Of a stretch of DNA of 64,000 nucleotides, positions 1 through 64,000 are shown one piece after another (within the stretch, counting starts at the first letter, position 1; every line of letters starts with the position of its first letter). The stretch lies in contig CANPPW010000001.1 of assembly GCA_947576095.1 (NCBI GenBank), positions 5,109 to 69,108 on the forward strand. Reading direction: 5' to 3'. The translations under genes and the position numbers were made by a program. Source of the DNA: an uncultured Mycoplasmatota bacterium. GTDB lineage: Bacteria; Bacillota_I; Bacilli_A; RF39; UBA660. Under the pieces are notes generated by a model, which saw only the letters and a list, made by a program, of their open reading frames with translations, had not been told where the DNA came from and did no database searches.

Positions 1-66
1 CATTTTATTGGCGAGGTAGCAATTTTTTACCATGGATTAATATTTACGCCACGGGATCTATATTAG
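1..66 (+). CDS. 3' end of an upstream gene (partial, frame 1, ...HFIGEVAIFYHGLIFTPRDLY*)
   Basis: open frame from window edge to TAG at 64-66; no further information. Confidence 0.25.
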   Translation, partial: HFIGEVAIFYHGLIFTPRDLY

Positions 67-164
67 TTTATATTTTAACATATAGACATCGAAGAAATAT
101 AATAAAATTATTTTTAATCAGTACAATTACTTGTGGAATTCTAGAATATTTTTCTGGTCTTGGT

Positions 165-488
165 ATGTATATTATTGGAAATGGGTTAAGATGTTGGGAC
201 TATAATCAGGAGATATTAAATTTTGGAAATCTTCATGGATTTATTTGTTTAAGAAGTGTTTTATTTTTTGGATTTTCGAGTCTTATTTTAATGTATATGC
301 TTGTACCATTTTGTTTTTATATAGCTAAACATACAAATAAAAAATTATTTTTAATAATCAGTATAACTTTATGTTCTATTATTTTAATAGACGAATTTTA
401 TAATTTATTTATTGCTCGAATTTTTCATTTGCCAAGGGCCTCTAAAATTTATAAGGAAATAGGATTACAATATGTAAAATTTAAATGA
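165..488 (+). CDS. hypothetical small polytopic membrane protein (frame is open back to ~105; possible fragment or alternative start)
   Basis: ORF with 3 hydrophobic segments; sits directly upstream of the RR-ABC-HK cassette; no recognisable motif. Confidence 0.3.
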   Translation: MYIIGNGLRCWDYNQEILNFGNLHGFICLRSVLFFGFSSLILMYMLVPFCFYIAKHTNKKLFLIISITLCSIILIDEFYNLFIARIFHLPRASKIYKEIGLQYVKFK

Positions 489-535
489 TTTCTAATTTAT
501 TATGAAATAGGGAAAGAATAAAAAGGAGATTTTAG

Positions 536-1204
536 ATGCAAACAATATTAATTATTGAAGATGACAAAGATATAAATAATATGATAAAACAATTGCTTGA
601 AAAAAAAGGATTTAAAGTATTTCAAGCATTTTCTGGAACAGAAGCTCTTCTTTTACACAACGAAAATATCGATTTAATTCTTTTAGATTTAATGTTGCCT
701 GGAAAAAATGGAGAAGAAATAATAGAAATATTGAAAACTAAAAAATCAGTTCCTGTAATTGTGATGAGTGCAATTGATGATGTAGATACCAAAATTAACT
801 TATTTGAACTGGGAGCAGATGATTATATAACAAAACCCTTTCATAATGAAGAAATGCTTGCTAGAATCAAAGTACAGCTTAAAAATAAAAAAGTTACATC
901 TAATTGCATATTAAAACATAAAGATCTAGTATTGAATATAAATGACTTTACTGTTACATGCAATCAAATTCCAATTATTTTTACTAAAAATGAATTTGAG
1001 ATTTTAAAAATTCTCATGGAGCATCCCAATCAGGTATTAACAAAAAGCATTTTATTTGATCAGGTTTGGGGTAGTGATAATTTTGTGGATGATAACACTT
1101 TAAATGTTCATATCAGTAAAATAAGACATAAACTAAAACAAAAAAATCCAAATTATGATTATATAGAAACAATCTGGAGTGTAGGATATAGGATGAAAAA
1201 ATAA
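536..1204 (+). CDS. OmpR-family response regulator (receiver + winged-helix)
   Basis: N-terminal receiver motifs IIEDD / LILLDLMLPG, phospho-acceptor Asp; C-terminal trans_reg_C with ETIWSVGYRM ending; RBS AAGGAG upstream. Confidence 0.9.
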   Translation: MQTILIIEDDKDINNMIKQLLEKKGFKVFQAFSGTEALLLHNENIDLILLDLMLPGKNGEEIIEILKTKKSVPVIVMSAIDDVDTKINLFELGADDYITKPFHNEEMLARIKVQLKNKKVTSNCILKHKDLVLNINDFTVTCNQIPIIFTKNEFEILKILMEHPNQVLTKSILFDQVWGSDNFVDDNTLNVHISKIRHKLKQKNPNYDYIETIWSVGYRMKK

Positions 1205-1225
1205 AATTTACTTTTTTTTAAGAAT

Positions 1226-1253
1226 GTGTTAAGGTTTTTTTAACACTTTTTTT
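1226..1253 (+). terminator. putative intrinsic terminator or attenuator after the RR gene
   Basis: GTGTTAA-ggttttt-TTAACAC stem followed by a T run. Confidence 0.45.
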
Positions 1254-1281
1254 ATACAATAATTTAGGAAGGAGTAATATT

Positions 1282-2196
1282 ATGAAAAATATAGTGCTAA
1301 AAACAAATGAATTAACTAAAAAGTATAAGAATTTTATTGCCCTGGATAAAGTAAACCTTACTATTGAAAAAGGTGATATTTATGGGCTTATAGGGAGGAA
1401 TGGGGCTGGAAAAACAACACTTATGAAAATCATTTCTACTTTGTCTAGTAAAACTGATGGTGAATTTGAATTATTTGAATGTAATAATAAAAATGCATCA
1501 GAAGTGAAACGAAGAATTGGATGTTTGATTGAAAATCCAGCATTTTATCCCAATATGAGTGCTTATGATAATTTAAAATATTATGCAATTCAAAAGGGAA
1601 TTGTAGATATAAATCAAATTAATGAGGCATTAAAATTAGTAGGATTAGAAAATGTTAAAAAGAAGAAATTTAAAAATTTTTCATTAGGAATGAAACAAAG
1701 ATTAGCAATTGCCCTTGCTGTTATGGATCATCCAGATTTTATAATTCTTGATGAACCAATTAATGGGCTGGATCCTATTGGAATTAGTGATTTAAGGAAT
1801 ACTTTTAAAACATTAAATGAACAAAGAGGTATTACTATTCTTATATCGAGTCATATTTTGTCAGAATTATATGCACTTGCAACAAAATTTTGCATTATAG
1901 AACATGGAAAAGTTATAAAAGAATTAACCAAAGAAGAATTGGATTTAGAATGCAGTAAATGTATTTGTATTAAAACAGATGATACAAAAAAGGCAGCAAT
2001 TATATTGGAAAAAGAATTAAAAACTACCAATTATAAGGTAATTGATCAAAGAGAAATCAGATTATATGATTATCTAGATCATGCCAATCAAGTAAATAAA
2101 GCACTTGCAACAAATGATGTAAATGTTATGAGTATTATTGAGACAGGAATATCCTTAGAAGACTACTTTATAACCATTCTTAAGGAGGCAAATTAA
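1282..2196 (+). CDS. ABC transporter ATP-binding protein (bacitracin/lantibiotic-export type)
   Basis: Walker A GRNGAGKTT, signature LSLGMKQRL, Walker B ILDEP; RBS GGAAGGAG. Confidence 0.9.
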   Translation: MKNIVLKTNELTKKYKNFIALDKVNLTIEKGDIYGLIGRNGAGKTTLMKIISTLSSKTDGEFELFECNNKNASEVKRRIGCLIENPAFYPNMSAYDNLKYYAIQKGIVDINQINEALKLVGLENVKKKKFKNFSLGMKQRLAIALAVMDHPDFIILDEPINGLDPIGISDLRNTFKTLNEQRGITILISSHILSELYALATKFCIIEHGKVIKELTKEELDLECSKCICIKTDDTKKAAIILEKELKTTNYKVIDQREIRLYDYLDHANQVNKALATNDVNVMSIIETGISLEDYFITILKEAN

Positions 2197-2197
2197 A

Positions 2198-3034
2198 ATG
2201 TTAAATATGTTCAAATCGGATTTATATAGAATTTTGAAAGGAAAAGCAATCTATGTAACTTTCTTTGTGATTGTGATTATGTCACTTGTAAGTTGTATAG
2301 GTATGAGTGCAGGCCATATTGGACTTTCGACAGGAGCAAGTAATATAAATATGGAAGATCCTCAATTTGTATTAGAATTAAGTAGGGCCAATAGTTTAAA
2401 AGAAGTAAGAGAAGTTATGACAAGAAAAGGGGCTTTTCCGTTAGATAAAGATATTATTTCTCAAAATAATAATTTATATTATATGTTTATTATTATCATT
2501 GTAATTGTTATTACTACTGATTTTTCAAATAAGACAATAAAAAATACACTTTCATCAGCAGTTTCTAGAAAAAAGTATTATTTTTCAAAAGCATTGTTAG
2601 TATTATTTTTAGCAACCATCATGATACTATTTAATAATTATTTATCTTATTTTTTAAATTATTGGATTAATGGTAAAGAGTTTACAACTTCATTTTTAGA
2701 ATTTTCAAAACTCACAATCATTCAACTTCCATTATTATATGGTATAGTGAGTTTGCTTATTTGTTTTGCTTTTGTATTTAAAAAGACATCCTTATTTAAT
2801 ACAGTTTCTATTCCATTTATCATGATTACACAGTTAATTGTTATCATAATCACAAATCTATTTAAATTAAAAGCAAACTGGTTTTATGAGTATGAATTCC
2901 AATTTGCTCTTGAAAAGATAGTAAATCATCCCAATAATAAATACTTAATATCTATTATGATACTTGGATGTATGTATGTTTTGTTATTTAATGTAATAGG
3001 ATATTATTCATTTCATAAAACAGAAATAAAATAG
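2198..3034 (+). CDS. ABC-2 type permease partner of the upstream ATPase
   Basis: about 6 TM helices; translationally coupled (2-nt gap) to the ATPase. Confidence 0.7.
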   Translation: MLNMFKSDLYRILKGKAIYVTFFVIVIMSLVSCIGMSAGHIGLSTGASNINMEDPQFVLELSRANSLKEVREVMTRKGAFPLDKDIISQNNNLYYMFIIIIVIVITTDFSNKTIKNTLSSAVSRKKYYFSKALLVLFLATIMILFNNYLSYFLNYWINGKEFTTSFLEFSKLTIIQLPLLYGIVSLLICFAFVFKKTSLFNTVSIPFIMITQLIVIIITNLFKLKANWFYEYEFQFALEKIVNHPNNKYLISIMILGCMYVLLFNVIGYYSFHKTEIK

Positions 3035-3051
3035 AGAGGTAGAAGGGGATT

Positions 3052-3936
3052 ATGATATTTATAATAGGTTTGTTAATCATCATTATCATATTATTATTGA
3101 TCTATCTTTTTTCTATCAAAAAGGAATTAATACGCATTAAAAAGGAAATCATTTTTTTGAAAAAGAATGATACCAATATTTATATTCATAAAGAATTATC
3201 TGTAAGGGAATTAAATCATTTAATTGAAGAAATCAATAAATTCATTAGGGATTATAACCATAAAAGACAAGAATTTGAAAATAAAAATAAGAAATTAAAA
3301 AAAATAATGATCAATATATCACATGATTTAAGAACACCTTTGACATCAGCTCTTGGATATATAGATATTGTTGTAAATGATAATTTATCAAAGAAAGAGC
3401 AAGAAAAGAACTTGAAAATTATCGAAAAAAGATTACAAAGATTAGATGAATTGATTGATTCGTTTTTTGAATTTTCTAAAATAGTATTGAATAATAAAAA
3501 GATAGAACAATCAAAAGTGAATTTGATTGGTATTGTTGAGGAATGTATAGCTCATTATTATGATGATTTTAGAAAACAAAACAGAAATATTATTTTAACA
3601 AAAAATATTTCTAAACATGATGTATTCACCAATAGAAATATGTTTATTAGAATATTAGATAATATAATTAGTAATGCATACAAACATAGCATAGGGGATC
3701 TTAGTATCTGTATTACTCAAAAAAATAAATTAGAAATCAAATTTTCTAATAAAGTATTAGAAGATTATTTAGATATAGAGCACATTTTTGATGAATTTTA
3801 TACTACAGATATATCTAGGACTAAAGGAAATACGGGTCTAGGACTAGCAATTGTAAAAGAATTTGTAGAGAACCTAGGAGGAAATATTGTTGCTAGAAAA
3901 AGGAATGATGAATTACATATCATATTAAAATTTTAA
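3052..3936 (+). CDS. intramembrane-sensing histidine kinase (short N-terminal TM, no extracellular domain)
   Basis: H-box ISHDLRTPLTSALGY, N/G boxes (GLGLAIVKEFVENLGG); forms an RR-ABC-ABC-HK cassette typical of peptide-antibiotic resistance modules. Confidence 0.85.
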   Translation: MIFIIGLLIIIIILLLIYLFSIKKELIRIKKEIIFLKKNDTNIYIHKELSVRELNHLIEEINKFIRDYNHKRQEFENKNKKLKKIMINISHDLRTPLTSALGYIDIVVNDNLSKKEQEKNLKIIEKRLQRLDELIDSFFEFSKIVLNNKKIEQSKVNLIGIVEECIAHYYDDFRKQNRNIILTKNISKHDVFTNRNMFIRILDNIISNAYKHSIGDLSICITQKNKLEIKFSNKVLEDYLDIEHIFDEFYTTDISRTKGNTGLGLAIVKEFVENLGGNIVARKRNDELHIILKF

Positions 3937-4094
3937 GGTATGCTTTTCAAGGAATATATTGTATAACAATGAAAAGGAAGAAAAGGGAATTGCGTATTTG
4001 TGCTCTTTTTTAGCTATAAAAAAGCAAGTTTAACCTAAATTATGATAGAAAACACTTTCAAAAGTTTGAATGAATATTATATTACACAATAAAA

Positions 4095-4126
4095 TCAAGG
4101 TTCATCTAGAACCTTGATTCAAATTT
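4095..4126. terminator. bidirectional hairpin between convergent genes
   Basis: TCAAGGTTC-atcta-GAACCTTGA perfect 9-bp stem with a T-rich tail. Confidence 0.4.
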
Positions 4127-4209
4127 ACTTTTTTATTTTGTCTATTGATTTAGGTTTACATTAGAAAAAATGAACTACTGTTTTATATTAAAGTCTACTA
4201 TAGATATAT

Positions 4210-4599
4210 TTATTTTAATTTTTCCTCTAATAATTTTTTTAATTGATCAACTTTATCAAATTCTGATGAAGTATATTTTTGTAAACGATCTCTAAAATGA
4301 AAACTTAATTTTATAATAACAAAAAGGAAAGTAGTAAAAATTAGAATAATACCAGGTATATATAAATCAAAAATAAGCAATATGATACTAAAACATAAAG
4401 AAAGAAACCCAAATAGCAAAATTAAAGTATAGAACATTCTCACCTTTAATTTTTCTTCAAGGGTAGATACCCTGCCTTTTAAATATTTAATTTCATCATG
4501 ATTTGATAAATTTAAATGTTTTACTACATTATTATAAATCAATTCTTCTTTATTTTTTTCTTCTCCAACTATGATATGAATCTTTTCATTTTTGTTCAT
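4210..4599 (-). CDS. hypothetical membrane protein (soluble N-domain + 2 TM)
   Basis: start MNKNEK preceded by the RBS AGGGGG; the longer ORF in the track looks like an N-terminal over-extension that overlaps the next gene. Confidence 0.45.
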   Translation of the reverse strand: MNKNEKIHIIVGEEKNKEELIYNNVVKHLNLSNHDEIKYLKGRVSTLEEKLKVRMFYTLILLFGFLSLCFSIILLIFDLYIPGIILIFTTFLFVIIKLSFHFRDRLQKYTSSEFDKVDQLKKLLEEKLK

Positions 4600-4765
4600 A
4601 AGAATCCCCCTAATAATGTATATTATAACATTTTTCTTATATTTGTAAAGTGGGATAATGCCAAAACGGGTTACTATAAATGATGTAAAATGATTAGAAA
4701 TATAATTCAAAACTTTTGAATTGCAAGAATATAAGTGATATAATAAAAGTGGTAAGGTGTTTAAA

Positions 4766-6166
4766 ATGAATATAAAAGATTTTCGATTATGGATATTTAT
4801 TACTATATTGTCTAGTTTTTTTGTATTTTTTCTAATACAATCAACACCCCACATTGTGTTGATTGGTAAAGAGGTACAAACTCTAGAATTTGGTCAAAAA
4901 TATAAAGAATATGGTGCAAAAGTAAAATGGCTACTGCGGGATTTACCACTTCAAATAAAAATTAAAAATGAAATAAATGAGAAAAAAATAGGAACTTATA
5001 AAGTAAAATATTCAGTACAACATAAAAATAAAGAAATTAAAAAAACTAGAAAAATTCATATTGTTGATACACAGAAACCTAAAATTAAATTGAATGGTAG
5101 TACATTAAGTTATGTTTGTCCAGATCAAAAATATAAAGAAGAAGGTTATACTGCATATGATAATTATGATAAAGATTTAACATCAAAAGTAAAAGTAGAT
5201 ATAAAACATGACAAAATAATTTATACTGTTCAAGATTCTTCATTCAATAAAGCCCAAAAAGTTCGAAAAATATCTTATCAAGATAAAGATATTCCTAAAT
5301 TAGAGTTAAAAGGCCCAAGTACTATAAATTTGTATCAAAATGATTCTTATACAGAACCAGGGTATACATCTATAGATATATGTGATGGTGATCTTACAGA
5401 TACTGTTCAGGTAGAGGGTAGTGTAGATACTAGCAAAATTGGAACATATACTCTTACATATATAAGCAAGGATTCTTTTGGAAATGAAGCAAAAAAAGAA
5501 AGAGTTGTTATTGTTAAACAGAAACCTATCCATGCAGAAAAAACAATATATTTAACTTTTGATGATGGCCCAAGTGCATCCATTACACCAGGCATTTTAA
5601 AAATTTTAAAAGAAGAGAATGTTAAAGCGACCTTTTTTGTAATCAATCATTCATCTAACTTAGATTATTTGATCAAAAAAGAATATGATGAGGGTCATAC
5701 TGTAGGAATTCATTCATATACACATAATTATTCTAAAATCTATTCATCTACAGCTGCGTATTTTGAAGATTTATATGCAATGCAAAATAAAATAGAACGT
5801 ATTACTGGAATAAAAACAACCATCATTCGTTTTCCTGGGGGGAGCTCTAATACAATAAGTCGTAAATATAGCCATGGGATTATGTCCCTATTAACAAAAC
5901 AAGTTACAGCAAACGGATTTCAATATTTTGATTGGAATGTAGGAAGTGGAGATTCTGGAGATGTTCATACTAAGGAAGCTGTTTATCAAAATGTCATAAG
6001 TCATCTTACAAAAAAATCTAATATTGTACTAATGCATGATTTTGAGGGAAATACGAAGACATTAGAAGCTTTAAGAGATATTATCCAATATGGAAAACAA
6101 AATGGATATACATTTTCTAGAATAGAAACAAATACATTTCCAGCACATCATGGAGTGAATAATTAA
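4766..6166 (+). CDS. membrane-anchored polysaccharide deacetylase (NodB domain) with two Ig-like (DUF5011-type) domains
   Basis: TFDDGP, HSYTH and RFPGG NodB motifs; repeats of the EPGYTAxDxxDGDLT type; N-terminal TM; RBS AAGGTG before ATG 4766. Confidence 0.85.
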   Translation: MNIKDFRLWIFITILSSFFVFFLIQSTPHIVLIGKEVQTLEFGQKYKEYGAKVKWLLRDLPLQIKIKNEINEKKIGTYKVKYSVQHKNKEIKKTRKIHIVDTQKPKIKLNGSTLSYVCPDQKYKEEGYTAYDNYDKDLTSKVKVDIKHDKIIYTVQDSSFNKAQKVRKISYQDKDIPKLELKGPSTINLYQNDSYTEPGYTSIDICDGDLTDTVQVEGSVDTSKIGTYTLTYISKDSFGNEAKKERVVIVKQKPIHAEKTIYLTFDDGPSASITPGILKILKEENVKATFFVINHSSNLDYLIKKEYDEGHTVGIHSYTHNYSKIYSSTAAYFEDLYAMQNKIERITGIKTTIIRFPGGSSNTISRKYSHGIMSLLTKQVTANGFQYFDWNVGSGDSGDVHTKEAVYQNVISHLTKKSNIVLMHDFEGNTKTLEALRDIIQYGKQNGYTFSRIETNTFPAHHGVNN

Positions 6167-6202
6167 AAATGAAATAGAGATATAATAAATAGGGGGAACT
6201 AT

Positions 6203-6661
6203 ATGGCTATAAGGGTAGATGCCGATGCTTGTCCTGACATTTTAATAGTAGAGAACTTGTCAAAAAAATATCAAATTGATTTATTTTTATATTTTGATTT
6301 TGCACATCAAATCCAAAGTTCTTATGCAACCTGTATATTATGTGATACTAGTTTTCAAAGTGTAGATATGAAAATTATAAAAGATATTCATACAAAAGAT
6401 TTAGTAATAACACAAGATTATGGACTAGCTGTTTTGGCTATTGGAAAAGGTGCTTATGTATTAAATCCTAAAGGATTTTATTATACTTTAAATACCATTG
6501 ATACTTATCTTATGGAACGTCATATTCATAGTCGCACGAAACATCGAAGGGGACCCAAAAGAAGGAAGAAAATGGATATTCAAAATTTTTCAAAACAAAT
6601 TCTTATATATATTGAAAGAGAATATAGAACTTTGTTTATAGAAAAGGAGAAAGAAAAATGA
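6203..6661 (+). CDS. UPF0178 / YaiI (YqxD)-family protein
   Basis: N-terminus MAIRVDADACP is the hallmark of the DUF188/UPF0178 family. Confidence 0.55.
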   Translation: MAIRVDADACPDILIVENLSKKYQIDLFLYFDFAHQIQSSYATCILCDTSFQSVDMKIIKDIHTKDLVITQDYGLAVLAIGKGAYVLNPKGFYYTLNTIDTYLMERHIHSRTKHRRGPKRRKKMDIQNFSKQILIYIEREYRTLFIEKEKEK

Positions 6662-7341
6662 CCAATATTAAAACAAAAAAAAGAGGAAGCCTCATTATCA
6701 TTTCAGGAACAACTTGTGCAGGAAAAGGAACCGTTATTCAAAAATTACTTGAAAAACATCATAATATAGAACTTTCGGTATCCTATACATCTAGACCTAT
6801 ACGGCCAGGTGATATTGAAGACATTACATATCATTTTATATCTAGACAACAATTTGAGGAAATGATTGAAAGTGATGCATTTTTAGAATACGAAATTGTT
6901 CATGGTAAGGAGTATTATGGAACACCTAAAATAGATGTAGAAGAAAAGCTAAGAAATGGGATAGACATCATTTTAGAAATTGATGTAAAAGGTGCTCAAA
7001 CTATCAAAATATTATTACCAGAAACCATTTTAATATTTATTATGGCACCTTCTATGGAAATTGTAAAAGAAAGAATTAAGGCACGTGGAGCTGAAAGTCC
7101 AGAACAGATTATAAAAAGATTCGAAACAGCTTATCGAGAAATTAATGAAATCAATAAGTATAACTATGTTGTAGTAAATGATAATTTGGATGAAGCTGTA
7201 AAAAAAGTAGAAGCTATTTTAATCTCTGAGAAATGCCGTGTGGATCGGATTGAAGAAATTGCTGTAGAAAATCAAGAAGAAATCATACATGAATTTTTAA
7301 TTGGTAGAGAATTTAATAATGAAAAAAAATCACTTATTTAA
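6658..7341 (+). CDS. gmk: guanylate kinase with a C-terminal extension
   Basis: P-loop SGTTCAGKGT, SYTSRPIRPGDIEDITYHF, EYEIVHGKEYYGTP; 4-nt overlap with the upstream gene. Confidence 0.8.
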   Translation: MTNIKTKKRGSLIIISGTTCAGKGTVIQKLLEKHHNIELSVSYTSRPIRPGDIEDITYHFISRQQFEEMIESDAFLEYEIVHGKEYYGTPKIDVEEKLRNGIDIILEIDVKGAQTIKILLPETILIFIMAPSMEIVKERIKARGAESPEQIIKRFETAYREINEINKYNYVVVNDNLDEAVKKVEAILISEKCRVDRIEEIAVENQEEIIHEFLIGREFNNEKKSLI

Positions 7342-7361
7342 AAAGTAGAACATGAACTTAT

Positions 7362-7386
7362 GATAGATAATAGTCTATCTTTTTCT
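7362..7386 (+). terminator. putative intrinsic terminator after gmk
   Basis: GATAGA-taatag-TCTATC stem + TTTTTCT. Confidence 0.45.
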
Positions 7387-7489
7387 ATTATATTCAAGAA
7401 AATATATAGATTATAATAGTACTCTAAAAAAAGAATACATATTTTTTACCAATATATATAAGTTTTTTCTTTCTGCTTGTTAAAAATAA

Positions 7490-7498
7490 TGCTATAAT
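7490..7498 (+). promoter_or_regulatory. extended -10 element (TGcTATAAT) for corA
   Basis: TGnTATAAT about 30 nt upstream of the corA start. Confidence 0.4.
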
Positions 7499-7526
7499 GA
7501 AAGACGAGGAGAAGGAGAGTGGTAAA

Positions 7527-8471
7527 ATGCTTACTATATATAAAACAAATGATCAATCAAAAACAGTTTCTAAACAAAAAAATTTTGAATCAAATACCTG
7601 GATTGATTTAACATCACCCACTACAGAAGAAATAGATAAAGTTGTATTAGAAACAAAAATTGATAAAGATCTAATTATGAAAATGCTTGATGAAGAAGAA
7701 CTACCAAGAATTGAGGAAAGCGGAAATGCCACACTAATTGTAGTAGATACACCATTTCTAGCTGATAATCACTTCAAAAACAAATATAAAACCTATCCAT
7801 TAGGAATTATTATTGCAAAAAATGGTTATGTAATAACAATATCTATTAAAAAAACAAACTTATTAAATGATTTCCGAACAAATAAAATTTCTTCATTTCA
7901 TACAAGTAAAAAAACGAGATTCCTTATCCAAATCTTATTAAAAACAGCGACTATGTATTTAAAAGTCTTAAATCAGGTAAATCATGATATGTCAGCAAAA
8001 GAAAAAATTTTATCAAAGTCAACTCAAAATAAGCATTTAATAGAACTTTTAGATATAGAAAAAACATTGGTATATTTTATTACCTCATTAAAAGCCAATG
8101 ATCTTGTTTTAGAAAAATTATCTAAAAAAAATGTGCTAGATATGTTTGAAGAAGATTTGGATTTATTAGAAGATGCTATGATTGAAAATAAACAGGCCAT
8201 AGAAATGAGTAGTATTTATAGAGATATTTTATCTTCGGTTACAGATACATATGCTACAATTGTTTCAAACAATTTAAATATTGCTATGAAGTTCTTAGCT
8301 GGTATTACAATTGTATTTTCCATTCCTACTATGATTGCTTCTTTTCTCGGTATGAATGTGCCACTTGGTGAAATTGCTAATAATGATTTTTCTTTCCTCA
8401 TTGTAGCGATTCTTTCTTTTTTACTAGCTGTACTCATTGCCATTTGGTTAAAAAAGAAGGATATGTTATAA
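7527..8471 (+). CDS. corA: CorA-family Mg2+/Co2+ transporter
   Basis: GMN signature (FLGMNVPLG) before two C-terminal TM helices; RBS GAAGGAGAG before MLTIYK. Confidence 0.85.
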   Translation: MLTIYKTNDQSKTVSKQKNFESNTWIDLTSPTTEEIDKVVLETKIDKDLIMKMLDEEELPRIEESGNATLIVVDTPFLADNHFKNKYKTYPLGIIIAKNGYVITISIKKTNLLNDFRTNKISSFHTSKKTRFLIQILLKTATMYLKVLNQVNHDMSAKEKILSKSTQNKHLIELLDIEKTLVYFITSLKANDLVLEKLSKKNVLDMFEEDLDLLEDAMIENKQAIEMSSIYRDILSSVTDTYATIVSNNLNIAMKFLAGITIVFSIPTMIASFLGMNVPLGEIANNDFSFLIVAILSFLLAVLIAIWLKKKDML

Positions 8472-9415
8472 TGATTATTTTAATTTATGGAACAGATCGC
8501 TTTCTTATTCACAAAGAATGTGAAAACATAGCAAAAAAGAGTAAAATAGACTCATTTGGTATAAATCAACTGGATTTAGAAATCACTCCTCTTGCAATGG
8601 TTTTAGAAGATGCATCCATGCCTTCCTTGTTTGGGGATAAAAAAATGATTATTTGTGAAAATAGTTATATTTTTACAGGAGTGAATAAAAAATATTTAAT
8701 TGAGCATGATATATCTTTATTAGAAAAATATCTAGAACACCCCAATATAGATACCATTTTAGTATTTACTGTATTACACGAGAAACTGGACGAGAGGAAA
8801 AAAATTGTACGTCAATTAAAAAAAAGAGCACAAATTTTAGAATGTAATCTATCTAATCAAATGGAGCAAATAGCGAAAGATCTATTAGAAAATTATCGTA
8901 TTTCTTCAGATAATATAAGATTATTATTAAATCGTGTTGGAACAGATTTATTTTTATTAGAAAATGAAATTGAAAAGTTAAAAATATATAAATGGAATGA
9001 AAAAACAATAGAAAAAAACGATATTCTAAATCTGACGCACAAAACAATAGATTTAAATATATTTACATTCATCGATACTATTATTCTGAAAAAAAAGGAA
9101 GAGGCAATGGAAATTTATGAGGAACTGAAAAAAAGAAATCAAGAACCAATTGCTATTTTAATCATGTTAGCCAATCAATTTCGCATTATGTATCAATCAA
9201 AGGAATTATTAATGAGAGGGTATACTGAAAAATCTATTGCAGAAACCTTAAATATTCATCCCTTTCGAGTAAAAAAAGCTCTAGAAAAGGCCAGAGCTTA
9301 TAATAGTGATTTTTTACTTGAATATCTAGAAAAAATCAGAAATTTAGATTATAAGATTAAAAATGGATGGATAGATAAAAATTTGGCTTTAGAATTGTTT
9401 ATTCTAGGAATATAA
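8471..9415 (+). CDS. holA: DNA polymerase III delta subunit
   Basis: size and N-terminal (M)IILIYGTDRFLI pattern of HolA/YqeN; start overlaps the corA stop (TAATG) with the RBS AAGAAGGA. Confidence 0.7.
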   Translation: MIILIYGTDRFLIHKECENIAKKSKIDSFGINQLDLEITPLAMVLEDASMPSLFGDKKMIICENSYIFTGVNKKYLIEHDISLLEKYLEHPNIDTILVFTVLHEKLDERKKIVRQLKKRAQILECNLSNQMEQIAKDLLENYRISSDNIRLLLNRVGTDLFLLENEIEKLKIYKWNEKTIEKNDILNLTHKTIDLNIFTFIDTIILKKKEEAMEIYEELKKRNQEPIAILIMLANQFRIMYQSKELLMRGYTEKSIAETLNIHPFRVKKALEKARAYNSDFLLEYLEKIRNLDYKIKNGWIDKNLALELFILGI

Positions 9416-9437
9416 ACATATCTTATTTAAAAGTATT

Positions 9438-9468
9438 AAAAAGATCAAACTTATGGATCTTTTTTTAT
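9438..9468. terminator. bidirectional terminator between holA and gpsA
   Basis: AAAAAGATC-aaacttatg-GATCTTTTT. Confidence 0.55.
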
Positions 9469-10449
9469 TTATATAGTTTTATTTACAAAAGAGAGTAGTG
9501 TTTCTTTTTTTTCATTATTGTTTATAATATTATATATTTTTTCTATTAAAGGAATTACAATATTTTTTTTCTTCATTAAATCATAAATAGCATCCATTGT
9601 ATATAGTCCCTCAATGGTTGTATTTTTCTTATATTCTTCTATAATATTTTGTTCTTTTTCTTCTCCAATAAACTTTCCTAATGTAAAATTTCTACTTTTT
9701 TCACTCATACAGGTTAAAATTAAATCACCAATACCAGCCAAACTTACAATAGTACTTTGATCCCCCCCTAAAGAAGTAATTAAATTTTCTATACTATATA
9801 AAGCTTCTATTATAAATAAACATTGAGTAGAAATAGGGTATCCCATACCATGAATAATCCCACAAGCAATTGCCATAATGTTTTTAATAGAACTACATAT
9901 TTCTACACCTAATATATCATCGTTTTCTTCTAATTTTAAATATTGATTTTGTAATGTTTTTTTAATAAAATTTGATGTTTCCGAGCATGATGATGCCAAG
10001 GTAAGTCCTGCTGGAATATAAGAAGCAAGGTCTATTGCAAACGTAGGGCCTGCAATCACAGCCATATGGTCTGTCCTGATATAATCTTCTACCACCTCAT
10101 TCATAAATTTTCCTGATTTTTTTTCAATTCCTTTTGAGGCAATTAAAATATGTTGATTGGGAGTAAAATAGTTGCTTAATTCCATGCATGTTTCTCTAAT
10201 AAACTGTGCTGGTATAGCTAGCACAATAAGATCAGAATCTTTTACAGCTGCTCTTAAATCGGTTGTAAAAGAGATATCAGAAGGAATTTGTATAGAAGGT
10301 AAAACTTTCTCATGTGCATGTTTTTTTATAAGCATATTTTTTTCTTCTTCAAATTTAGTCCACATTGTAATTGTACAATTGTTTTCATGGAACATCAGAG
10401 AAAGAGCAATTCCATAAGCCCCTGTTCCTAATATTGTAATTTTTTTCAT
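9469..10449 (-). CDS. gpsA: NAD(P)H-dependent glycerol-3-phosphate dehydrogenase
   Basis: KITILGTGAYG Rossmann N-terminus, conserved GpsA core. Confidence 0.9.
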   Translation of the reverse strand: MKKITILGTGAYGIALSLMFHENNCTITMWTKFEEEKNMLIKKHAHEKVLPSIQIPSDISFTTDLRAAVKDSDLIVLAIPAQFIRETCMELSNYFTPNQHILIASKGIEKKSGKFMNEVVEDYIRTDHMAVIAGPTFAIDLASYIPAGLTLASSCSETSNFIKKTLQNQYLKLEENDDILGVEICSSIKNIMAIACGIIHGMGYPISTQCLFIIEALYSIENLITSLGGDQSTIVSLAGIGDLILTCMSEKSRNFTLGKFIGEEKEQNIIEEYKKNTTIEGLYTMDAIYDLMKKKNIVIPLIEKIYNIINNNEKKETLLSFVNKTI

Positions 10450-11672
10450 TTTTTCATCCTTTCTAAAGCATCATATATTCTTTTCAAAACAGATTCAAAT
10501 TTACTAGAATTTTTGGGTTTATAATATTTTTTATTTTTAAGCTGATCTGGGAGATATTGCTGCTTAACAAAAGCATTAGGATAATCATGCGGATATTTAT
10601 ATTCTTTGGCATTTGTTTTAATATGAGCAGGAACATTTCCAATATTTCCGCCCCTCACATCAGCAAGGGCTGCATCTAGTGCTAAATGACCTGTATTTGA
10701 TTTAGGTGACAGGGCAAGTTCAATCACTATATTCCCTAAAGGAATTCGTGCTTCGGGAAGCCCTAATCTTTCTGCTGCATGAATTGCAGCATCTACTTTG
10801 GGCCCTATAGATGGATTAGCAAGACCAATATCTTCATAAGCAATTACAGTCATTCTTCTATAGATAATATCTAAATCTTCAGCTTCTATAAGTCTAGCCA
10901 GATAATGAAGGGCTGCATCTACATCACTACCCCGAATAGATTTTTGAAAGGCACTAATGACATCATAATGACCATCACCATTTTGATCATGAAAAAATTG
11001 AGGTTTGGTATTGATATTTTTGAGTATATCTATAGTAATATGGAAATCAGATGATGTATAATATGCAACTTCTAATAAATTATAGGCATACCTTAAATCT
11101 CCACCAGATAACATAACAATGTATTCTATTTCCTTTTGTTTAATTTGGATATCTTTTAAATAATTACTTTCAACAGCCTTTAAAATACCTTGTTTTACAT
11201 TTTCGTCGCTTAATTCTTTTAACTCAAATATTTGGCATCTACTTCGTATAGCTGGATTAATTTTATGAAAAGGATTTGATGTAGTCATGCCAATCAAAGT
11301 AATAAGTCCACTTTCTAAATAGGGAAGTAAAAGATCTTGCTTGTCTTTATTGAGCCGATGAAATTCATCAACAATTAAAACAATACCATTGTATAGTTTA
11401 GCTTCTTCTATTACAATATCAAAATCTTTCTTACTATGTATGGCAGCATTTAAAGTTTTATATCGCAATTCTAATTCATTTACAATTGCTCCAGCAATTG
11501 AAGTTTTACCAATTCCTGGTTTTCCATATAAGATCATAGAAAATAATTTTTTATGTTTAACCATATTATAAATAACCTTATCTTTTCCTATTAAGTGTTC
11601 TTGTCCTACAATATCTTCTACTGTTTTTGGTCTCATTTTAATTGCTAAAGGATCCATCATCTTTATCACCAT
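10446..11672 (-). CDS. rarA: replication-associated recombination protein A (AAA+)
   Basis: GKPGIGKTSIA Walker A, DEFHRLNK Walker B, MgsA C-terminal domain. Confidence 0.9.
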   Translation of the reverse strand: MVIKMMDPLAIKMRPKTVEDIVGQEHLIGKDKVIYNMVKHKKLFSMILYGKPGIGKTSIAGAIVNELELRYKTLNAAIHSKKDFDIVIEEAKLYNGIVLIVDEFHRLNKDKQDLLLPYLESGLITLIGMTTSNPFHKINPAIRSRCQIFELKELSDENVKQGILKAVESNYLKDIQIKQKEIEYIVMLSGGDLRYAYNLLEVAYYTSSDFHITIDILKNINTKPQFFHDQNGDGHYDVISAFQKSIRGSDVDAALHYLARLIEAEDLDIIYRRMTVIAYEDIGLANPSIGPKVDAAIHAAERLGLPEARIPLGNIVIELALSPKSNTGHLALDAALADVRGGNIGNVPAHIKTNAKEYKYPHDYPNAFVKQQYLPDQLKNKKYYKPKNSSKFESVLKRIYDALERMKK

Positions 11673-11746
11673 TCTTATTTTATCAAATTTTGAAAAAAAT
11701 AGATAGGTATGATATAATGAAACAAAATAAAGTAGGTGAGTAGTGT

Positions 11747-12634
11747 TTGAGGACTTTTACGATTTGTATAGAGGAATTTTTATCATATCTGAGAATTGAC
11801 AAGAAATATAGTGAAAATACCATTATTTCTTATCATAATGATTTAAAAAAATACGCCGATTTTATGTTAGCACGTAAACTAGAGATTGACTTTGTTACAC
11901 GTAAAGATATCGAACTTTACTTAGATGAACTTAAAAATAAGCAAATTAGTGTTCGTTCCATTTCGCGTTCTATTTCTACAATTCGAAGTTTTTATAAATT
12001 TTTAGCATTACATCAAAAACAGCAAAAAAATCCAATTGAATTAATAGAGCTTCCCAAACTTGGAAAACAAATTCCTAAAGTTCTTTGTGAAGAAGATATA
12101 AATAAATTATTATCAATAAATCCAATCACTAATTTTGACTATAGAAACAAAGCCATGCTTGAAGTGATGTATGCTTGTGGTCTTAGGGTGAGCGAACTAG
12201 TAAATCTTACCATTTATGATATCGATTTCGATGAAAATCTTGTTCGTACCAATGGAAAGGGGAGTAAGGAGAGAATTATTCCTATTGGGGATATGGCTAT
12301 ATCCGCTTTACTTGACTATTTAAAAATAAGAGATTCCATGTTAAAAAGAGAAAAAAATAATTATCTTTTTCTCAATAATCATGGAAGAAAATTAACAAGA
12401 CAAGGTTTTTTTAAAATCATTAAATGTATAGCGAAAGAAAGAGGAATCAAAACTGAATTTTCTCCTCATACACTTAGACACTCATTTGCATCACACTTAT
12501 TAAAATATGGTGCGGATTTAAGAACTATACAAGAAATGTTAGGACATAGTGATATCTCTACTACACAAATTTACACACAAATTGAAGATAATACTAAAAG
12601 TACAATATATCATGAAAAGCATCCTCATGGATAA
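11747..12634 (+). CDS. xerD: tyrosine site-specific recombinase, Xer type (TTG start)
   Basis: R..HxxR..Y catalytic residues, C-terminal LRHSFASHLLKYGADLRTIQEMLGHSDISTTQIYT; XerD versus XerC cannot be decided. Confidence 0.75.
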   Translation: MRTFTICIEEFLSYLRIDKKYSENTIISYHNDLKKYADFMLARKLEIDFVTRKDIELYLDELKNKQISVRSISRSISTIRSFYKFLALHQKQQKNPIELIELPKLGKQIPKVLCEEDINKLLSINPITNFDYRNKAMLEVMYACGLRVSELVNLTIYDIDFDENLVRTNGKGSKERIIPIGDMAISALLDYLKIRDSMLKREKNNYLFLNNHGRKLTRQGFFKIIKCIAKERGIKTEFSPHTLRHSFASHLLKYGADLRTIQEMLGHSDISTTQIYTQIEDNTKSTIYHEKHPHG

Positions 12635-12647
12635 AAGGGAGAAGAGT

Positions 12648-13358
12648 ATGTTTACATTTGAATCAAAGAAAGAATATGAAAAGTTTATAGAATATCTATT
12701 TTCTCTGCAGGATATCAAATATAAGAATTTTCACCAAGGTCTTTTTAAAGAAGATATAACCTTGATTGGGGTTCGAACACCTCAGCTTAAAAGAATAGCG
12801 AAAGAGATTGCCAAACAAGATTTTCATCAATTTTTAAAATATAATACACATACATATTATGAAGAATCAGTTTTACATGGTTTAGTAATTGGATATTTAA
12901 AGTATGATATTAAAGATATTTATTCATATATATTGGATTTTCTACCATTTAATACAAATTGGGCGATCAATGATATTACTTGTGCTAATTTGAAAATATT
13001 TAAAAAAAATCAGAAAAATGGACTTTTTTTGATCTATAAATTATTAAAAAATAAAAATCCTTGGTATATCAGATTTGCATTAGTTCTTTTACTTGATCAT
13101 TATTTAGAAGAAGTTTATTTGGATGTCATCTTTGAAATCTGTGATGCGATTATTGATACATCATATTATGTTTTGATGGGAGAAGCTTGGCTTTTATCTA
13201 CATGTTTTATAAAATATCCTGAAAAAACTAAACTATATTTAAAAGATAGTAAAATAAATCCATGGGCGTATAACAAAACAATATCCAAAATATGTGATTC
13301 ATATAGAGTCTCAAGAAAAGAGAAGGAGCAAATTAGAAATTATATATGTAAAGTATAA
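12648..13358 (+). CDS. DNA alkylation repair (AlkD/AlkC-like HEAT-repeat) protein
   Basis: PF08713-like helical repeat pattern; RBS AAGGGAGAAG before MFTFESK. Confidence 0.5.
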   Translation: MFTFESKKEYEKFIEYLFSLQDIKYKNFHQGLFKEDITLIGVRTPQLKRIAKEIAKQDFHQFLKYNTHTYYEESVLHGLVIGYLKYDIKDIYSYILDFLPFNTNWAINDITCANLKIFKKNQKNGLFLIYKLLKNKNPWYIRFALVLLLDHYLEEVYLDVIFEICDAIIDTSYYVLMGEAWLLSTCFIKYPEKTKLYLKDSKINPWAYNKTISKICDSYRVSRKEKEQIRNYICKV

Positions 13359-13423
13359 TTTTATTATACAATTATATATAGTCAAAAAAACGCAATTCTA
13401 TCATATATTTTATTGGTGATATT

Positions 13424-14170
13424 ATGAGTGATACAATGTATAGCTTCATATTAACTTTATTTGCTGGATTCTCTACACTTTTAGGATCTTTACTTTTACT
13501 TTTGAAATTAAAACAAAAAGAAAATATCATTGTAGCATCTTTAAGTTTTGCAGCAGGTGTTATGATTTGTGTTTCTTTTATTGAACTCATTCCTGAAGGG
13601 TTCAAGATGATTCATTACACATATAATCCCTTTTTTTCTTTTTTATTAGTTCTTTTACTTATTAACATAGGTATAATTGTATCTAGTATTTTAGATCATT
13701 TTACAGTAAGTAAGCAAAATCATCTATATAAAGTAGGTATTATTTCTATGTTAGCTATTATTATGCATAATATTCCTGAAGGTATTGCTACTTTTTTAGC
13801 CGCCAATAATAATAGAAGTTTAGGACTTTCTTTGGCTATCGCAATTGCTTTTCATAATATTCCTGAAGGTATTGGTATTTCCATTCCAATTTATTATGCA
13901 ACCCAAAATAGAAAAAAAGCATTTTTTTATACATTAATTTCTGGTATCTCTGAACCTTTTGGTGCAATTTTGGCGTTTTTCTTTCTAAAAAATATAGTAA
14001 CTGATACAATTATGGGATTTATTTTCGCTTTTATTGCAGGTATTATGATTTATATTTCTGTTTATGAACTTTTAAAAGAAGTAAAAACCTATAAAAAAAG
14101 GAAAATCAATATTATATTTTTTATTATAGGAATATTATTTATGACATTTAATCATCTATTTTTTGGATAA
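13424..14170 (+). CDS. zupT: ZIP-family zinc transporter
   Basis: two HNIPEG motifs, 8 TM. Confidence 0.8.
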   Translation: MSDTMYSFILTLFAGFSTLLGSLLLLLKLKQKENIIVASLSFAAGVMICVSFIELIPEGFKMIHYTYNPFFSFLLVLLLINIGIIVSSILDHFTVSKQNHLYKVGIISMLAIIMHNIPEGIATFLAANNNRSLGLSLAIAIAFHNIPEGIGISIPIYYATQNRKKAFFYTLISGISEPFGAILAFFFLKNIVTDTIMGFIFAFIAGIMIYISVYELLKEVKTYKKRKINIIFFIIGILFMTFNHLFFG

Positions 14171-14241
14171 ATGTATCTTTATAATAATTAAAAAAGAGAA
14201 ATATATAATCATATTTCTCCAATTTGGGTTAAAACAATCAT

Positions 14242-14439
14242 CTATTTTAATTCAAATGAATGGCTAGAGTCATCATCATATTCAAACGATTGAGTTTCTT
14301 CTTCGTCTTCAAAACCCTTTATTTTGTTTGAATTTTTGATTTCGCTATTTTTAGCCTTAGAACTTACTTGCGTATTTTTGCTTTTGTTTTGGCTATTCAT
14401 TTTGTTTGTAGATTGCATGTTTCTATTACATTTTTTCAT
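14242..14439 (-). CDS. small hydrophilic protein, K/N/S-rich N-half and acidic C-half
   Basis: ORF with GGGTGA RBS; low-complexity composition; no homolog recognised. Confidence 0.3.
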   Translation of the reverse strand: MKKCNRNMQSTNKMNSQNKSKNTQVSSKAKNSEIKNSNKIKGFEDEEETQSFEYDDDSSHSFELK

Positions 14440-14649
14440 TATAATCACCCAATACTATTATTACCATCCAACTGCAAAATATACATAATATATAGAATGG
14501 AAAAAAAAGGAAAATTTTTGATATTATTTTGTCTTTTTAAATCTTCCTATAATATATATTATGTCAACTTCTATATTCCATAACAATAATATGATAATAG
14601 TTTTATATTCCTACTATATCTTATCTTTTTTTATTTCCATAAAAAAGAT

Positions 14650-15447
14650 TCAATCTACAACTTTTCTAGATTGAATCTCAACAATTTTTGCTAAAACTTC
14701 TGCCGCATTATCCTCATTAATTTCGGTATAATTAAGTTCTTTAAGTGCTTGTACTTTGGCAGAATTTAATTCAACTGTACGACTCATTTGTTCTTCTAAT
14801 TTATGTTCGATTTGGTTTACAAATCTTCTATGAGCTTCAGCAAGTTTGGTCTTGGATGTACCTCCATTTGTATATAATGTCATAGCTGTAAACATTATAC
14901 TTTCAAACATAAATTGCTCCTCTTCATCAAAAACAAATTCTAAAGGTTTTATAAAGCCTGTAGCTTTAGCAACATAACCCAATATATATTTAGTCTCCTT
15001 GGAAGTCTCCATAGACTGCATAAAATGATATAAATATTTTGCTGTGTTATATCCATTAGAATTAGATTTATCCTCTAACAAATCTTTAACAAAAGTCACA
15101 ATATTTTGTAGCAATTCTTGTTCGTTTTTACTAAGATTTGTAGAATTTATACTAACCAATGATTGTTGTTTATCATTTTTTAAATAATCTTCACTTGTTT
15201 TAAAAAAATTGGCCATCCTAGCTTCAACAGTCACAATATAATCAGTGTTAACTTTGATATTAGCAACATCCTCTGCAGATTTCACTCCCAATAGATTTAA
15301 TAATAACACTTTTTTATCCTTTGGCCATTTATTAAGGTCATCAAGTTCCAAATAATTATAAATCATTTGTCTAGAAACACCTAAAAATTTTGCTAATTTA
15401 ACTTTAGAAATTCCTAATTCATGTAAAATATCATTTAGTCTATCCAT
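14650..15447 (-). CDS. XRE-family HTH regulator with about 200-aa helical C-terminal domain
   Basis: HTH KVKLAKFLGVSRQMIYNYL; GGAGG RBS; a hairpin in the last codons doubles as a terminator. Confidence 0.6.
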   Translation of the reverse strand: MDRLNDILHELGISKVKLAKFLGVSRQMIYNYLELDDLNKWPKDKKVLLLNLLGVKSAEDVANIKVNTDYIVTVEARMANFFKTSEDYLKNDKQQSLVSINSTNLSKNEQELLQNIVTFVKDLLEDKSNSNGYNTAKYLYHFMQSMETSKETKYILGYVAKATGFIKPLEFVFDEEEQFMFESIMFTAMTLYTNGGTSKTKLAEAHRRFVNQIEHKLEEQMSRTVELNSAKVQALKELNYTEINEDNAAEVLAKIVEIQSRKVVD

Positions 15448-15528
15448 AAGCTTAAACCTCCATTTACATTTTATCACTTTTGCACAAAATGTCAAGGTGT
15501 CAAGTAAAAGTTAAGTCCAGAAGAGATA

Positions 15529-16638
15529 TTATAAATACCAAATTTTTTCTCCATTTTTGTAAAGTTCTGATACAATACCTCCTCCTATACATTTTTCACC
15601 ATCATATAAGACACATGCTTGTCCAGGAGTGACAGCCTTTACTCGTTGAGGATAGGTTACTAACATTTTTCCGTTTTTCAGACATTCTAGTGTAACTGCA
15701 CAATCTGGTTGTCGATAACGAAATTTAGCACTGCATTTATGGGGATAATGATCCAATATAAAATTTACATCTTCAATAATTGCAGCATCTGTAAATAAGT
15801 ATTCATTGTTATCACCTTCTGCAACATATAATATATTCTTCTGCAGATTTTTTCCAACTACGAATAATCTATTAGAAGTTCCACCGATTTTAAGACCTCT
15901 TCGTTGCCCAATCGTATAATACATAAGTCCTATATGTTCCCCTACTCTTTGATTGGTTTCAATATTTAGAATACACCCTGGTTTATTGGGTAAATAATTA
16001 TGTAAGAATTTAGAAAAATTTCGTTCTCCAATAAAGCAAATTCCGGTAGAATCCTTTTTATGGGCAGTAATTAATTGATATTTTTCAGCAATGTCTCTTA
16101 CTTCCCTTTTTTCTAAATGTCCTACTGGAAAAATAACATTTCTTAGTTGATCTTTTGTAGTCTGTGATAAAAAATAGGTTTGATCTTTATTTTGATCAAT
16201 TCCTCTTAAAAGTTCTCCATTTTTTATTCTTGCATAATGTCCTGTGGCAATAAAATCGGCTCCCAATTCACGTGCTTTTTTGGCAAACATATCAAATTTT
16301 ATGTATTTGTTGCACATAATATCTGGATTAGGCGTTCTTCCGTTTTTTAATTCTTCTAAAAAATATGTAAACACATAATCCCAATATTCTTTAACAAAAT
16401 CCACACGATAAAGAGGGATTTTTAATTTTTCGCAAACTGCTTTTGCATCATTATAATCTTGTTCTTGTGGGCAAATATTTAATTCCTCAAGTGTGTCATT
16501 TCCCTCAATATCATTATTTAGCATGCTATCCCAATTTCTCATAAAAAGCCCTATTACATTATATCCTTGTTCTTTCAAAAGAATGGCAGCTACACTGCTA
16601 TCAACTCCACCACTCATACCTACTACTACAGTTTTCAT
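15529..16638 (-). CDS. mnmA: tRNA-specific 2-thiouridylase
   Basis: PP-loop VGMSGGVDSS, conserved Cys residues, MnmA core. Confidence 0.9.
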   Translation of the reverse strand: MKTVVVGMSGGVDSSVAAILLKEQGYNVIGLFMRNWDSMLNNDIEGNDTLEELNICPQEQDYNDAKAVCEKLKIPLYRVDFVKEYWDYVFTYFLEELKNGRTPNPDIMCNKYIKFDMFAKKARELGADFIATGHYARIKNGELLRGIDQNKDQTYFLSQTTKDQLRNVIFPVGHLEKREVRDIAEKYQLITAHKKDSTGICFIGERNFSKFLHNYLPNKPGCILNIETNQRVGEHIGLMYYTIGQRRGLKIGGTSNRLFVVGKNLQKNILYVAEGDNNEYLFTDAAIIEDVNFILDHYPHKCSAKFRYRQPDCAVTLECLKNGKMLVTYPQRVKAVTPGQACVLYDGEKCIGGGIVSELYKNGEKIWYL

Positions 16639-16679
16639 GAAACTCCTTCTTCCTTCTATTATTGTATCATAAAAACCAT

Positions 16680-17312
16680 CTATATACCAAGTATTTCTAA
16701 TACCTTACTAAGCACCTCTGGTAAAATAAATGCCTCATATGCATTCATCAATAGACAACCCACTACACAGATTAAAAACACCCATAAATATTTATATAAA
16801 ATATACTTAAAATCAATTGCTTTCTTTTTTACAAAACAATCTACTAGTTTTAGAGAAAGCGTAATCGCATAATTTAATAAAACAATATAAATACAAATAG
16901 TAATAACCCCATGTGGAAAATAATATAAAAATGATAAAAGACATCCTTTCATTTTCCAGTTTAGAATAAAATTTGAAATAGAAAATCCAATTACAAACAT
17001 TTTAGAAAAATAAAGAAAAAGCATAATAGGAACTCCTATAACAGATATTCCTAAAAGCCAAATTCCTCCTAAAAATAAAAAAGTCTGAAATGTTGTTTGT
17101 ATATAACTTCTAAAAGATCCTATTTTATGCTGTTTTATATTTATGATAAATTCATTCATATATTCACGAATAAGTGTTTTATCTGCATCTTGTAATAAAA
17201 TTGTATAAAATGTACCCAATGCAATCCCAATGATTGCTAATCCAACTAGAAAATATACAACTTTTTTATTTACAGTTACTGTCTGTTTGAGCTTGTCCCA
17301 ATTTTTCTTCAT
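16680..17312 (-). CDS. spoIIM: stage II sporulation protein M-like membrane protein
   Basis: 5-TM protein; LLGISVIGVPIMLFLYFSKMFVIGFSISNFIL...GCLLSFLYYFPHGV aligns with the B. subtilis SpoIIM core. Confidence 0.6.
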   Translation of the reverse strand: MKKNWDKLKQTVTVNKKVVYFLVGLAIIGIALGTFYTILLQDADKTLIREYMNEFIINIKQHKIGSFRSYIQTTFQTFLFLGGIWLLGISVIGVPIMLFLYFSKMFVIGFSISNFILNWKMKGCLLSFLYYFPHGVITICIYIVLLNYAITLSLKLVDCFVKKKAIDFKYILYKYLWVFLICVVGCLLMNAYEAFILPEVLSKVLEILGI

Positions 17313-17485
17313 ATTATCACCTACCAAATTATATGGAACCCTATTTAAAAATATTCCTATATTTTCCATATTTTATAATAGATAAAAAAGGATATGATAA
17401 CAGATTCTAATGTAAAGAATATTTTTTAATTGTGTAAACTATTCCCTTTTTATAAAAAAAACGCTATAATAAAATTGGTGATAGT

Positions 17486-19432
17486 ATGAGTAATAAAAAG
17501 GAAAAAAATATAAAAAAAGATAGAGAAATAGATTTGGGTACCTATGTACCAGAAAGTATGATGGATCATTTGCGACAAAAAGGAAGCAGTGACTCTAATT
17601 ATAAAAGCCACCAGTTCCCTTTAGATACAGAATATTCAAATTCTAGAAAAGGGATGGAAAATATATTGTTTTTTCTAGTTATCCTTATGTTTCTAGTAGC
17701 TTGTGTTTTTTTTGGATATACAATTATAATTGGTCCAAATGATATCAAACAATTAGAACACATAATCAATAGCACTTGGCTTCTTATCTTAAGTGCAAGT
17801 ATGATGATGAGTTATATAACCAAAAACAAAAAAACAAAAAAAATAGGGACCTTTCTCTCCTCTGTTCTGATGATTGGTTTTATTAGTTTTAACCTATTGT
17901 TAAATTGTGGGATAGTCATTCTTAAACAAAATGATGTCATGAAAGACTTTACAGGAAAAACAATCACAGAAGCCATGGCATGGGCTGAAAAACATAATAT
18001 CACAATTAATCAAACATATGATAATAGCGAAGTGTTTGAAACATATGATATTATCAAACAAGATGTCTATCCAAATACACTTTTAAAAAATGTTAAAGAA
18101 ATTAATTTTGTTATTTCGGATGGTCCAGATTATGAAAAGGAAGTTTCTATAACAGATATGACAGGTTGGAATATTGATGAAGCTGTAAAAATTATTGATG
18201 AAAATTTTCTAAACCATGTTACAGTAGAGTTTGAAGAAAATAAAGAGATTTCACGTGATACCATCCTATCACAAAGTAAAAAAGGAATTATGAAGAGAAA
18301 TGAAGAGCTTATATTAAAAGTTTCGCTGGGAACTAAAGATAATATTACAGATATTGATATGATTAATCTAAAAAAAATGACAGAGTTTAAAGCCTTATTA
18401 TGGTTAAAAAGAAATGATATTCCCTATGAAATTAAAAGAGAATTTTCAGATACAATTGCTAAAGGAAAAGTTATATGTCAGGATGTTAAAACAGGAACAA
18501 CTATAAATCATGATACCACTGTTCATTTAACTATTTCGAGAGGGAAAAAAATTATTGTTCCCGACTTAACTAAAATGAACAGTAAAAATATTACCAATTG
18601 GATTGTAAAAAACAAATTAAAAGTAGAGTTTGAAGAAAAATATGATACAAAAATAAAAAAAGGAAATATTATAAGTACAAATTATAACAAAAATGATGAA
18701 ATTGAAGAAGGAACTACTATTCATATTGTATTATCAAAAGGGAAATTGATTTTACCAGGTTTTTCAAATCTAGATGATTTTAGAAATTGGGCAAAACAAT
18801 ATAATATTCTATATCGTGAAGAATATAAGCAAGATAAAAATATTAAAAAAGGAGAGATTATCGGTTTTTCTGCAAAAGAAGGAGATTCGCTGGATATAAA
18901 TGATACAATTGTGGTATATATATCTAGTGGCACTACTACAGTTATTCCTAACTTTGTTGGAATGAAAAAAGCAGATATTGAAAAGAAATGTCAAGATTTG
19001 AAAATACAATGTACATTTTATTATGCTGGTACAAGTACTAAAGATAGAGATATTGCATTGAACCAAAATAAAAAAGCAGGATCTGAAGTTCTACAAGATA
19101 CATATGTAAATATAGGACTTAGCACAGGAAAAAAGAATTCTAATAACACTAATGTAAATACTTCTCCTGTAAAACCAACAACTCCGCCTCCTTCTACTCC
19201 AACACCAGCACCTTCTTGTAAACAAAAAACGATCTATTTGAATGCTGGAGGTAGCGTAGATCAAACCAAAGCAATGATTAAAAATCAAAATCCTGACTTC
19301 AAATTTAATTTTGTAACAGGAGATCCAGGATATGGAACAAATGGATCTTTATATGCTGGTATGTTTGAAAAATATCAAGGTAAGACATTTAGTACATGTG
19401 ATACAATTACTATTTATATTGTTTCAAGATAA
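17486..19432 (+). CDS. polytopic membrane protein with about 6 tandem PASTA-like repeats, a Pro/Thr linker and a C-terminal domain; no kinase or PBP domain
   Basis: 3-4 TM then repeated roughly 65-aa units (e.g. VPDLTKMNSKNITNWIVKNKLKV); PTTPPPSTPTPAPS linker. Confidence 0.65.
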   Translation: MSNKKEKNIKKDREIDLGTYVPESMMDHLRQKGSSDSNYKSHQFPLDTEYSNSRKGMENILFFLVILMFLVACVFFGYTIIIGPNDIKQLEHIINSTWLLILSASMMMSYITKNKKTKKIGTFLSSVLMIGFISFNLLLNCGIVILKQNDVMKDFTGKTITEAMAWAEKHNITINQTYDNSEVFETYDIIKQDVYPNTLLKNVKEINFVISDGPDYEKEVSITDMTGWNIDEAVKIIDENFLNHVTVEFEENKEISRDTILSQSKKGIMKRNEELILKVSLGTKDNITDIDMINLKKMTEFKALLWLKRNDIPYEIKREFSDTIAKGKVICQDVKTGTTINHDTTVHLTISRGKKIIVPDLTKMNSKNITNWIVKNKLKVEFEEKYDTKIKKGNIISTNYNKNDEIEEGTTIHIVLSKGKLILPGFSNLDDFRNWAKQYNILYREEYKQDKNIKKGEIIGFSAKEGDSLDINDTIVVYISSGTTTVIPNFVGMKKADIEKKCQDLKIQCTFYYAGTSTKDRDIALNQNKKAGSEVLQDTYVNIGLSTGKKNSNNTNVNTSPVKPTTPPPSTPTPAPSCKQKTIYLNAGGSVDQTKAMIKNQNPDFKFNFVTGDPGYGTNGSLYAGMFEKYQGKTFSTCDTITIYIVSR

Positions 19433-19521
19433 GATTTTTCTTATCTTTTTTTATTCTATAATTCATATCAAAAAAAGCATAGAATTTTATTTATCTATGC
19501 TTTTTTTCAACATTAACTGTA

Positions 19522-22500
19522 TTATTTCTCTACAATCAATTCAATATTATTATTTTGGCTATTTAACATAAATGTATATATTTTCGTTCCTATCTTTTTT
19601 GAAAGATGTAACTGTCGATTCAGTAAATCTTTAAATTCTGCCACATCACTAATATTAGAAGCATTAGCTATATAAATTGTATATTTCCCTACCTCTAAAT
19701 CATTTAAATCAATTTGTTTTTCATACCAAGCCCTTGTTTTGTCAAGGTGATCAGAAACTGGAAGAGCAACAGCATAAGGGCCAGTTGTTATACTTCCTAT
19801 ATCATACTGATATTTTTTATAATTTTTTTGATTTTCAAAAATAATTTTTCTAATAACATTGGTATTACTAGCTAAATTACTACCATAAGAATAAGACGTT
19901 CCTTTTAAATATAATTGTCCATTTTCAGTAAAATGTAAATCTAAATATTGATCAAATTGATTATACGAATATGTAGCTGTGGTTCTATCTGCAATTTTTT
20001 CATTTCGAATAAGTAATTCTATTGGTGCTTCATTACTTGAATAATTATTACGGATAATAACATGTTTTTCTCCAGAAAATGATGTGGCTTGTGGAGCAAA
20101 TAACTTATTACTAACTGTAGATATTGCATAATAATTATCTGTTTCTGAAATAATATACATCTTATAATTGCCTTCAGGAACCTTTTTTAAATCAAATTGA
20201 AACTTAAACCATGAGTATGTGTAATCTTTTCCATCCTCACTAAATACTGGCATAGTCATATCCTTTGGATCTGTAATTCTTGTAGCAATTTGTTCATGTA
20301 AAACTTGATTGGTATTTATATCTACAAATTGAATACGATAATTTATTTTTGTAGATAATACATTGTCAATTCCTAAAATTGCATGATAGCCTTTTATTTC
20401 CAATTTTTCACCTATCTGCTTTATATAATCTAAATAATATGATGCCTTTTTTTGCTGCTTTACTTTTTCTACCACTTCAACATTGATCGTTTTTGAAATC
20501 TCTTGATTTGCTGAATCCACTACTTTATAAGTTACTAAATATTTCCCCAATTGAGTTGTATCAACTGAATTTTCTATAACTTCGATTTTTTCAATTGTAC
20601 CATCTTCTTTATCCGTTGCTGTTACATAATCAAGCGGGTTAAATGTGCTATTTTTTGCAATTTTAACATCTTCTGCATATATAACAGGTTTTTCATTTTC
20701 TATCACTTGAACATTTATAGTTTTTGTTACACTTTTTCCTGTACTATTGGTAACTTTATAAGTAATTTTATAACTACCAATTTTATTTATATCCACTGTA
20801 TTTTCAACAATTTGTATATGATTAGAAATATCCCCATCAATTGCATCTTTAGCTGACACATTTTTCTTAGGATCAAATGAAGTATATTGTGAGATTGATT
20901 GATCTTGGGCATTTATTTCTGGAATTGAATCTCCCATTACAGTTACTGTAATAGTCTTACTTACTTTAAAATGTTGATGATCTTCTGCTGTATAAGTAAT
21001 TTTATATTCACCAGGAATATTGATATATACTTCTCCGCTGATAGTAATACTAGATGTTATATCGCCATTTTCAGGATCATTTGCTAATACACCTAATAAC
21101 AAATCAATATTTTCACCTTTATGAATAACTCTATCATTAGCAATAATAGTTGGTTGAGCGTTTGTTACATACAAATCTTTTTCTTCTATATAACCATAGC
21201 TTTTATCAAAGCGATACTCTGCTGTTGTAATATTTTGTTGATCATCTAAAGAGGCATCAGAATAAACCTTATACCAATATTTTCCATTTTGATATATCTT
21301 ATCAGTTACTATCACAGGTATATTTTTCACACTATAATTAGCATTCTTTAATAAATATATTGTCTCAGCTTGATCTGATGGTTGTTTTTTTATCGGAACA
21401 TTATCAAAGGATGCTTTAATTCCAATCGTACTTCCCTGCCACTCCTGAAGTCCAAAATCTTTATCAGCTGCATAAGCGTTAGAAGCCATTTTTTCACCCC
21501 AATAAGGGTCTGTAGCATATTTTACATTCATTCCACTAGATTTATTTCCATAATGGCCTCCATAGTATCTGTTATCAGTTGGATTATTAAATCCAGCTCC
21601 TGTCATACTAGCATGCATCATGATACTATCTGCTACTGTATTATAATATGTAGCATTGGCTAAGGGATTATTACCATAAGCATTATGTCCAAAAAGATTA
21701 TTTTTTTGCATAGCAATTGCACTCGATCCAGTGGCACTTTCATTTACTGCTGCAGAAAAAGTTAATAATGCATTTACACCAAAACGCTCTTGGCTCAAAA
21801 TAAAATTTGCACCTTCTCCATACATCTTAGAATCACTTGGGCTTTTAAATCCCTTATTTATAACAATTTGATTAAAATCATTCGCTGTATAACTTGTACG
21901 ACTATGATTAGAAAGATACAAGTAATAAGGATAATATGGCCCTCTTGCGTTTATAGAATGATCATATGTATTATTTCGATAATCAGATAACATGGTATTC
22001 AAATCTTCATAATAATAGTTTCCATCAAAACTATAATACATTCTATTAGATGCTAAAAATGATGGAGCCTTTCCTAAATTTGTAACTCCTTGTGTAGATG
22101 CTGTAGCAAAATAGTGACGTAATTCACCATCAGAAACCTTATAATATGTTTTTAATGGAATGGTACTAATTTTATACCATGTAAGTCCCCCTGTTTTTTT
22201 TACATCTATGTATGTATAAATAGAACCTTTACTAGAATACCCAATCGCACTATATTGAGTACCAGGTCCCGTTCGAATTGTGATATTAGTATTGGAATTT
22301 TGTTGAATTCTAGAATTTCCAATTTCTTGGAACCATGTAGAATCTTGGCTAGATACCCAACTTTCTCCTCCATAAAGACGTGATACTGGAACAACTGTAT
22401 AATATCCTCTGTTAATCCAGCCCGTGTAACCACTAACCTTTACTTTGGCTCTACCCTTCCCACCAACATTTGGTTCGTAATCCAAAAAAGCAGCATCATT

Positions 22501-22863
22501 TCCATAAGCAGCATGAATAGTGGTATAAGCAGCACTATCAGTTGCATTTTGAAACAATCTATGTTCATTATTGGGATTTTCAGCAAAAGGATGAGCAGTA
22601 TCATAAAGAAAACGCACTATAGCATATTTAGCATTTATGATTTCTCCCCCCTCTTTTATCACCGCCACGTGCTGAGAATCTGAAGAATGTTCTAACATAA
22701 CTTTTTTAGCTTGATTATAGTCACTATATTTACCAATAGGTTGTTCACTACCATTGCTATTTACAACGGAAACCTCATAGGGGCCCATTGCTTTTGCATT
22801 TCCCAAAAAAAGGAAAAAAACTATGCTAATTAATAATATAAAACTTCTATTTTTCCACTTCAT
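19522..22863 (-). CDS. secreted 1113-aa cell-wall hydrolase: GH73 N-acetylglucosaminidase domain plus multiple Ig-like domains
   Basis: signal peptide MKWKNRSFILLISIVFFLFLGNAKA; glucosaminidase-like block ...NALLTFSAAVNESATGSSAIAMQKNNLFGHNAYG; Big-like repeats. Confidence 0.7.
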   Translation of the reverse strand: MKWKNRSFILLISIVFFLFLGNAKAMGPYEVSVVNSNGSEQPIGKYSDYNQAKKVMLEHSSDSQHVAVIKEGGEIINAKYAIVRFLYDTAHPFAENPNNEHRLFQNATDSAAYTTIHAAYGNDAAFLDYEPNVGGKGRAKVKVSGYTGWINRGYYTVVPVSRLYGGESWVSSQDSTWFQEIGNSRIQQNSNTNITIRTGPGTQYSAIGYSSKGSIYTYIDVKKTGGLTWYKISTIPLKTYYKVSDGELRHYFATASTQGVTNLGKAPSFLASNRMYYSFDGNYYYEDLNTMLSDYRNNTYDHSINARGPYYPYYLYLSNHSRTSYTANDFNQIVINKGFKSPSDSKMYGEGANFILSQERFGVNALLTFSAAVNESATGSSAIAMQKNNLFGHNAYGNNPLANATYYNTVADSIMMHASMTGAGFNNPTDNRYYGGHYGNKSSGMNVKYATDPYWGEKMASNAYAADKDFGLQEWQGSTIGIKASFDNVPIKKQPSDQAETIYLLKNANYSVKNIPVIVTDKIYQNGKYWYKVYSDASLDDQQNITTAEYRFDKSYGYIEEKDLYVTNAQPTIIANDRVIHKGENIDLLLGVLANDPENGDITSSITISGEVYINIPGEYKITYTAEDHQHFKVSKTITVTVMGDSIPEINAQDQSISQYTSFDPKKNVSAKDAIDGDISNHIQIVENTVDINKIGSYKITYKVTNSTGKSVTKTINVQVIENEKPVIYAEDVKIAKNSTFNPLDYVTATDKEDGTIEKIEVIENSVDTTQLGKYLVTYKVVDSANQEISKTINVEVVEKVKQQKKASYYLDYIKQIGEKLEIKGYHAILGIDNVLSTKINYRIQFVDINTNQVLHEQIATRITDPKDMTMPVFSEDGKDYTYSWFKFQFDLKKVPEGNYKMYIISETDNYYAISTVSNKLFAPQATSFSGEKHVIIRNNYSSNEAPIELLIRNEKIADRTTATYSYNQFDQYLDLHFTENGQLYLKGTSYSYGSNLASNTNVIRKIIFENQKNYKKYQYDIGSITTGPYAVALPVSDHLDKTRAWYEKQIDLNDLEVGKYTIYIANASNISDVAEFKDLLNRQLHLSKKIGTKIYTFMLNSQNNNIELIVEK

Positions 22864-23016
22864 AACATCCCTCTATTCATTTACTATTATATCAAAAAAA
22901 TGTCGAATTGTATAGTAGTAAAAAAAAGAGTTCACAAATCTGTAAACCCCATATAAATGTATGCTCTTATAGTAAATATATTTGTTTTTTATTTGAAATA
23001 TTACATATAAATATTT

Positions 23017-23400
23017 CTAGTGTTGTTGCAGAACTTCACAAGTATTCTCATTATATTTAAAATTATACTGATTATTTTCAGAATTGAAAGTAATAACAAT
23101 ACACCCCTGCATAGGTTTTTTATCTCTAGGATCCAAAATTTCGTTTTTACTTAGATATTTTTCCTTTATAAGGGTATCAATCTTTAAATAATAAGCAGTT
23201 AACTCATCTATCTCTGCTGCATTTTTAACAGACCATCTTTCAGCACTCTCTTCTAAAATTTTTGTTTGTTCAATATAAGCTTTTTCCTTTCCTTTTTTTA
23301 AATTAGAAAAAACTGCAGGAGATATAATAAGTAATATAGCAGATAATATAACAATAACAGCCAAAAGCTCTACTAATGTAAATCCCATTTTCTTTTTCAT
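23017..23400 (-). CDS. type IV pilin / pseudopilin (prepilin-type N-terminal cleavage/methylation domain)
   Basis: MKKKMG|FTLVELLAVIVILS class-III signal (G-1, F+1, E+5); C-terminal Cys pair; RBS AAAGGA. Confidence 0.8.
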   Translation of the reverse strand: MKKKMGFTLVELLAVIVILSAILLIISPAVFSNLKKGKEKAYIEQTKILEESAERWSVKNAAEIDELTAYYLKIDTLIKEKYLSKNEILDPRDKKPMQGCIVITFNSENNQYNFKYNENTCEVLQQH

Positions 23401-23499
23401 AAAATCATCCTTTTCACTATTTAATATATTTGCAAATAATTATCTTATTGCTTATTTATATCTATTATATCAAACTTTAAAAATTCAAGAAAGTAAAAA

Positions 23500-23643
23500 T
23501 TATATATTCATGGAAATATATACATCATTTATTCCATTTTCCTCATTTTCCATTTTTTGAATCATCTCTGTATTAATATAAAGAAACCCTAATACCAGTA
23601 TTACAAAAATCATCATTCCTTTGCTTCTACATAACTCTTTCAT
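23500..23643 (-). CDS. 47-aa single-TM protein, candidate SOS-induced cell-division inhibitor (YneA/SosA analogue)
   Basis: strong RBS AAGGAGG 8 nt before ATG; divergent from lexA; its promoter carries a LexA box; N-in TM topology. Confidence 0.45.
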   Translation of the reverse strand: MKELCRSKGMMIFVILVLGFLYINTEMIQKMENEENGINDVYISMNI

Positions 23644-23672
23644 TATATATCCTCCTTTATTATGATACATTC

Positions 23673-23701
23673 ATTTTATCACGAACATATTTTCGTGTCA
23701 A
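23673..23701 (-). promoter_or_regulatory. sigmaA promoter TTGACA-N17-TAAAAT of the small divergent gene, with a LexA (Cheo) box in the spacer
   Basis: consensus -35/-10; CGAAAATATGTTCG (GAAC-N4-GTTC with one mismatch) lies in the spacer. Confidence 0.55.
23682..23695. promoter_or_regulatory. LexA operator (Cheo/SOS box)
   Basis: CGAACATATTTTCG versus Firmicutes consensus CGAACATATGTTCG. Confidence 0.55.
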
Positions 23702-23710
23702 GGTTTTACC

Positions 23711-23749
23711 AAACATTCGTTTGACTTTTTTATAAACATGTGTTATTAT
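23711..23749 (+). promoter_or_regulatory. lexA promoter TTGACT-N17-TGtTATTAT with a second, weaker LexA-like palindrome (AAACATTCGTTTG) overlapping the -35
   Basis: near-consensus hexamers with TG extension; the palindrome overlaps -35, typical operator placement. Confidence 0.5.
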
Positions 23750-23773
23750 GACATTATATATAAAGGAGGATTT

Positions 23774-24394
23774 ATGGAAGGATTAACCAAACGACAAAAC
23801 GAGATTTTAACTTACATTAAAGAATATATTGTTTCACATGGCTTCCCCCCTACTGTTAGAGAGATTGGTAAAGCCCTTGATGTATCATCACCAGCTACAA
23901 TACATGCTCATCTTGCTAATTTACAACGTAAAGGTGTTATAAAAAAAGATGGTTCAAAAAATCGTGCGATTGAGCTTTTGGTAGATAATGAATTTGCTAT
24001 TCAAAATGAGGAAGTCACCAAAGTCCCATTATTAGGAAAAATTACTGCTGGAAGCCCAATTGAGGCAATCGAAAGACCAGATGAATACTTTTCTTTACCA
24101 ACTTATTTAATTCCTAAACAAAAAGAAGTATTTACACTTCATGTTAGTGGAACAAGTATGATCAATGCTGGAATACTAGATAATGATATTGTAATCGTAG
24201 AAAGAAGGGAAACTGCCAAAAATGGCGATATTGTGGTAGCCATGACAGCAGATAATGAGGTAACGCTTAAAACATTCTATAAAGAAAAAGATCACTTTCG
24301 ATTACAACCAGAAAACGATACAATGAATCCCATTATTTTAAATCATGTTACTATTTTAGGTATTGCTGTAGGTCTTTATAGAAAAATTAGATAA
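23774..24394 (+). CDS. lexA: LexA repressor
   Basis: N-terminal wHTH, Ser (GTSM) and Lys (TLKTF) catalytic dyad; AGGAGG RBS. Confidence 0.9.
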   Translation: MEGLTKRQNEILTYIKEYIVSHGFPPTVREIGKALDVSSPATIHAHLANLQRKGVIKKDGSKNRAIELLVDNEFAIQNEEVTKVPLLGKITAGSPIEAIERPDEYFSLPTYLIPKQKEVFTLHVSGTSMINAGILDNDIVIVERRETAKNGDIVVAMTADNEVTLKTFYKEKDHFRLQPENDTMNPIILNHVTILGIAVGLYRKIR

Positions 24395-24415
24395 TTTTAA
24401 TCAATAAAAGATATG

Positions 24416-24459
24416 AAAAAACTAGTACAATGATTCATTTTGTAATTGTACTAGTTTTT
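24416..24459. terminator. bidirectional terminator (perfect 15-bp stem)
   Basis: AAAAACTAGTACAAT-loop-ATTGTACTAGTTTTT. Confidence 0.65.
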
Positions 24460-24478
24460 CTATACTTATAAATTATTT

Positions 24479-25504
24479 TTATAGTTGTATGGAAGAAGCA
24501 TTCATTTGATGATAGACCTCTTGAAGATAACTTTGTACTGGAACAATAAATTGTCTTTGATTTTCTATGGCATGCATACTCTTTTCCATAAAATCTTGAT
24601 AATGATAATCTGATGGATCAAATTGTGCCTGGTTTAGATGACTTTCAATCTGTGAATAAAACATATCACGATCCATATTGATATCATCAATATTTACATT
24701 CCTCATACCAGCATACTCTTCTTTCACACCTGCATTCATATTATCCAATCGATAATCAACTGTATAATACATAACCTTAAACTTACTTTGTGCAGACTCA
24801 CTTAAGTCAGAAAGCACAAAAGACTCTCCATTTTTCATTGTAATTGTCCCACCATACATAAGTGCATCTGTAACAGGATAATATTGCATAAAAACATCCT
24901 CTTTCATTTCATCTGTAAAAAAGCCTGGTGTATCTGCAATATTATAAATATATTCTTTCCAAATCGCCATATAATCTAGTGCAACAGTATCTCTTTCTGT
25001 TTGAGACATTGAACCCATGGTAGTTGCTACATCTGAAACATTAGGTACATTCACATCCTGCCATTCACTTGATATTTCATCTGTTTGCTCTATATAATTT
25101 GCATAATCGTCTTCCAAGGGTTGATTTCCTTCCATGTACTCTGGATCAATTGTCTCTTCATAATCATATTCTGAATTGATACTCTCTTCATCATAATCAT
25201 TATCATAATTTTGAATGCGACTGATTTCTTCATTTGCTTTATGATTAATAAAAGCCTGACAGCCCTTTGTAACTCCCGTTACAACAAAATATCCTAACAA
25301 AAGTCTTATACCATACTTTTTAATTCTACATCCAAAAAATGTAGAATTTCTTTTTTTATCTCTCTTTTTTTGATCCTCTTTTTCTTTTTCCTTGTCCACC
25401 TTTTTTCTTTTGCGTTCTGCTTGCCTATCCATACCAGATTTTATATCCTCATAATACTCATGAACTTGCTGTGCTCTTGCCGCAGGGCCACCTAAATTTG
25501 CCAT
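24479..25504 (-). CDS. hypothetical type-II (N-in) single-pass membrane protein with K/E-rich cytoplasmic N-tail and about 260-aa extracytoplasmic domain
   Basis: TM segment YGIRLLLGYFVVTGVT; no recognisable domain; 3-nt gap to queH suggests an operon. Confidence 0.5.
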   Translation of the reverse strand: MANLGGPAARAQQVHEYYEDIKSGMDRQAERKRKKVDKEKEKEDQKKRDKKRNSTFFGCRIKKYGIRLLLGYFVVTGVTKGCQAFINHKANEEISRIQNYDNDYDEESINSEYDYEETIDPEYMEGNQPLEDDYANYIEQTDEISSEWQDVNVPNVSDVATTMGSMSQTERDTVALDYMAIWKEYIYNIADTPGFFTDEMKEDVFMQYYPVTDALMYGGTITMKNGESFVLSDLSESAQSKFKVMYYTVDYRLDNMNAGVKEEYAGMRNVNIDDINMDRDMFYSQIESHLNQAQFDPSDYHYQDFMEKSMHAIENQRQFIVPVQSYLQEVYHQMNASSIQL

Positions 25505-25507
25505 ATT

Positions 25508-26110
25508 TTAACCTTCTTTCTTCTTTGAGTAAATACACCCACAATAATTTTGTCTATATAAGTGATAGATAGAAGACAACTCTATAGATCTTTTATATCC
25601 ATCTTTCTTTTTAAAATCAGCAAACAAATAAGAAATACCATACTGATTTGCCAATTTCTGTCCAATTTCATTTAATTTATCTGCATTTTTATAGGGACTA
25701 ATAGATAAAGTTGTTGTAAAATAATCATATCCGTTTTCTTTTGCAAAACATGCTGTCTGATTCATTCGCAGTTCATAACAACGAAAGCAACGAATGCCTC
25801 CTTCTGGCATTTCCCTAAAAGATTCAATTGTTTTTTCAAATAAATTATTTTCATATGGAGCTTTCACTGTTTTAACATTTAGCTTCATCTTTTCAATCAA
25901 CTTTTCTAATTCATCGTACCTTTTATTAAATTCTGTTTCAGGCGATATATTAGGGTTGTAATAATAAATGGTAATATCAAAATAATCGCATAGCTTTTCT
26001 AGCACTGCACTACTACAAGGTGCACAGCAAGCATGTAATAATAATCTCTTTTTCCCTTTCAAAGCAAGAATTTGAGATTCCATTTTTTGTTGATAATTTA
26101 CTTTCATCAT
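25508..26110 (-). CDS. queH: epoxyqueuosine reductase QueH (DUF208)
   Basis: LLLHACCAPCSS and YYYNPNI motifs; start overlaps the stop of the rhomboid gene. Confidence 0.7.
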   Translation of the reverse strand: MMKVNYQQKMESQILALKGKKRLLLHACCAPCSSAVLEKLCDYFDITIYYYNPNISPETEFNKRYDELEKLIEKMKLNVKTVKAPYENNLFEKTIESFREMPEGGIRCFRCYELRMNQTACFAKENGYDYFTTTLSISPYKNADKLNEIGQKLANQYGISYLFADFKKKDGYKRSIELSSIYHLYRQNYCGCIYSKKKEG

Positions 26111-27249
26111 TAAATTCCAATAAGTGCCAAATATCCAATAAACACTACATATATTATTAAAACAATCCAACCATTGATTTTTTCAAAAGTAGAACTTTTA
26201 TATTTGACACCTAATGCCATGGTTGATAAAACCCCACCTACAAGTCCCCCAATATGGGCTGCATTATCAATACCAGAAATGAAAAAACCAATTCCTAAAT
26301 TTAATAAAATTAATGGTATAATTTGTGACTTTATAACCGTTCCTAAATAAACTCTATAATAAAATCCAAAGTATAAAAGAGAACCCAATAATCCAAAGAT
26401 AGCACCAGATGCTCCAAGCGAAGCGGAACTATCCCCCATAAAAATCATAGATAAAAAACTACCACATATACCACTTATCATATAAACAAATATATATTTC
26501 CATTTTCCCAAAAATCCTTCTAATTGCGAACCTATAATATAAAGTGCATACGCATTACATAGAAAATGTAATAAATGATAATGCAAGAAAAAACTTGTTA
26601 TAATTCTATAATATTCTCCTGTAATATGAACACGATTTACTAGAAATAGACTTTCTACAAAATGATCATCTAGTTTAGCAAGTAAAAACAAAAATATATT
26701 GATAGCTAACAAAACATAAGTAATAATCGGTGTTTTGGGTTTAAATACATCTTCATTCTTTTTCGCTTCCACTTCACTTTTTTGATTAATATCACTTGTG
26801 AGTTTTATAAAAAGTTCTGCTCCCTTTTCATCAAAATTTGTTTCATTTAAAATTGCTGGGAAAGCATTTTTTATAAAATCATTTTGCTGTAAGTCATCCA
26901 TGGATTCCAACTGAATACAATCAATACTTTTCATCTGCATCTTTTCTATTCTTTTAACATTTTCACCAAGATTTACAAAAATACTTAAAGTGTGCAAATC
27001 AAAGGAAATTGTTTTCTTTTTAATTTTTTTTAATATGTGTTTTGTTCTAAATAAATCATACTGAAATTGTTCATCATTATGAATATAATTAGAAACAATT
27101 CGAATAATTTTATAGTTTTCTTCTAAATTTTCTAACCAAATTTCATTTTGAGCACCATGGAGAATAATAGGAGTATACCCTTCCCCAATAAAATAGTGTA
27201 AAAGTTTCATAACAAGTTCATCTGTTTTTCCAATAATAATGTTATTCAT
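26110..27249 (-). CDS. rhomboid-family intramembrane serine protease with N-terminal cytoplasmic domain
   Basis: GASGAIFGLLG (catalytic Ser) and AHIGGLVGG (His) in a 6-TM core. Confidence 0.8.
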   Translation of the reverse strand: MNNIIIGKTDELVMKLLHYFIGEGYTPIILHGAQNEIWLENLEENYKIIRIVSNYIHNDEQFQYDLFRTKHILKKIKKKTISFDLHTLSIFVNLGENVKRIEKMQMKSIDCIQLESMDDLQQNDFIKNAFPAILNETNFDEKGAELFIKLTSDINQKSEVEAKKNEDVFKPKTPIITYVLLAINIFLFLLAKLDDHFVESLFLVNRVHITGEYYRIITSFFLHYHLLHFLCNAYALYIIGSQLEGFLGKWKYIFVYMISGICGSFLSMIFMGDSSASLGASGAIFGLLGSLLYFGFYYRVYLGTVIKSQIIPLILLNLGIGFFISGIDNAAHIGGLVGGVLSTMALGVKYKSSTFEKINGWIVLIIYVVFIGYLALIGI

Positions 27250-27294
27250 GTAATCACCTTCATTATCTATTGTATCATACTTTTATGTATTGTC

Positions 27295-28191
27295 CTAACT
27301 GTTTTTAAAGGTTTCTAATATGTCAAGAAAAGAAGAAGGAAGTGGGCTTTCAAAATGAAGATATTCCTTAGTTCTAGGGTGAATGAATCCCAGTTCTTTA
27401 GCATGTAAACATTGTCCTGTTTCATCTAAAATTTTTCTTTTTCCATAAACAGGATCATTCACAATCGGATGATTAATATATTGCATATGCACTCTAATTT
27501 GATGTGTTCTTCCTGTTTCTAGTTGAAGTTCTAAAAGCGTGGCTGTTTTGTATCTTTCAAGTACTCTAAAATGAGTAATAGCAGATTTGCTATTTACTGC
27601 TGTTACTTTCATTTTTTTTCGATCCTTTTCATCTCGTCCAATAGGAGCATCAATCGTTCCTGTATCATGTGGAATCACTCCATGTACAAGAGCAATATAT
27701 TTACGATATGTGGTTTTCTCTTCCAATTGTTTTGCTAAAAAATGATGTGCTTCATTGTTTTTAGCTATCATTAGAAGACCTGTGGTATAAGCATCTATTC
27801 GGTGAACAATACCAGGACGAAAGACCCCACCTACATTGCTTAAATTTTTTGCATGATATAAAAGTGCATTTACAAGTGTTCCTTTGGGATTCCCAGCACC
27901 AGGATGCACAACCATTCCGTTTGGTTTATCAACTACTATAACATCTTCATCCTCATAAATAATCGTAAATGGTATATTCTCAGGAATCACATTTATTTCC
28001 TCTTCACAATACTCCCCTATAGTAATCATATCACCACTTTTCAAAGAATAGCTATTTTTTACAGTACCATTATTAACTAAGATTGCTCCATTCTCAATCA
28101 TTTTTTGAATTTTAGCGCGACTCATTCCCAGTTCATTTTTAAAAAAAAGATCAATTCTTCCTTTATCCTCTACAAGCTTTATTGTTTCCAT
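27295..28191 (-). CDS. rluD: 23S rRNA pseudouridine synthase, RluA/RluD family
   Basis: S4 domain N-terminus, HRIDAYTTGLLMIAKN catalytic motif. Confidence 0.85.
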   Translation of the reverse strand: METIKLVEDKGRIDLFFKNELGMSRAKIQKMIENGAILVNNGTVKNSYSLKSGDMITIGEYCEEEINVIPENIPFTIIYEDEDVIVVDKPNGMVVHPGAGNPKGTLVNALLYHAKNLSNVGGVFRPGIVHRIDAYTTGLLMIAKNNEAHHFLAKQLEEKTTYRKYIALVHGVIPHDTGTIDAPIGRDEKDRKKMKVTAVNSKSAITHFRVLERYKTATLLELQLETGRTHQIRVHMQYINHPIVNDPVYGKRKILDETGQCLHAKELGFIHPRTKEYLHFESPLPSSFLDILETFKNS

Positions 28192-28640
28192 GTTTCCCCT
28201 CCTTTATGCCAATTATAATCATGAATAAAACAGAAATTACAATCATTATATCTGCAAAATTAAAAATAGGATAATTATAACTACCTATATTAAAATCCAA
28301 AAAGTCAATAACAAATCCACGTAAAAGTCGATCTATAAAATTGCCAAAAATTCCACCCAATAAAGATCCATAAATCATTTGCTCTATTTTTGACAATTTA
28401 GCATTTTTTAAAAACAATTGATAAATAAGTACTACTGCTATAACAGTTACTAGTAATAAAAAGATTTGATTCCCCGAAAAAAGACTCCATGCAGCCCCCT
28501 CATTTCTCACATAGGTAATTCGAAAAAAAGATGGAATAATAGTAATGGACTGTCCTACATATAATTTTTGGGTAATAATCCATTTTATCATTTGATCTAT
28601 TATTAAAACTAAACCTGCAAAAATAAAAGTTTTTTTCACG
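28163..28640 (-). CDS. lspA: lipoprotein signal peptidase II (GTG start)
   Basis: NEGAAWS and FNFAD motifs; GGTGA RBS; extended -10 TGgTATAAT at about 28656-28664. Confidence 0.8.
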
Positions 28641-28721
28641 TATATCACCAAATAAATTATACCAAATTTTAAAAAAAAATAAAAGATATCCAATTCTTTT
28701 ACTTTTATATATTGTAAATTT

Positions 28722-29705
28722 CTATATACTTTTTACTATACCCTCATTTTGCCAGATCACCTGAATGTTGGGATACTTTTTCATATATGATTTACCTTCT
28801 TCCATATCCATATGATATAAGGTATGAGCAAGAACATTTATCAAAATAGGATCATCACCAATCACTGTTATATTTTGAAAATTGGTACTCGGCCTTTTGG
28901 TTTTAGGACTATAGAAATTAGGGTATATTTTTCCCTGATAAGAAAAAGAGTCTATACTATCTCCGATAGTCACTAATGATTTACCTTCTATATGCACAAT
29001 TTTATAAATTTGCTGATCTCTATTTTCTAAAGCTATTTGATATAACGAATTATGATATCGCTTTCCTACTAAAATTTGTCCTGCTGCATTGATTAAATAC
29101 GATTCAACATTCTCTTCTTTTAAGTAATTTTCAATTTCATAATTAGCAAAAGCCAAAGCAAGAGATTCTACATTCAAATAAACATGATTATTTTTCATCA
29201 GATTAGATCCTAGCAGAATAATCTGATCCATATCCGTATTTATATTACTTAAATCTGCATCTGTAAGAGAACCAGAGGTTTTCTTTTTCCATAAATCTTC
29301 CACTTCTCCCATTGCAATACTATAATATCCATTACTTGTTAGAGAATACTGCCTCCCAAATGCTAATATTTTATATAAAATAGGGTTTATCTTTATCTGA
29401 TTTTCCGTTTCTTGATTATGATAGATATAAAATGTATTATATATAGAAGACCTTGAACGTCTGCTATCACTTATACACTCATAATTGTAATAAATATCTT
29501 GTATTTTTTTTAAAATTCTTTTTGTTTTTATGGGATTTTTTGTATATAATTTAACATTTACATAATGGTCATGATAAGAAAAAGTATCCATATATACACG
29601 AATTTTTTGAGTGTCTAATAATAGATATAAAAAAAACAAAACAAGAAAAACACCACCTAAAACGATACCATAATTTTTTTTGAAAAACTTCACTCTATCA
29701 CCCAT
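28722..29705 (-). CDS. membrane-anchored ApbE-like (FAD:protein FMN transferase fold) protein, degenerate
   Basis: block order resembles ApbE (…LALAFANYEI… / VTIGDSIDSFSYQG…YSPKTKRPS), but the conserved GGIAKGY motif is not intact. Confidence 0.35.
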   Translation of the reverse strand: MGDRVKFFKKNYGIVLGGVFLVLFFLYLLLDTQKIRVYMDTFSYHDHYVNVKLYTKNPIKTKRILKKIQDIYYNYECISDSRRSRSSIYNTFYIYHNQETENQIKINPILYKILAFGRQYSLTSNGYYSIAMGEVEDLWKKKTSGSLTDADLSNINTDMDQIILLGSNLMKNNHVYLNVESLALAFANYEIENYLKEENVESYLINAAGQILVGKRYHNSLYQIALENRDQQIYKIVHIEGKSLVTIGDSIDSFSYQGKIYPNFYSPKTKRPSTNFQNITVIGDDPILINVLAHTLYHMDMEEGKSYMKKYPNIQVIWQNEGIVKSI

Positions 29706-29765
29706 ATTATTATATCACGTATATTTTATATAAGGAAATAAATATTTTCTTCTTATAAAAAAAGA

Positions 29766-30770
29766 CTAATTGTCTTCTAATACACTTTCATATACCTTCT
29801 TTAAAGCCTTTCCTACGTTTTTCATATTCTTTCTATGAGCAACTTTATACCCTTCTTCAGTTAGATCAGGAAGTTCTCCTTTGATGATTTGTTTAATTTT
29901 TTGTTCAAATGCATCTACATCTTTTGCCTTATAACAATTCACACCATCTTTAAGCCATCCATCAAAAACAGGAATATCCCTTACTAGTAGTCTTTGACGA
30001 CATGCTAATGCCTCCAAAGCAGGAATTCCCTCCGTTTCTTCTAAAGTAGGAAATAAATAAAGATCAGCTCCTGACAAAGCTCCTTTTATAATAGAAGAAT
30101 CTACATATCCTGGAAATTTTAAATTTGGTAATTTTGTTTTCACAGCATCACGAATCTTTTTAGGAGAAGCCCATAAAGGACTATAACCAAACCAAATAAA
30201 TTTATATTCTGGCATTCTTTTGGCTAGTTCCACAAAATCTAAAATCCCTTTTCGTTCTATATAAAGTCCAATCCCCATAATAACAACATCATTTTTCCGA
30301 TATTGATATGTTTTGCGAAAACTTTTAGCAGCAGCTTCATTTTTTTCAAAAAAACGAATTTCAATCCCATTTGAGATAGCTGTAATAGGACTTTTAATTC
30401 CATAGTTACTTAACAATTTTTTAGAATATGGTGTTGGTGTTACAATATGATCTCCTAAACTATAACATTTTATTAGCCATTTTTTAAAAAGAGGGGCAAA
30501 GAAATTTGAAAATAAAAAAGAATTGCGAAAATCTTCCTCTGTAGAATGAGCATGATATACAACCTTTTTTCCCTTCCTTTTTGCCTTTTTTGCTAAAAAA
30601 TAGGATTTGGGACCATAAAAATTAATATGAATAATATCATATTCATCTTTGGGGGATAATGTATAATTTATATGATTCTCATCTAAAGCTTTCATTTGGT
30701 GTTTCAAAGCTCTTCCAAGTCCTGATTTTCCAATATGTTTTAATCCCTCTGTATACAGTAATACTTTCAT
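29766..30770 (-). CDS. GT4-family glycosyltransferase
   Basis: C-terminal EGIPALEALACRQRLLVRDIPVF GT-B signature. Confidence 0.75.
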   Translation of the reverse strand: MKVLLYTEGLKHIGKSGLGRALKHQMKALDENHINYTLSPKDEYDIIHINFYGPKSYFLAKKAKRKGKKVVYHAHSTEEDFRNSFLFSNFFAPLFKKWLIKCYSLGDHIVTPTPYSKKLLSNYGIKSPITAISNGIEIRFFEKNEAAAKSFRKTYQYRKNDVVIMGIGLYIERKGILDFVELAKRMPEYKFIWFGYSPLWASPKKIRDAVKTKLPNLKFPGYVDSSIIKGALSGADLYLFPTLEETEGIPALEALACRQRLLVRDIPVFDGWLKDGVNCYKAKDVDAFEQKIKQIIKGELPDLTEEGYKVAHRKNMKNVGKALKKVYESVLEDN

Positions 30771-30812
30771 TCAATCACCTTTGATAATTGTAACACATTT
30801 TGATAGGAAAGT

Positions 30813-31043
30813 CTATTCTGTCACAGATACCAGTATAACATCTTCCCCAATTTTTTTAATTTGATTCCACTTTATTTCAATTTCTCCACTACTAGAAAAC
30901 ATAGAAATTAAAAATTTACTTCTCTCAACAATTAAAGATGTCATACTTCCCTCACTACCAATGGTAATATCAATAATATTCCCTATCTTTTTACCATCAA
31001 TAATATTAATAACATCTTTGTTTTGTAAATCTGATAATCGCAT
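30813..31043 (-). CDS. ylmC: YlmC/YmxH-family PRC-barrel sporulation protein
   Basis: DVINIIDGKKIGNIIDITI motif; downstream of sigG as in Bacillus. Confidence 0.7.
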   Translation of the reverse strand: MRLSDLQNKDVINIIDGKKIGNIIDITIGSEGSMTSLIVERSKFLISMFSSSGEIEIKWNQIKKIGEDVILVSVTE

Positions 31044-31092
31044 ATGATCACCTAGACTATTATATGAATAAAAAAAGAGTTTATGAAAAAAC

Positions 31093-31869
31093 TTATAAAA
31101 TCATCTTTTTAATATGATCCAGCCCACTTTTTTCTAATCTAGAAATTTGAGCCTGACTAATGCCAATTTCTTCAGCAAGTTCCATTTGTGTTTTTCCCAT
31201 AAAATATCTTTGAAGTAAAATATACTTTTCGCGATCCTTTAGCTTCTGAATTGCCTGTCTTAGCATAACCCTATTTTCTAAAGAAAATTTTGCTTCTTCG
31301 CGATCTTCTAATTGATCCACTAAATAAATCGTGTCTCCCCCATCATTATAGATGGGCTCATACATACTAATGGTATCTTTTAAAGATTCTAAAGCATTAT
31401 TAACCTCATATTCTGTAAGATTGAGTTCATGAGCTACCTGTGAAATACTTGGTTCCCCATCTTGTTTGTTCATCATTTCTTCTTTTTTCTTCAAAATTTT
31501 ATATGCCTGTTCTTTAATACTTCTTGAAACACGTAAACTTCCATTATCTCTTAAAAATCTTTTGATTTCTCCAACAATCATAGGGCAAGCATATGTTGAA
31601 AATTTTACTTCAAAATTTAAATTAAAATTATCAATTGCTTTAATAAGACCAATACACCCTACTTGGAATAAATCATCCATATTATCTGTTCGTCCTGTAT
31701 AATTTTTCAAAATAGATAAAACCAATTTTAAATTTCCTTGAATCAATAATTCTTTGGCTAAAGTATCACCACTTTGATACTTTTTAAATAGTTCAATCAT
31801 TTCTTCATTACTCAATACTTTAATATTCGCAGTATTCACGCCACATATTTCTACTTTATGACGTGCCAT
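31093..31869 (-). CDS. sigG: sporulation sigma factor sigma-G
   Basis: N-terminal KVEICGV, DDLFQVGCIGL, KFSTYAxPMIVGEIKRFLRDN, EPIYNDGGD, GKTQMELAEEIGISQAQISRLEK; all match B. subtilis SigG blocks. Confidence 0.8.
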   Translation of the reverse strand: MARHKVEICGVNTANIKVLSNEEMIELFKKYQSGDTLAKELLIQGNLKLVLSILKNYTGRTDNMDDLFQVGCIGLIKAIDNFNLNFEVKFSTYACPMIVGEIKRFLRDNGSLRVSRSIKEQAYKILKKKEEMMNKQDGEPSISQVAHELNLTEYEVNNALESLKDTISMYEPIYNDGGDTIYLVDQLEDREEAKFSLENRVMLRQAIQKLKDREKYILLQRYFMGKTQMELAEEIGISQAQISRLEKSGLDHIKKMIL

Positions 31870-31974
31870 ATAAATCTCCTTTCGTCTCTATTAAGAACCG
31901 AAAAAAGATTTATTATTCGCTTTTTATATTATAATTGATAAAAATAGATCCATCTAAAACATATTCTAGTTATA

Positions 31975-32871
31975 TTATGAAAACCTCTTTTTGATTTCAT
32001 ATATTAAAATATTTACAAAATCTATCATGACTAATGAAAATAAAAAATAGCATATATATCCCAACATTTTAAGTGGGATCTCATACCAAATAGTACAAGA
32101 ATAAAGCTTAATTTCTCTTAAAATATAAGGTCTTTTAGAATGATTACATAAATACCAGATATTTATACAAAGTAAAATAAAATTCAGTATATATAACAAA
32201 ACTGTAAAATCAAGCATAGAATTTTTAGTACCTATCATAATCTTTTGATCTTTAGGTTTCTTAACAATCTTTTCATCTAATTTTTGCTTTTGGATCTCTT
32301 TTCCATAATAATCTACAACTATTTTATATTTAATTTTTTTAACACCATTTTCTCCTTTTTGAATCGTTCTCTCTTCACCTTCTTGTAATGCATGGTCAAA
32401 CTGATATGCAGTGCGAAAAGAGAGTGTTTGATTTTGAACAATTATGGCCATATAAGTACAACTTTTATCTTCTATATTGGCAGATGCATCATAATTATTT
32501 GCTTTCTTATCCATGCAACCTGGCTTTTTAGCTACACAACTTCCATCATCTAGATTGGCTTTTTCATTATAATTTAATGCATTCTTATCCATACAACCAT
32601 AAATATTATAATTACAAGAACCATCATCCACCTCAGCTAGAGGATCATAATTCGTGGCCTCTTTATTCATACATCCTCTTCTTACGATTTCTCTTTTATT
32701 CGGTTCCTTTACTTGCATGCATGATTTTTCATAAGCAATCGTTTCATCTTTGCATATTGCATACCCCTCTTCTGTATATGTTCCCATAAGACCTCCCTGT
32801 TGCTCACAACAAGCAAATACAGAACAAGGAAAAAATATAAAAATAGTACAAACATATATTATTTTTTTCAT
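31975..32871 (-). CDS. surface protein: signal peptide, three tandem 21-aa Cys repeats (GCMDxxAxNYxxxAxxDDGSC), G5 domain, 2 C-terminal TM
   Basis: AAGGAG RBS; repeats GCMNKEATNYDPLAEVDDGSC / GCMDKNALNYNEKANLDDGSC / GCMDKKANNYDASANIEDKSC; G5-like ERTIQKGENGVKKIKYKIVVDYYGKE...IMIGTK. Confidence 0.5.
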   Translation of the reverse strand: MKKIIYVCTIFIFFPCSVFACCEQQGGLMGTYTEEGYAICKDETIAYEKSCMQVKEPNKREIVRRGCMNKEATNYDPLAEVDDGSCNYNIYGCMDKNALNYNEKANLDDGSCVAKKPGCMDKKANNYDASANIEDKSCTYMAIIVQNQTLSFRTAYQFDHALQEGEERTIQKGENGVKKIKYKIVVDYYGKEIQKQKLDEKIVKKPKDQKIMIGTKNSMLDFTVLLYILNFILLCINIWYLCNHSKRPYILREIKLYSCTIWYEIPLKMLGYICYFLFSLVMIDFVNILIYEIKKRFS

Positions 32872-32884
32872 AATAGTTCTCCTT

Positions 32885-32913
32885 AAAAAAACTCGTAATA
32901 TAGTCTTTACGAG
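32885..32913 (-). terminator. hairpin + T run downstream of ttcA (also the 5' leader of the Cys-repeat gene)
   Basis: CTCGTAA-8-TTACGAG followed on the minus strand by TTTTTTT. Confidence 0.45.
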
Positions 32914-33009
32914 CCCTTTTGGATATTGTATCATACTTTAAAATACAAATAACGCCATTCGACAATGTTTGTCTTTTTTTTATAATCATCTTATTATAAT
33001 GCCATATAC

Positions 33010-33843
33010 TTATTGATTATTTTTTTTATATTCTTCTAAAAATACATATCGATCCTTCCCTTTACGGTATCCGATAATAGCATCTAAATTAATATTAGAT
33101 ACACTATTAAAAATATTATCTTCTACATGTGAATTTACTGTACGATAATATTGAATCAAACGTTTCATTTCTCTTCTTTTAGAAAGTTCTTCCTTCTCAT
33201 TCACTTCTTCTGTAAAATGACAAGCACAGTTCAAGAATGTAAATCCACTATTTTTTTGCCAAGCAATAATATTGCTTTCTTTAACAAGATAAAGAGGTCT
33301 AATCAGTTCCATTCCTTTAAAATTGGTACTATGAAGTTTTGGCATCATTGTACGAATTTCACCTGCATAAAACATACTTAACAAAATCGTTTCTAAAACA
33401 TCATCGTAATGATGCCCTAAAGCAATTTTATTACAACCAAGTTCTCTTGCTCTATCATACAAAAACCCCCTTCTCATTTTGGCACATAAATAGCAAGGAC
33501 TACCTTTTGTTTCATTTTTAACAACTTCAAAAATATTAGAATGAAATAGTTGAATAGGAATATTTAATTTTTTAGCATTTTCTAAAATCAATTGATGATT
33601 TTCCTCTTTATAACCAGGATCCATTACAAGAAAAGATAATTCAAAGTGTTTTTTTCCATGCTTTTGCAATTCTTGCATACATTTAGCAAGTAAAAAAGAA
33701 TCTTTACCACCAGAGATACAAACAGCAATTTTATCACCATCTTCAATCATTTGATAGGTATCAATCCCTTTTACAAAAGGTCTCCATATTTCCTTTCGAT
33801 ATTTTTTTATGATACTTCTTTCTATTTCTTGTAAAGATCCCAT
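33010..33843 (-). CDS. ttcA: tRNA 2-thiocytidine biosynthesis protein TtcA (PP-loop ATPase)
   Basis: SGGKDS PP-loop, CYLCAKMRRGFLY and CxxC motifs. Confidence 0.8.
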   Translation of the reverse strand: MGSLQEIERSIIKKYRKEIWRPFVKGIDTYQMIEDGDKIAVCISGGKDSFLLAKCMQELQKHGKKHFELSFLVMDPGYKEENHQLILENAKKLNIPIQLFHSNIFEVVKNETKGSPCYLCAKMRRGFLYDRARELGCNKIALGHHYDDVLETILLSMFYAGEIRTMMPKLHSTNFKGMELIRPLYLVKESNIIAWQKNSGFTFLNCACHFTEEVNEKEELSKRREMKRLIQYYRTVNSHVEDNIFNSVSNINLDAIIGYRKGKDRYVFLEEYKKNNQ

Positions 33844-33856
33844 ATTTCACCTTCTT

Positions 33857-35290
33857 TTAGTATTGAATTCCAAAATATACCATATGTTTAGCTTTTTTAC
33901 CACAACAAACACATACATCACTTAGATTTTCTTCCTCAAATGGAATACATCTCGATTTTGTTCCTCTAATTTCCTTTATTTTCAATTCACAAGCTTCATC
34001 ACCACACCACATTGCTTTAATATAACCAGGATTTGTATAAATGACATTTTCAATTTCTTTCATATTTTTACAAATATATGTTTTTTCAAGATTTCTTTTT
34101 AAAGCTGTTTCAAATAAATTGTTCTGAATTTGATCCATCAGATTATAAATCTTATCTATTACATTTTCTTTCAAGGATAGACATATTTTTTCACTCGTAT
34201 CTCTTCTAGCTACTATTAATTGCTCTTTTTCCAAGTCTTTTGGTCCAATTTCTAAACGAATAGGAATACCAAGCATCTCTGCTTCAGCAAATTTGTATCC
34301 TGGCGATTTATCACTTAAATCTATAAAATTAGAAATATCTGCTCTATCTAATAGAGTATGAATTTCTTCAGCTTTTGCAAAAACACGTTCTTCTTTCCCA
34401 ATTGGCACAATAACAACTTTATATGGGGCAATTTTAGGTGGTAAAACTAGTCCATTGTCATCACTATGAACCATAATAAGTGCTCCAATCATTCTAGTTG
34501 TTGTTCCCCAAGAGGTTTGATAAGCATATTCTAGTTCATTGTTGCGATTACTAAAGGTAATATCAAATGGTTTTGTAAATTTTTGGCCAAAATAATGTGA
34601 AGTTGCTGATTGTAAAGTAATACCATTATACATAAGCGCTTCCACTGTTAGTGTATATTCAGCTCCAGCAAATTTTTCCCTTTCCGTTTTCTTTCCTGTA
34701 ACAACAGGAATTGCCAAAACGTTTTCAAAAAAGTTTTTATATACTTCAAGCATACATCTTGTTTCCTTCTCAGCCTCTTCTGCTGTCTCATGAATCGTAT
34801 GCCCTTCTTGCCATAAAAATTCTCTTGTTCTTAAAAATGGTCTTGTCTCCTTTTCCCATCTTACAACATTACACCATTGATTATAAAGCTTGGGCAAATC
34901 CCTATATGATTTTACAACAGTACTATAATAATCACAAAACAAAGTCTCTGATGTAGGTCTTACACACATCTTCTCTTCTAATACATCGCCACCACCTTCT
35001 GTCACCCAGGCTCCTTCTGGAGCAAATCCTTCTACATGTTCTGCTTCCTTTTTTAATAAAGATTCTGGAATAAAAAGTGGCATATATACGTTTTGATGTC
35101 CCAACTTTTTAAACTCTTTATCTAAAATCTTTTGAATATTTTCCCAAATCGCATATCCATTTGGTTCTAAAATCATACAACCTTTTACATTAGAATATGC
35201 CGCTAGATGGGCATTTCTAACAATATCTGTATACCACTTTGCAAAATCAACATTGCGTGAGGTAATTTTTTTATTTTTTTGTTCTTTCAT
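33857..35290 (-). CDS. proS: prolyl-tRNA synthetase, archaeal/eukaryal-like type (no insertion editing domain)
   Basis: class II motifs, 477 aa, C-terminal Zn-binding Cys cluster typical of the short ProRS form. Confidence 0.9.
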   Translation of the reverse strand: MKEQKNKKITSRNVDFAKWYTDIVRNAHLAAYSNVKGCMILEPNGYAIWENIQKILDKEFKKLGHQNVYMPLFIPESLLKKEAEHVEGFAPEGAWVTEGGGDVLEEKMCVRPTSETLFCDYYSTVVKSYRDLPKLYNQWCNVVRWEKETRPFLRTREFLWQEGHTIHETAEEAEKETRCMLEVYKNFFENVLAIPVVTGKKTEREKFAGAEYTLTVEALMYNGITLQSATSHYFGQKFTKPFDITFSNRNNELEYAYQTSWGTTTRMIGALIMVHSDDNGLVLPPKIAPYKVVIVPIGKEERVFAKAEEIHTLLDRADISNFIDLSDKSPGYKFAEAEMLGIPIRLEIGPKDLEKEQLIVARRDTSEKICLSLKENVIDKIYNLMDQIQNNLFETALKRNLEKTYICKNMKEIENVIYTNPGYIKAMWCGDEACELKIKEIRGTKSRCIPFEEENLSDVCVCCGKKAKHMVYFGIQY

Positions 35291-35724
35291 AAATTCTCCT
35301 TTTTGATCTGGTAAAGTCTATACTGTAAAACATTAGGTTCTACAACTAAATGTTCAGCCCATAGTTTTACATGATTTTCTACATCTATTTCTTTTTCTAA
35401 AATTTGTTTTAGTAAAGAATCTGGCAAAAGTATATACATAGCTGATTTCATAATTTCTATATCTGGTTGATCCTTTAAACAAATCCGTTTATAATACTTT
35501 TCATTTGTAAAGGCATCTAATTGATAATATGCAAGAGCAAGTGCAATTAAAAATCTCTTTTTCGGGACTGACAGGGTGCAATTCACATAAATAAATTTCA
35601 CTACTTTATCATTATCATCTCTAACAATACAAGCAATATCATCATTTCTTGGTTGCTTTTCAATCACTCTAAAACCATACTCTTTTGCTATTTTCATAAT
35701 GGGAACTGGTAAATAATGATTCAT
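35287..35724 (-). CDS. ImmA/IrrE (DUF955)-like protein with a degenerate metal site, translationally coupled to proS
   Basis: IAKEYGFRVIEK...KKRFLIALALAYYQLD aligns to the ImmA block ...RqRFTLAHELGHyllH, but HExxH is replaced by ALALAY; ATGA overlap with proS. Confidence 0.35.
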   Translation of the reverse strand: MNHYLPVPIMKIAKEYGFRVIEKQPRNDDIACIVRDDNDKVVKFIYVNCTLSVPKKRFLIALALAYYQLDAFTNEKYYKRICLKDQPDIEIMKSAMYILLPDSLLKQILEKEIDVENHVKLWAEHLVVEPNVLQYRLYQIKKENL

Positions 35725-35753
35725 ATATACACCCCTTCTAATTACTTACAAAA

Positions 35754-35781
35754 ATTATATCACAAATTCTTATACTTTCAA
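35754..35781 (-). promoter_or_regulatory. sigmaA promoter TTGAAA-N16-TGaTATAAT for the ORF145-proS operon
   Basis: near-consensus hexamers with TG extension about 30 nt upstream of the RBS AGAAGGGG. Confidence 0.45.
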
Positions 35782-35931
35782 AGTTCAATATTTTTAAAAA
35801 AAGACAATAAATTTATATTATGAATTCTAAACATTTGGACGAAAAAAATACCGTGGCACTGCACAGTATTGAAATATACACTTATGAATCCTATAATACT
35901 AAAATCATTTACTTTTATACTACTTAAAAAA

Positions 35932-36510
35932 CTAAATATTTAAACTATATGATTTCCCTTTTTTCTTTAATAATTCCTTTTCATAATTTATAATATCATC
36001 AAAACTATCATACATTTCTTCTAATACTGAATTATGAACACTCTTATGTTTTCTATAATAATCAAATGCTAGACATATATATTCATAAGAAAAAGATTCA
36101 ATCCACTCAATAAATTCTTTTTGCATATCTGCATCAAAATCTATTACATTATAGTAATTGTATCGTTCTAAACTGGGTTTATGTGATTTTCTATCGGTTT
36201 TGGTCTGTGCTTCATTTCTAGACGTTTCCTTTGATATTGTAGATGAATTATTGTCTTCACTAGGAATATCATATCTACCTTTTTCACAAAGTGTTTCATC
36301 GTATAATATCCTTAAATCAGGATTTCTTAGAATTCTATATGCTTCATTTATTTTTTGTATCATTTTATGACAAAATTCATTATTTATACCAGGATTGGCA
36401 TCTGGATGATAGAATATCGCTTTTTGTCTATATGCCATTTTAATTTCTTGTAAGCTCGCATGTTGTGATATACCTAATATTTCATATAAAGTTATCCCTA
36501 TTTCTTTCAT
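35932..36510 (-). CDS. J-domain protein with a unique C-terminal region
   Basis: LYEILGISQHASLQEIKMAYRQKAIFYHPDANPG (HPD motif); no DnaJ Zn-finger or C-terminal substrate-binding domain. Confidence 0.7.
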   Translation of the reverse strand: MKEIGITLYEILGISQHASLQEIKMAYRQKAIFYHPDANPGINNEFCHKMIQKINEAYRILRNPDLRILYDETLCEKGRYDIPSEDNNSSTISKETSRNEAQTKTDRKSHKPSLERYNYYNVIDFDADMQKEFIEWIESFSYEYICLAFDYYRKHKSVHNSVLEEMYDSFDDIINYEKELLKKKGKSYSLNI

Positions 36511-36559
36511 ATAAAATCACACCTCAAAATTCATTTTTATTTTATCAAAAAATCATATA

Positions 36560-37060
36560 TTAATCAATTTTATATATTTTATATTTTTTACTAATGAAAT
36601 CTGTTATAAAGTAAGCACCTATTATATAAATAATATTGGCCATCATCGCTTCTATAACCATTTTAAAACAATCAAAACTAGTCCACTCTATTTTTTCAAT
36701 AATAGATAGTAAAAAATAATAAATAATTCGATAAATACCAATTGTTATAACAGTAAACAAAATCACACTATAAATATGATTATTCCATAGATGATTTAAA
36801 ATCATAATAACAATCCCTAATAGAAAAAAAAGAAAACAATGCATTAATAAAAAATTTGAAAATAAAATATCATAAAGCATTCCATAAAAAATACAAGAAA
36901 ATAAAAAGTAGTTCTTATTTTTAAAATACGGATAGACCAAAATAAGAGCACATATAGCAAATAAAGGTGTGAAATAGCTTTCTATTACTCTTGTAAAATT
37001 ACTAAAAATACTCTGTAAAATGAGTGAAATTGAAAAAATACTAATCACCATATGACTCAT
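36560..37060 (-). CDS. mreD: rod shape-determining protein MreD-like membrane protein
   Basis: about 165 aa, 5 TM, immediately downstream of and overlapping mreC. Confidence 0.55.
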   Translation of the reverse strand: MSHMVISIFSISLILQSIFSNFTRVIESYFTPLFAICALILVYPYFKNKNYFLFSCIFYGMLYDILFSNFLLMHCFLFFLLGIVIMILNHLWNNHIYSVILFTVITIGIYRIIYYFLLSIIEKIEWTSFDCFKMVIEAMMANIIYIIGAYFITDFISKKYKIYKID

Positions 37061-37892
37061 CCCTTTTAACAACTGCAATATAATCAAGATTATTAAAGTT
37101 TACACTAGGTGTAACTTCAATAATTTTAGCTAAATCAAAATTATCAGTTACAACTTTTTTGACCTTTCCAACCAAAAGCCCAGCAGGAAAGGTTTTCCCC
37201 ATTCCCGTAGTTGTAACAACTGCATCTTTAGGTATTTCTGTATTATCTGCAACTCCCTCTAAAATAAATACATTTTTACTTTTTTTATATCCACTTAAAA
37301 GTCCATATACATAATGGTCCTCTATTTTAATTCGTACTGATATTTTATCAAATGTATCGCTTGTAAGCAAACTAACTGTACTACTATATCCTCCTGTTTT
37401 TCTTACTACACCAATAAGACCCTCTGAATTAATAACAGCCATACCTTCTAATAAACCATTTTCTCTTCCTTTATCTATATTCATTGTCTGATAAAAGCCA
37501 TCATGATTTCTATTAATAACAGTGGCATGTAAAACAATTTTTTCACCCAAAGTTGTTCTCAAATCAAGCTGTTTTTTTAAATTTTTCACCTCTGATTTTA
37601 ATTCATCTATTTTAGCTTCATTATATTGACTTTGTTCATTTTGCAACTTTAATTTTTTATTTTCTAAAATAAGTCTTTCATTCGTTTTAGAATGAGAAAT
37701 TTTGTCTTTCACAAAAGAAATAGGTGCATAAAAAAGTTTTCCTACAAACACTTCTGTATCTTTGAGCATTCTTTCTATAGCATTTAAATCCCTATTATAA
37801 AACATATTTACACCAATTACTGCCAAAAACAATCCAAAACATACAATTCCAAGTATTATATTATTTTGTTTGCCCTTTTTCTTTCGATACAT
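37041..37892 (-). CDS. mreC: cell shape-determining protein MreC
   Basis: N-terminal TM, coiled coil, C-terminal MreC beta domains (GLLVGKV). Confidence 0.85.
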   Translation of the reverse strand: MYRKKKGKQNNIILGIVCFGLFLAVIGVNMFYNRDLNAIERMLKDTEVFVGKLFYAPISFVKDKISHSKTNERLILENKKLKLQNEQSQYNEAKIDELKSEVKNLKKQLDLRTTLGEKIVLHATVINRNHDGFYQTMNIDKGRENGLLEGMAVINSEGLIGVVRKTGGYSSTVSLLTSDTFDKISVRIKIEDHYVYGLLSGYKKSKNVFILEGVADNTEIPKDAVVTTTGMGKTFPAGLLVGKVKKVVTDNFDLAKIIEVTPSVNFNNLDYIAVVKRDESYGD

Positions 37893-37928
37893 AAAATCAC
37901 CTAATCTATATTATAATATAAAAATTCA

Positions 37929-38636
37929 TTATTGAATATATCCATTTTCATAAAAACTGTAATAATCGTATTTCCCTACAATGATATGATCAATGACATA
38001 AATGCCAAACAACTTTCCTATCATAACTAACTTTTCCGTAATTTGTTTATCTGCTTCACTGGGATCTGTAAAGCCACTAGGATGATTATGTACACATATG
38101 ATAGAACTCGCTTCTAGCAAAATCGCTTTTCGAAAAATTTCTCTTGGATGTACCATACTATAGGATAAAGACCCCATAAATAATAATGTATCTTGTATAA
38201 TTCTCTTTTTATTATCTAAATAAACAGCATAAAACATCTCTTGATGTTTATCTGCTAATTTAGCTTTATAATACTCAAAGACAAGAGAAGTGTTATTAAG
38301 CTTTTGTTTCTGTAATGTTGTAATTTGCATTTGCATTCTTTTAGAAAGCTCAATTGCTGCAAGTAAACTAGCCGCCTTACTAGGCCCTATTCCTTTGATT
38401 TTAAGGAGTCTTTCATAATTCAATTCATTGAGTTTTGAAATATCTCCTACCTCTTTTAATAAAGTACTTCCTAAGAATTTAGCAGAACCATTCTTAGTGC
38501 CTGTCTTTAATAGAATTGCTAGTAACTCTTCACTATGTAGATGTTCAGCCCCCATTAAAATCAGTCTTTCTATTGGTCTCTCATTTTTGGGAATATCTTT
38601 TATTTTAATACTAGACAATTGATACCAACTCCTCAT
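37929..38636 (-). CDS. radC: RadC-like JAB/MPN-domain protein (UPF0758)
   Basis: IKDIPKNERPIERL N-terminus, HhH, JAMM motif HNHPSG...D. Confidence 0.8.
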   Translation of the reverse strand: MRSWYQLSSIKIKDIPKNERPIERLILMGAEHLHSEELLAILLKTGTKNGSAKFLGSTLLKEVGDISKLNELNYERLLKIKGIGPSKAASLLAAIELSKRMQMQITTLQKQKLNNTSLVFEYYKAKLADKHQEMFYAVYLDNKKRIIQDTLLFMGSLSYSMVHPREIFRKAILLEASSIICVHNHPSGFTDPSEADKQITEKLVMIGKLFGIYVIDHIIVGKYDYYSFYENGYIQ

Positions 38637-39066
38637 ATTTCGAAAGAACATCATTGATAATACTTGCTATTGCATTTTTATCAGTCGTTGCATTTAGCAT
38701 TTCATCATATTTTTTTAATACGTCTAAAAAATTTTTATGTTCAATCGAAAATGTTTCCTCATCTACAATATATCCAAGCATTTGATAATATTCCTTTATT
38801 TTTTTTACATTTTCCTGATTTTGGGTCATACCAATATATACATAATATTTTTGATTTTTATATAAATAAATATAATTTTGAAAAGATGCAGCATTTTGAT
38901 TCATATCAGCCTCTGATGCATAAATGCCTAGTCTCAAAAAAGTTACCTTTTCGCCTTCCCCAAAAACTGGAAAGACATATTTTTTATTCTCATATCCACT
39001 ATACAAAAAAAGGCCCATAGCTATGCCTATTATCAAACATAACAAAACTGGCTTGATATATTTCAT
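38611..39066 (-). CDS. membrane-anchored protein with a SPOR-like domain
   Basis: N-terminal TM; FLRLGIYASEADMNQNAASFQ...YYVYIGMTQNQENVKKIKEYYQMLGY resembles the SPOR fold pattern. Confidence 0.35.
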   Translation of the reverse strand: MKYIKPVLLCLIIGIAMGLFLYSGYENKKYVFPVFGEGEKVTFLRLGIYASEADMNQNAASFQNYIYLYKNQKYYVYIGMTQNQENVKKIKEYYQMLGYIVDEETFSIEHKNFLDVLKKYDEMLNATTDKNAIASIINDVLSKYEELVSIV

Positions 39067-39117
39067 ACAATCACCAAAGTAATTATATAGAATATTTATT
39101 TCATTCTTTGTCGAATT

Positions 39118-39558
39118 TTATAAAAAGATATTTAAAAATGTACTTACAATAAAAGCAAAAATAATTCCTGCGAATACTTCTAAAGGAAGATGACCCAGTT
39201 CTTCTTTTAATATCTTTCCCCTTTTTTCTGGTTGATTCTTAAACACATAATCAAGAAGTTGATTAATAGCGATCGCTTGTCTTTCTGTCTCTAGACGAAC
39301 TCCCATAGCGTCATATGAAACAATCATAGAAAAAATAAGGGCAATGGCAAAAAAAGGAGAAGTAAATCCTTCTTGATAGCCTAGTGTAAAAACTAAGGAA
39401 AAACTAAAACTTGTATGTGCACTTGGCATGCCACCTGCACCATAAAATAGACGAGACCACATCAATTTTTTATTTTGCCATGATTCTATTATAAATTTGA
39501 GAATCTGACAAATCAATAATGTAATAAAAGGAATCAATATATAACAATAACGTTTCAT
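39118..39558 (-). CDS. divergent PAP2-family (YuiD/DUF212) membrane protein
   Basis: GGMPSAHTS and YDAMGVR motifs. Confidence 0.65.
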   Translation of the reverse strand: MKRYCYILIPFITLLICQILKFIIESWQNKKLMWSRLFYGAGGMPSAHTSFSFSLVFTLGYQEGFTSPFFAIALIFSMIVSYDAMGVRLETERQAIAINQLLDYVFKNQPEKRGKILKEELGHLPLEVFAGIIFAFIVSTFLNIFL

Positions 39559-39674
39559 AAACACCTACTTTCTATAAATTTCATTCCACTTTATTTATTA
39601 TAACAAATTTTTCTAAAAAAAATAGTATATAATTGATATTCTTTTTTCATAATAAAATAGAAAGGATGGGAAAT

Positions 39675-39890
39675 ATGAATACAGTACCTAATATAATAAG
39701 TACCAAAGATCTATCATATCTTGAAGACATGTTTAATTGGCATTTTAATGCTAGTAAAAAAGCACATCATTTTAGCGAAGAAGTGCAAGATGAAGAAATC
39801 AAAAAAGCTCTTGTTGATGCGGCCCTTATGCACGCTAATGCAGCTAGAGAAATTGTAAATATTTTAAAAGGAGGGCAAAATGAATCATAA
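39675..39890 (+). CDS. Coat F (CotF)-like spore coat protein, small member of a pair
   Basis: helical Coat_F-like pattern ...LSYLEDMFNWHFNASKKAHHFSEEVQDEEIKKALVDAALMHANAAREIVNIL; RBS AAAGGA. Confidence 0.35.
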   Translation: MNTVPNIISTKDLSYLEDMFNWHFNASKKAHHFSEEVQDEEIKKALVDAALMHANAAREIVNILKGGQNES

Positions 39891-40194
39891 TCAAATATGT
39901 AATCCAAAAACGGAAGTTCCAACTAGTATAATTATGAACGACTGCGACTATATTACAGCACAGCTTGCCTGTGAAAAAGATATGAGTATAAATATGTGCT
40001 ACGCACTAAATGAAGCTAGCAATGAAACATTATATCAAAAAATATATCCTATTTTTGAAGAAGAAAAACAAATGCAACGTTATCTTTATGAATTAATGTT
40101 TCGTAAAGGATGGTATATACTAGAAAAAGCAGAAACACAAAAAATAACCCAAAAGGCAAATCAAACAGAACAAAAACTACAAGAACTCATATAA
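39880..40194 (+). CDS. Coat F-like protein, second member (overlaps the first by 11 nt)
   Basis: RBS GGAGGG; paired arrangement common for CotF-family spore coat proteins. Confidence 0.35.
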   Translation: MNHNQICNPKTEVPTSIIMNDCDYITAQLACEKDMSINMCYALNEASNETLYQKIYPIFEEEKQMQRYLYELMFRKGWYILEKAETQKITQKANQTEQKLQELI

Positions 40195-40209
40195 AATATG
40201 AATTCTTTT

Positions 40210-41979
40210 TTATTGATAAGTATCAAATCCACTTCTTTTAAACATTTTTTCTAAATCACTATTAGAATAAAAAACCATCGTAGGTCTTCCATGAGGACAA
40301 TGAAATGGATTTTCACACATTCTTAAATCACTTATCAAATATTCCATCTCCTTCATACTAATCAAATCGTTTGCTTTAATTGACATTTTACAGGCCATGG
40401 TTGCTGCAACATGATCATGGAATCTACTCAAATCAAAATTTTTTTCTTTATGAATAACCAAATCTACAATACTCTGGATAGCTTCTTGTACCTTGTATTT
40501 AGATAGCCATAAGGGATGTGCTTTGATCACAAATGAGTTTACACCAAACTCTGTGATATCAAATTTCATATTGTGTAATAACTCTAAATTTTCCTTCAAA
40601 ATAAGTGCTTCACTATTTGTGAGTTCTATAGTGAATGGTACTAACATTCTAATACTTTTTTCTTGTTTACTAGATAGTTTTTGAAGACACTGTTCATAAT
40701 TGATTCTCTCTTTTGCGGCATGCTGGTCTATTAGGTACATTCCCTTTTCATTTTGACAAATAATATAAGTACCATGTAAAGACCCAATTGGGTATAACTC
40801 TGGTAATTTTTCATGATTTTTTTCTTTTGTAATGAAAATTGGTGCTTCTTTATCAAGCGACGGCTCTTCTTTACTTCGTTCTAATGATAAAGTAAGATTT
40901 TCGTATTGCATCTTTTTTGTATATGGCTCTTCATTTTCCAATACTAGATTTTGACTAGCCTCTTTGAAAAATTTATCTTCTATCTCTGGAATTAACGTTT
41001 TTGGTTGCAAAGCTTTTTCAATACTATTTCGAATCAATGATTGTAATGTATCAATTTTACTAAATTTAATATCCATCTTGGTTGGATGAATATTAACATC
41101 AATTAAACTAGAATCTACATCTATTTTTAAAACAACAATTGGATAGCGATTATCTGGTTGATAAGGATGATAAGCATCATGAATAGTCCTAAGTAAATCC
41201 ATATTGCGAACTACACGTCCATTCACAATTAAAATCATATGATTTCGACTCGCTCTTTGTACTTCTGGAAGCGAAATAAATCCATCTATAATATAATCAT
41301 CGTTTTCTACATGTATTTCAATCATTTTCTTTGCTACTTGTAGGCCAAATATACAACTAAATGTTTTAAGAAGATTTCCACTACCATCTGTATTTAAAAG
41401 AACATTTCCATTATTTACTAAACAAAATCGAATAGATGGGTAAGATAGAGCTAATTTATTCATATAGTCTGTTACACTTGCAAGTTCAGTATAGAGGCTT
41501 TTCATGTGCTTTAATCTAGCAGGCGTATTATAAAATAGATCCTTTATTTTGATAATAGTCCCTCTTCTTGCATCTCCCTTTGATGCATCCACAAATTTTC
41601 CGCCCTCAATATGTAAAATCGTGCCAACATTTCCTTTTGATGTTATCATCTCCACTTTACTGACAGAAGCAATAGCAGGAAGAGCTTCCCCTCTAAAACC
41701 TAAAGTATGAATACGATACAAATCTTCCTCATCCAAAAGTTTACTTGTTGCATGTCTTTCAAACGCTAATAAAGCATCTTCCTTTTCCATACCGATACCA
41801 TCATCCGTAATTTTTATCTCTTTGGTTCCAGAGTCTATTAATTCTACCTTGATTACAGTACTTTTAGCATCAATCGCATTTTCTGTAAGTTCCTTTACAA
41901 CTGAACTACATCTTTCTACGACCTCGCCAGCCGCTATTTTATTAGCTAAGATATCATCCATAATTTTTATTTTTGTCAC
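40210..41979 (-). CDS. mutL: DNA mismatch repair protein MutL
   Basis: GHKL ATPase N-terminus (AAGEVVERCSSVVKELTENAIDA), C-terminal dimerisation/endonuclease domain. Confidence 0.9.
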   Translation of the reverse strand: MTKIKIMDDILANKIAAGEVVERCSSVVKELTENAIDAKSTVIKVELIDSGTKEIKITDDGIGMEKEDALLAFERHATSKLLDEEDLYRIHTLGFRGEALPAIASVSKVEMITSKGNVGTILHIEGGKFVDASKGDARRGTIIKIKDLFYNTPARLKHMKSLYTELASVTDYMNKLALSYPSIRFCLVNNGNVLLNTDGSGNLLKTFSCIFGLQVAKKMIEIHVENDDYIIDGFISLPEVQRASRNHMILIVNGRVVRNMDLLRTIHDAYHPYQPDNRYPIVVLKIDVDSSLIDVNIHPTKMDIKFSKIDTLQSLIRNSIEKALQPKTLIPEIEDKFFKEASQNLVLENEEPYTKKMQYENLTLSLERSKEEPSLDKEAPIFITKEKNHEKLPELYPIGSLHGTYIICQNEKGMYLIDQHAAKERINYEQCLQKLSSKQEKSIRMLVPFTIELTNSEALILKENLELLHNMKFDITEFGVNSFVIKAHPLWLSKYKVQEAIQSIVDLVIHKEKNFDLSRFHDHVAATMACKMSIKANDLISMKEMEYLISDLRMCENPFHCPHGRPTMVFYSNSDLEKMFKRSGFDTYQ

Positions 41980-42010
41980 ATTATCACCTTTTACTATCTA
42001 CATGTATTAT

Positions 42011-43258
42011 CTATTTTTTTCTTTTGTTTTTTATAGCACGCAAAGGAGCTGTAATCCTCCAACTTTTACTATTTAAAATCTTTTTCATTTGTAAAGCAAG
42101 ACGATCATATTCCCTTTCTAAGTATTGAACTCGATCACTTTCCATTTTGCCTTTTTCTTCTTCTATCTCTAACTGTTTTTTCATATTCTTCAAATTTTGA
42201 ATTTGAATCATTTCTTTAAAATATAAACTTCGATTTACCCAAATCAGTTCATCATAATTACTTTTTCTAACATGAAAAGATATTTCTAACTTTTCACCCT
42301 TTTCAAAAGGTCGATTTAAAAGTAAAATAGGATCCAATGTTTCAAAAACCAAAGCCTCATTTACAGAAATATAATTGATAAACTGTACTGTTTTTAAATC
42401 AATTCCTGAAATAACCAAATGTTCTATACTAAACCCCATAGCCTCTTCTAAATCAATTCTTAAATTTTGAATATCTTTTGGAATTTCAATAGTTGCATAC
42501 ATCTTTTCTTTTTTGTTTTTATATAAAATAGACATACTATTTTTTTCTGAAAATCCACTTCCTTCATCAAAGTATACTTTTCCTTTCGAAAAACAAGTAT
42601 TTAAATGATTCATCCAAACAAAATAAGGACAATCAAATACATTTTCATCTAGTAAAAGCAATCGAATTGGATGATGATGTAAGCAATAATTAAAACTTAA
42701 CTGGTCACGACTACTTTCATTTTTAATCTCTTTAAACCAGTATTTCATAAGCTCTTTTACTTCTTTTTTCCTATGCCACCTAACTAAAATGGGACTTTCA
42801 ATTAATCCATTGTGTGTAGGATATCCCTCATTTTTATATCTTTCTAATTGCTTATAAATAAGTGAAGGTTCTCCTTTTCCACATGCAAGACACGCATATC
42901 CCTCTTCATAAATACAATCTCGCACACTGTGTTTGAAAGAAACCATATCATATTTTAAAATTTCGCAAATATCATAGATAAAGTGGGCGATACTTACATT
43001 GATATAACAAGAAGCATCCATCCAAATACTAATATCATATTTCTTCAAATATGGATGACCTAATATTTTTATTTTTCTAGCTAAACGAATGTTATCAAGA
43101 TTTTCATCTTCTATATATATAACATTCCACTTACAAGAAGTTATCCTTTTATTATTTGTAAATAAAATATAATCAATACCCTCTTGCACCCAGGGGTCTT
43201 TAACAATATCATAAGTTCCTGTAACACAGGTATAAACACATATTTTTTCTTTTCCCAT
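42011..43258 (-). CDS. DUF616 (TOD1/MUCI70-like) putative glycosyltransferase with C-terminal coiled coil and SKSWRITAPLR tail
   Basis: N-terminal VYTCVTGTYD pattern of DUF616; no signal peptide. Confidence 0.45.
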   Translation of the reverse strand: MGKEKICVYTCVTGTYDIVKDPWVQEGIDYILFTNNKRITSCKWNVIYIEDENLDNIRLARKIKILGHPYLKKYDISIWMDASCYINVSIAHFIYDICEILKYDMVSFKHSVRDCIYEEGYACLACGKGEPSLIYKQLERYKNEGYPTHNGLIESPILVRWHRKKEVKELMKYWFKEIKNESSRDQLSFNYCLHHHPIRLLLLDENVFDCPYFVWMNHLNTCFSKGKVYFDEGSGFSEKNSMSILYKNKKEKMYATIEIPKDIQNLRIDLEEAMGFSIEHLVISGIDLKTVQFINYISVNEALVFETLDPILLLNRPFEKGEKLEISFHVRKSNYDELIWVNRSLYFKEMIQIQNLKNMKKQLEIEEEKGKMESDRVQYLEREYDRLALQMKKILNSKSWRITAPLRAIKNKRKK

Positions 43259-43385
43259 TTTATTTTCCTTCTTTGCTATTTTTAAATGATTGAACAGCTT
43301 TGGCTTTTATATTTTCTATTATATCATGTACACTATCATCTCGTAAATGAACAGATTCTCTTTTTAGTAAGTATTCAAAATCAGT

Positions 43386-46300
43386 TTATATGTATGATTC
43401 AATTTTCATATAAGTTTTATCTAATAAGGAATATAAATAACCAGAAACAGGCATCATTGTTATTTGCTGCACATAAGTCATATATCCTTTTATTTGCTGA
43501 TAATAGGCTTCCTTCTGTATATCTTTTAGTTTATAATCAACAACAATATAAGAATCCTTTTTCTGTATTAACAAATCTATTATACCATGATGATCCTGAT
43601 CATATACAAATTCATATTCCTTATAAAAGATAGCACCATCCAGATTTTTCATAAATTCAGCTTCAAATAATCCCTCTATTTTATCTATATAAAAATCAGA
43701 TACATGATATTCTTTATAAAATGATTGTCTATTTAGAAAATCTATATTTTCTAAATAGGTATGAATTTGTCTTCCAATCTCTATATTTTCTTGATCTTTT
43801 ATACTCATAAAATTAGGGACAGCTGAATAATGCTCTTTGGTCATCTTTTGAGTAGATATACGTAGTTCTATTGGAAGTATTTCTCCTTCTTTGGTGGATT
43901 TTTCAATTTCTAAAGATTGTATAAAATTCCTATCATATTCATGTGTTAAAGAGATTTCTTCTAAGAATGCTTTATGTATATAAGGTAACAATGAGTTTTT
44001 AATAGATGAAAACATATCATAAAAACTACGATATTTCAGACGAATTTCATCCCTTAAAGCACCTTCTCCTATATTGGTATTTAAAGAAGGAGTCACAATT
44101 ATTATTTTTTCCCTCGCTCTAGTAAGTGCAACATAAAGAAGTCGTATCTTTTCTGATACATCTCTTTGATAATACTCTTCCCTAACAAGTGTTTTATATA
44201 TTGTATCTTTAAGCCCCTCTTCAAAAACGGGTGTCACAATTCCATAGGTACGATTAAAAAGAAAACGATCTTTAAAATCTTCTTTAGAAAACGTTTTATA
44301 AATCCCACTATAATAACAAATTGGAAATTCTAGTCCTTTAGATTTATGAATCGTCATCATTTCGATAGCATCTTGATACGTTCCTTCTATCTCAAAATGA
44401 ATATCAATTTGATGTTTCAGAGCTGAATCAAAGTAAGAAATCATATCTGATAATGTATATTCCAAATTTTCTAAAGAAGTCGCTACTTCTAAAAGATAAT
44501 GTAATTTTGAAGATAATAAATCCACTTCCCCTAGTTCAATGATCTTATTATAAAAGTCAAAAATGATATACATTTCTTCCAACAATTCTCTAAGTGATAA
44601 AATAGGCAACTTTTGATACAAAGTGTCTATTTTTTGTTTCATATCTATCAAATTTTCATTTTCTCTAAAAATATGATATATACTTCGATTTAACTGTTTC
44701 GCTTTAAAAAAGACATCAAAAATAACATCATCTTCATAAGCAAAAAGAAATGATCTAGCAACACTTAAAAAACTATGGGAGAATGCAGAATCATAAAAAT
44801 TACCCATTTTCATACAATCTAATATTTTAAGAATATTTTGAATCACAAAAATTTCATCTGATTGTATAAAGTTCTCTTCCTTATGTATATAAATAGGAAT
44901 TTCTAAATAGGTAAATATTTTCTTATATAAATCAAAATCCGTCTTTCGATCCATTAAGATTGCAAAATCTTGATACGTAACAGGCCTTAATTTTGAAGTC
45001 TCTTTATCAATTACTTGATATTTTGTTTTTATTTTTTTTTGAATATCACTAGCAATCAAAAAAGCTTCTATTTCTTCTTTTTTATATTCTCCTTTTTGAT
45101 AGGGATATTCTAAAACTTCAAGTGAATAATTATCTTCTGTTTTTCCTTCACTTTCATACATTTCATTACCAAAAATCATCTCATGGCCATTTGTATAATC
45201 AGCACCACCAATGGAAAGATTCATTATTTGTTCAAAAATCAAATTAATACAATTTAAAACTTCTCGTCTAGATCGAAAGTTTTTCATAAGATCTATTTTT
45301 ATACCAGGTCCCTGCTTTTGATAAGTTTCATATTTTTCCATAAAAATAGAAGGATTGGCATTTCTAAAACCATAGATTGATTGTTTTACATCCCCTACCA
45401 TATAAATGTTTTGATTCGATAACAAGGAAATAAAAGAATCTCCAATATCATTTGTATCCTGATATTCATCAACCATAATTTCGTGAATATTTTCCCGATA
45501 AGTCTTTCGAATGGATGGATATTGTTCTAAAATCTGAACTGCAAACCTACCAATATCACTAAATTCAAAAACATTGTATTTCCTTTTAAAAACTGAAACT
45601 TTGGTTTCATATTGTTTGACAAGAGAAAGCAGAACATCCACTGTTTTTTTTGTCTTTAAAATTTCATCTCGTATTTCCTTTGTTGATTTGTAAGTGCAGT
45701 ACTCCTTTACTTTATGGAAACTTTTTCGCAAAAGGTCATATTCTTTTTTTACTTCTATTTTTTCTTCTTCCTCTATTTTTTTGCTAGTTGGAAAAGAAGG
45801 AAGAGATGATGGTAAATTTTGTATCAATTGATCATAAGTTTTTACATTTCGTAAAGACTCTACTTTCATCACTACCTGTTCATACCAAACTATCAATTTT
45901 TCATCCATAATCTCCTGTTCCATTTTATCCAAATGAAGAAACACCTCATCTAACTCTTTTATAATATATTCTACATAGGATAAAATATCTTTTTCAATCT
46001 TATGAGAATCGTAATATCTTTTTAGATAGGTACTCATATATGTCTCTTTATCATAAATGGAAGATAATCCCTCTGCAATTTGATAAACAATTTTTTTTAT
46101 TTTAGTATCATCTTTAATGGTAAATGTATCTATTACAGATAGAAAATTCAAATCTTTTTTCTGATAAAATTCTAAAAATACCTCCTCTAATATTTTTTTC
46201 TTTTGAGAAACTAAAACTACAGAATCACAAATATTAATATTTTTTTCTAAATCTAACAGGTAATGATACTTTTTTACTAGTGACAAACTAAAACTATCAA

Positions 46301-46595
46301 ATGTGCATATATTGGCACTATCCAGTAAATCTAACTGCTGAAGCAATTCTAAATGTCCTTTTTCTAATTCTTTATTTAATTTTGCCCGAACTCGTTCTTT
46401 CATTTCAAATGCAGCTGCATTGGTAAAGGTTAAAACAATTAAAGAATCTAATGAAATTCCTTGTTTTAATTTTTCAATAATTCGTTCTGTGAGAACAGCA
46501 GTTTTTCCACTCCCTGCTCCTGCACTTACAATAATATTGTCTCCATGTTGCTGAATTGCTGAAAGTTGTTCATCTGTCCATCTTGTTTTACCCAT
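43386..46595 (-). CDS. addA: ATP-dependent helicase/nuclease subunit A
   Basis: UvrD-like helicase motifs (AGAGSGKT) and C-terminal RecB nuclease; RBS GGGTGG. Confidence 0.9.
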   Translation of the reverse strand: MGKTRWTDEQLSAIQQHGDNIIVSAGAGSGKTAVLTERIIEKLKQGISLDSLIVLTFTNAAAFEMKERVRAKLNKELEKGHLELLQQLDLLDSANICTFDSFSLSLVKKYHYLLDLEKNINICDSVVLVSQKKKILEEVFLEFYQKKDLNFLSVIDTFTIKDDTKIKKIVYQIAEGLSSIYDKETYMSTYLKRYYDSHKIEKDILSYVEYIIKELDEVFLHLDKMEQEIMDEKLIVWYEQVVMKVESLRNVKTYDQLIQNLPSSLPSFPTSKKIEEEEKIEVKKEYDLLRKSFHKVKEYCTYKSTKEIRDEILKTKKTVDVLLSLVKQYETKVSVFKRKYNVFEFSDIGRFAVQILEQYPSIRKTYRENIHEIMVDEYQDTNDIGDSFISLLSNQNIYMVGDVKQSIYGFRNANPSIFMEKYETYQKQGPGIKIDLMKNFRSRREVLNCINLIFEQIMNLSIGGADYTNGHEMIFGNEMYESEGKTEDNYSLEVLEYPYQKGEYKKEEIEAFLIASDIQKKIKTKYQVIDKETSKLRPVTYQDFAILMDRKTDFDLYKKIFTYLEIPIYIHKEENFIQSDEIFVIQNILKILDCMKMGNFYDSAFSHSFLSVARSFLFAYEDDVIFDVFFKAKQLNRSIYHIFRENENLIDMKQKIDTLYQKLPILSLRELLEEMYIIFDFYNKIIELGEVDLLSSKLHYLLEVATSLENLEYTLSDMISYFDSALKHQIDIHFEIEGTYQDAIEMMTIHKSKGLEFPICYYSGIYKTFSKEDFKDRFLFNRTYGIVTPVFEEGLKDTIYKTLVREEYYQRDVSEKIRLLYVALTRAREKIIIVTPSLNTNIGEGALRDEIRLKYRSFYDMFSSIKNSLLPYIHKAFLEEISLTHEYDRNFIQSLEIEKSTKEGEILPIELRISTQKMTKEHYSAVPNFMSIKDQENIEIGRQIHTYLENIDFLNRQSFYKEYHVSDFYIDKIEGLFEAEFMKNLDGAIFYKEYEFVYDQDHHGIIDLLIQKKDSYIVVDYKLKDIQKEAYYQQIKGYMTYVQQITMMPVSGYLYSLLDKTYMKIESYI

Positions 46596-48999
46596 GTATA
46601 CCACCCTTTATAAATTCTAAATTTTTATATTCTTTTAACGAAACTATATCACTTGGTCGCATAAAACAAATATCATGGTAAGGACAAAATGCACAGCCCG
46701 TTATACTATCTGTTTTTTCACTGCCTATTCGTTTGGGATCGATTGAAAAATTTGCTTTTTCAATATCATCGATCGCAGAAAAGATATTTTTTTCTGTTAT
46801 TTCTAATAGTTTGCAGACTTCATCCTCTGTTAATACTTTTGCATTTGCATAAAACTCCCCATCTGCTTTCATTCGCATTAAGCGAATATAACTATTTTCA
46901 ATATTATGATCAATGTGATGAATCAAACTGGAATTTTTTAAAGTATATCCATTTAATTTATAAGCAGCCGATTGTATTTGTTCATATGTTTTCCCTGTTT
47001 CAGCTGGTAGAATTTCTTTCATAATATTTTGCCAGTAACTTCCTGCATAAGTATAGTTAGAGATTTTCTTGCTTAATAAGTAATGATAGATTAATAGTTG
47101 CATATGAATACCATGAATCACAGGATTAAAATTCGATTCAATTGTACCTGTTTTATAATCTACAACAATGGTGTATGTATGATTTTGCCTTTGAAATGTC
47201 AAAACTTTATCAATATAACCTTTTAAAGTGACACTTAACTCACCATTTATTTTTATCTCATATTTTTCTTCTAAAGATTCTTCTTTAAAATCAGTTTGCT
47301 CTCTTTGTTTTAAAAGAATCCGAATCAGTGTTCTTATTTCTTTTCTATATTTCTGCTTATAAAATTGGATTTTTTCACTACAATCTTTAGAAAATTCCTC
47401 ATCCCAAATTTCATCAATCATCTCTTCGTAATCACTTCTTTTGGTGTGAAAAACATGAAATAGAACTTTATGGACAATGTTTCCAATCTGAACTTGCATA
47501 CTACTTTCTCTTTCTTCTCTTATATTTAAAATATTAGAAAGAAAAAAGCGAAACTTGCATCTGTAAAATACATCAATGGATGAATATGATAAATTCATTT
47601 TATGATCTAGATAAGAATATAATCTTTCTTTGGAAATTGGTTTATAAGCGTGAGTATAAAAGCGATATGGAACTTTTATTTTATGATAAAGAAAAGATAA
47701 TTCTTCATTTTTCTGATTATATTTTGTAAAAGAATCTAACAATCTAGCCAACAAAAAACGATTATAAAAAGCAGAATGATATTCATACTGAAATGGTATA
47801 TTTTTAAAATCTATTTTCTTTTTTAAAGTCTCTAAAAAGGAAGGTCTTGCATATTCAGAGAAAGGAGATTTATGAGAAAAACTAATATAAATTACATTAG
47901 TATGCATAATATCATAAATGGCTTTTTGTACTTCGATTTGATTCTTTTCTTTAGAAGTATCTATTTTTAAACTCTGTTTCTCAGTATCAGAAAGATAATC
48001 ATCATCTCTATGAATTACAGGAAAAGAAGTTGTATGCATTCCTAAGGCAAATACAATATCTTTTTTCGATGTTTCATTAAGTGAAGATATCTCTGTAATA
48101 CCAAATCCTTCCTTTACAATGGTGTCTCTTTGAAAAATCGTATGAAGGATTTCATATAAAAGTTTCTTTTCTTTTACACAAACAAATTCATTTACAATAG
48201 TAACAATTTTTTGATAAAGATCAAGTAAAAAAGGATCTTTCATATCATAGGTTTCACGTATAATTCCTAAAGCTTCCTCTGGCTCTGTTTCTTTTAATAT
48301 TTCTAAAAAATACTGTGCCATATCATAAGATATAAGCTTTCTTTCCTCTTTTAGATGATATGGAATTTGAAAAAGATAAAAAATACGGTGAATCACTGGA
48401 ATATAATCCTTACTAGGTAAAAAAAGTTTAATATGATCTATAGGCGTATTTTCATGAAGTAACTTCATTATTTTCTCGGCAACAAACGTAACCTCTTGCT
48501 CAGTAGTATCACATTCCATAAAAAAACACTCTTGATTCTTATATGAATTTATCTCGTCTATTACTATATTTTCTTTTTTTAATAATAAAAGTAGTTCCTT
48601 TTGTCTTTTTGTTAAAACAGGATATTCATAAATAATAATTTTTTTACGTTTTAAAAATTGTTTTAAAAATTCATTTTGCTTTAAAAGATCCTTTTTTCTT
48701 AAAAACTGTTTTATATGAGATAAGAATGCCAATTTATCATTTGTATATTCTTTCTCATCAACACACATGATTTGTTTTAAATAAAGAAGCCCCATTGAAG
48801 GGCTTACCTTATATTCTTGAATTAATTCATACAAAGATTTCCTATCACAGTAAGGAAAAAAAGCCTTTTCTATTTCTTCAAAAGTATATATTTTAAAAGA
48901 TACAATTATTTTTTGATTGCTCGCCTCTTCTAATAATTTTTTCTTAATGGAAGATGGTGTAATAATGACTACATTTTCCTTCATATATTTTTGTAACAT
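46588..48999 (-). CDS. addB: ATP-dependent helicase/nuclease subunit B
   Basis: AddB architecture, C-terminal Fe-S Cys cluster (…CAFCPYHDIC); start chosen at MLQKY with the RBS AAGGGTGA. Confidence 0.8.
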   Translation of the reverse strand: MLQKYMKENVVIITPSSIKKKLLEEASNQKIIVSFKIYTFEEIEKAFFPYCDRKSLYELIQEYKVSPSMGLLYLKQIMCVDEKEYTNDKLAFLSHIKQFLRKKDLLKQNEFLKQFLKRKKIIIYEYPVLTKRQKELLLLLKKENIVIDEINSYKNQECFFMECDTTEQEVTFVAEKIMKLLHENTPIDHIKLFLPSKDYIPVIHRIFYLFQIPYHLKEERKLISYDMAQYFLEILKETEPEEALGIIRETYDMKDPFLLDLYQKIVTIVNEFVCVKEKKLLYEILHTIFQRDTIVKEGFGITEISSLNETSKKDIVFALGMHTTSFPVIHRDDDYLSDTEKQSLKIDTSKEKNQIEVQKAIYDIMHTNVIYISFSHKSPFSEYARPSFLETLKKKIDFKNIPFQYEYHSAFYNRFLLARLLDSFTKYNQKNEELSFLYHKIKVPYRFYTHAYKPISKERLYSYLDHKMNLSYSSIDVFYRCKFRFFLSNILNIREERESSMQVQIGNIVHKVLFHVFHTKRSDYEEMIDEIWDEEFSKDCSEKIQFYKQKYRKEIRTLIRILLKQREQTDFKEESLEEKYEIKINGELSVTLKGYIDKVLTFQRQNHTYTIVVDYKTGTIESNFNPVIHGIHMQLLIYHYLLSKKISNYTYAGSYWQNIMKEILPAETGKTYEQIQSAAYKLNGYTLKNSSLIHHIDHNIENSYIRLMRMKADGEFYANAKVLTEDEVCKLLEITEKNIFSAIDDIEKANFSIDPKRIGSEKTDSITGCAFCPYHDICFMRPSDIVSLKEYKNLEFIKGGIHG

Positions 49000-49063
49000 A
49001 CCATCACCCTTTTTCATTATAACATGTTTTATAAGACTTCTAAATACAGTTTTATATAAAAAA

Positions 49064-50377
49064 TTACCTTTCGGTAATTTCTTTCAATAAGACAATCAAA
49101 TCATTTTCTAACTTTGAAATATCATTAGGACTCATGAATACATAAACAGTAGGTACATCTTCAACCAATTTAGAAGCATCCTTAATAGATATAGAACTAC
49201 CATGGTCCAATTTTTTAATAATTAAGTCTGACGTAATTTGAGGAAAGTCTTCTTGTTTTTCGCGAGCAGGATGAATATCAAGAATATAATTCTTATCTGT
49301 GTTTTTAAAAGCTTTTACTAAATCATCTGCAAACTCTTTCGTCCTCGAAAATGTATGCGGCTGAAAAATAGCGACTGTTTTTTTATCACTATATTTTTGC
49401 TTAACTGCTGAAAGTAGGGCCTTTACTTCATTGGGATGATGAGCATAATCGTCAATAACTATATAATCACCAATCATGGTTTCTGAAAATCTCCTCTTTG
49501 CACCCGCAAATGATTTGAATATTTTCCCTACTTCTTTTGCTTCTAATCTTTCATAGTAACAGACCCCAATAACAGCTAAAGCATCTAACAACATATGTTT
49601 TCCATAAATGGGTAAATCAAAATGACCATAATAATTATCTTCTATATTTACGTCAAAACTTGTTCCTGTATTTTTATATTCAATGTTTAAAGCTCTTATA
49701 TCATTATCATCAGAAATTCCATAATAGAAAATTGGTTTGGTGATGTCTAAAGAGTGGGTATAAGGATCATCTCCACAAGCAATGACCATTTTTTCAGCAT
49801 TATTTGCATATTCTCTATAAGCATCAATTACATCATCAATACTTTTAAAATAATCAACATGATCCAAATCAATATTCGTAATAATAGCATAGGTAGGTGT
49901 ATAATGCAAAAAATGCCTTCTATACTCACAAGATTCTAAAGCAAAATATTCATTTTCTGGACTTGCATAACCTGTTCCATCGCCAATTAAATAATTTGCC
50001 CCCTTTAAGGAATTTAAAACATGTGCCATCATAGATGTTGTAGTGGTTTTTCCATGACATCCTGCAATACAAATTGTTTTAAACTTTTGCGTTAGATGAC
50101 CTACCATTTCAGAATAGGTATATATAGTAAGATCCATTTCTTTTGCTTTTTTCACTTCTGGGTGCTCATCTGTAAAGGTAGCCCCCAAAATAATTTTCAT
50201 ACCAGGTTTTATATTTTTATCACTAAAAGGATATATAGGAATACTTAATTTTCTTAGTCCTTCTTCTGTAAAAAAATGTTTTTCCAAATCACTACCTTGT
50301 ACTTCATATCCAAGTTGTTTCATAATTTGTGCTAAAGAGGCCATACCAGCACCCTTTATGCCTATAAAATGATACAT
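49064..50377 (-). CDS. murC: UDP-N-acetylmuramate--L-alanine ligase
   Basis: HFIGIKGAGMASLAQIM N-terminus, Mur ligase P-loop GCHGKTTTTS; RBS AAGGAG before MYHF. Confidence 0.8.
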   Translation of the reverse strand: MYHFIGIKGAGMASLAQIMKQLGYEVQGSDLEKHFFTEEGLRKLSIPIYPFSDKNIKPGMKIILGATFTDEHPEVKKAKEMDLTIYTYSEMVGHLTQKFKTICIAGCHGKTTTTSMMAHVLNSLKGANYLIGDGTGYASPENEYFALESCEYRRHFLHYTPTYAIITNIDLDHVDYFKSIDDVIDAYREYANNAEKMVIACGDDPYTHSLDITKPIFYYGISDDNDIRALNIEYKNTGTSFDVNIEDNYYGHFDLPIYGKHMLLDALAVIGVCYYERLEAKEVGKIFKSFAGAKRRFSETMIGDYIVIDDYAHHPNEVKALLSAVKQKYSDKKTVAIFQPHTFSRTKEFADDLVKAFKNTDKNYILDIHPAREKQEDFPQITSDLIIKKLDHGSSISIKDASKLVEDVPTVYVFMSPNDISKLENDLIVLLKEITER

Positions 50378-50395
50378 ATCATTCATCTCCTTCAT

Positions 50396-51667
50396 TTATG
50401 GTGACTTATAATCAAATTCATAATCTAAAATTCTAACGGTATCACCATCTACAGCACCTAAACGCCTCAACTCATCATCAACACCCAATCGCTTTAAGCG
50501 ATTTGAAAACCTTAATACAGATTCATCTGTTGAAAATTTAGTCATTTGAACAATTTTTTCGATTTGTTTTCCTTTAAGAATCCATGTGTGATTTTCTTTA
50601 GTGACTGTAAATGGACGTTCTTCTTTAAATTGATAAAGAATATGACTTTCAAATTTTTCTTCTTCATAAAGTGCTTTTTTTGGAATTTTTTCTAATAAAT
50701 CTGCAAGAGCATTTAAAACTTTATCAATTCCATCATTTTCAACTGCTGAAATTGGATAAACAGGTATATTTACTTTTTTTTGAAATTCCACCAAGTATTT
50801 TTTAGAAGATGGAATATCCATTTTGTTTGCGATTACAATTTGTGGCTTTTCCATAATTTGAGAATTGAATGCCTCTAATTCTTTATTAATTGTGATAAAA
50901 TCCTGATATGGATCACGTCCTTCGTATCCACTCATATCAATAACATGGGCGATGACTCTTGTTCTTTCAATATGCTTTAAAAACCGATCCCCAAGACCAG
51001 AACCTAAAGATGCACCTTCTATAAGGCCAGGAAGATCTGCTACTACAAATGTCCGATGATTTGCTCTTACAACCCCTAAATTGGGTTTTAATGTTGTAAA
51101 ATGATATGGTGCTATTTTAGGTTTTGAGGCAGATATTTTAGAAATGAGCGTGGATTTGCCAACACTTGGCATTCCCACTAAACCTACATCTGCTAATAGT
51201 TTTAGTTCTACTTTGATTTTTCGTTTTTCCCCTGGTTCCCCATTTTCAGCATAACTAGGTGCGGGATTATTATGTGTAGCAAAAGCTATATTTCCTCTTC
51301 CTCCACGTCCCCCATACGCTACGCAGACTTCTTCTCCTTTATGTGTTAAATCAGCAATAACATATCCTGTATCAAAATCAGTAATAATAGTACCTGCAGG
51401 CACTCTTACAAAAACATTTTCAGCATTTTTCCCATGCATACCTTTCCCCTGGCCATTTTCTCCTCGATTTCCTCTAATTATTTTTTTATAACGCAAATCT
51501 AATAAAGTGTTTAATCCTTCATCCACTTGAAAAATAATGTCAGATCCCTTTCCACCATTACCACCTGCAGGGCCTCCCATTTCTATATATTTTTCTCTAC
51601 GAAAAGCCATACATCCATTTCCACCAGATCCAGCTTCTAATTCTAATTGTACTTCATCTACAAACAT
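50396..51667 (-). CDS. obg: GTPase Obg
   Basis: Gly-rich Obg fold N-terminus, G1-G4 motifs (GMPSVGKST, DLPG, NKMD). Confidence 0.9.
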   Translation of the reverse strand: MFVDEVQLELEAGSGGNGCMAFRREKYIEMGGPAGGNGGKGSDIIFQVDEGLNTLLDLRYKKIIRGNRGENGQGKGMHGKNAENVFVRVPAGTIITDFDTGYVIADLTHKGEEVCVAYGGRGGRGNIAFATHNNPAPSYAENGEPGEKRKIKVELKLLADVGLVGMPSVGKSTLISKISASKPKIAPYHFTTLKPNLGVVRANHRTFVVADLPGLIEGASLGSGLGDRFLKHIERTRVIAHVIDMSGYEGRDPYQDFITINKELEAFNSQIMEKPQIVIANKMDIPSSKKYLVEFQKKVNIPVYPISAVENDGIDKVLNALADLLEKIPKKALYEEEKFESHILYQFKEERPFTVTKENHTWILKGKQIEKIVQMTKFSTDESVLRFSNRLKRLGVDDELRRLGAVDGDTVRILDYEFDYKSP

Positions 51668-51808
51668 AATATCCCCCCCTTTTTATAGGCGTTCTTTATA
51701 TATTATACTAAAAAACAAACAATATGTACAGAGTTCCTAATAAGAACCTATTTCTATCTTTCAATATTTAAATCAATTGCGTTTTTTACTATATAATTAT
51801 AAAAGTGT

Positions 51809-51840
51809 AAAAATAAAAAAAGAAACGAATATTCATTTCT
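51809..51840 (-). terminator. intrinsic terminator after the Hpt-REC gene
   Basis: AGAAATGAATATTCGTTTCT palindrome followed by a T run on the minus strand. Confidence 0.5.
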
Positions 51841-51841
51841 C

Positions 51842-52642
51842 TTAATGAAAGTTAATCATTGAAGTTACAACCCTTTTCACATCACGTTCATTAAAAGGTT
51901 TTGTCAGTACATCTACAATAGGATATGTAAATGCTTTAAGAGCTGTTTCTTTAGAATCATCTCCTGTAATAATTGCTACTGGGATTTTAGCAAATAAATT
52001 ATTTTGTTTAAAATAATCTAATACTGTAAATCCATTTATATTAGGCATATTCAAATCAAGAAGTATACCATATAATTTTACACCAGGGTTGCTTTCTAAA
52101 AAAGCCAAAGCTTCTCTTCCATCAGCTGCTGCAATCACTTCAAATTCTTCATCAAATATTTTTTGAATTAAATTACGTATAACATTGGAATCATCTACAA
52201 CTAAAATCTTTTTGTCTTTAATAGTTTCCTTTGACGAAGAAACGACAGAAGTCACTTTTTCTTTTCCTAAATATTGCCCCAATAATTGCAAAATTCGATC
52301 TGTTTCATTCATAAGTTCATCATAATGTTCATATATAAACATAACATCATTTTCTTTACTATGCATTTCATGAGCAAAAGAAATTTCTGCTAATTTTGTA
52401 AAACCTAGATACTTTGCATCACTTTTCAAAGAATGAACTAAAATAGCATAATTGGGCATATCCGTTACTTCTTTATATTTCTGAATTTCACTTAACTTTT
52501 GGGTAATGGTTTCCAAAAAATCTTCTAGTGTTGAATCATAGGTTTCCATATCTCCAAAAAGTTCTAAACTCTGTTCAATATTTACTCCATTATTTTTTAA
52601 TAAATCTATATCCCTCATATTTTTCACATCCTCTATTATCAT
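51842..52642 (-). CDS. Hpt domain + receiver domain protein (no output domain)
   Basis: Hpt motif HSLKSDAKYLGF; receiver KILVVDD...ILLDLNMP...TKPF. Confidence 0.75.
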   Translation of the reverse strand: MIIEDVKNMRDIDLLKNNGVNIEQSLELFGDMETYDSTLEDFLETITQKLSEIQKYKEVTDMPNYAILVHSLKSDAKYLGFTKLAEISFAHEMHSKENDVMFIYEHYDELMNETDRILQLLGQYLGKEKVTSVVSSSKETIKDKKILVVDDSNVIRNLIQKIFDEEFEVIAAADGREALAFLESNPGVKLYGILLDLNMPNINGFTVLDYFKQNNLFAKIPVAIITGDDSKETALKAFTYPIVDVLTKPFNERDVKRVVTSMINFH

Positions 52643-52656
52643 TATAACACACTTCT

Positions 52657-54495
52657 CTATTTTTTTACTAAAAATCGCTGCAATACTCGATGCAATTCTA
52701 TTTTATCAATCGGTTTGGCAAGATAATCATCAAATCCAGCTTCCAAATATTTCTCTTTCATACCTGAAATAGCATTGGCTGTAAGTGCAATTGTCGGAAT
52801 CGAAAATGATGGAATTTCTTTTAACTTTACAAAGGTTTCACTACCACTCATTTGTGGCATCATATCATCAAGTAAAATTAGATCATATTTCTCTCCTTGC
52901 ATAATTTTATCCAAGCATTCCTGACCACTTATAGCAGTATCAATTTGGACATTATACTTTTTTAAAACCAATGATGCCACTTTTAAATTCATTTTGTTAT
53001 CATCCACAATTAAAATTCTCTTACCCTCTATATTTATATTTTCTTTTAAAGGTGTATCTTCTTTTACTACTTTTGTATCAACTACCTTTTGATCAATTGC
53101 AACAATAAATTTAGAACCTTTTCCATAAATACTTTGAACAACGATTTTCCCTTTCATAAGTTCCACAAGCCTTTTTGTAATTGCAAGTCCAAGACCAGTT
53201 CCTTCAATTGTGATATTCTTTTCTAGATCAAATCTTTCAAATTTAGAAAAGAGTTTGTGAATGTTACTTTCTTTAATTCCAATTCCACTATCTTCAACAG
53301 AAACAATAAGCCTGCAAACAGATCCTTGTTTTACAGAGTTTACACTAAATGCAATATACCCCTTTTTTGTATACTTCGCTGCATTGGTAAGCAAATTTAA
53401 AATAATTTGTTTCATCCTTGCATAATCTCCATATAAAGTACTTGGAATACTATTATCATAATGTAACCTAAATTCAATCGGTTTTTCGCCAATTCTTGTT
53501 CTAGTAAGTGAAACAAGTTCATCATATACTTTTTTAAAATGATACTCTGTGTTAACAATTTCTAATTTACCCGCTTCTATCTTAGAAATATCTAAAACAC
53601 CATTTACAATTTCTAAAAGAGTACTGGAAGCAACTACAATATCATTCACTCGATCTTTCGCATCCTCTGAAATTTTTTCATCTTTTAATGATTCACTAAA
53701 GCCAACAATTGCATTTAATGGAGTTCGAATTTCATGACTCATATTTGATAGGAATTCTGTCTTCGCTTTATTGGCTCGATCGGCCTGTTCCCTAGCTATG
53801 TTTAATTGTTCAATAAATTTGATATCTGGATTTTCGATTGTAAAAAAGGTTAAAACAGTAATAAAGGAAGCTGCCGAAGTAACAAGTAAAATTTGCGGAA
53901 ATAGAGCCTGAATTAATGCACTTGTACCAGCAAATACAATAAAAGAGAAAACAGGCAAATATTTTTTAGTTTTTACCTGATGGATATTTAAACAGACACA
54001 TATGCACCAAAAGATGAGACAAAGAAAAGTGATAAAATAACTAATTGTAGCACTAGGCCCATAAGTATACATACTTCTACCATCACTCCATACATATAAT
54101 GGCAATATAAAAATAAATATTCCTATCACGAAAAAAGCAATTAAAAGCAATATTAACATCTTTCTAAAATAGGCTAAATGCTCATTTTGACGAATAATAA
54201 TATGTTCTCGATTCCTTTTAGAAGAAATAACAAAAATATAATATGTAAAGATAAACACCCATAATATCAAACAAAACAAATACGCCTTTGTAAAAAAGGT
54301 AGTAATTCCTAAGGTAGGCATATGAATACCTAAATATACACTAATCATATCAATAATCAAATTTAGGACATTCATAAACATTAAACAAATATAAATACGA
54401 TTTTCTAAAGTATCCAATCGTTTCTTACAAAAATAAACACAAATAATTAAAATAACATAAAATAAACTTAAAGTTTGAAAAGACAAACTATTCAT
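52657..54495 (-). CDS. hybrid sensor histidine kinase: 6-TM N-terminal domain, HisKA, HATPase_c, C-terminal receiver
   Basis: MSHEIRTPLNAIVGF H-box, GTGLGLAITKRLVE G2 box, receiver KRILIVDDN...LILLDDMMP...AKP. Confidence 0.85.
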   Translation of the reverse strand: MNSLSFQTLSLFYVILIICVYFCKKRLDTLENRIYICLMFMNVLNLIIDMISVYLGIHMPTLGITTFFTKAYLFCLILWVFIFTYYIFVISSKRNREHIIIRQNEHLAYFRKMLILLLIAFFVIGIFIFILPLYVWSDGRSMYTYGPSATISYFITFLCLIFWCICVCLNIHQVKTKKYLPVFSFIVFAGTSALIQALFPQILLVTSAASFITVLTFFTIENPDIKFIEQLNIAREQADRANKAKTEFLSNMSHEIRTPLNAIVGFSESLKDEKISEDAKDRVNDIVVASSTLLEIVNGVLDISKIEAGKLEIVNTEYHFKKVYDELVSLTRTRIGEKPIEFRLHYDNSIPSTLYGDYARMKQIILNLLTNAAKYTKKGYIAFSVNSVKQGSVCRLIVSVEDSGIGIKESNIHKLFSKFERFDLEKNITIEGTGLGLAITKRLVELMKGKIVVQSIYGKGSKFIVAIDQKVVDTKVVKEDTPLKENINIEGKRILIVDDNKMNLKVASLVLKKYNVQIDTAISGQECLDKIMQGEKYDLILLDDMMPQMSGSETFVKLKEIPSFSIPTIALTANAISGMKEKYLEAGFDDYLAKPIDKIELHRVLQRFLVKK

Positions 54496-54523
54496 ATCAG
54501 CACCTACCTTACCTTCTTCTATT

Positions 54524-54552
54524 ATTATAACACGGAATTTTATGTTTGAAAA
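54524..54552 (-). promoter_or_regulatory. sigmaA promoter TTTTCA-N17-TGtTATAAT for the HK / Hpt-REC operon
   Basis: extended -10 plus -35 at 17-nt spacing upstream of the RBS GAAGGTAAGGTAGGTG. Confidence 0.4.
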
Positions 54553-54662
54553 TCATTATTGATATGTTAACAAAATTATAATTACCATGGATTACCCCAT
54601 TTCTTACAACAAAAAAACATATAAAATAGATACCCCAAAAGGTCATATCAAAATATATGTTT

Positions 54663-55664
54663 TTAAAAAAGTTTGGGCATAAAATCCCATTGTTTTCGAT
54701 TTAAAAGTTTGACATGCTTCTCACAAGAAAGTCCTGTTACAGAATTTACATCTGGAATCAAATCATAAATATCGTCCTTATAAATATTCCCACTCATGCA
54801 AATTTTTTCTAATTCTTCGATAATATAAGCTCCCCTTATTAATGCCATTTCATATAAATCCATAAAAGTATAGTAAAAGTGTAGTGAGGCATCATAGGGA
54901 TTCACCCATTCTTCTCTTTTTTGATTTAAAAAAGGAATGGCTAGCTCTACATCTCTATGATAGGAAAAAGAAGATGCTCCATGGTAAATAGGATCAACTT
55001 TATCAAAAATTTTTTTCTTAATGCCATAATGATCATATTTAAATATTTTCATAAATAAAGCCATTTGATAAAAAGATTCATAAAATATCTCTCCACCTGA
55101 TACAAGTGCATATGTTTCTCTTAAACAATCATTTAATGTTTGAATTAAGGAATTAGAAATAATAGTTTTAGGTAAAGTAAAATCATGATAAACAGGATAA
55201 TGATTAGGATCTTTTTTCTCTATATGCTTCATCATATATATATCAATCAAGTTCTCTACACACCCATGGTGCCATGTATCAAAGGTAGCATCAGGAGTAT
55301 GATCTCCTGCATAGTAAATAATTAAAGGATGTAAATATGCATCCAGTAAATGATGCATAATATACCCAGGCCCAATAAATAATCTTACCTGTTCTTCTTC
55401 AAGGGCTCCACTACTGTGTGCTTGTTTTAAATAATTATAAACAAAAAGCTGAAAGTTTGTTTCCTGTAATAAAACAGAGGCATTTATATTATTATTCAAC
55501 TTTTTAGAACTCCATATTTTATAAAAATCATGATAAATAAGAAAGTCATGTCCCTGAGCAAAAATATTATATTGATCATAATGAGGAAATACAGCAAGCG
55601 TTTGGGCACTTAAATTTTTCTTTAATTGTTTATAAAAAATATCATGTGTTTTAGGTCCTGGCAT
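54663..55664 (-). CDS. zinc-dependent phospholipase C-fold family protein, cytoplasmic (no signal peptide)
   Basis: MPGPKTHDIF start, H/D-rich blocks (HYDQYNIFAQGHDF; GYIMHHLLDAYLHPLIIYYAGDHTPD) resembling Zn-PLC metal ligands. Confidence 0.4.
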   Translation of the reverse strand: MPGPKTHDIFYKQLKKNLSAQTLAVFPHYDQYNIFAQGHDFLIYHDFYKIWSSKKLNNNINASVLLQETNFQLFVYNYLKQAHSSGALEEEQVRLFIGPGYIMHHLLDAYLHPLIIYYAGDHTPDATFDTWHHGCVENLIDIYMMKHIEKKDPNHYPVYHDFTLPKTIISNSLIQTLNDCLRETYALVSGGEIFYESFYQMALFMKIFKYDHYGIKKKIFDKVDPIYHGASSFSYHRDVELAIPFLNQKREEWVNPYDASLHFYYTFMDLYEMALIRGAYIIEELEKICMSGNIYKDDIYDLIPDVNSVTGLSCEKHVKLLNRKQWDFMPKLF

Positions 55665-55669
55665 ATAAT

Positions 55670-56311
55670 TTACTGCCTCTCAACATTTCTTGATAAACTT
55701 TTAACTTTAGGTGATAAATTTGATGAAGAAAAATGAGATTTTAAATATTCATTTAGATATCTTTCTACAGAACCTTCATAAACAATATTAGAAGATAAGG
55801 CACCATAAATATCGAAAGGTCGTATATTATATGGTTCCACTCCCTCCAAAAGAGGAATACCACATTCTTTTAAAACAGTAGAGACCCACTGTGAACAAAA
55901 ATAACGATTTTTACTCTCCATTCCTTTTCCACATAATAACATTTTCATAAGACCTAAAAAGTTAAAACCATATTGTTCTCTATTTTCCCAAAAAAAATCC
56001 ATCATATCAGATATTTGTTGATATTCCTCCTTCATCACAGGTATTTCCATAACAGCAATTTGATTGAGAGAAGAATGAATTTGAAAAAGACCTTCTCGAA
56101 TATCTTCTTTAACCAATCCAGAATGAAAAGGATTATGAATCTCCTTACGAGCAAAAGACATCATATTATTTAAATGCTGATCTCTTGATAAAGAAATATG
56201 CGAATACTGAGCACCTGGATAAGGATTCCAAAATTTTAAAGCTGCCCTCGCTTTAATTAGCCTTCCAGGCCACGTGTATGTATAACTAGCTACCGCATAT
56301 ATATTTTCCAT
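55670..56311 (-). CDS. YiiX/YebB-like permuted papain-fold (NlpC/P60 superfamily) protein, cytoplasmic
   Basis: CSQWVSTVLKECGI Cys motif with a downstream His; no signal peptide. Confidence 0.3.
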   Translation of the reverse strand: MENIYAVASYTYTWPGRLIKARAALKFWNPYPGAQYSHISLSRDQHLNNMMSFARKEIHNPFHSGLVKEDIREGLFQIHSSLNQIAVMEIPVMKEEYQQISDMMDFFWENREQYGFNFLGLMKMLLCGKGMESKNRYFCSQWVSTVLKECGIPLLEGVEPYNIRPFDIYGALSSNIVYEGSVERYLNEYLKSHFSSSNLSPKVKSLSRNVERQ

Positions 56312-56327
56312 AATTCCCCCTTATAAT

Positions 56328-56951
56328 CTATTTATAACATTTTGTATTCACTTTTTCTAATGCTTCTGCATATGTATATTTTTTACCATCACAATAAATA
56401 TTCCCACCTACAAATTTAAGTTGTGAAATTGCAGATAAATTTGCCTTTTCAATATGAATATCTCCTACTACATAGGCAAGAGATGGTGGAAGTGTATCTT
56501 CAAAACTTATAAAATTTCCACCTACAAAACATAAACTTGATAATTTTTGAGGTTCTTTTAATGCTGCTACATTAAAGTCATCCCAAACAAGTTTAATATG
56601 TTCTAAAGACTCCTGTGGGGTTGTTATACTATATTGCAAAGTCCCTGTTACATACTGTGCCATACTATTGTCTTTCAGTTCATTTTCATCCCAAACAATA
56701 AGATTTTCATCACAATGCGTTATTTTAGAAATCATATTTTTTCTTCTACGTTTTTCACTTTGGACCATCACAGCATAAAATGCTGTTTCCTGCCAAAATT
56801 TAAGTACTAAAATTTGTTGTTTTAAAATATTAGGTTCACTATTTAATTGATCAAATATTTTCTCGACTGCTTCAAGTCTTTTTCTAAATATAGAATGCCT
56901 TTCTTTTTGTTTTAAATAACATAAATTTTCACATACTTTTGTTTCCATCAT
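56328..56951 (-). CDS. hypothetical protein with two C-terminal FVGGN-containing repeats
   Basis: repeats LCFVGGNFISFEDT / LKFVGGNIYCDG; RBS AGAGGAAAA. Confidence 0.35.
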   Translation of the reverse strand: MMETKVCENLCYLKQKERHSIFRKRLEAVEKIFDQLNSEPNILKQQILVLKFWQETAFYAVMVQSEKRRRKNMISKITHCDENLIVWDENELKDNSMAQYVTGTLQYSITTPQESLEHIKLVWDDFNVAALKEPQKLSSLCFVGGNFISFEDTLPPSLAYVVGDIHIEKANLSAISQLKFVGGNIYCDGKKYTYAEALEKVNTKCYK

Positions 56952-57033
56952 TTTTCCTCTTTTCTAGATAGAAAGGAACCTTTTTATTAAGGTTCTTACT
57001 ATAATTTTTTGTTCTTTAATGCAATATGTTTAT

Positions 57034-64000: not shown

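Follow-up and report, generated by a model that had tools for sequence, protein, structure and literature searches.

The 64-kb window, by which we mean the whole stretch of DNA analysed here, carries a lexA gene and, divergent from it, a very small open reading frame (ORF), which raises the question of whether this ORF is a genuine gene under LexA control and what its product might do. In Gram-positive bacteria, SOS division inhibitors are co-localised with lexA though their sequences diverge; they have one transmembrane segment and several of them carry a LysM domain (PMC6851548). The lexA gene of the window (23774..24394, plus strand) encodes a protein of 206 aa with the Pfam domains LexA_DNA_bind (1.3e-23) and Peptidase_S24 (5.5e-33), which matched solved LexA structures at 6e-36. 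Alignment to the LexA structure 3k2z revealed the Ala-Gly cleavage site (ITAGSP), the serine in GTSM and the lysine in VTLKTF. Judged from its sequence, the gene is a genuine, intact lexA with its own conserved box. The lexA promoter is located at 23721..23749 on the plus strand and consists of TTGACT (23721-23726), a spacer of 17 nt and TGtTATTAT (23741-23749), exactly as a first-pass annotation of this DNA had described it.

The coding sequence assigned to the small membrane protein extends from an ATG at 23643..23641 to a stop codon included at 23500 (23500..23643, minus strand) and its translation is MKELCRSKGMMIFVILVLGFLYINTEMIQKMENEENGINDVYISMNI, a protein of 47 aa. The ORF listed by the program is longer, with a start nine codons earlier at 23670 (56 aa); this start was rejected since transcription probably begins downstream of it and relatives have not kept it, and the 47-aa start is favoured because the relatives open with MKE(I/L)L.SK. 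A Shine-Dalgarno sequence, AAGGAGG (23651..23657, minus strand), is found 7 nt before the ATG, and relatives have a GGAGG-like site at the same distance from the start of the small ORF. Further upstream are the -10 hexamer TAAAAT (23673..23678, minus strand), with TG ahead of it, and, after a 17-nt spacer, the -35 hexamer TTGACA (23696..23701, minus strand), for which the consensus of the relatives is ATTGACACGAACAAnTGTTCG. This promoter matched 11 of 12 positions and was the best promoter-like site in 22700-24600, a region of AT-rich DNA in which 13 such sites were observed and 12.7 expected. Therefore, the ORF, its ribosome-binding site and the TTGACA-17-TAAAAT promoter divergent from lexA were all found as the first-pass annotation had stated. 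The small gene is present as a single copy within the window, the window DNA is identical to several metagenomic contigs and 13 metagenomic contigs carry a called gene for the identical 47-aa protein.

A one-mismatch Cheo box had been claimed for the spacer of the small-ORF promoter and, indeed, a candidate LexA box of the Cheo type (box 1, 23682..23695), reading CGAAAATATGTTCG on the minus strand and CGAACATATTTTCG on the plus strand, fills this spacer and abuts the -35 hexamer. When up to one mismatch to CGAACNNNNGTTCG was tolerated, box 1 was the only site found in the 64 kb, against a chance expectation of 0.11, and 9 of 100 shuffles of the window held at least one match of this quality. 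With two mismatches allowed, the window contained 6 matches versus 3.75 expected, which is not above chance. A weight matrix for LexA boxes was built from the relatives only, with the window left out; under this matrix box 1 scored 11.4 bits and was the second best match in the window, the mean maximum of random 64-kb sequences being 12.5 bits. Since 11.4 bits is within the chance range, the case for box 1 is made by its position and its conservation and not by its score. In the window, box 1 departs from the consensus by having GAAA for GAAC, a position at which the nearest relatives have GAAT; the GAAA half-site is retained in the sister contig L076. A 14-mer identical to box 1 was found in the region between lexA and a LysM gene in two Lachnospiraceae loci (L057 and L060).

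A second candidate LexA box (box 2, 23710..23723, CAAACATTCGTTTG) overlaps the -35 hexamer of lexA and is a putative autoregulatory operator. It was the top matrix match of the window with 19.4 bits. The first-pass annotation had noted a second palindrome at this position and called it the weaker one: the palindrome is there, but under the matrix of the relatives it is the stronger of the two (19.4 versus 11.4 bits). The matrix scan that had been suggested as a check on the boxes gave a divided result, with box 2 on top, but box 1 second and within the chance range. A third palindrome, TAAACATGTGTTAT (23733-23746), was rejected as an operator, as it scored 3.4 bits and coincides with the TG-extended -10 of lexA. 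The scan of the 64-kb window for further SOS genes revealed nothing convincing outside the lexA region; the matches at 586, 10372 and 44182 were discarded as SOS sites because all of them lie inside coding sequences.

To describe the conservation of this arrangement, 52 lexA loci of related uncultured gut Bacilli, RF39-like metagenome-assembled genomes (MAGs), were compared. The LexA relatives at 60-85% identity all came from MAGs, which carry the labels uncultured Bacilli, Tenericutes or Erysipelotrichaceae; Candidatus Pelethosoma and Candidatus Coprosoma are among them. From this we take the window to belong to an RF39-like lineage of the gut. A split lexA in one locus (L082) was considered as a natural lexA-null and dismissed, the break being a run of N in the scaffold. 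A single-helix ORF of 33-53 aa (median 47) was found in the equivalent place and orientation in 42 of the 52 loci and was absent from the other 10, so that the conservation check proposed for the small ORF turned out positive. All 42 loci have a GGAGG-type ribosome-binding site, and in the encoded proteins a short N-terminus of basic character is followed by a single hydrophobic stretch and a polar tail, ~20 residues long. At the position of box 1, the number of mismatches was 0 in 6 loci, 1 in 27, 2 in 6 and 3 in 3; a Cheo-type box with at most two mismatches is therefore present in 39 of 42 loci, abutting the -35 hexamer in nearly all of them, and the box starts 45-50 nt ahead of the ATG in 36 of 42. 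The consensus derived from 41 loci anchored on the -35 hexamer reads ATTGACA, CGAACAAnTGTTCG and TnnTAnnAT in direct succession, the box filling the spacer. On the other side, (C/G)AAACAnnTGTTTGAC is located ahead of lexA in about 49 of 52 loci, and the centres of the two boxes are 28-29 bp apart in most loci. These features provide a clade-specific model of the LexA operator, with CGAAC-N4-GTTCG as the spacer site and AAACAnnTGTTTGACA as the site that covers the -35 hexamer of lexA.

The small gene also bears the marks of a translated sequence. Among 18 pairs of relatives, dN/dS was computable for 17 (the last pair had no synonymous differences) and ranged from 0.09 to 0.73, below 1 in every case, and the numbers of substitutions at the first, second and third codon positions were 228, 138 and 287; dN/dS values below 1 and the excess at third positions together argue that the translated sequence is under purifying selection. 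The protein diverges fast, with 47% identity where LexA has 84%, and a direct search with the 47-aa protein returned only itself and one relative of 81% identity. A profile made from the locus-derived relatives was required to detect the wider family. In a database of 5.8 billion proteins this profile retrieved 108 clusters (90% identity), all unnamed and with no Pfam domain, and among 1.84 billion representatives it retrieved 203 clusters (50% identity), whose proteins measure 43-52 aa in nearly all cases; the few longer members resemble proteins with mis-called starts. The small membrane protein thus belongs to a family of at least 203 clusters, all of them unnamed. For the 47-aa protein of the window itself, neither Pfam (E<=0.01) nor NCBIfam gave a family. 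Taking promoter, box, reading frame and selection together, we hold it to be very probable that the small gene is real, is repressed by LexA and encodes a membrane protein.

The hydrophobic stretch of the window protein has a mean Kyte-Doolittle value of 2.1 over 17 residues. The net charge is +2 on its N-terminal side and -4 in the tail, the means over the 42 loci being +1.6 and -0.4. Structure prediction gave a single unbroken helix from residue 4 to residue 45, with a pLDDT of about 90 for residues 11-30 and a tail that is not confidently modelled. An N-terminus inside and a C-terminus outside are predicted from the positive-inside rule; of the single-transmembrane layout attributed to the protein by the first-pass annotation, the basic N-terminus, the one helix and the polar tail are reproduced by prediction, but the orientation comes from this rule only. 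A family profile of 238 distinct sequences, whose positions are used for numbering here, revealed an N-terminal motif M-K-K-x-L-x-N-x-G-G, conserved residues in the helix (G10 80%, F14 80%, Y15 83%, G21 68%), a juxtamembrane motif N-x-R-F-x-x-L-N with R28 conserved to 85% and, after a linker rich in N, S and E, a C-terminal motif Y-I-[AS]-M-N-[KN] in which N48 is conserved to 90%. The window protein has kept the glycines, the phenylalanine and the C-terminal YISMN and has lost the conserved arginine; its subfamily has NTEM in the juxtamembrane segment, where NARD or NLRF is found elsewhere. The conservation of small and aromatic residues within the helix suggests that the helix has a specific helical partner and is not a mere anchor. 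No conserved cleavage site of the A-x-A type was found after the helix in the family alignment.

Is the gene tied to lexA or to its other neighbours? Two family members retrieved by protein similarity alone, P0038 (L077) and P0009 (L080), are both encoded divergently from lexA, and their control regions share the layout of a TTGACA hexamer followed by a box. The genes downstream of them differ, with MGDG synthase and tkt on one of the two contigs and rpsB-tsf on the other. The small gene is linked to lexA itself and not to any particular neighbour. About 22 of the 42 loci have the transketolase gene, tkt, as the next gene on the strand of the small ORF. In L001-L003 it lies between the small ORF and a gene for a prepilin-like protein; the window has no tkt there, and its small ORF is directly followed by the prepilin-like gene, a layout shared by the sister contig L076, which encodes the 81% identical protein. 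In Virgibacillus the order is lexA, divergently a 30-aa transmembrane ORF, a resolvase gene (YneB-like), a DUF896 gene (YnzC-like) and tkt, and the Lachnospiraceae loci have a gene for a transmembrane and LysM protein divergent from lexA. Because the Virgibacillus order matches, the small gene of the RF39-like bacteria occupies the yneA slot between lexA and tkt, and the earlier statement that the ORF sits where yneA-type genes are found is borne out by these loci.

The prepilin-like protein of the window (23017..23400, minus strand, 127 aa, Pfam N_methyl 2e-05) may be co-transcribed with the small gene by read-through. Nothing resembling a terminator was found from 23500 to 23400; the first such site is located at 22950..22927 on the minus strand, and read-through into the prepilin-like gene is therefore possible. 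The downstream gene has a promoter of its own, with the extended -10 TGATATAAT at 23464..23472 (minus strand), 28 nt past the stop codon of the small ORF, and TGnTAnAAT occurs within 150 nt past that stop codon, mostly at 20-50 nt, in 25 of 42 loci. The prepilin-like gene was rejected as the real SOS target, because tkt intervenes in L001-L003 and because the gene downstream, which varies between loci, carries an extended -10 itself. By inspection, a hairpin with a T-run was seen right behind the small ORF in L011, L013, L069, L041, L048 and L046.

Among the closest characterised systems is SosA, a protein of 77 aa without LysM domain whose C-terminal part is extracellular; it is encoded divergently from lexA and controlled by LexA, is conserved just past the helix and at the extreme C-terminus, and is turned over by CtpA in dependence on that extreme C-terminus (PMC6851548). 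Homology of SosA within Staphylococcus amounts to 25-60% identity. The small protein resembles SosA in being encoded divergently from lexA and in having conserved regions after the helix and at the C-terminal end, but, in a comparison made by description only, it has 47 instead of 77 aa and a tail of ~20 instead of ~45 residues, and it comes from an RF39-like lineage. Among the 1.84 billion representatives, a library without names, the profile matches were nearly all of 43-52 aa and no identifiable 77-aa protein was among them.

YneA of Bacillus and Listeria (about 105 aa, transmembrane segment plus LysM domain, PRK14125) shares with the small protein the lexA-divergent slot on the tkt side, the LexA boxes and the N-terminal helix. 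Unlike YneA, the small protein has no LysM domain, a claim of the first-pass annotation that we can confirm: Pfam gave none at E<=0.01, and the tail of ~20 residues compares with 43 profile positions of LysM. As a control for this search, the Lachnospiraceae gene of L057 scored LysM at 1.9e-08. The NCBIfam model of YneA, PRK14125, did not match the window protein, and among 39 relatives it matched one at an E-value of 0.068, which is chance level. Comparison by hhalign with the transmembrane and LysM proteins from lexA loci gave a probability of 50% over 26 columns covering only the N-terminus and the helix; a value of this kind over a helix region is not usable as evidence, and no homology to YneA or to LysM-type proteins could be demonstrated. 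YneA is localised to the septum by its transmembrane helix, which binds transmembrane helix 7 of FtsW, and YneA deprived of its LysM domain still localises but fails to inhibit division (PMC13396833); it is degraded by CtpA and YlbL (PMC6051672). Since YneA needs its LysM domain to inhibit, the mechanisms of the small protein and of YneA cannot match fully, and since YneA without LysM does not inhibit, possession of a helix and a short tail does not by itself make a protein an inhibitor.

That a soluble domain can be nearly absent is demonstrated by SidA of Caulobacter, a single-helix inner-membrane protein of 29 aa that is SOS-induced and blocks division by way of late divisome proteins, FtsW and FtsN, and not of FtsZ (PMC4211646); for both SosA and SidA, FtsW has been predicted or shown to be the target (PMC13396833, PMC4211646). 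SidA and the small protein are alike in being very small with a single helix; they differ in that SidA is alphaproteobacterial, has an unrelated sequence context and has no tail motif like Y-I-A-M-N. By analogy, the most suitable reading of the small protein is that of a new and minimal family within the class of SOS membrane division inhibitors, not that of a YneA member. The first-pass annotation had proposed a new minimal member of this class, and the protein would be the shortest candidate of the Firmicute type and form a separate family, but the concept is not new, since the LysM-less SosA and the 29-aa SidA exist (PMC6851548, PMC4211646). New here is an unnamed sequence family within a known kind, and to specialists a protein of this sort beside lexA would come as no surprise; the family is of value for being so small, for having well-defined motifs and for its uncultured host lineage. 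No paper tying RF39-like bacteria to an SOS division inhibitor was found in the literature.

The window further encodes a Mur ligase, MreC, a PASTA-repeat protein, a polysaccharide deacetylase and a glucosaminidase of 1113 aa. The presence of these wall and shape genes argues that the host makes peptidoglycan, probably with a rod-shape machinery, and would thus offer a target to an inhibitor of septal wall synthesis. We saw no FtsW, class B penicillin-binding protein or CtpA-type protease in the 64 kb of the window, and no S41 protease among the window ORFs scanned.

On balance, and with limited conviction, we favour the view that the small protein is an SOS-induced membrane division inhibitor, in analogy to YneA, SosA and SidA. 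The locus would then consist of two SOS promoters back to back. In undamaged cells, LexA dimers would occupy both Cheo-type boxes, 28 bp apart: LexA on box 2 would cover the -35 hexamer of lexA and bring about autoregulation, and LexA on box 1, within the 17-nt spacer, would exclude RNA polymerase from the small gene. After DNA damage, activation of RecA would lead to self-cleavage of LexA and both promoters would be switched on. The small transcript would have a 5' leader of ~20 nt and a strong ribosome-binding site, and its product of 47 residues would insert with the basic N-terminus inside, a helix spanning residues ~9-27 and, outside, an acidic tail ~20 residues long. The helix could dock on the late divisome, most plausibly on FtsW and the class B penicillin-binding protein, and the juxtamembrane segment and the tail might halt septal wall synthesis until repair is complete. 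The C-terminal Y-I-[AS]-M-N may contact the target or mark the inhibitor for removal by a membrane protease; the conserved C-terminal end of the family recalls that of SosA, whose C-terminus controls its turnover.

Other explanations were weighed against this proposal. E. coli has LexA-regulated peptides of 29 and 27 aa, encoded by tisB and dinQ, which are type I toxins with antisense or small-RNA antitoxins that depolarise the membrane and whose loci are patchy and often multicopy. A toxin of this type, the main rival to our proposal, would dissipate the proton motive force and render damaged cells dormant, leaving the divisome untouched, and a LexA-boxed promoter driving a single-helix peptide of less than 50 aa is what the two systems have in common with the small gene; the features observed here suit a pore former as well as a divisome binder. 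Unlike them, however, the small gene is single copy in the window and strictly tied to lexA at a conserved core-genome position across the clade. Likewise, no known antitoxin RNA was detected: Rfam gave no family at threshold in 22800-24500, with two sub-threshold chance matches only, and the conserved motif past the stop codon of the small ORF is a same-strand extended -10 and not an antisense promoter. Since, in addition, the conserved tail, the C-terminal motif and the glycine and aromatic positions point to protein-protein contacts, we regard a membrane toxin as rather improbable. It is hardly credible that the ORF is non-functional, a chance frame or a leader, and that the LexA promoter serves the downstream gene (tkt in relatives, here the prepilin-like gene). 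AT-rich DNA does yield many promoter-like sites (13 versus 12.7 expected) and, with no terminator-like site between the stop at 23500 and the next gene, read-through is likely, but an open frame of 44-53 codons and a GGAGG site have been kept in 42 loci even though stop codons are rich in A and T, dN/dS is below 1 with an excess of third-position substitutions, and helix and motifs are conserved; moreover, the gene that follows differs between loci and usually carries an extended -10 itself, and several relatives have a hairpin and a T-run right past the small ORF.

A different role at the membrane or outside the cell is unlikely, though it has some features of the protein on its side. The small protein could modulate a membrane protease, a transporter or a wall enzyme, or it could be a signal sequence with a C-terminal peptide that is released; a basic N-terminus, a hydrophobic stretch and a polar tail suit a signal sequence as well, the extreme C-terminus, Y-I-[AS]-M-N-[KN], is the most conserved polar element, and the family is without homology to any characterised protein. 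On the other hand, the alignment holds no conserved A-x-A site after the helix, the hydrophobic stretch of 17-20 residues with its conserved positions is typical of a stable anchor, and yneA-type genes occupy this very position between lexA and tkt. One could go further and imagine an exported SOS signal, a short peptide ending in Y-I-[AS]-M-N-[KN] that would be released, with the basic and hydrophobic N-terminus as its export sequence, and by which DNA-damaged cells would warn or manipulate neighbours; this idea, to which we give very little credence, arises because the extreme C-terminus is the sole strongly conserved polar element and no homology links the family to an inhibitor.

Annotators gain a defined, unnamed family of ~47-aa proteins with at least 203 clusters, and its motifs offer targets for mutation, namely Gly10, Phe14/Tyr15, Gly21, the juxtamembrane N-x-R-F-x-x-L-N and the C-terminal Y-I-A-M-N. 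If the function as an SOS-induced division inhibitor holds, the small protein would be the shortest example of the Firmicute type, with a helix, ~20 further residues and no wall-binding domain, and it would be a compact natural probe of the minimum that is needed to shut off septal wall synthesis. The rule that a small membrane checkpoint protein is encoded beside lexA would then reach the RF39-like Bacilli, a large, uncultured and genome-reduced lineage of the gut.

The gene that follows the small ORF, the 47-aa predicted single-helix membrane protein gene divergent from lexA, is the transketolase gene tkt in most relatives, but it is missing from this place (23400-23500) in the window and in the sister contig L076. 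At the lexA loci L001-L003, the order is small ORF, tkt and a prepilin-like gene, whereas in the window the small ORF is followed directly by the prepilin-like gene without tkt between them. Compared to the arrangement in L001-L003, tkt looks to have been deleted or relocated in the window. The prepilin-like gene (23017-23400, minus strand) codes for a protein of 127 aa whose N-terminus carries the methylation motif of prepilins (MKKKMGFTLVELL...), and no further pilus or competence genes were evident among its immediate neighbours. A gene resembling it is also found 3' of the small ORF in the distant locus L034.

In L034, the small ORF lies ~120-180 nt upstream of lexA, whose match begins at 545, and is broken after four codons (ATG AAA AAG AAA TAA); past the early stop, the typical sequence of the small-ORF family goes on in a shifted frame. 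The break is a frameshift in an A-run, due either to an assembly error or to the ORF being a pseudogene. In L049 (Virgibacillus chiguensis), the place expected for yneA, the SOS division-inhibitor gene of Bacillus and Listeria, holds no more than an ORF of 30 aa (~3745-3837, minus strand; MFQKLTKTDAFYLVAFALTLGFLYYSIIMS), which has a single hydrophobic stretch and is flanked by lexA on one side and a resolvase/DUF896/tkt row on the other. Two Cheo boxes are located upstream of this ORF, which could represent yneA in truncated form or a further minimal variant. In L082 (763-1370), lexA looks divided into genes of 50 and 150 aa beside an intact small ORF; mutation was ruled out as the cause of the split, the break being a stretch of Ns within the scaffold.

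The exact 14-mer of box 1 (CGAAAATATGTTCG), the putative Cheo-type LexA box in the small-ORF promoter spacer that has a GAAA instead of a GAAC half-site, is also present in two genomes of Lachnospiraceae, where it lies in the region separating lexA from a TM+LysM gene. Its recurrence in these lexA upstream regions (L057 and L060) suggests that an operator with the GAAA variant of the half-site is tolerated.

The window encodes three intramembrane proteases, which would in principle be candidates for processing small single-pass proteins: a rhomboid protease (26110-27249, minus strand) 1.7 kb from lexA and two M50 (site-2) proteases (58122-58763 and 62850-63884, both minus strand). An S41 (CtpA-like) protease was not seen among the scanned ORFs of the window. 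Convergent with lexA is a gene (24479-25504, minus strand) for a highly acidic protein of 341 aa that contains a single hydrophobic segment and matches no Pfam family; this gene adjoins lexA in L081 and L084 as well. Five PASTA repeats are present in another protein encoded in the window (17486-19432, plus strand; 648 aa), in which no kinase or transpeptidase domain was detected at E<=0.01; PASTA proteins lacking both are unusual. Further, a SpoIIM-family protein (16680-17369, minus strand) and a sigma-70-type factor of 258 aa (31093-31869, minus strand) are encoded in the window, and the genes that come after the small ORF in L017 resemble, as judged by eye, spoIIGA and sigE; these genes hint at sporulation genes in this lineage.

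Follow-up and report, generated by a model that had tools for sequence, protein, structure and literature searches.

A lineage-restricted ImmA/IrrE-fold protein with a lost zinc site, encoded directly ahead of tRNA-enzyme genes

The gene that immediately precedes proS in the DNA analysed here (a stretch of 64,000 nucleotides from an uncultured Mycoplasmatota bacterium, hereafter the window) encodes a small protein, ORF145, with the predicted fold of the ImmA/IrrE peptidases and a zinc site that has been lost. ImmA/IrrE proteins are signal-activated proteases that destroy the repressors of mobile elements, stress regulons and defence systems. ORF145 is most likely a non-catalytic binding protein that is co-expressed with tRNA enzymes. 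The fuller reading, in which it is a lineage-restricted pseudo-protease of the ImmA/IrrE fold that binds a partner and has a role tied to the tRNA enzymes, is held with slightly better than even confidence. The features of the locus are listed in Table 1.

Table 1. Features of the ORF145 locus (coordinates are those of the window)
Feature	Position	Strand	Remarks
ttcA-like gene	33010..33843	minus	PP-loop tRNA thiolase; 13 nt 3' of proS
proS	33857..35290	minus	477 aa; archaeal/eukaryote-type prolyl-tRNA synthetase
ORF145	35287..35724	minus	145 aa, ATG start; single-domain, catalytically dead ImmA/IrrE (Peptidase_M78) fold (predicted)
ATGA overlap, ORF145 stop / proS start	35287..35290	minus	gene coordinates and sequence
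proS Shine-Dalgarno sequence (AGGAG)	35296..35300	minus	within the final ORF145 codons; sequence
Former active-site helix, RFLIALALAYY	35524..35556	minus	codons 57-67; alignments; RFTIAHELxHY in active M78 proteins
ORF145 ribosome-binding site (GAAGGGG)	35732..35738	minus	7 nt 5' of the ATG
Sigma-70-type promoter, TTGAAA-16 nt-TG-a-TATAAT	35754..35781	minus	11/12 match, TG extension
Intrinsic terminator of the upstream J-domain gene	35847..35870	minus	9-bp stem, 6-nt loop, T-run

Profile PF06114 (Peptidase_M78) matches ORF145 just above its Pfam gathering score (E 4.5e-5; 23.7 bits vs 22) and matches seven of the eight members of the ORF145 family (best E 4e-8); PHROG 87, 'metallo-protease', likewise matches ORF145. 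When the family was compared by hhalign with 42 HExxH-bearing M78 proteins, the probability was 99.5% (E 1.4e-22), and the segment RFLIALALAYYQL was placed over RFTIAHELGHYxLH of the active proteins. At E<=1, Pfam returned nothing for ORF145 besides M78 and two chance matches, an NCBIfam search gave no match, and a sequence search of the PDB with the family profile gave chance matches only. The AF2 model (pLDDT 92.6, pTM 0.88) was matched by Foldseek to the PDB structures of CapP (7t5t; E 1.7e-4, TMq 0.61), IrrE (3dti/3dte), PprI (8slm) and MtPrpR (6cyy; probability 0.98, TMq 0.55), and in BFVD to IrrE-like proteins of phages (TM up to 0.73). With ImmA (of ICEBs1 and the phage anti-repressor proteases) and PHROG 87, ORF145 shares a single M78 domain in proteins of ~150-170 aa and the motif order PV..IA..G..V, ..VN, RxRFTIAHELxHY, ExEANxFAAxLLMP, LAxxFxVS...R. 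The original prediction had aligned the core of the ORF with the ImmA/IrrE block, and both the profile searches and the structural comparison bear this out: as judged from these, ORF145 is a true Peptidase_M78 homologue.

The same alignments with active M78 proteins confirm that the zinc-binding motif has gone. The HExxH position reads LALAY or LSLAY in 8/8 family members, the changes in ORF145 itself being H62L, E63A and H66Y, with alanine or serine at position 63 across the family. Codons 57-67, which contain this site, are the best-conserved stretch of the family. Glu90, the third ligand, is retained in clade A (the clade of the window) and is N or K in two other members (P0086 and P0087); the H-E-H triad is retained in 51 of the 63 nearest outgroup M78 proteins. 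Because the two zinc-binding histidines have been substituted along with the catalytic glutamate, the sequence predicts that ORF145 has no activity as a zinc metalloprotease, cleavage of a repressor included. That it is still an enzyme, a hydrolase working through other residues such as Cys32, Asp36, Tyr66/67 or Asp85, might be suggested by the polar residues that are invariant across the family (C32, D36, N27, N48, K56, R57, Y66, Y67 and D85). However, hydrophobic or small residues (L, A, Y) now occupy the metal site, P0086 and P0087 have lost the third ligand as well, and the M78 fold is not known to support such chemistry, so this explanation is extremely unlikely.

ORF145 differs from known proteins of this fold in both architecture and context. 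IrrE/PprI of Deinococcus and the CBASS-associated protease CapP have the same protease-domain fold, but they are active zinc proteases that have cognate repressors (DdrO and CapH) and an additional GAF-like sensor domain at the C-terminus, whereas ORF145 has no metal site, sensor domain or repressor neighbour. No XRE/HTH repressor gene of the ImmR, DdrO or CapH type adjoins the ORF in the window or at the orthologous loci. Unlike ImmA, ORF145 has LALAY for HExxH, lacks an adjacent ImmR/XRE gene, lies in a housekeeping context rather than a mobile element, and has no relatives in phage collections. A defence-system origin was also considered and rejected, as PADLOC gave only a weak capP match (E 0.004) for ORF145 and no match for its relatives. 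A precedent for an HExxH-less, ligand-binding module is provided by the IrrE-like domain of Mycobacterium tuberculosis PrpR and of ScfR: the fold in MtPrpR is IrrE-like but non-proteolytic, the HExxH residues have not been conserved, and the protein binds CoA (PMC6765138). PrpR, at ~486 aa, combines an XRE HTH and a GAF-like domain with a [4Fe4S] cluster and CoA, while ORF145 is a bare domain of 145 aa from which the ScfR/PrpR architecture (XRE HTH, GAF-like domain, Fe-S cysteines) is absent, the fold alone being common to them.

The original prediction placed ORF145 at the head of an operon and overlapping the start of proS, and both points stand. The promoter is the top-scoring one on the minus strand of the region, and the terminator of the J-domain gene lies 5' of it, within the 207 nt (35725-35931) separating that gene from ORF145; this putative terminator isolates the operon, and a predicted strong sigma-A-type promoter drives ORF145, proS and ttcA, with ORF145 as the first cistron. 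The 5' leader would be just ~25-30 nt. The TG(A/G)TATAAT box is kept at 4/4 clade-A loci (the window, L001, L002 and L096), orthologues have A-G-rich boxes at the position equivalent to the ORF145 ribosome-binding site, and the arrangement in which the AGGAG of proS lies inside the overlapping ORF recurs at L001 and L002. The source is a low-GC (28%) MAG lineage from the gut that carries Bacilli or Clostridia labels, and the base composition of ORF145 equals that of its surroundings. Neither a T-box nor any other Rfam family was detected between 33500 and 36600, even at E<=10, in agreement with the earlier observation that a T-box leader is missing; a T-box or riboswitch in the 207-nt upstream region was rejected. 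Related proS loci of the same type have no T-box either (0/13), and the idea that ORF145 substitutes for a T-box of its relatives was discarded.

The ORF145 family is extremely narrow, comprising eight clusters among 5.8 billion proteins and two 50% clusters in 1.8 billion representatives. A first scan of GTDB genomes gave no match, JGI metagenomes gave none with protein patterns or with the back-translated pattern KRFLxALALAYY, and no relatives were found among the phages of IMG/VR and INPHARED; the known members thus come exclusively from Logan, ENA and a small number of NCBI MAG contigs. The neighbours at orthologous loci are APendo, a hydrolase, a 113-aa protein, proS and ttcA. In the sister clade (clade B) the gene order is APendo-ORF-ttcA with no proS between, and the ORF is 34-40% identical to that of the window clade, compared with 71-79% for TtcA. 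The family always lies directly 5' of a gene for a tRNA-handling, ATP-dependent enzyme, either proS or ttcA.

As predicted, the ProRS of the window is the short, archaeal-like form: it matches TIGR00408 over its full length (575.8 bits, cut-off 437) and has the Pfam domains tRNA-synt_2b, HGTP_anticodon and ProRS-C_1, with no insertion (editing) domain. The proposal that ORF145 is a dedicated accessory protein, which would bind ProRS, be kept in a fixed ratio to it by translational coupling, and either tune aminoacylation or stand in for the editing domain that ProRS lacks, draws on this absence, on the ATGA overlap with the proS Shine-Dalgarno sequence inside ORF145, on the retention of the pairing in four clusters despite differing upstream context, and on an analogous pair of an inactive M78 protein with tyrS (see below). 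Conservation of the pairing in relatives did not hold up, since it is confined to those four protein clusters, which are close relatives at 59-100% identity. In GTDB species representatives the ORF is missing from all 80 of the closest proS loci (ProRS 64-73% identical); the best ProRS match there is 73%, and the source lineage is not represented. The ProRS of ORF-bearing genomes shows only three clade-specific substitutions, all conservative, and no clade-specific indels, and a special ProRS in these genomes was rejected. ORF145 has no similarity to the YbaK/ProX deacylases that act as editing factors (M78 is its sole real Pfam match, NCBIfam gave nothing, and the fold is that of M78), and deacylase chemistry is not obvious for a metal-less M78 fold. 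Orthologues directly precede ttcA where proS is missing, so ORF145 is unlikely to be a ProRS-specific subunit. A ProRS-specific partner is therefore not supported by the comparative sequence data, and the accessory-protein proposal is very improbable.

Alternatively, ORF145 and TtcA might form the conserved functional pair, proS having been inserted between them in clade A. The ttcA product has TtcA as its top NCBIfam match (203 bits, below the cut-off of 272) and matches PF01171. At all loci with a visible downstream region (the window, L001, L002, L096 and L086-L093) ttcA shares the operon of the ORF, and it does so with differing flanks, namely DnaJ/mreCD, APendo/hydrolase or Obg/APendo upstream and G5 or pilin-like genes downstream. 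However, the two clades belong to a single lineage and are rather closely related, so the linkage could be inherited synteny; TtcA-like genes are widespread, against just the two 50% clusters of the ORF; and the tyrS-linked family has no adjacent ttcA. A specific partnership with TtcA is accordingly regarded as quite unlikely.

A further possibility is that ORF145 is a domesticated relic, the ImmA leftover of a decayed mobile element, retained in cis to drive proS and functionless as a protein. The promoter and the proS Shine-Dalgarno sequence are indeed part of the ORF145 unit, the family is very restricted, ORF145 changes 2-3x faster than the adjacent genes, and the C-terminal tail of the family is variable except for the proS Shine-Dalgarno sequence. 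Against this, dN/dS is about 0.06-0.3 within clades, well under 1, the core helix is invariant and the predicted fold is of high confidence; judged by these substitution patterns, ORF145 is under purifying selection. Clade B has kept the ORF even though it is an internal cistron there and contributes no promoter. No mobile-element genes were found near ORF145 in the window, relatives are absent from phage and IMG/VR collections, and the composition, as noted above, does not depart from the surroundings. Taken with this evidence, the relic explanation is unlikely.

ORF145 as a partner-binding pseudo-protease whose role is linked to tRNA enzymes gains some generality from a second family of inactive M78 proteins (P0022, P0088 and P0089). 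These precede tyrS, overlapping it by ATGA, and the leader in front of them is a reduced Tyr T-box, which scores 53.2 bits (E 3e-11) against a gathering score of 93. A third inactive family, P0027, has no tRNA-enzyme neighbour, so that the link is seen in two independent contexts among the three inactive M78 families whose neighbourhoods were inspected. Comparison by hhalign of the proS/ttcA-linked and tyrS-linked families gave E 2e-10, vs 1e-9 to 1e-22 against active M78 proteins; reciprocal HMM ranking slightly favours kinship of the two inactive families, which falls short of demonstrating that they are nearest relatives. With the second family coupled to tyrS, inactive ImmA-like proteins are seen more than once directly ahead of genes for tRNA-handling enzymes, which lends some support to a generalised idea of tRNA-enzyme partners, and this positional recurrence may be a genuine pattern. 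The folds of ProRS, TyrRS and TtcA are unrelated, which argues against a single shared mode of direct binding. No published reports of M78/DUF955 genes in aaRS operons were found in the literature, and M78 is absent from a review of pseudo-metallopeptidases. One could go further and propose that inactive ImmA/IrrE-fold proteins form an undescribed class of leading, coupled cistrons in the tRNA-enzyme operons of low-GC gut Bacilli, linking another process to the state of tRNA charging or modification. Members of such a class might bind the enzymes or tRNA, or sequester an XRE-type repressor without cleaving it; a generalisation this broad is unlikely.

For ORF145 itself, the preferred reading suggests that a partner would be bound in the former substrate groove and not cleaved. 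A protein that binds without cleaving works stoichiometrically, and the dose of ORF145 would track expression of the tRNA-enzyme operon. Since the family precedes proS or ttcA, and the second family precedes tyrS under a T-box, we infer a role tied to the charging or modification status of tRNA. ORF145 could possibly act as a non-cleaving anti-repressor or adaptor, with a logic like that of the T-box-controlled Anti-TRAP. Anti-TRAP (rtpA) of Bacillus subtilis is a small regulator made under the control of tRNA charging by way of a T-box, and it works by binding and not by catalysis (PMC10327191). The likeness is one of logic only and not of homology; the Tyr T-box belongs to the tyrS-linked family and, unlike Anti-TRAP, ORF145 itself has no T-box.

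An ImmA/IrrE protein that lacks a metal site, resides in a housekeeping operon and is maintained by purifying selection would show that this fold can be reused as a pure binding module. The recurrence of such proteins before genes for three tRNA-handling enzymes, in one case under T-box control, hints at an unrecognised link between the fold and how translation capacity is controlled. If that link is merely positional, ORF145 would be an ordinary lineage-specific pseudoenzyme.

ORF145 leads a compact operon on the reverse strand of the window (coordinates of this and the other features are collected in the table). As the original prediction held, it is the first gene behind a TTGAAA-16-TG-a-TATAAT promoter, with the terminator of the preceding J-domain gene upstream; 207 nt separate the two genes, and the leader of ORF145 is only about 25–30 nt long, with GAAGGGG as ribosome-binding site. 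The overlap with proS is likewise present: the ORF145 stop and the proS start are fused as ATGA, and the Shine-Dalgarno sequence of proS, AGGAG, lies within the last codons of ORF145. The ProRS is of the short archaeal type expected, scoring 575.8 bits against TIGR00408 (cut-off 437) and comprising the class II core, HGTP_anticodon and ProRS-C_1 domains, while a domain search found no insertion domain. A PP-loop protein of 277 aa starts 13 bases 3' of proS and has TtcA (tRNA 2-thiocytidine synthetase) as its top match; the score of 203 bits falls short of the cut-off of 272. In nt 33500–36600 neither a T-box nor any other Rfam family was detected, even at E≤10. Since none of 13 related loci has a T-box upstream of proS, its absence is not special to the window.

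Several further features may be recorded here. In the 192-aa J-domain protein only the N-terminal J domain (DnaJ, 66.8 bits) is recognised, the C-terminal half being uncharacterised; its gene is followed by its own terminator and adjoins ORF145 only in the window's species. Downstream of ttcA lies a 319-aa protein, without a family in NCBIfam, whose orthologue on contig L001 is called a G5-domain protein; it contains a Cys-rich repeat of about 24 aa, GCM(D/N)KxAxNY(D/N)xxAxx(D/E)DxSC, in three tandem copies. A ribosomal protein L21 leader (RF00559, 49.5 bits) is the sole above-threshold Rfam family across the 64 kb. In contig L010, a full T-box (109 bits) sits just 3' of proS and presumably controls the next gene.

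Coordinates of features in the window and in compared contigs
Feature	Contig	Position (nt)	Strand	Remark
ORF145	window	35287..35724	-	145 aa, ends in TGA
proS	window	33857..35290	-	477-aa ORF, archaeal/eukaryote type
proS Shine-Dalgarno	window	35296-35300	-	AGGAG
Promoter	window	35781..35754	-	11/12 match
Terminator of J-domain gene	window	35870..35847	-	
J-domain gene	window	35932-36510	-	192 aa
319-aa protein gene	window	31975-32934	-	
L21 leader	window	58020-58088	-	RF00559
Clade B example	L086	209-1039 / 1050-1502 / 1512-2333		
Gene after ORF145	L097	2435-3817		called 460 aa
Second class II aaRS ORF	L059	6432-7811		after proS
Dead M78/tyrS	L107	74-571/568-1794		
Dead M78/tyrS	L109	4052-4525/4522-5754		
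Dead M78/tyrS	L114	533-1057/1054-2280		
Reduced T-box leader	L109	3856-4030		T-box match 3891-4013
Reduced T-box leader	L114	about 340-510		
Reduced T-box leader	L107	1-55		3' part
Two-HTH_3 protein gene	L107	1871-2317	-	148 aa
Mobile-element-type genes	L109	8712-10525	-	

The proposed similarity to ImmA/IrrE proteases held in both profile and structure comparisons. Pfam Peptidase_M78 matches residues 37–137 of ORF145 (E 4.5e-5; 23.7 bits, gathering score 22) and seven of the eight family members (best E 4e-8), and its full length aligns with PHROG 87 ('metallo-protease'). When the family profile was aligned by hhalign with a profile of 42 HExxH-bearing M78 proteins, the probability was 99.5% (E 1.4e-22, 136 columns), and RFLIALALAYYQL fell onto RFTIAHELGHYxLH of active M78. 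The AlphaFold2 model (71-sequence alignment; mean pLDDT 92.6, pTM 0.88) has as top PDB matches CapP (7t5t), IrrE (3dti/3dte), M. tuberculosis PrpR (6cyy) and PprI (8slm), while the top matches in a viral structure library are phage IrrE-like proteins (TM ≤0.73). The zinc site is lost in all eight family members (H62L, E63A or, in two, E63S, and H66Y); of the metal ligands, the third (Glu90) persists in the window's clade, while P0086 and P0087 of the sister clade have N or K there. Among the 63 nearest M78 proteins outside the family, H-E-H is intact in 51 and variously degenerate in 12, so that a lost site is no rarity in this region of the M78 family. On sequence and model, then, ORF145 is an ImmA/IrrE homologue with a predicted dead site. 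An IrrE-like fold without the HExxH residues is already documented for MtPrpR, which is non-proteolytic and holds CoA in the corresponding cavity (PMC6765138).

ORF145 is narrowly distributed. When 5.8 billion proteins were searched by word index with a profile of four members, eight 90% clusters were recovered (three with the window protein alone as query), and exhaustive HMMER over 1.84 billion 50% representatives gave, above the generic M78 background, only two full-length clusters plus a single short fragment corresponding to 54 aa of the window protein. The clade A loci (the window protein P0001, P0002, P0003 and P0084) are invariably arranged as promoter, ORF, proS, ttcA, with an overlap of 4 or 11 nt and a conserved TG(A/G)TATAAT box, whereas the upstream neighbours vary (radC-mreC-mreD-J-domain in the window; APendo-hydrolase-113 aa in contig L002). 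In clade B (P0009, P0085, P0086, P0087) the order is Obg-APendo-ORF-ttcA-pilin-like, with gaps of 9–14 nt, APendo being a xylose-isomerase-like TIM barrel; proS is absent from the ORF-ttcA cluster on these short contigs (L085–L095), any site elsewhere lying beyond their ends. TtcA identity between the clades (71–79%) about equals that within clade A, hence these are close relatives differing in the presence of proS between ORF and ttcA.

The pairing with proS is kept throughout clade A but was not found beyond it. Around the 80 closest proS genes among GTDB species representatives (64–73% identical), no M78-like ORF was found in flanks of up to 5 kb, as contigs allowed, nor was ttcA, except on the opposite strand in L037. 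The ProRS of ORF-bearing genomes is ordinary, with no private indels and only three private substitutions, all conservative. Taken together, the missing proS in clade B, the 80 loci and the lack of ProRS indels refute the idea that ORF145 is a general accessory protein dedicated to ProRS; what remains of the pairing is a narrow, lineage-specific operon arrangement. In contig L097, from one metagenome assembly of the window's species, ORF145 is followed by a gene called as 460 aa without a Pfam match, not as the 477-aa ProRS, which may reflect a frameshift or a variant of the assembly. In several related MAGs proS is followed, directly or within about 1.1 kb, by a second class II aaRS ORF: L051, L056, L059, L061, L066 and L073. 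Those of L059 and L061, the two checked, are glyS (dimeric glycine-tRNA ligase, NCBIfam, ~624–627 bits).

Orthologues of ORF145 are 59–70% identical within the window's clade and 34–40% to the second clade. Within clades, dN/dS is 0.06–0.3 (0.057 for L002/L096; 0.22 for L086/L091, dS 0.43), against about 0.04–0.24 for proS and ttcA of the same genomes. Judged by these ratios, the gene is clearly constrained despite a rate of evolution two- to threefold that of its neighbours; its best-conserved stretch is the former active-site helix, KRFLVALALAYY, and its base composition is that of its surroundings. This selection pattern speaks against a purely cis-acting relic, as does the position of the clade B ORF as an internal cistron, and that reading is disfavoured.

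Gene neighbourhoods were also inspected for HExxH-less M78 proteins outside the family that the protein search had returned, among them P0022 and P0027. P0022 (26% identical to ORF145), in which FEVAYLIALYIL replaces the HExxH motif, lies directly upstream of tyrS and reproduces the ORF145-proS architecture: the two genes overlap by ATGA, and the final codons of the first contain an AAGGAGG box. The pairing recurs on six further contigs for its relatives P0088 (63% identical) and P0089 (52%), the downstream gene being identified as tyrS by TIGR00234 (354 bits); the contigs with such pairs are L107, L109, L110–L113 and L114. Ahead of the pair lie a promoter, TTGAC-17-TAAAAT, and a T-box leader in reduced form, which retains the GA motif, a UAC-bearing loop, the T-box sequence GGUGGUACCGUGG, the terminator and the U-run. 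The leader has a stem I shortened to about 30 nt and for this reason scores only 53.2 bits (E 3e-11) against RF00230, well below the gathering score of 93, so that it would escape standard annotation. Mobile-element-type genes lie near these pairs: L107 encodes, convergent to tyrS, a protein of 148 aa with two HTH_3 domains, and L109 and L110 have a phage-type integrase and an HTH_26 gene some 3 kb downstream.

P0027 has no tRNA-enzyme gene as neighbour. Profile comparisons fail to pair the ORF145 and tyrS-linked families as mutual closest relatives (hhalign E 2e-10 between them; 1e-9 and 1.4e-22 against active M78); reverse HMM ranking puts ORF145-family members first by a small margin. H, E and H are replaced by L-A-Y in the former and by Y-L-L in the latter. 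By rough, uncomputed estimate, a random gene would sit immediately 5' of a tRNA-handling enzyme gene in a few percent of cases; two independent such contexts among three dead-M78 families are suggestive, though not proof, of a non-chance recurrence.

The intact M78 fold without a metal site, the purifying selection, the co-transcription signals and the start-stop overlap with its embedded Shine-Dalgarno sequence suggest that the ORF145 protein would bind rather than cleave, with synthesis that follows expression of the tRNA-enzyme operon. No fold is common to ProRS (class II), TyrRS (class I) and TtcA (PP-loop), so a shared direct protein interface seems unlikely; they would have in common tRNA and an expression that tracks translational demand. 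A role on the enzymes or the tRNA themselves is the alternative, and the more novel one. XRE-type repressors are the natural ligands of the M78/IrrE fold, which favours a non-cleaving anti-repressor or adaptor, whose dose would report expression of tRNA-enzyme operons.

The original observation is therefore confirmed and its interpretation partly borne out. ORF145 is a pseudo-ImmA/IrrE protein that has become fixed, in an uncultured low-GC gut lineage, in housekeeping operons for tRNA enzymes; its moderate interest rests mainly on the recurrence of a dead M78 protein with tyrS.

Follow-up and report, generated by a model that had tools for sequence, protein, structure and literature searches.

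On the Bacillus subtilis map, spo0B lies between rpmA and obg, and in the DNA analyzed here this same position between rpmA and obg is held by a gene pair encoding a hybrid histidine kinase and a fusion of an Hpt domain to a receiver (Hpt-REC). The window (the whole stretch of 64,000 nucleotides that was analyzed) raises the question of whether such a relay serves the initiation of sporulation, as a preliminary description suggested when it proposed a replacement of the Spo0B and Spo0F steps, or whether the position of the genes says little about their role.

The gene order around the pair is as first reported, with M23 (SpoIVFA-like) and M50 (SpoIVFB-like, 213 aa) genes, rplU, prp and rpmA upstream and obg downstream (Pfam, NCBIfam, Rfam). 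The interval was originally described as two genes, but the open reading frame list places five there, all on the minus strand (orf207, orf213, orf333, hybrid kinase and Hpt-REC), and the three additional same-strand frames between rpmA and the kinase are part of a conserved cassette. Chance or an annotation artefact was ruled out, as the reading frames are conserved and are intact in conspecific contigs. The interval and its flanks contain the following features.

57099..58088, minus strand: L21 leader (58020-58088, Rfam RF00559), rplU, prp and rpmA, the upstream flank (Pfam)
57100..57077: terminator of rpmA, ahead of orf207
57061..57034: strong promoter-like site before orf207 (consensus scan)
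56328..56951, minus strand: orf207, first gene of the cassette, poorly conserved
55670..56311, minus strand: orf213, conserved, with invariant H38 and C139 (alignment)
54663..55664, minus strand: orf333, conserved cassette member immediately upstream of the kinase
54524..54552, minus strand: promoter-like sequence TTTTCA-17-TG-n-TATAAT upstream of the kinase (consensus scan)
52657..54495, minus strand: hybrid sensor histidine kinase, HisKA-HATPase-REC, 612 aa (Pfam)
51842..52642, minus strand: Hpt-REC, open reading frame of 266 aa, likely 258 aa from the ATG at 52618, without an output domain
51806..51843, minus strand: terminator-like hairpin (11 bp) that overlaps the Hpt-REC stop codon and is followed by a U-run
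51730..51702: promoter-like site of obg (promoter scan)
50396..51667, minus strand: obg, the downstream flank (Pfam GTP1_OBG, 195.9 bits)

The kinase and Hpt-REC genes had been credited with a promoter and a terminator of their own. The terminator is borne out by the hairpin and U-run directly after the Hpt-REC stop (-9.2 kcal/mol, z = -3.36), where none of 200 shuffles folded as well. The promoter sequence is likewise present, but its function is deduced from position only, and as promoter-like sites across the region are no more numerous than in shuffles (47 observed, 46 expected) the site is treated as a consensus match and nothing more.

The two proteins divide into domains as follows, and profile searches recovered all four of the domain families named at the outset (HisKA, HATPase_c, Response_reg and Hpt).

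53836-54495, minus strand: membrane sensor of the kinase, residues 1-220, 6-7 transmembrane segments (hydropathy)
53569-53766, minus strand: HisKA of the kinase, phospho-histidine H254 (codon 53734-53736), 67.8 bits
53089-53430, minus strand: HATPase_c of the kinase, 85.3 bits
52681-53016, minus strand: kinase receiver D1, acceptor D543 (codon 52867-52869), Response_reg 79.4 bits
52262-52618, minus strand: four-helix Hpt bundle of Hpt-REC, H70 (codon 52433-52435)
Residues 126-144 of Hpt-REC: disordered linker
51848-52210, minus strand: terminal receiver D2, D196 (codon 52055-52057), Response_reg 76.5 bits

In an alignment of 63 kinase sequences the H-box histidine is invariant (H254, in SHEIRTPLN), the N, G1 and G2 boxes are conserved, and the active site of D1 is kept (D498/D499, D543, T572 and K594). 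Column identity is 44% in the transmembrane region compared to 75-83% in the cytoplasmic domains, and the NCBIfam matches of the kinase are partial and below cutoff throughout (TorS 326, BarA 302, ArcB 288 and LuxQ 286 bits). The hybrid kinase with six transmembrane segments that had been described is confirmed by Pfam and, at 6-7 segments, by hydropathy, while its suggested resemblance to KinB extends to the segment count and no further, the membrane region matching no family model. Pfam found no PAS domain, and the kinase, being a hybrid that adjoins its partner gene, differs from the KinA-E type, which is orphan and non-hybrid and frequently carries PAS domains.

Both Pfam Hpt and Response_reg match the second protein, as expected of an Hpt-REC fusion. 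The Hpt score of the full reading frame falls exactly at the cutoff (24.6 bits) and rises to 27 bits when the N-terminal domain is scanned alone; the N-terminal domains of Hpt-REC homologues match in 21 of 21 cases, with a best E of 4.6e-09. When the Hpt profile was compared with the PDB it recovered CheA P1, LuxU and HPt proteins, with H70 aligned to the CheA P1 phospho-histidine. An AlphaFold2 model (pLDDT 82.6) has four long helices (residues 32-58, 62-79, 82-96 and 100-125) followed by a (beta-alpha)5 receiver; Foldseek of the full model is dominated by receiver matches (RR468, CheY and Spo0F-type receivers), and it was the profile searches that decided the Hpt identity, in favor of a true Hpt and against a Spo0B-like domain. 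The Hpt histidine and the receiver aspartates, on whose presence the preliminary description had staked its relay, are all there: H70 (in HSLKS, a motif of the HxxKG/S type), D150/D151, D196 and K248 show no variation across 84 family members, and T226 is kept in 81 of them and replaced by S in three. None of the 84 has an output domain on D2, and the highly conserved alpha4-beta5-alpha5 face of this receiver implies a partner protein. The true start of Hpt-REC is probably the ATG at 52618 (M9), which follows a GAGGA 10 nt upstream and aligns with the starting methionine of 23 homologues (22 MKD, one MRD), so that the gap after the kinase stop becomes 38 nt instead of the 14 nt first given.

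Comparison with related genomes explains why the domain order of Hpt-REC had seemed unusual. Along the DNA the order HK-REC-Hpt-REC is constant and the gene break alone shifts: HK-REC-Hpt is a single polypeptide in P0150, L088, L092 and L093, where the window has a TAG stop at 52657 splitting REC from Hpt, and in close relatives a separate REC gene completes the set (185 aa in L093). The window kinase aligns over its whole length with P0150 (782 aa) at 41% identity, and the Hpt at the C-terminus of P0150 is 56% identical to that of the window; the Hpt-fused kinases of L092 and L093 are 55-58% identical to that of the window. Such kinase-Hpt fusions indicate, on the Rosetta-stone principle, that the two window proteins work together; with four invariant phosphosites, the full His-Asp-His-Asp relay that had been proposed is well supported. 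Single-polypeptide HK-RR-HPt-RR proteins are known (982 proteins), as are HKRRHPt genes beside RR genes (PMC4558063), and this family is a clear natural example of a gene boundary that can move within a fixed H1-D1-H2-D2 array.

Hpt-REC is present in at least 145 related species-level genomes, all uncultured low-GC Bacilli and probably members of the GTDB order RF39 of low-GC gut Bacilli, and its identity across genomes (54-64%) is close to that of Obg (55-70%). Proximity to obg or rpmA is the exception. With enough flanking sequence to judge, obg lies within 3.5 kb in only 5 of 53 loci and rpmA within 5.5 kb in only 3 of 54, such that the survey for the same insertion in relatives finds the module away from both genes in about 90% of species and near either in only about one in ten. 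The module does occupy the rpmA-obg interval in five other loci (L001, L009, L016, L027 and L055); in L009 and L016 it comes directly after rpmA, and in L027 an orphan Hpt-REC is the sole gene in the interval. Proximity to obg recurs in the window clade, L036, L080, L008 and L085, the last a divergent lineage with the order HK-REC-Hpt, REC, then obg, and SpoIIIAH-like, GerE-type and Germane genes immediately follow Hpt-REC in eight loci from several deep branches. L092 carries the identical orf213-orf333-kinase cassette at an lspA-rluD/rhomboid site, and L093 carries it at one formed by mgsA-xerD-glmM; the window has each of these sites without the cassette, making the rpmA-obg position one of at least three used by the cassette in related genomes. 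A kinase lies immediately upstream of Hpt-REC in 59 of 81 loci, about 20% of loci have Hpt-REC without an adjacent kinase, and in L026 a separate Hpt-REC exists alongside a fused HK-REC-Hpt. Many cassettes are flanked by a small divergent gene of the XRE type. In the L085-L087 lineage the kinase has lost its H-box histidine (H to C) and has a degenerate G2 box.

The constant neighbor of the cassette is not a sporulation gene but a lipid enzyme, be it acyl-CoA-ligase-like, a PlsC acyltransferase or phospholipase C (PLC)-like. Among 52 scorable loci the gene upstream of the kinase is an AMP-binding ligase in 31 and a PlsC-type acyltransferase in 13 (median gap 55 nt), and at the mgsA-xerD-glmM site L088 carries a ligase where L093 carries orf213 and orf333. 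In the window, orf333 is predicted to be a cytoplasmic protein with a fold like that of zinc-dependent phospholipase C and P1 nuclease. Neither orf207 nor orf213 has a convincing family in Pfam or NCBIfam; for orf213, which is always just upstream of orf333, weak similarities (YaeF in NCBIfam, E = 0.007; C92 in Pfam, E = 0.12) hint at a papain-like enzyme of the permuted YaeF/YiiX type, and homologues of orf207 occur in L001 (34% identity), L004 and L092.

Taken together, the reading favored here, with a probability of roughly 60%, is a self-contained four-step phosphorelay cassette with a membrane-embedded sensor and an output-less end receiver, coupled to lipid-handling enzymes. We infer that the kinase, whose sole sensory part would be its membrane domain of 6-7 helices, autophosphorylates on H254, that the phosphoryl group would pass to D543 of the kinase's own receiver and from there to H70 in the Hpt of the next protein, and that it would end on D196 of the Hpt-fused receiver. 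Lacking an output domain, D2 would act by contacting other proteins, or else would serve to drain or buffer phosphate. The apparent genetic coupling to fatty-acid and phospholipid enzymes (mostly ligase-like or PlsC; here PLC-like with a possible permuted papain-like enzyme) makes the state of the membrane lipids, or the scavenging and remodelling of lipids, the likeliest input or purpose, and the relay is probably tied to membrane-lipid status. As the window copy of the kinase gene has a promoter-like site of its own, downstream of orf333, its co-transcription with the lipid-enzyme genes is no more than a possibility. The partner protein implied by the conserved face of D2 and the loci with Hpt-REC but no neighboring kinase also weigh against the favored reading. 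It should be noted that the recurrent proximity of obg and of spoIIIAH-gerE-gerM-like genes (eight loci) is left unexplained by a lipid link.

The absence of an output domain on D2 in all 84 family members would also suit a branched relay, in which the Hpt would mainly serve an unlinked DNA-binding response regulator, one different from Spo0A, while the fused receiver would compete for phosphate as a sink and so shape the response. The loci with a kinase-less Hpt-REC (~20%) and the double set of L026 suggest many-to-one or one-to-many wiring, and the XRE-type gene that flanks many cassettes also speaks for a branched relay, but across about 90 loci the conserved neighbors include no DNA-binding response regulator, and a receiver surface so strongly conserved throughout favors a specific effector role over a passive sink. 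Such branching is rather unlikely. The H to C and G2 changes of L085-L087 might suggest a remnant that is decaying or has lost its function and lies in a permissive intergenic site by chance; every catalytic motif is kept in the window kinase and 62 others, purifying selection on Hpt-REC is comparable to that on Obg, and conspecific metagenome contigs have the reading frames intact, conservation data by which decay is effectively refuted.

The sporulation question requires a longer answer. The relay would be the sporulation-initiation phosphorelay of its lineage if D1 acted as Spo0F and the Hpt as Spo0B, delivering phosphate to Spo0A with the fused receiver as sink or modulator. RF39 are predicted to be spore-forming with regulation "markedly different" from that of Erysipelotrichales (PMC10868615), and the window contains SpoIIM-like (16680-17369), SpoIVFA-like and SpoIVFB-like genes. 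The cultured relatives Erysipelatoclostridium and Turicibacter are without Spo0F and Spo0B, Turicibacter also without KinA-E, and Bacilli of the RF39 type seem to have dispensed with Spo0F, Spo0B and the Kin kinases. Spo0B is always located between L27 and Obg (PMC6136694), and the arrangements at rpmA/obg in L027, L009, L016 and L085, the SpoIIIAH-like, GerE-type and Germane genes behind Hpt-REC and an Hpt-REC about as conserved as Obg can all be read in favor of sporulation. Against this, the module is elsewhere in about nine-tenths of species, the same cassette uses two other sites that are vacant in the window, and lipid enzymes are the dominant neighbors. The receiver encoded in cis right after the Hpt is the evident cognate partner to accept its phosphate, the sporulation kinases that are known are non-hybrid orphans, the Hpt has no sequence match to Spo0B, and the surroundings of the cassette contain no 0A box.

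The Spo0B domain models SPOB_a, the helical hairpin, and SPOB_ab had no Pfam match in any of the five genes of the interval, the Hpt profile retrieved no Spo0B entry from the PDB at E <= 10, and tblastn with an approximate B. subtilis Spo0B sequence found nothing in the window or 84 loci. Approximate B. subtilis Spo0A, Spo0A-C and Spo0F sequences gave only generic receiver matches, and no Spo0A, by tblastn in the window and 84 module-flank loci (1.34 Mb), a result that says nothing about the rest of the genome. The four matches to the Spo0A box TGTCGAA in the window, none near the cassette, are no more than chance. Spo0F is a stand-alone single-domain receiver gene in a neighborhood of fbaA, CTP synthase and transaldolase (PMC6136694), whereas the receivers at this position are fused to the kinase and to the Hpt and those marker genes are absent from every locus; the available part of the supplement text of PMC10868615 has no spo0A, spo0F or spo0B entries. 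In L009, L016 and L055, the reading frames that separate Hpt-REC from obg were considered as Spo0B candidates; inspection of the sequences suggests an aminopeptidase and a small protein of the membrane rather than Spo0B. As the cassette travels with lipid-enzyme genes and uses several chromosomal sites, occupation of the spo0B slot is probably no evidence of a role in sporulation, and the proposed replacement of Spo0B and Spo0F finds no support in position. A sporulation-initiation relay is improbable. It is equally a long shot that the relay is a functional successor of the sporulation phosphorelay, carrying a membrane or lipid signal through the Hpt to Spo0A with the fused receiver as a tunable sink; were this true, the obg/rpmA and spoIIIAH-gerE-gerM linkages would be its trace. 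The cassette is a testable, though not favored, candidate for Spo0A activation in the Erysipelotrichales/RF39 branch.

To our knowledge, hybrid-kinase/Hpt relays are rare in Firmicutes, and we know of no role for them there. The relay described here evolves slowly and belongs to the core of a gut lineage that is widespread, uncultured and reduced in genome, and its consistent neighbors are enzymes for the activation or transfer of fatty acids or the cleavage of phospholipids. If the lipid link holds, the relay would indicate how these auxotroph-like bacteria sense or manage host-derived lipids.

Among known systems, ArcB-ArcA, BarA-UvrY, TorS-TorR and EvgS-EvgA share the H1-D1-H2-D2 logic and the DNA domain order of the window relay, and the ArcB/BarA/TorS-type layout (HK-REC-Hpt plus a REC gene) is found exactly in the orthologues of L088, L092 and L093. 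The window differs from these unorthodox kinases in a gene break that falls before the Hpt rather than after it, an end receiver without a DNA-binding domain, a purely membrane-embedded sensor and a low-GC, Bacillus-class host, in whose group hybrid kinases are less than 1% of two-component proteins (PMC4558063). LuxQ-LuxU-LuxO, RcsC-RcsD-RcsB and Sln1-Ypd1-Ssk1 likewise pass from a hybrid kinase to an Hpt on another polypeptide, but the window Hpt is covalently fused to the final receiver, which has no transcriptional output domain.

The B. subtilis relay of KinA-E, Spo0F, Spo0B and Spo0A has the same four-step His-Asp-His-Asp flow, and its spo0B slot is the one taken by the module in the window and a minority of relatives; its kinases, however, are orphans, its Spo0F stands alone near fbaA and its end point Spo0A binds DNA. 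Further, Spo0B is a dimeric DHp-like phosphotransferase and not a monomeric Hpt bundle. In Caulobacter, CckA-ChpT-CtrA/CpdR runs from a hybrid kinase through a phosphotransferase to the receiver-only CpdR, which acts by protein-protein contact and is a precedent for the output-less terminal receiver described here, although ChpT is HisKA-like rather than an Hpt and the Caulobacter components are unlinked and without lipid-enzyme association. DesK-DesR of B. subtilis, in which a HisKA_3-type kinase and a regulator that binds DNA form a simple two-component system, pairs a sensor made only of transmembrane helices with a lipid-modifying enzyme and provides, with no homology claimed, a functional analogy for the sensing of lipid state proposed for the window relay.

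Judged by its sequence, the window locus encodes a genuine four-step phosphorelay, intact and of a known kind, that belongs to a lineage-specific family, and the cassette that holds it (orf207, orf213, orf333, the kinase and the Hpt-REC gene) is probably linked to membrane lipids. Every gene of the region from the M23 gene to addB/addA lies on the minus strand:

58843-59535 (-), M23 (SpoIVFA-like) gene
58122-58763 (-), M50 site-2-protease-like (SpoIVFB-like) gene, 213 aa
58020-58088 (-), L21 leader upstream of rplU (Rfam RF00559, 49.5 bits)
57099-58002 (-), rplU, prp, rpmA
56328-56951 (-), orf207
55670-56311 (-), orf213
54663-55664 (-), orf333
52657-54495 (-), hybrid histidine kinase, 612 aa (HisKA, HATPase_c, Response_reg)
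51842-52642 (-), Hpt-REC protein, 266 aa (Hpt, Response_reg)
50396-51667 (-), obg
beyond obg (-), murC, then addB/addA

The two relay genes named in the preliminary description are real, as are their domains, but that account overlooked orf207, orf213 and orf333 between rpmA and the kinase. The terminator also holds, with a hairpin of -9.2 kcal/mol (z = -3.4) and then a U-run just past the Hpt-REC stop codon, while the promoter-like site of the kinase (54552..54524) is a good consensus match of a sort equally frequent in shuffled sequence. The true start of Hpt-REC is probably the second ATG (52618), which has GAGGA 10 nt 5' of it and whose aligned Met opens 23 aligned homologues. The M50 protein matches Peptidase_M50 weakly and keeps the HELGH and NxxPxxPLDG motifs; compared with SpoIVFB of B. 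subtilis, it presumably lacks the C-terminal CBS domain.

The relay appears competent at all four steps, with H254, D543, H70 and D196 all conserved. Among 63 kinase orthologues, conservation extends to the H-box (H254), N, G1 and G2 boxes and to receiver residues D498/D499, D543, T572 and K594, and column identity is 44% in the membrane region (6-7 helices) versus 75-83% in the cytoplasmic domains. Across 84 Hpt-REC sequences, H70, K73, G80, D150, D151, D196 and K248 never vary, while position 226 holds either T or S. The N-terminal domain of Hpt-REC is a genuine Hpt; Pfam Hpt is matched by 21/21 representatives, and the family profile matches CheA-P1, LuxU and HPt-domain chains in the PDB, with H70 aligned to the CheA phospho-His and no Spo0B entry among these matches. 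The AlphaFold2 model (pLDDT 82.6) comprises a four-helix bundle, a disordered linker and a CheY-like receiver.

Hpt-REC is carried by at least 145 relatives in a scan that took a single genome for each species. All are uncultured low-GC "Bacilli bacterium", "Tenericutes" or "Erysipelotrichaceae" MAGs (including CAG:460, CAG:609, CAG:1000, Ca. Onthocola and Ca. Faecisoma), placed by NCBI in Bacilli or Mycoplasmatota incertae sedis, which we take to be the GTDB order RF39. Identity across genomes (54-64%) is close to that of Obg in the same genomes (55-70%), which makes Hpt-REC a core gene of the lineage that evolves slowly. Follow-up is worthwhile because this gut lineage is a major uncultured one and the orphan signalling system is conserved in it.

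Elsewhere in the window, an OmpR-type response regulator, ABC ATPase, ABC-2 permease and 294-aa histidine kinase (536-3936(+)) look like a Bce-like transporter-coupled two-component module, and the genome therefore has other, conventional two-component systems. A 648-aa protein (17486-19432(+)) has five PASTA repeats and, unusually for a PASTA protein, no Pfam kinase or transpeptidase match at E <= 0.001 in its N-terminal ~350 residues. Bacterial Ig-like domains occur in large surface proteins (19522-22863(-) and 4757-6166(+)), fused in one case to a glucosaminidase and in the other to a polysaccharide deacetylase.

The spo0B gene invariably lies between those for L27 and Obg (PMC6136694), so the positional premise of the preliminary description was correct, but this slot is not a fixed home for the module. 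Where the flank is long enough to score, obg lies within 3.5 kb downstream in 5/53 loci and rpmA within 5.5 kb upstream in 3/54. The rpmA-linked loci (window, L001, L009, L016, L027 and L055) form one clade in a NJ tree, and further obg linkages are scattered (L036, L080, L008 and the divergent L085 lineage). The rpmA-obg interval holds:

L008: nothing
L027: Hpt-REC alone
L009 and L016: Hpt-REC and two unrelated genes
L055: ligase, kinase, Hpt-REC and the same two genes as L009/L016
window: five genes (orf207, orf213, orf333, kinase, Hpt-REC)

The orf207/orf213/orf333-kinase cassette sits between lspA-rluD and TspO/rhomboid in L092 and after mgsA-xerD-glmM in L093. Both sites are cassette-free in the window:

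10446-14170, mgsA (-), xerD-like, DNA_alkylation and Zip genes (occupied in L088 and L093)
26110-28693, lspA-rluD-rhomboid (occupied in L092)

With the cassette at other sites in relatives and those sites empty here, it has therefore moved as a unit, across at least three sites, and the spo0B slot is best regarded as one landing site among several.

Of 81 loci, 59 have the kinase gene immediately before Hpt-REC. The gene before the kinase, in 52 scorable loci, encodes an AMP-binding enzyme in 31 (best matches to long-chain-fatty-acid-CoA ligase models, below model cutoffs) and a PlsC-type acyltransferase in 13, with a median spacing of 55 nt from lipid-enzyme gene to kinase. L008 carries the ligase together with a HAD-PlsC protein that looks like the acyltransferase portion of Aas. 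In the window sub-lineage, orf213 and orf333 replace the ligase/acyltransferase genes, and the two alternatives occupy one chromosomal site in L088 (ligase) versus L093 (orf213 and orf333). Because lipid- or fatty-acid-enzyme neighbours recur and the sensor is made of membrane helices alone, the preferred reading is that the relay would be linked to lipid or fatty-acid handling. A small (~85 aa) divergent XRE-type HTH gene borders most cassettes at their 5' end (L019 5781-6035(-) and ~30 other loci; L089 5616-5885(-)) and is missing from that of the window.

It is quite unlikely that the relay is a sporulation phosphorelay standing in for Spo0B and Spo0F, and this striking part of the preliminary description, a sporulation role by slot position, is unsupported. 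The lineage does have sporulation genes, including a SpoIIM-like gene in the window (16680-17369(-); SpoIIM family, 51 bits), and eight loci, drawn from several deep branches, have three such genes straight after Hpt-REC: a lone SpoIIIAH-like gene, a small regulator of the GerE/LuxR type and a Germane (GerM-like) gene (L049 10842-12611, L089 7336-9076, L013, L022, L039, L050, L060 and L067). RF39 are predicted to be spore-forming with unusual regulation (PMC10868615). Spo0F and Spo0B are missing from cultured relatives, and in Turicibacter KinA-E are missing too, so Spo0A activation there is unexplained; the Hpt His and receiver Asp residues needed for such a role are present here. However, the location of the module varies, lipid enzymes dominate its neighbourhood, the terminal receiver is encoded in cis with the Hpt, the kinase is a non-orphan hybrid and the Hpt domain is without any sequence similarity to Spo0B.

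The Hpt-REC domain order, thought to be unusual, is explained by a gene boundary that has shifted. Searching the whole library by HMMER with just the Hpt domain yielded 1734 relatives, many of them 700-1040-aa HisKA-HATPase-REC kinases with Hpt at the extreme C-terminus. One relative's protein, P0150 (782 aa), is 41% identical to the window kinase over its full length, membrane domain included, and its C-terminal Hpt is 56% identical to that of the window. The nearest kinases beyond immediate relatives (L092, 55%; L093, 58%) are both fused to Hpt; L093 and L088 follow a fused HK-REC-Hpt with a separate receiver gene (185-188 aa), and the L091 product reads HK-REC-REC-Hpt. The DNA order is thus always HK-REC-Hpt-REC and the stop/start codon position alone varies, and the fusions are Rosetta-stone evidence of cooperation between the two window proteins. 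A 23% GC relative (L085 6001-8193; also L086 and L087) has a fused HK-REC-Hpt adjoining obg with the H-box His lost (SCEISSSLN versus SHEIRTPLN) and a degenerate G2 box; this protein may be a pseudo-kinase keeping REC, Hpt and the downstream receiver. The gene boundary of this phosphorelay is labile; in a published census, HK-RR-HPt-RR occurs in one polypeptide in 982 proteins, and HKRRHPt genes adjoin RR genes 10-50x above chance (PMC4558063).
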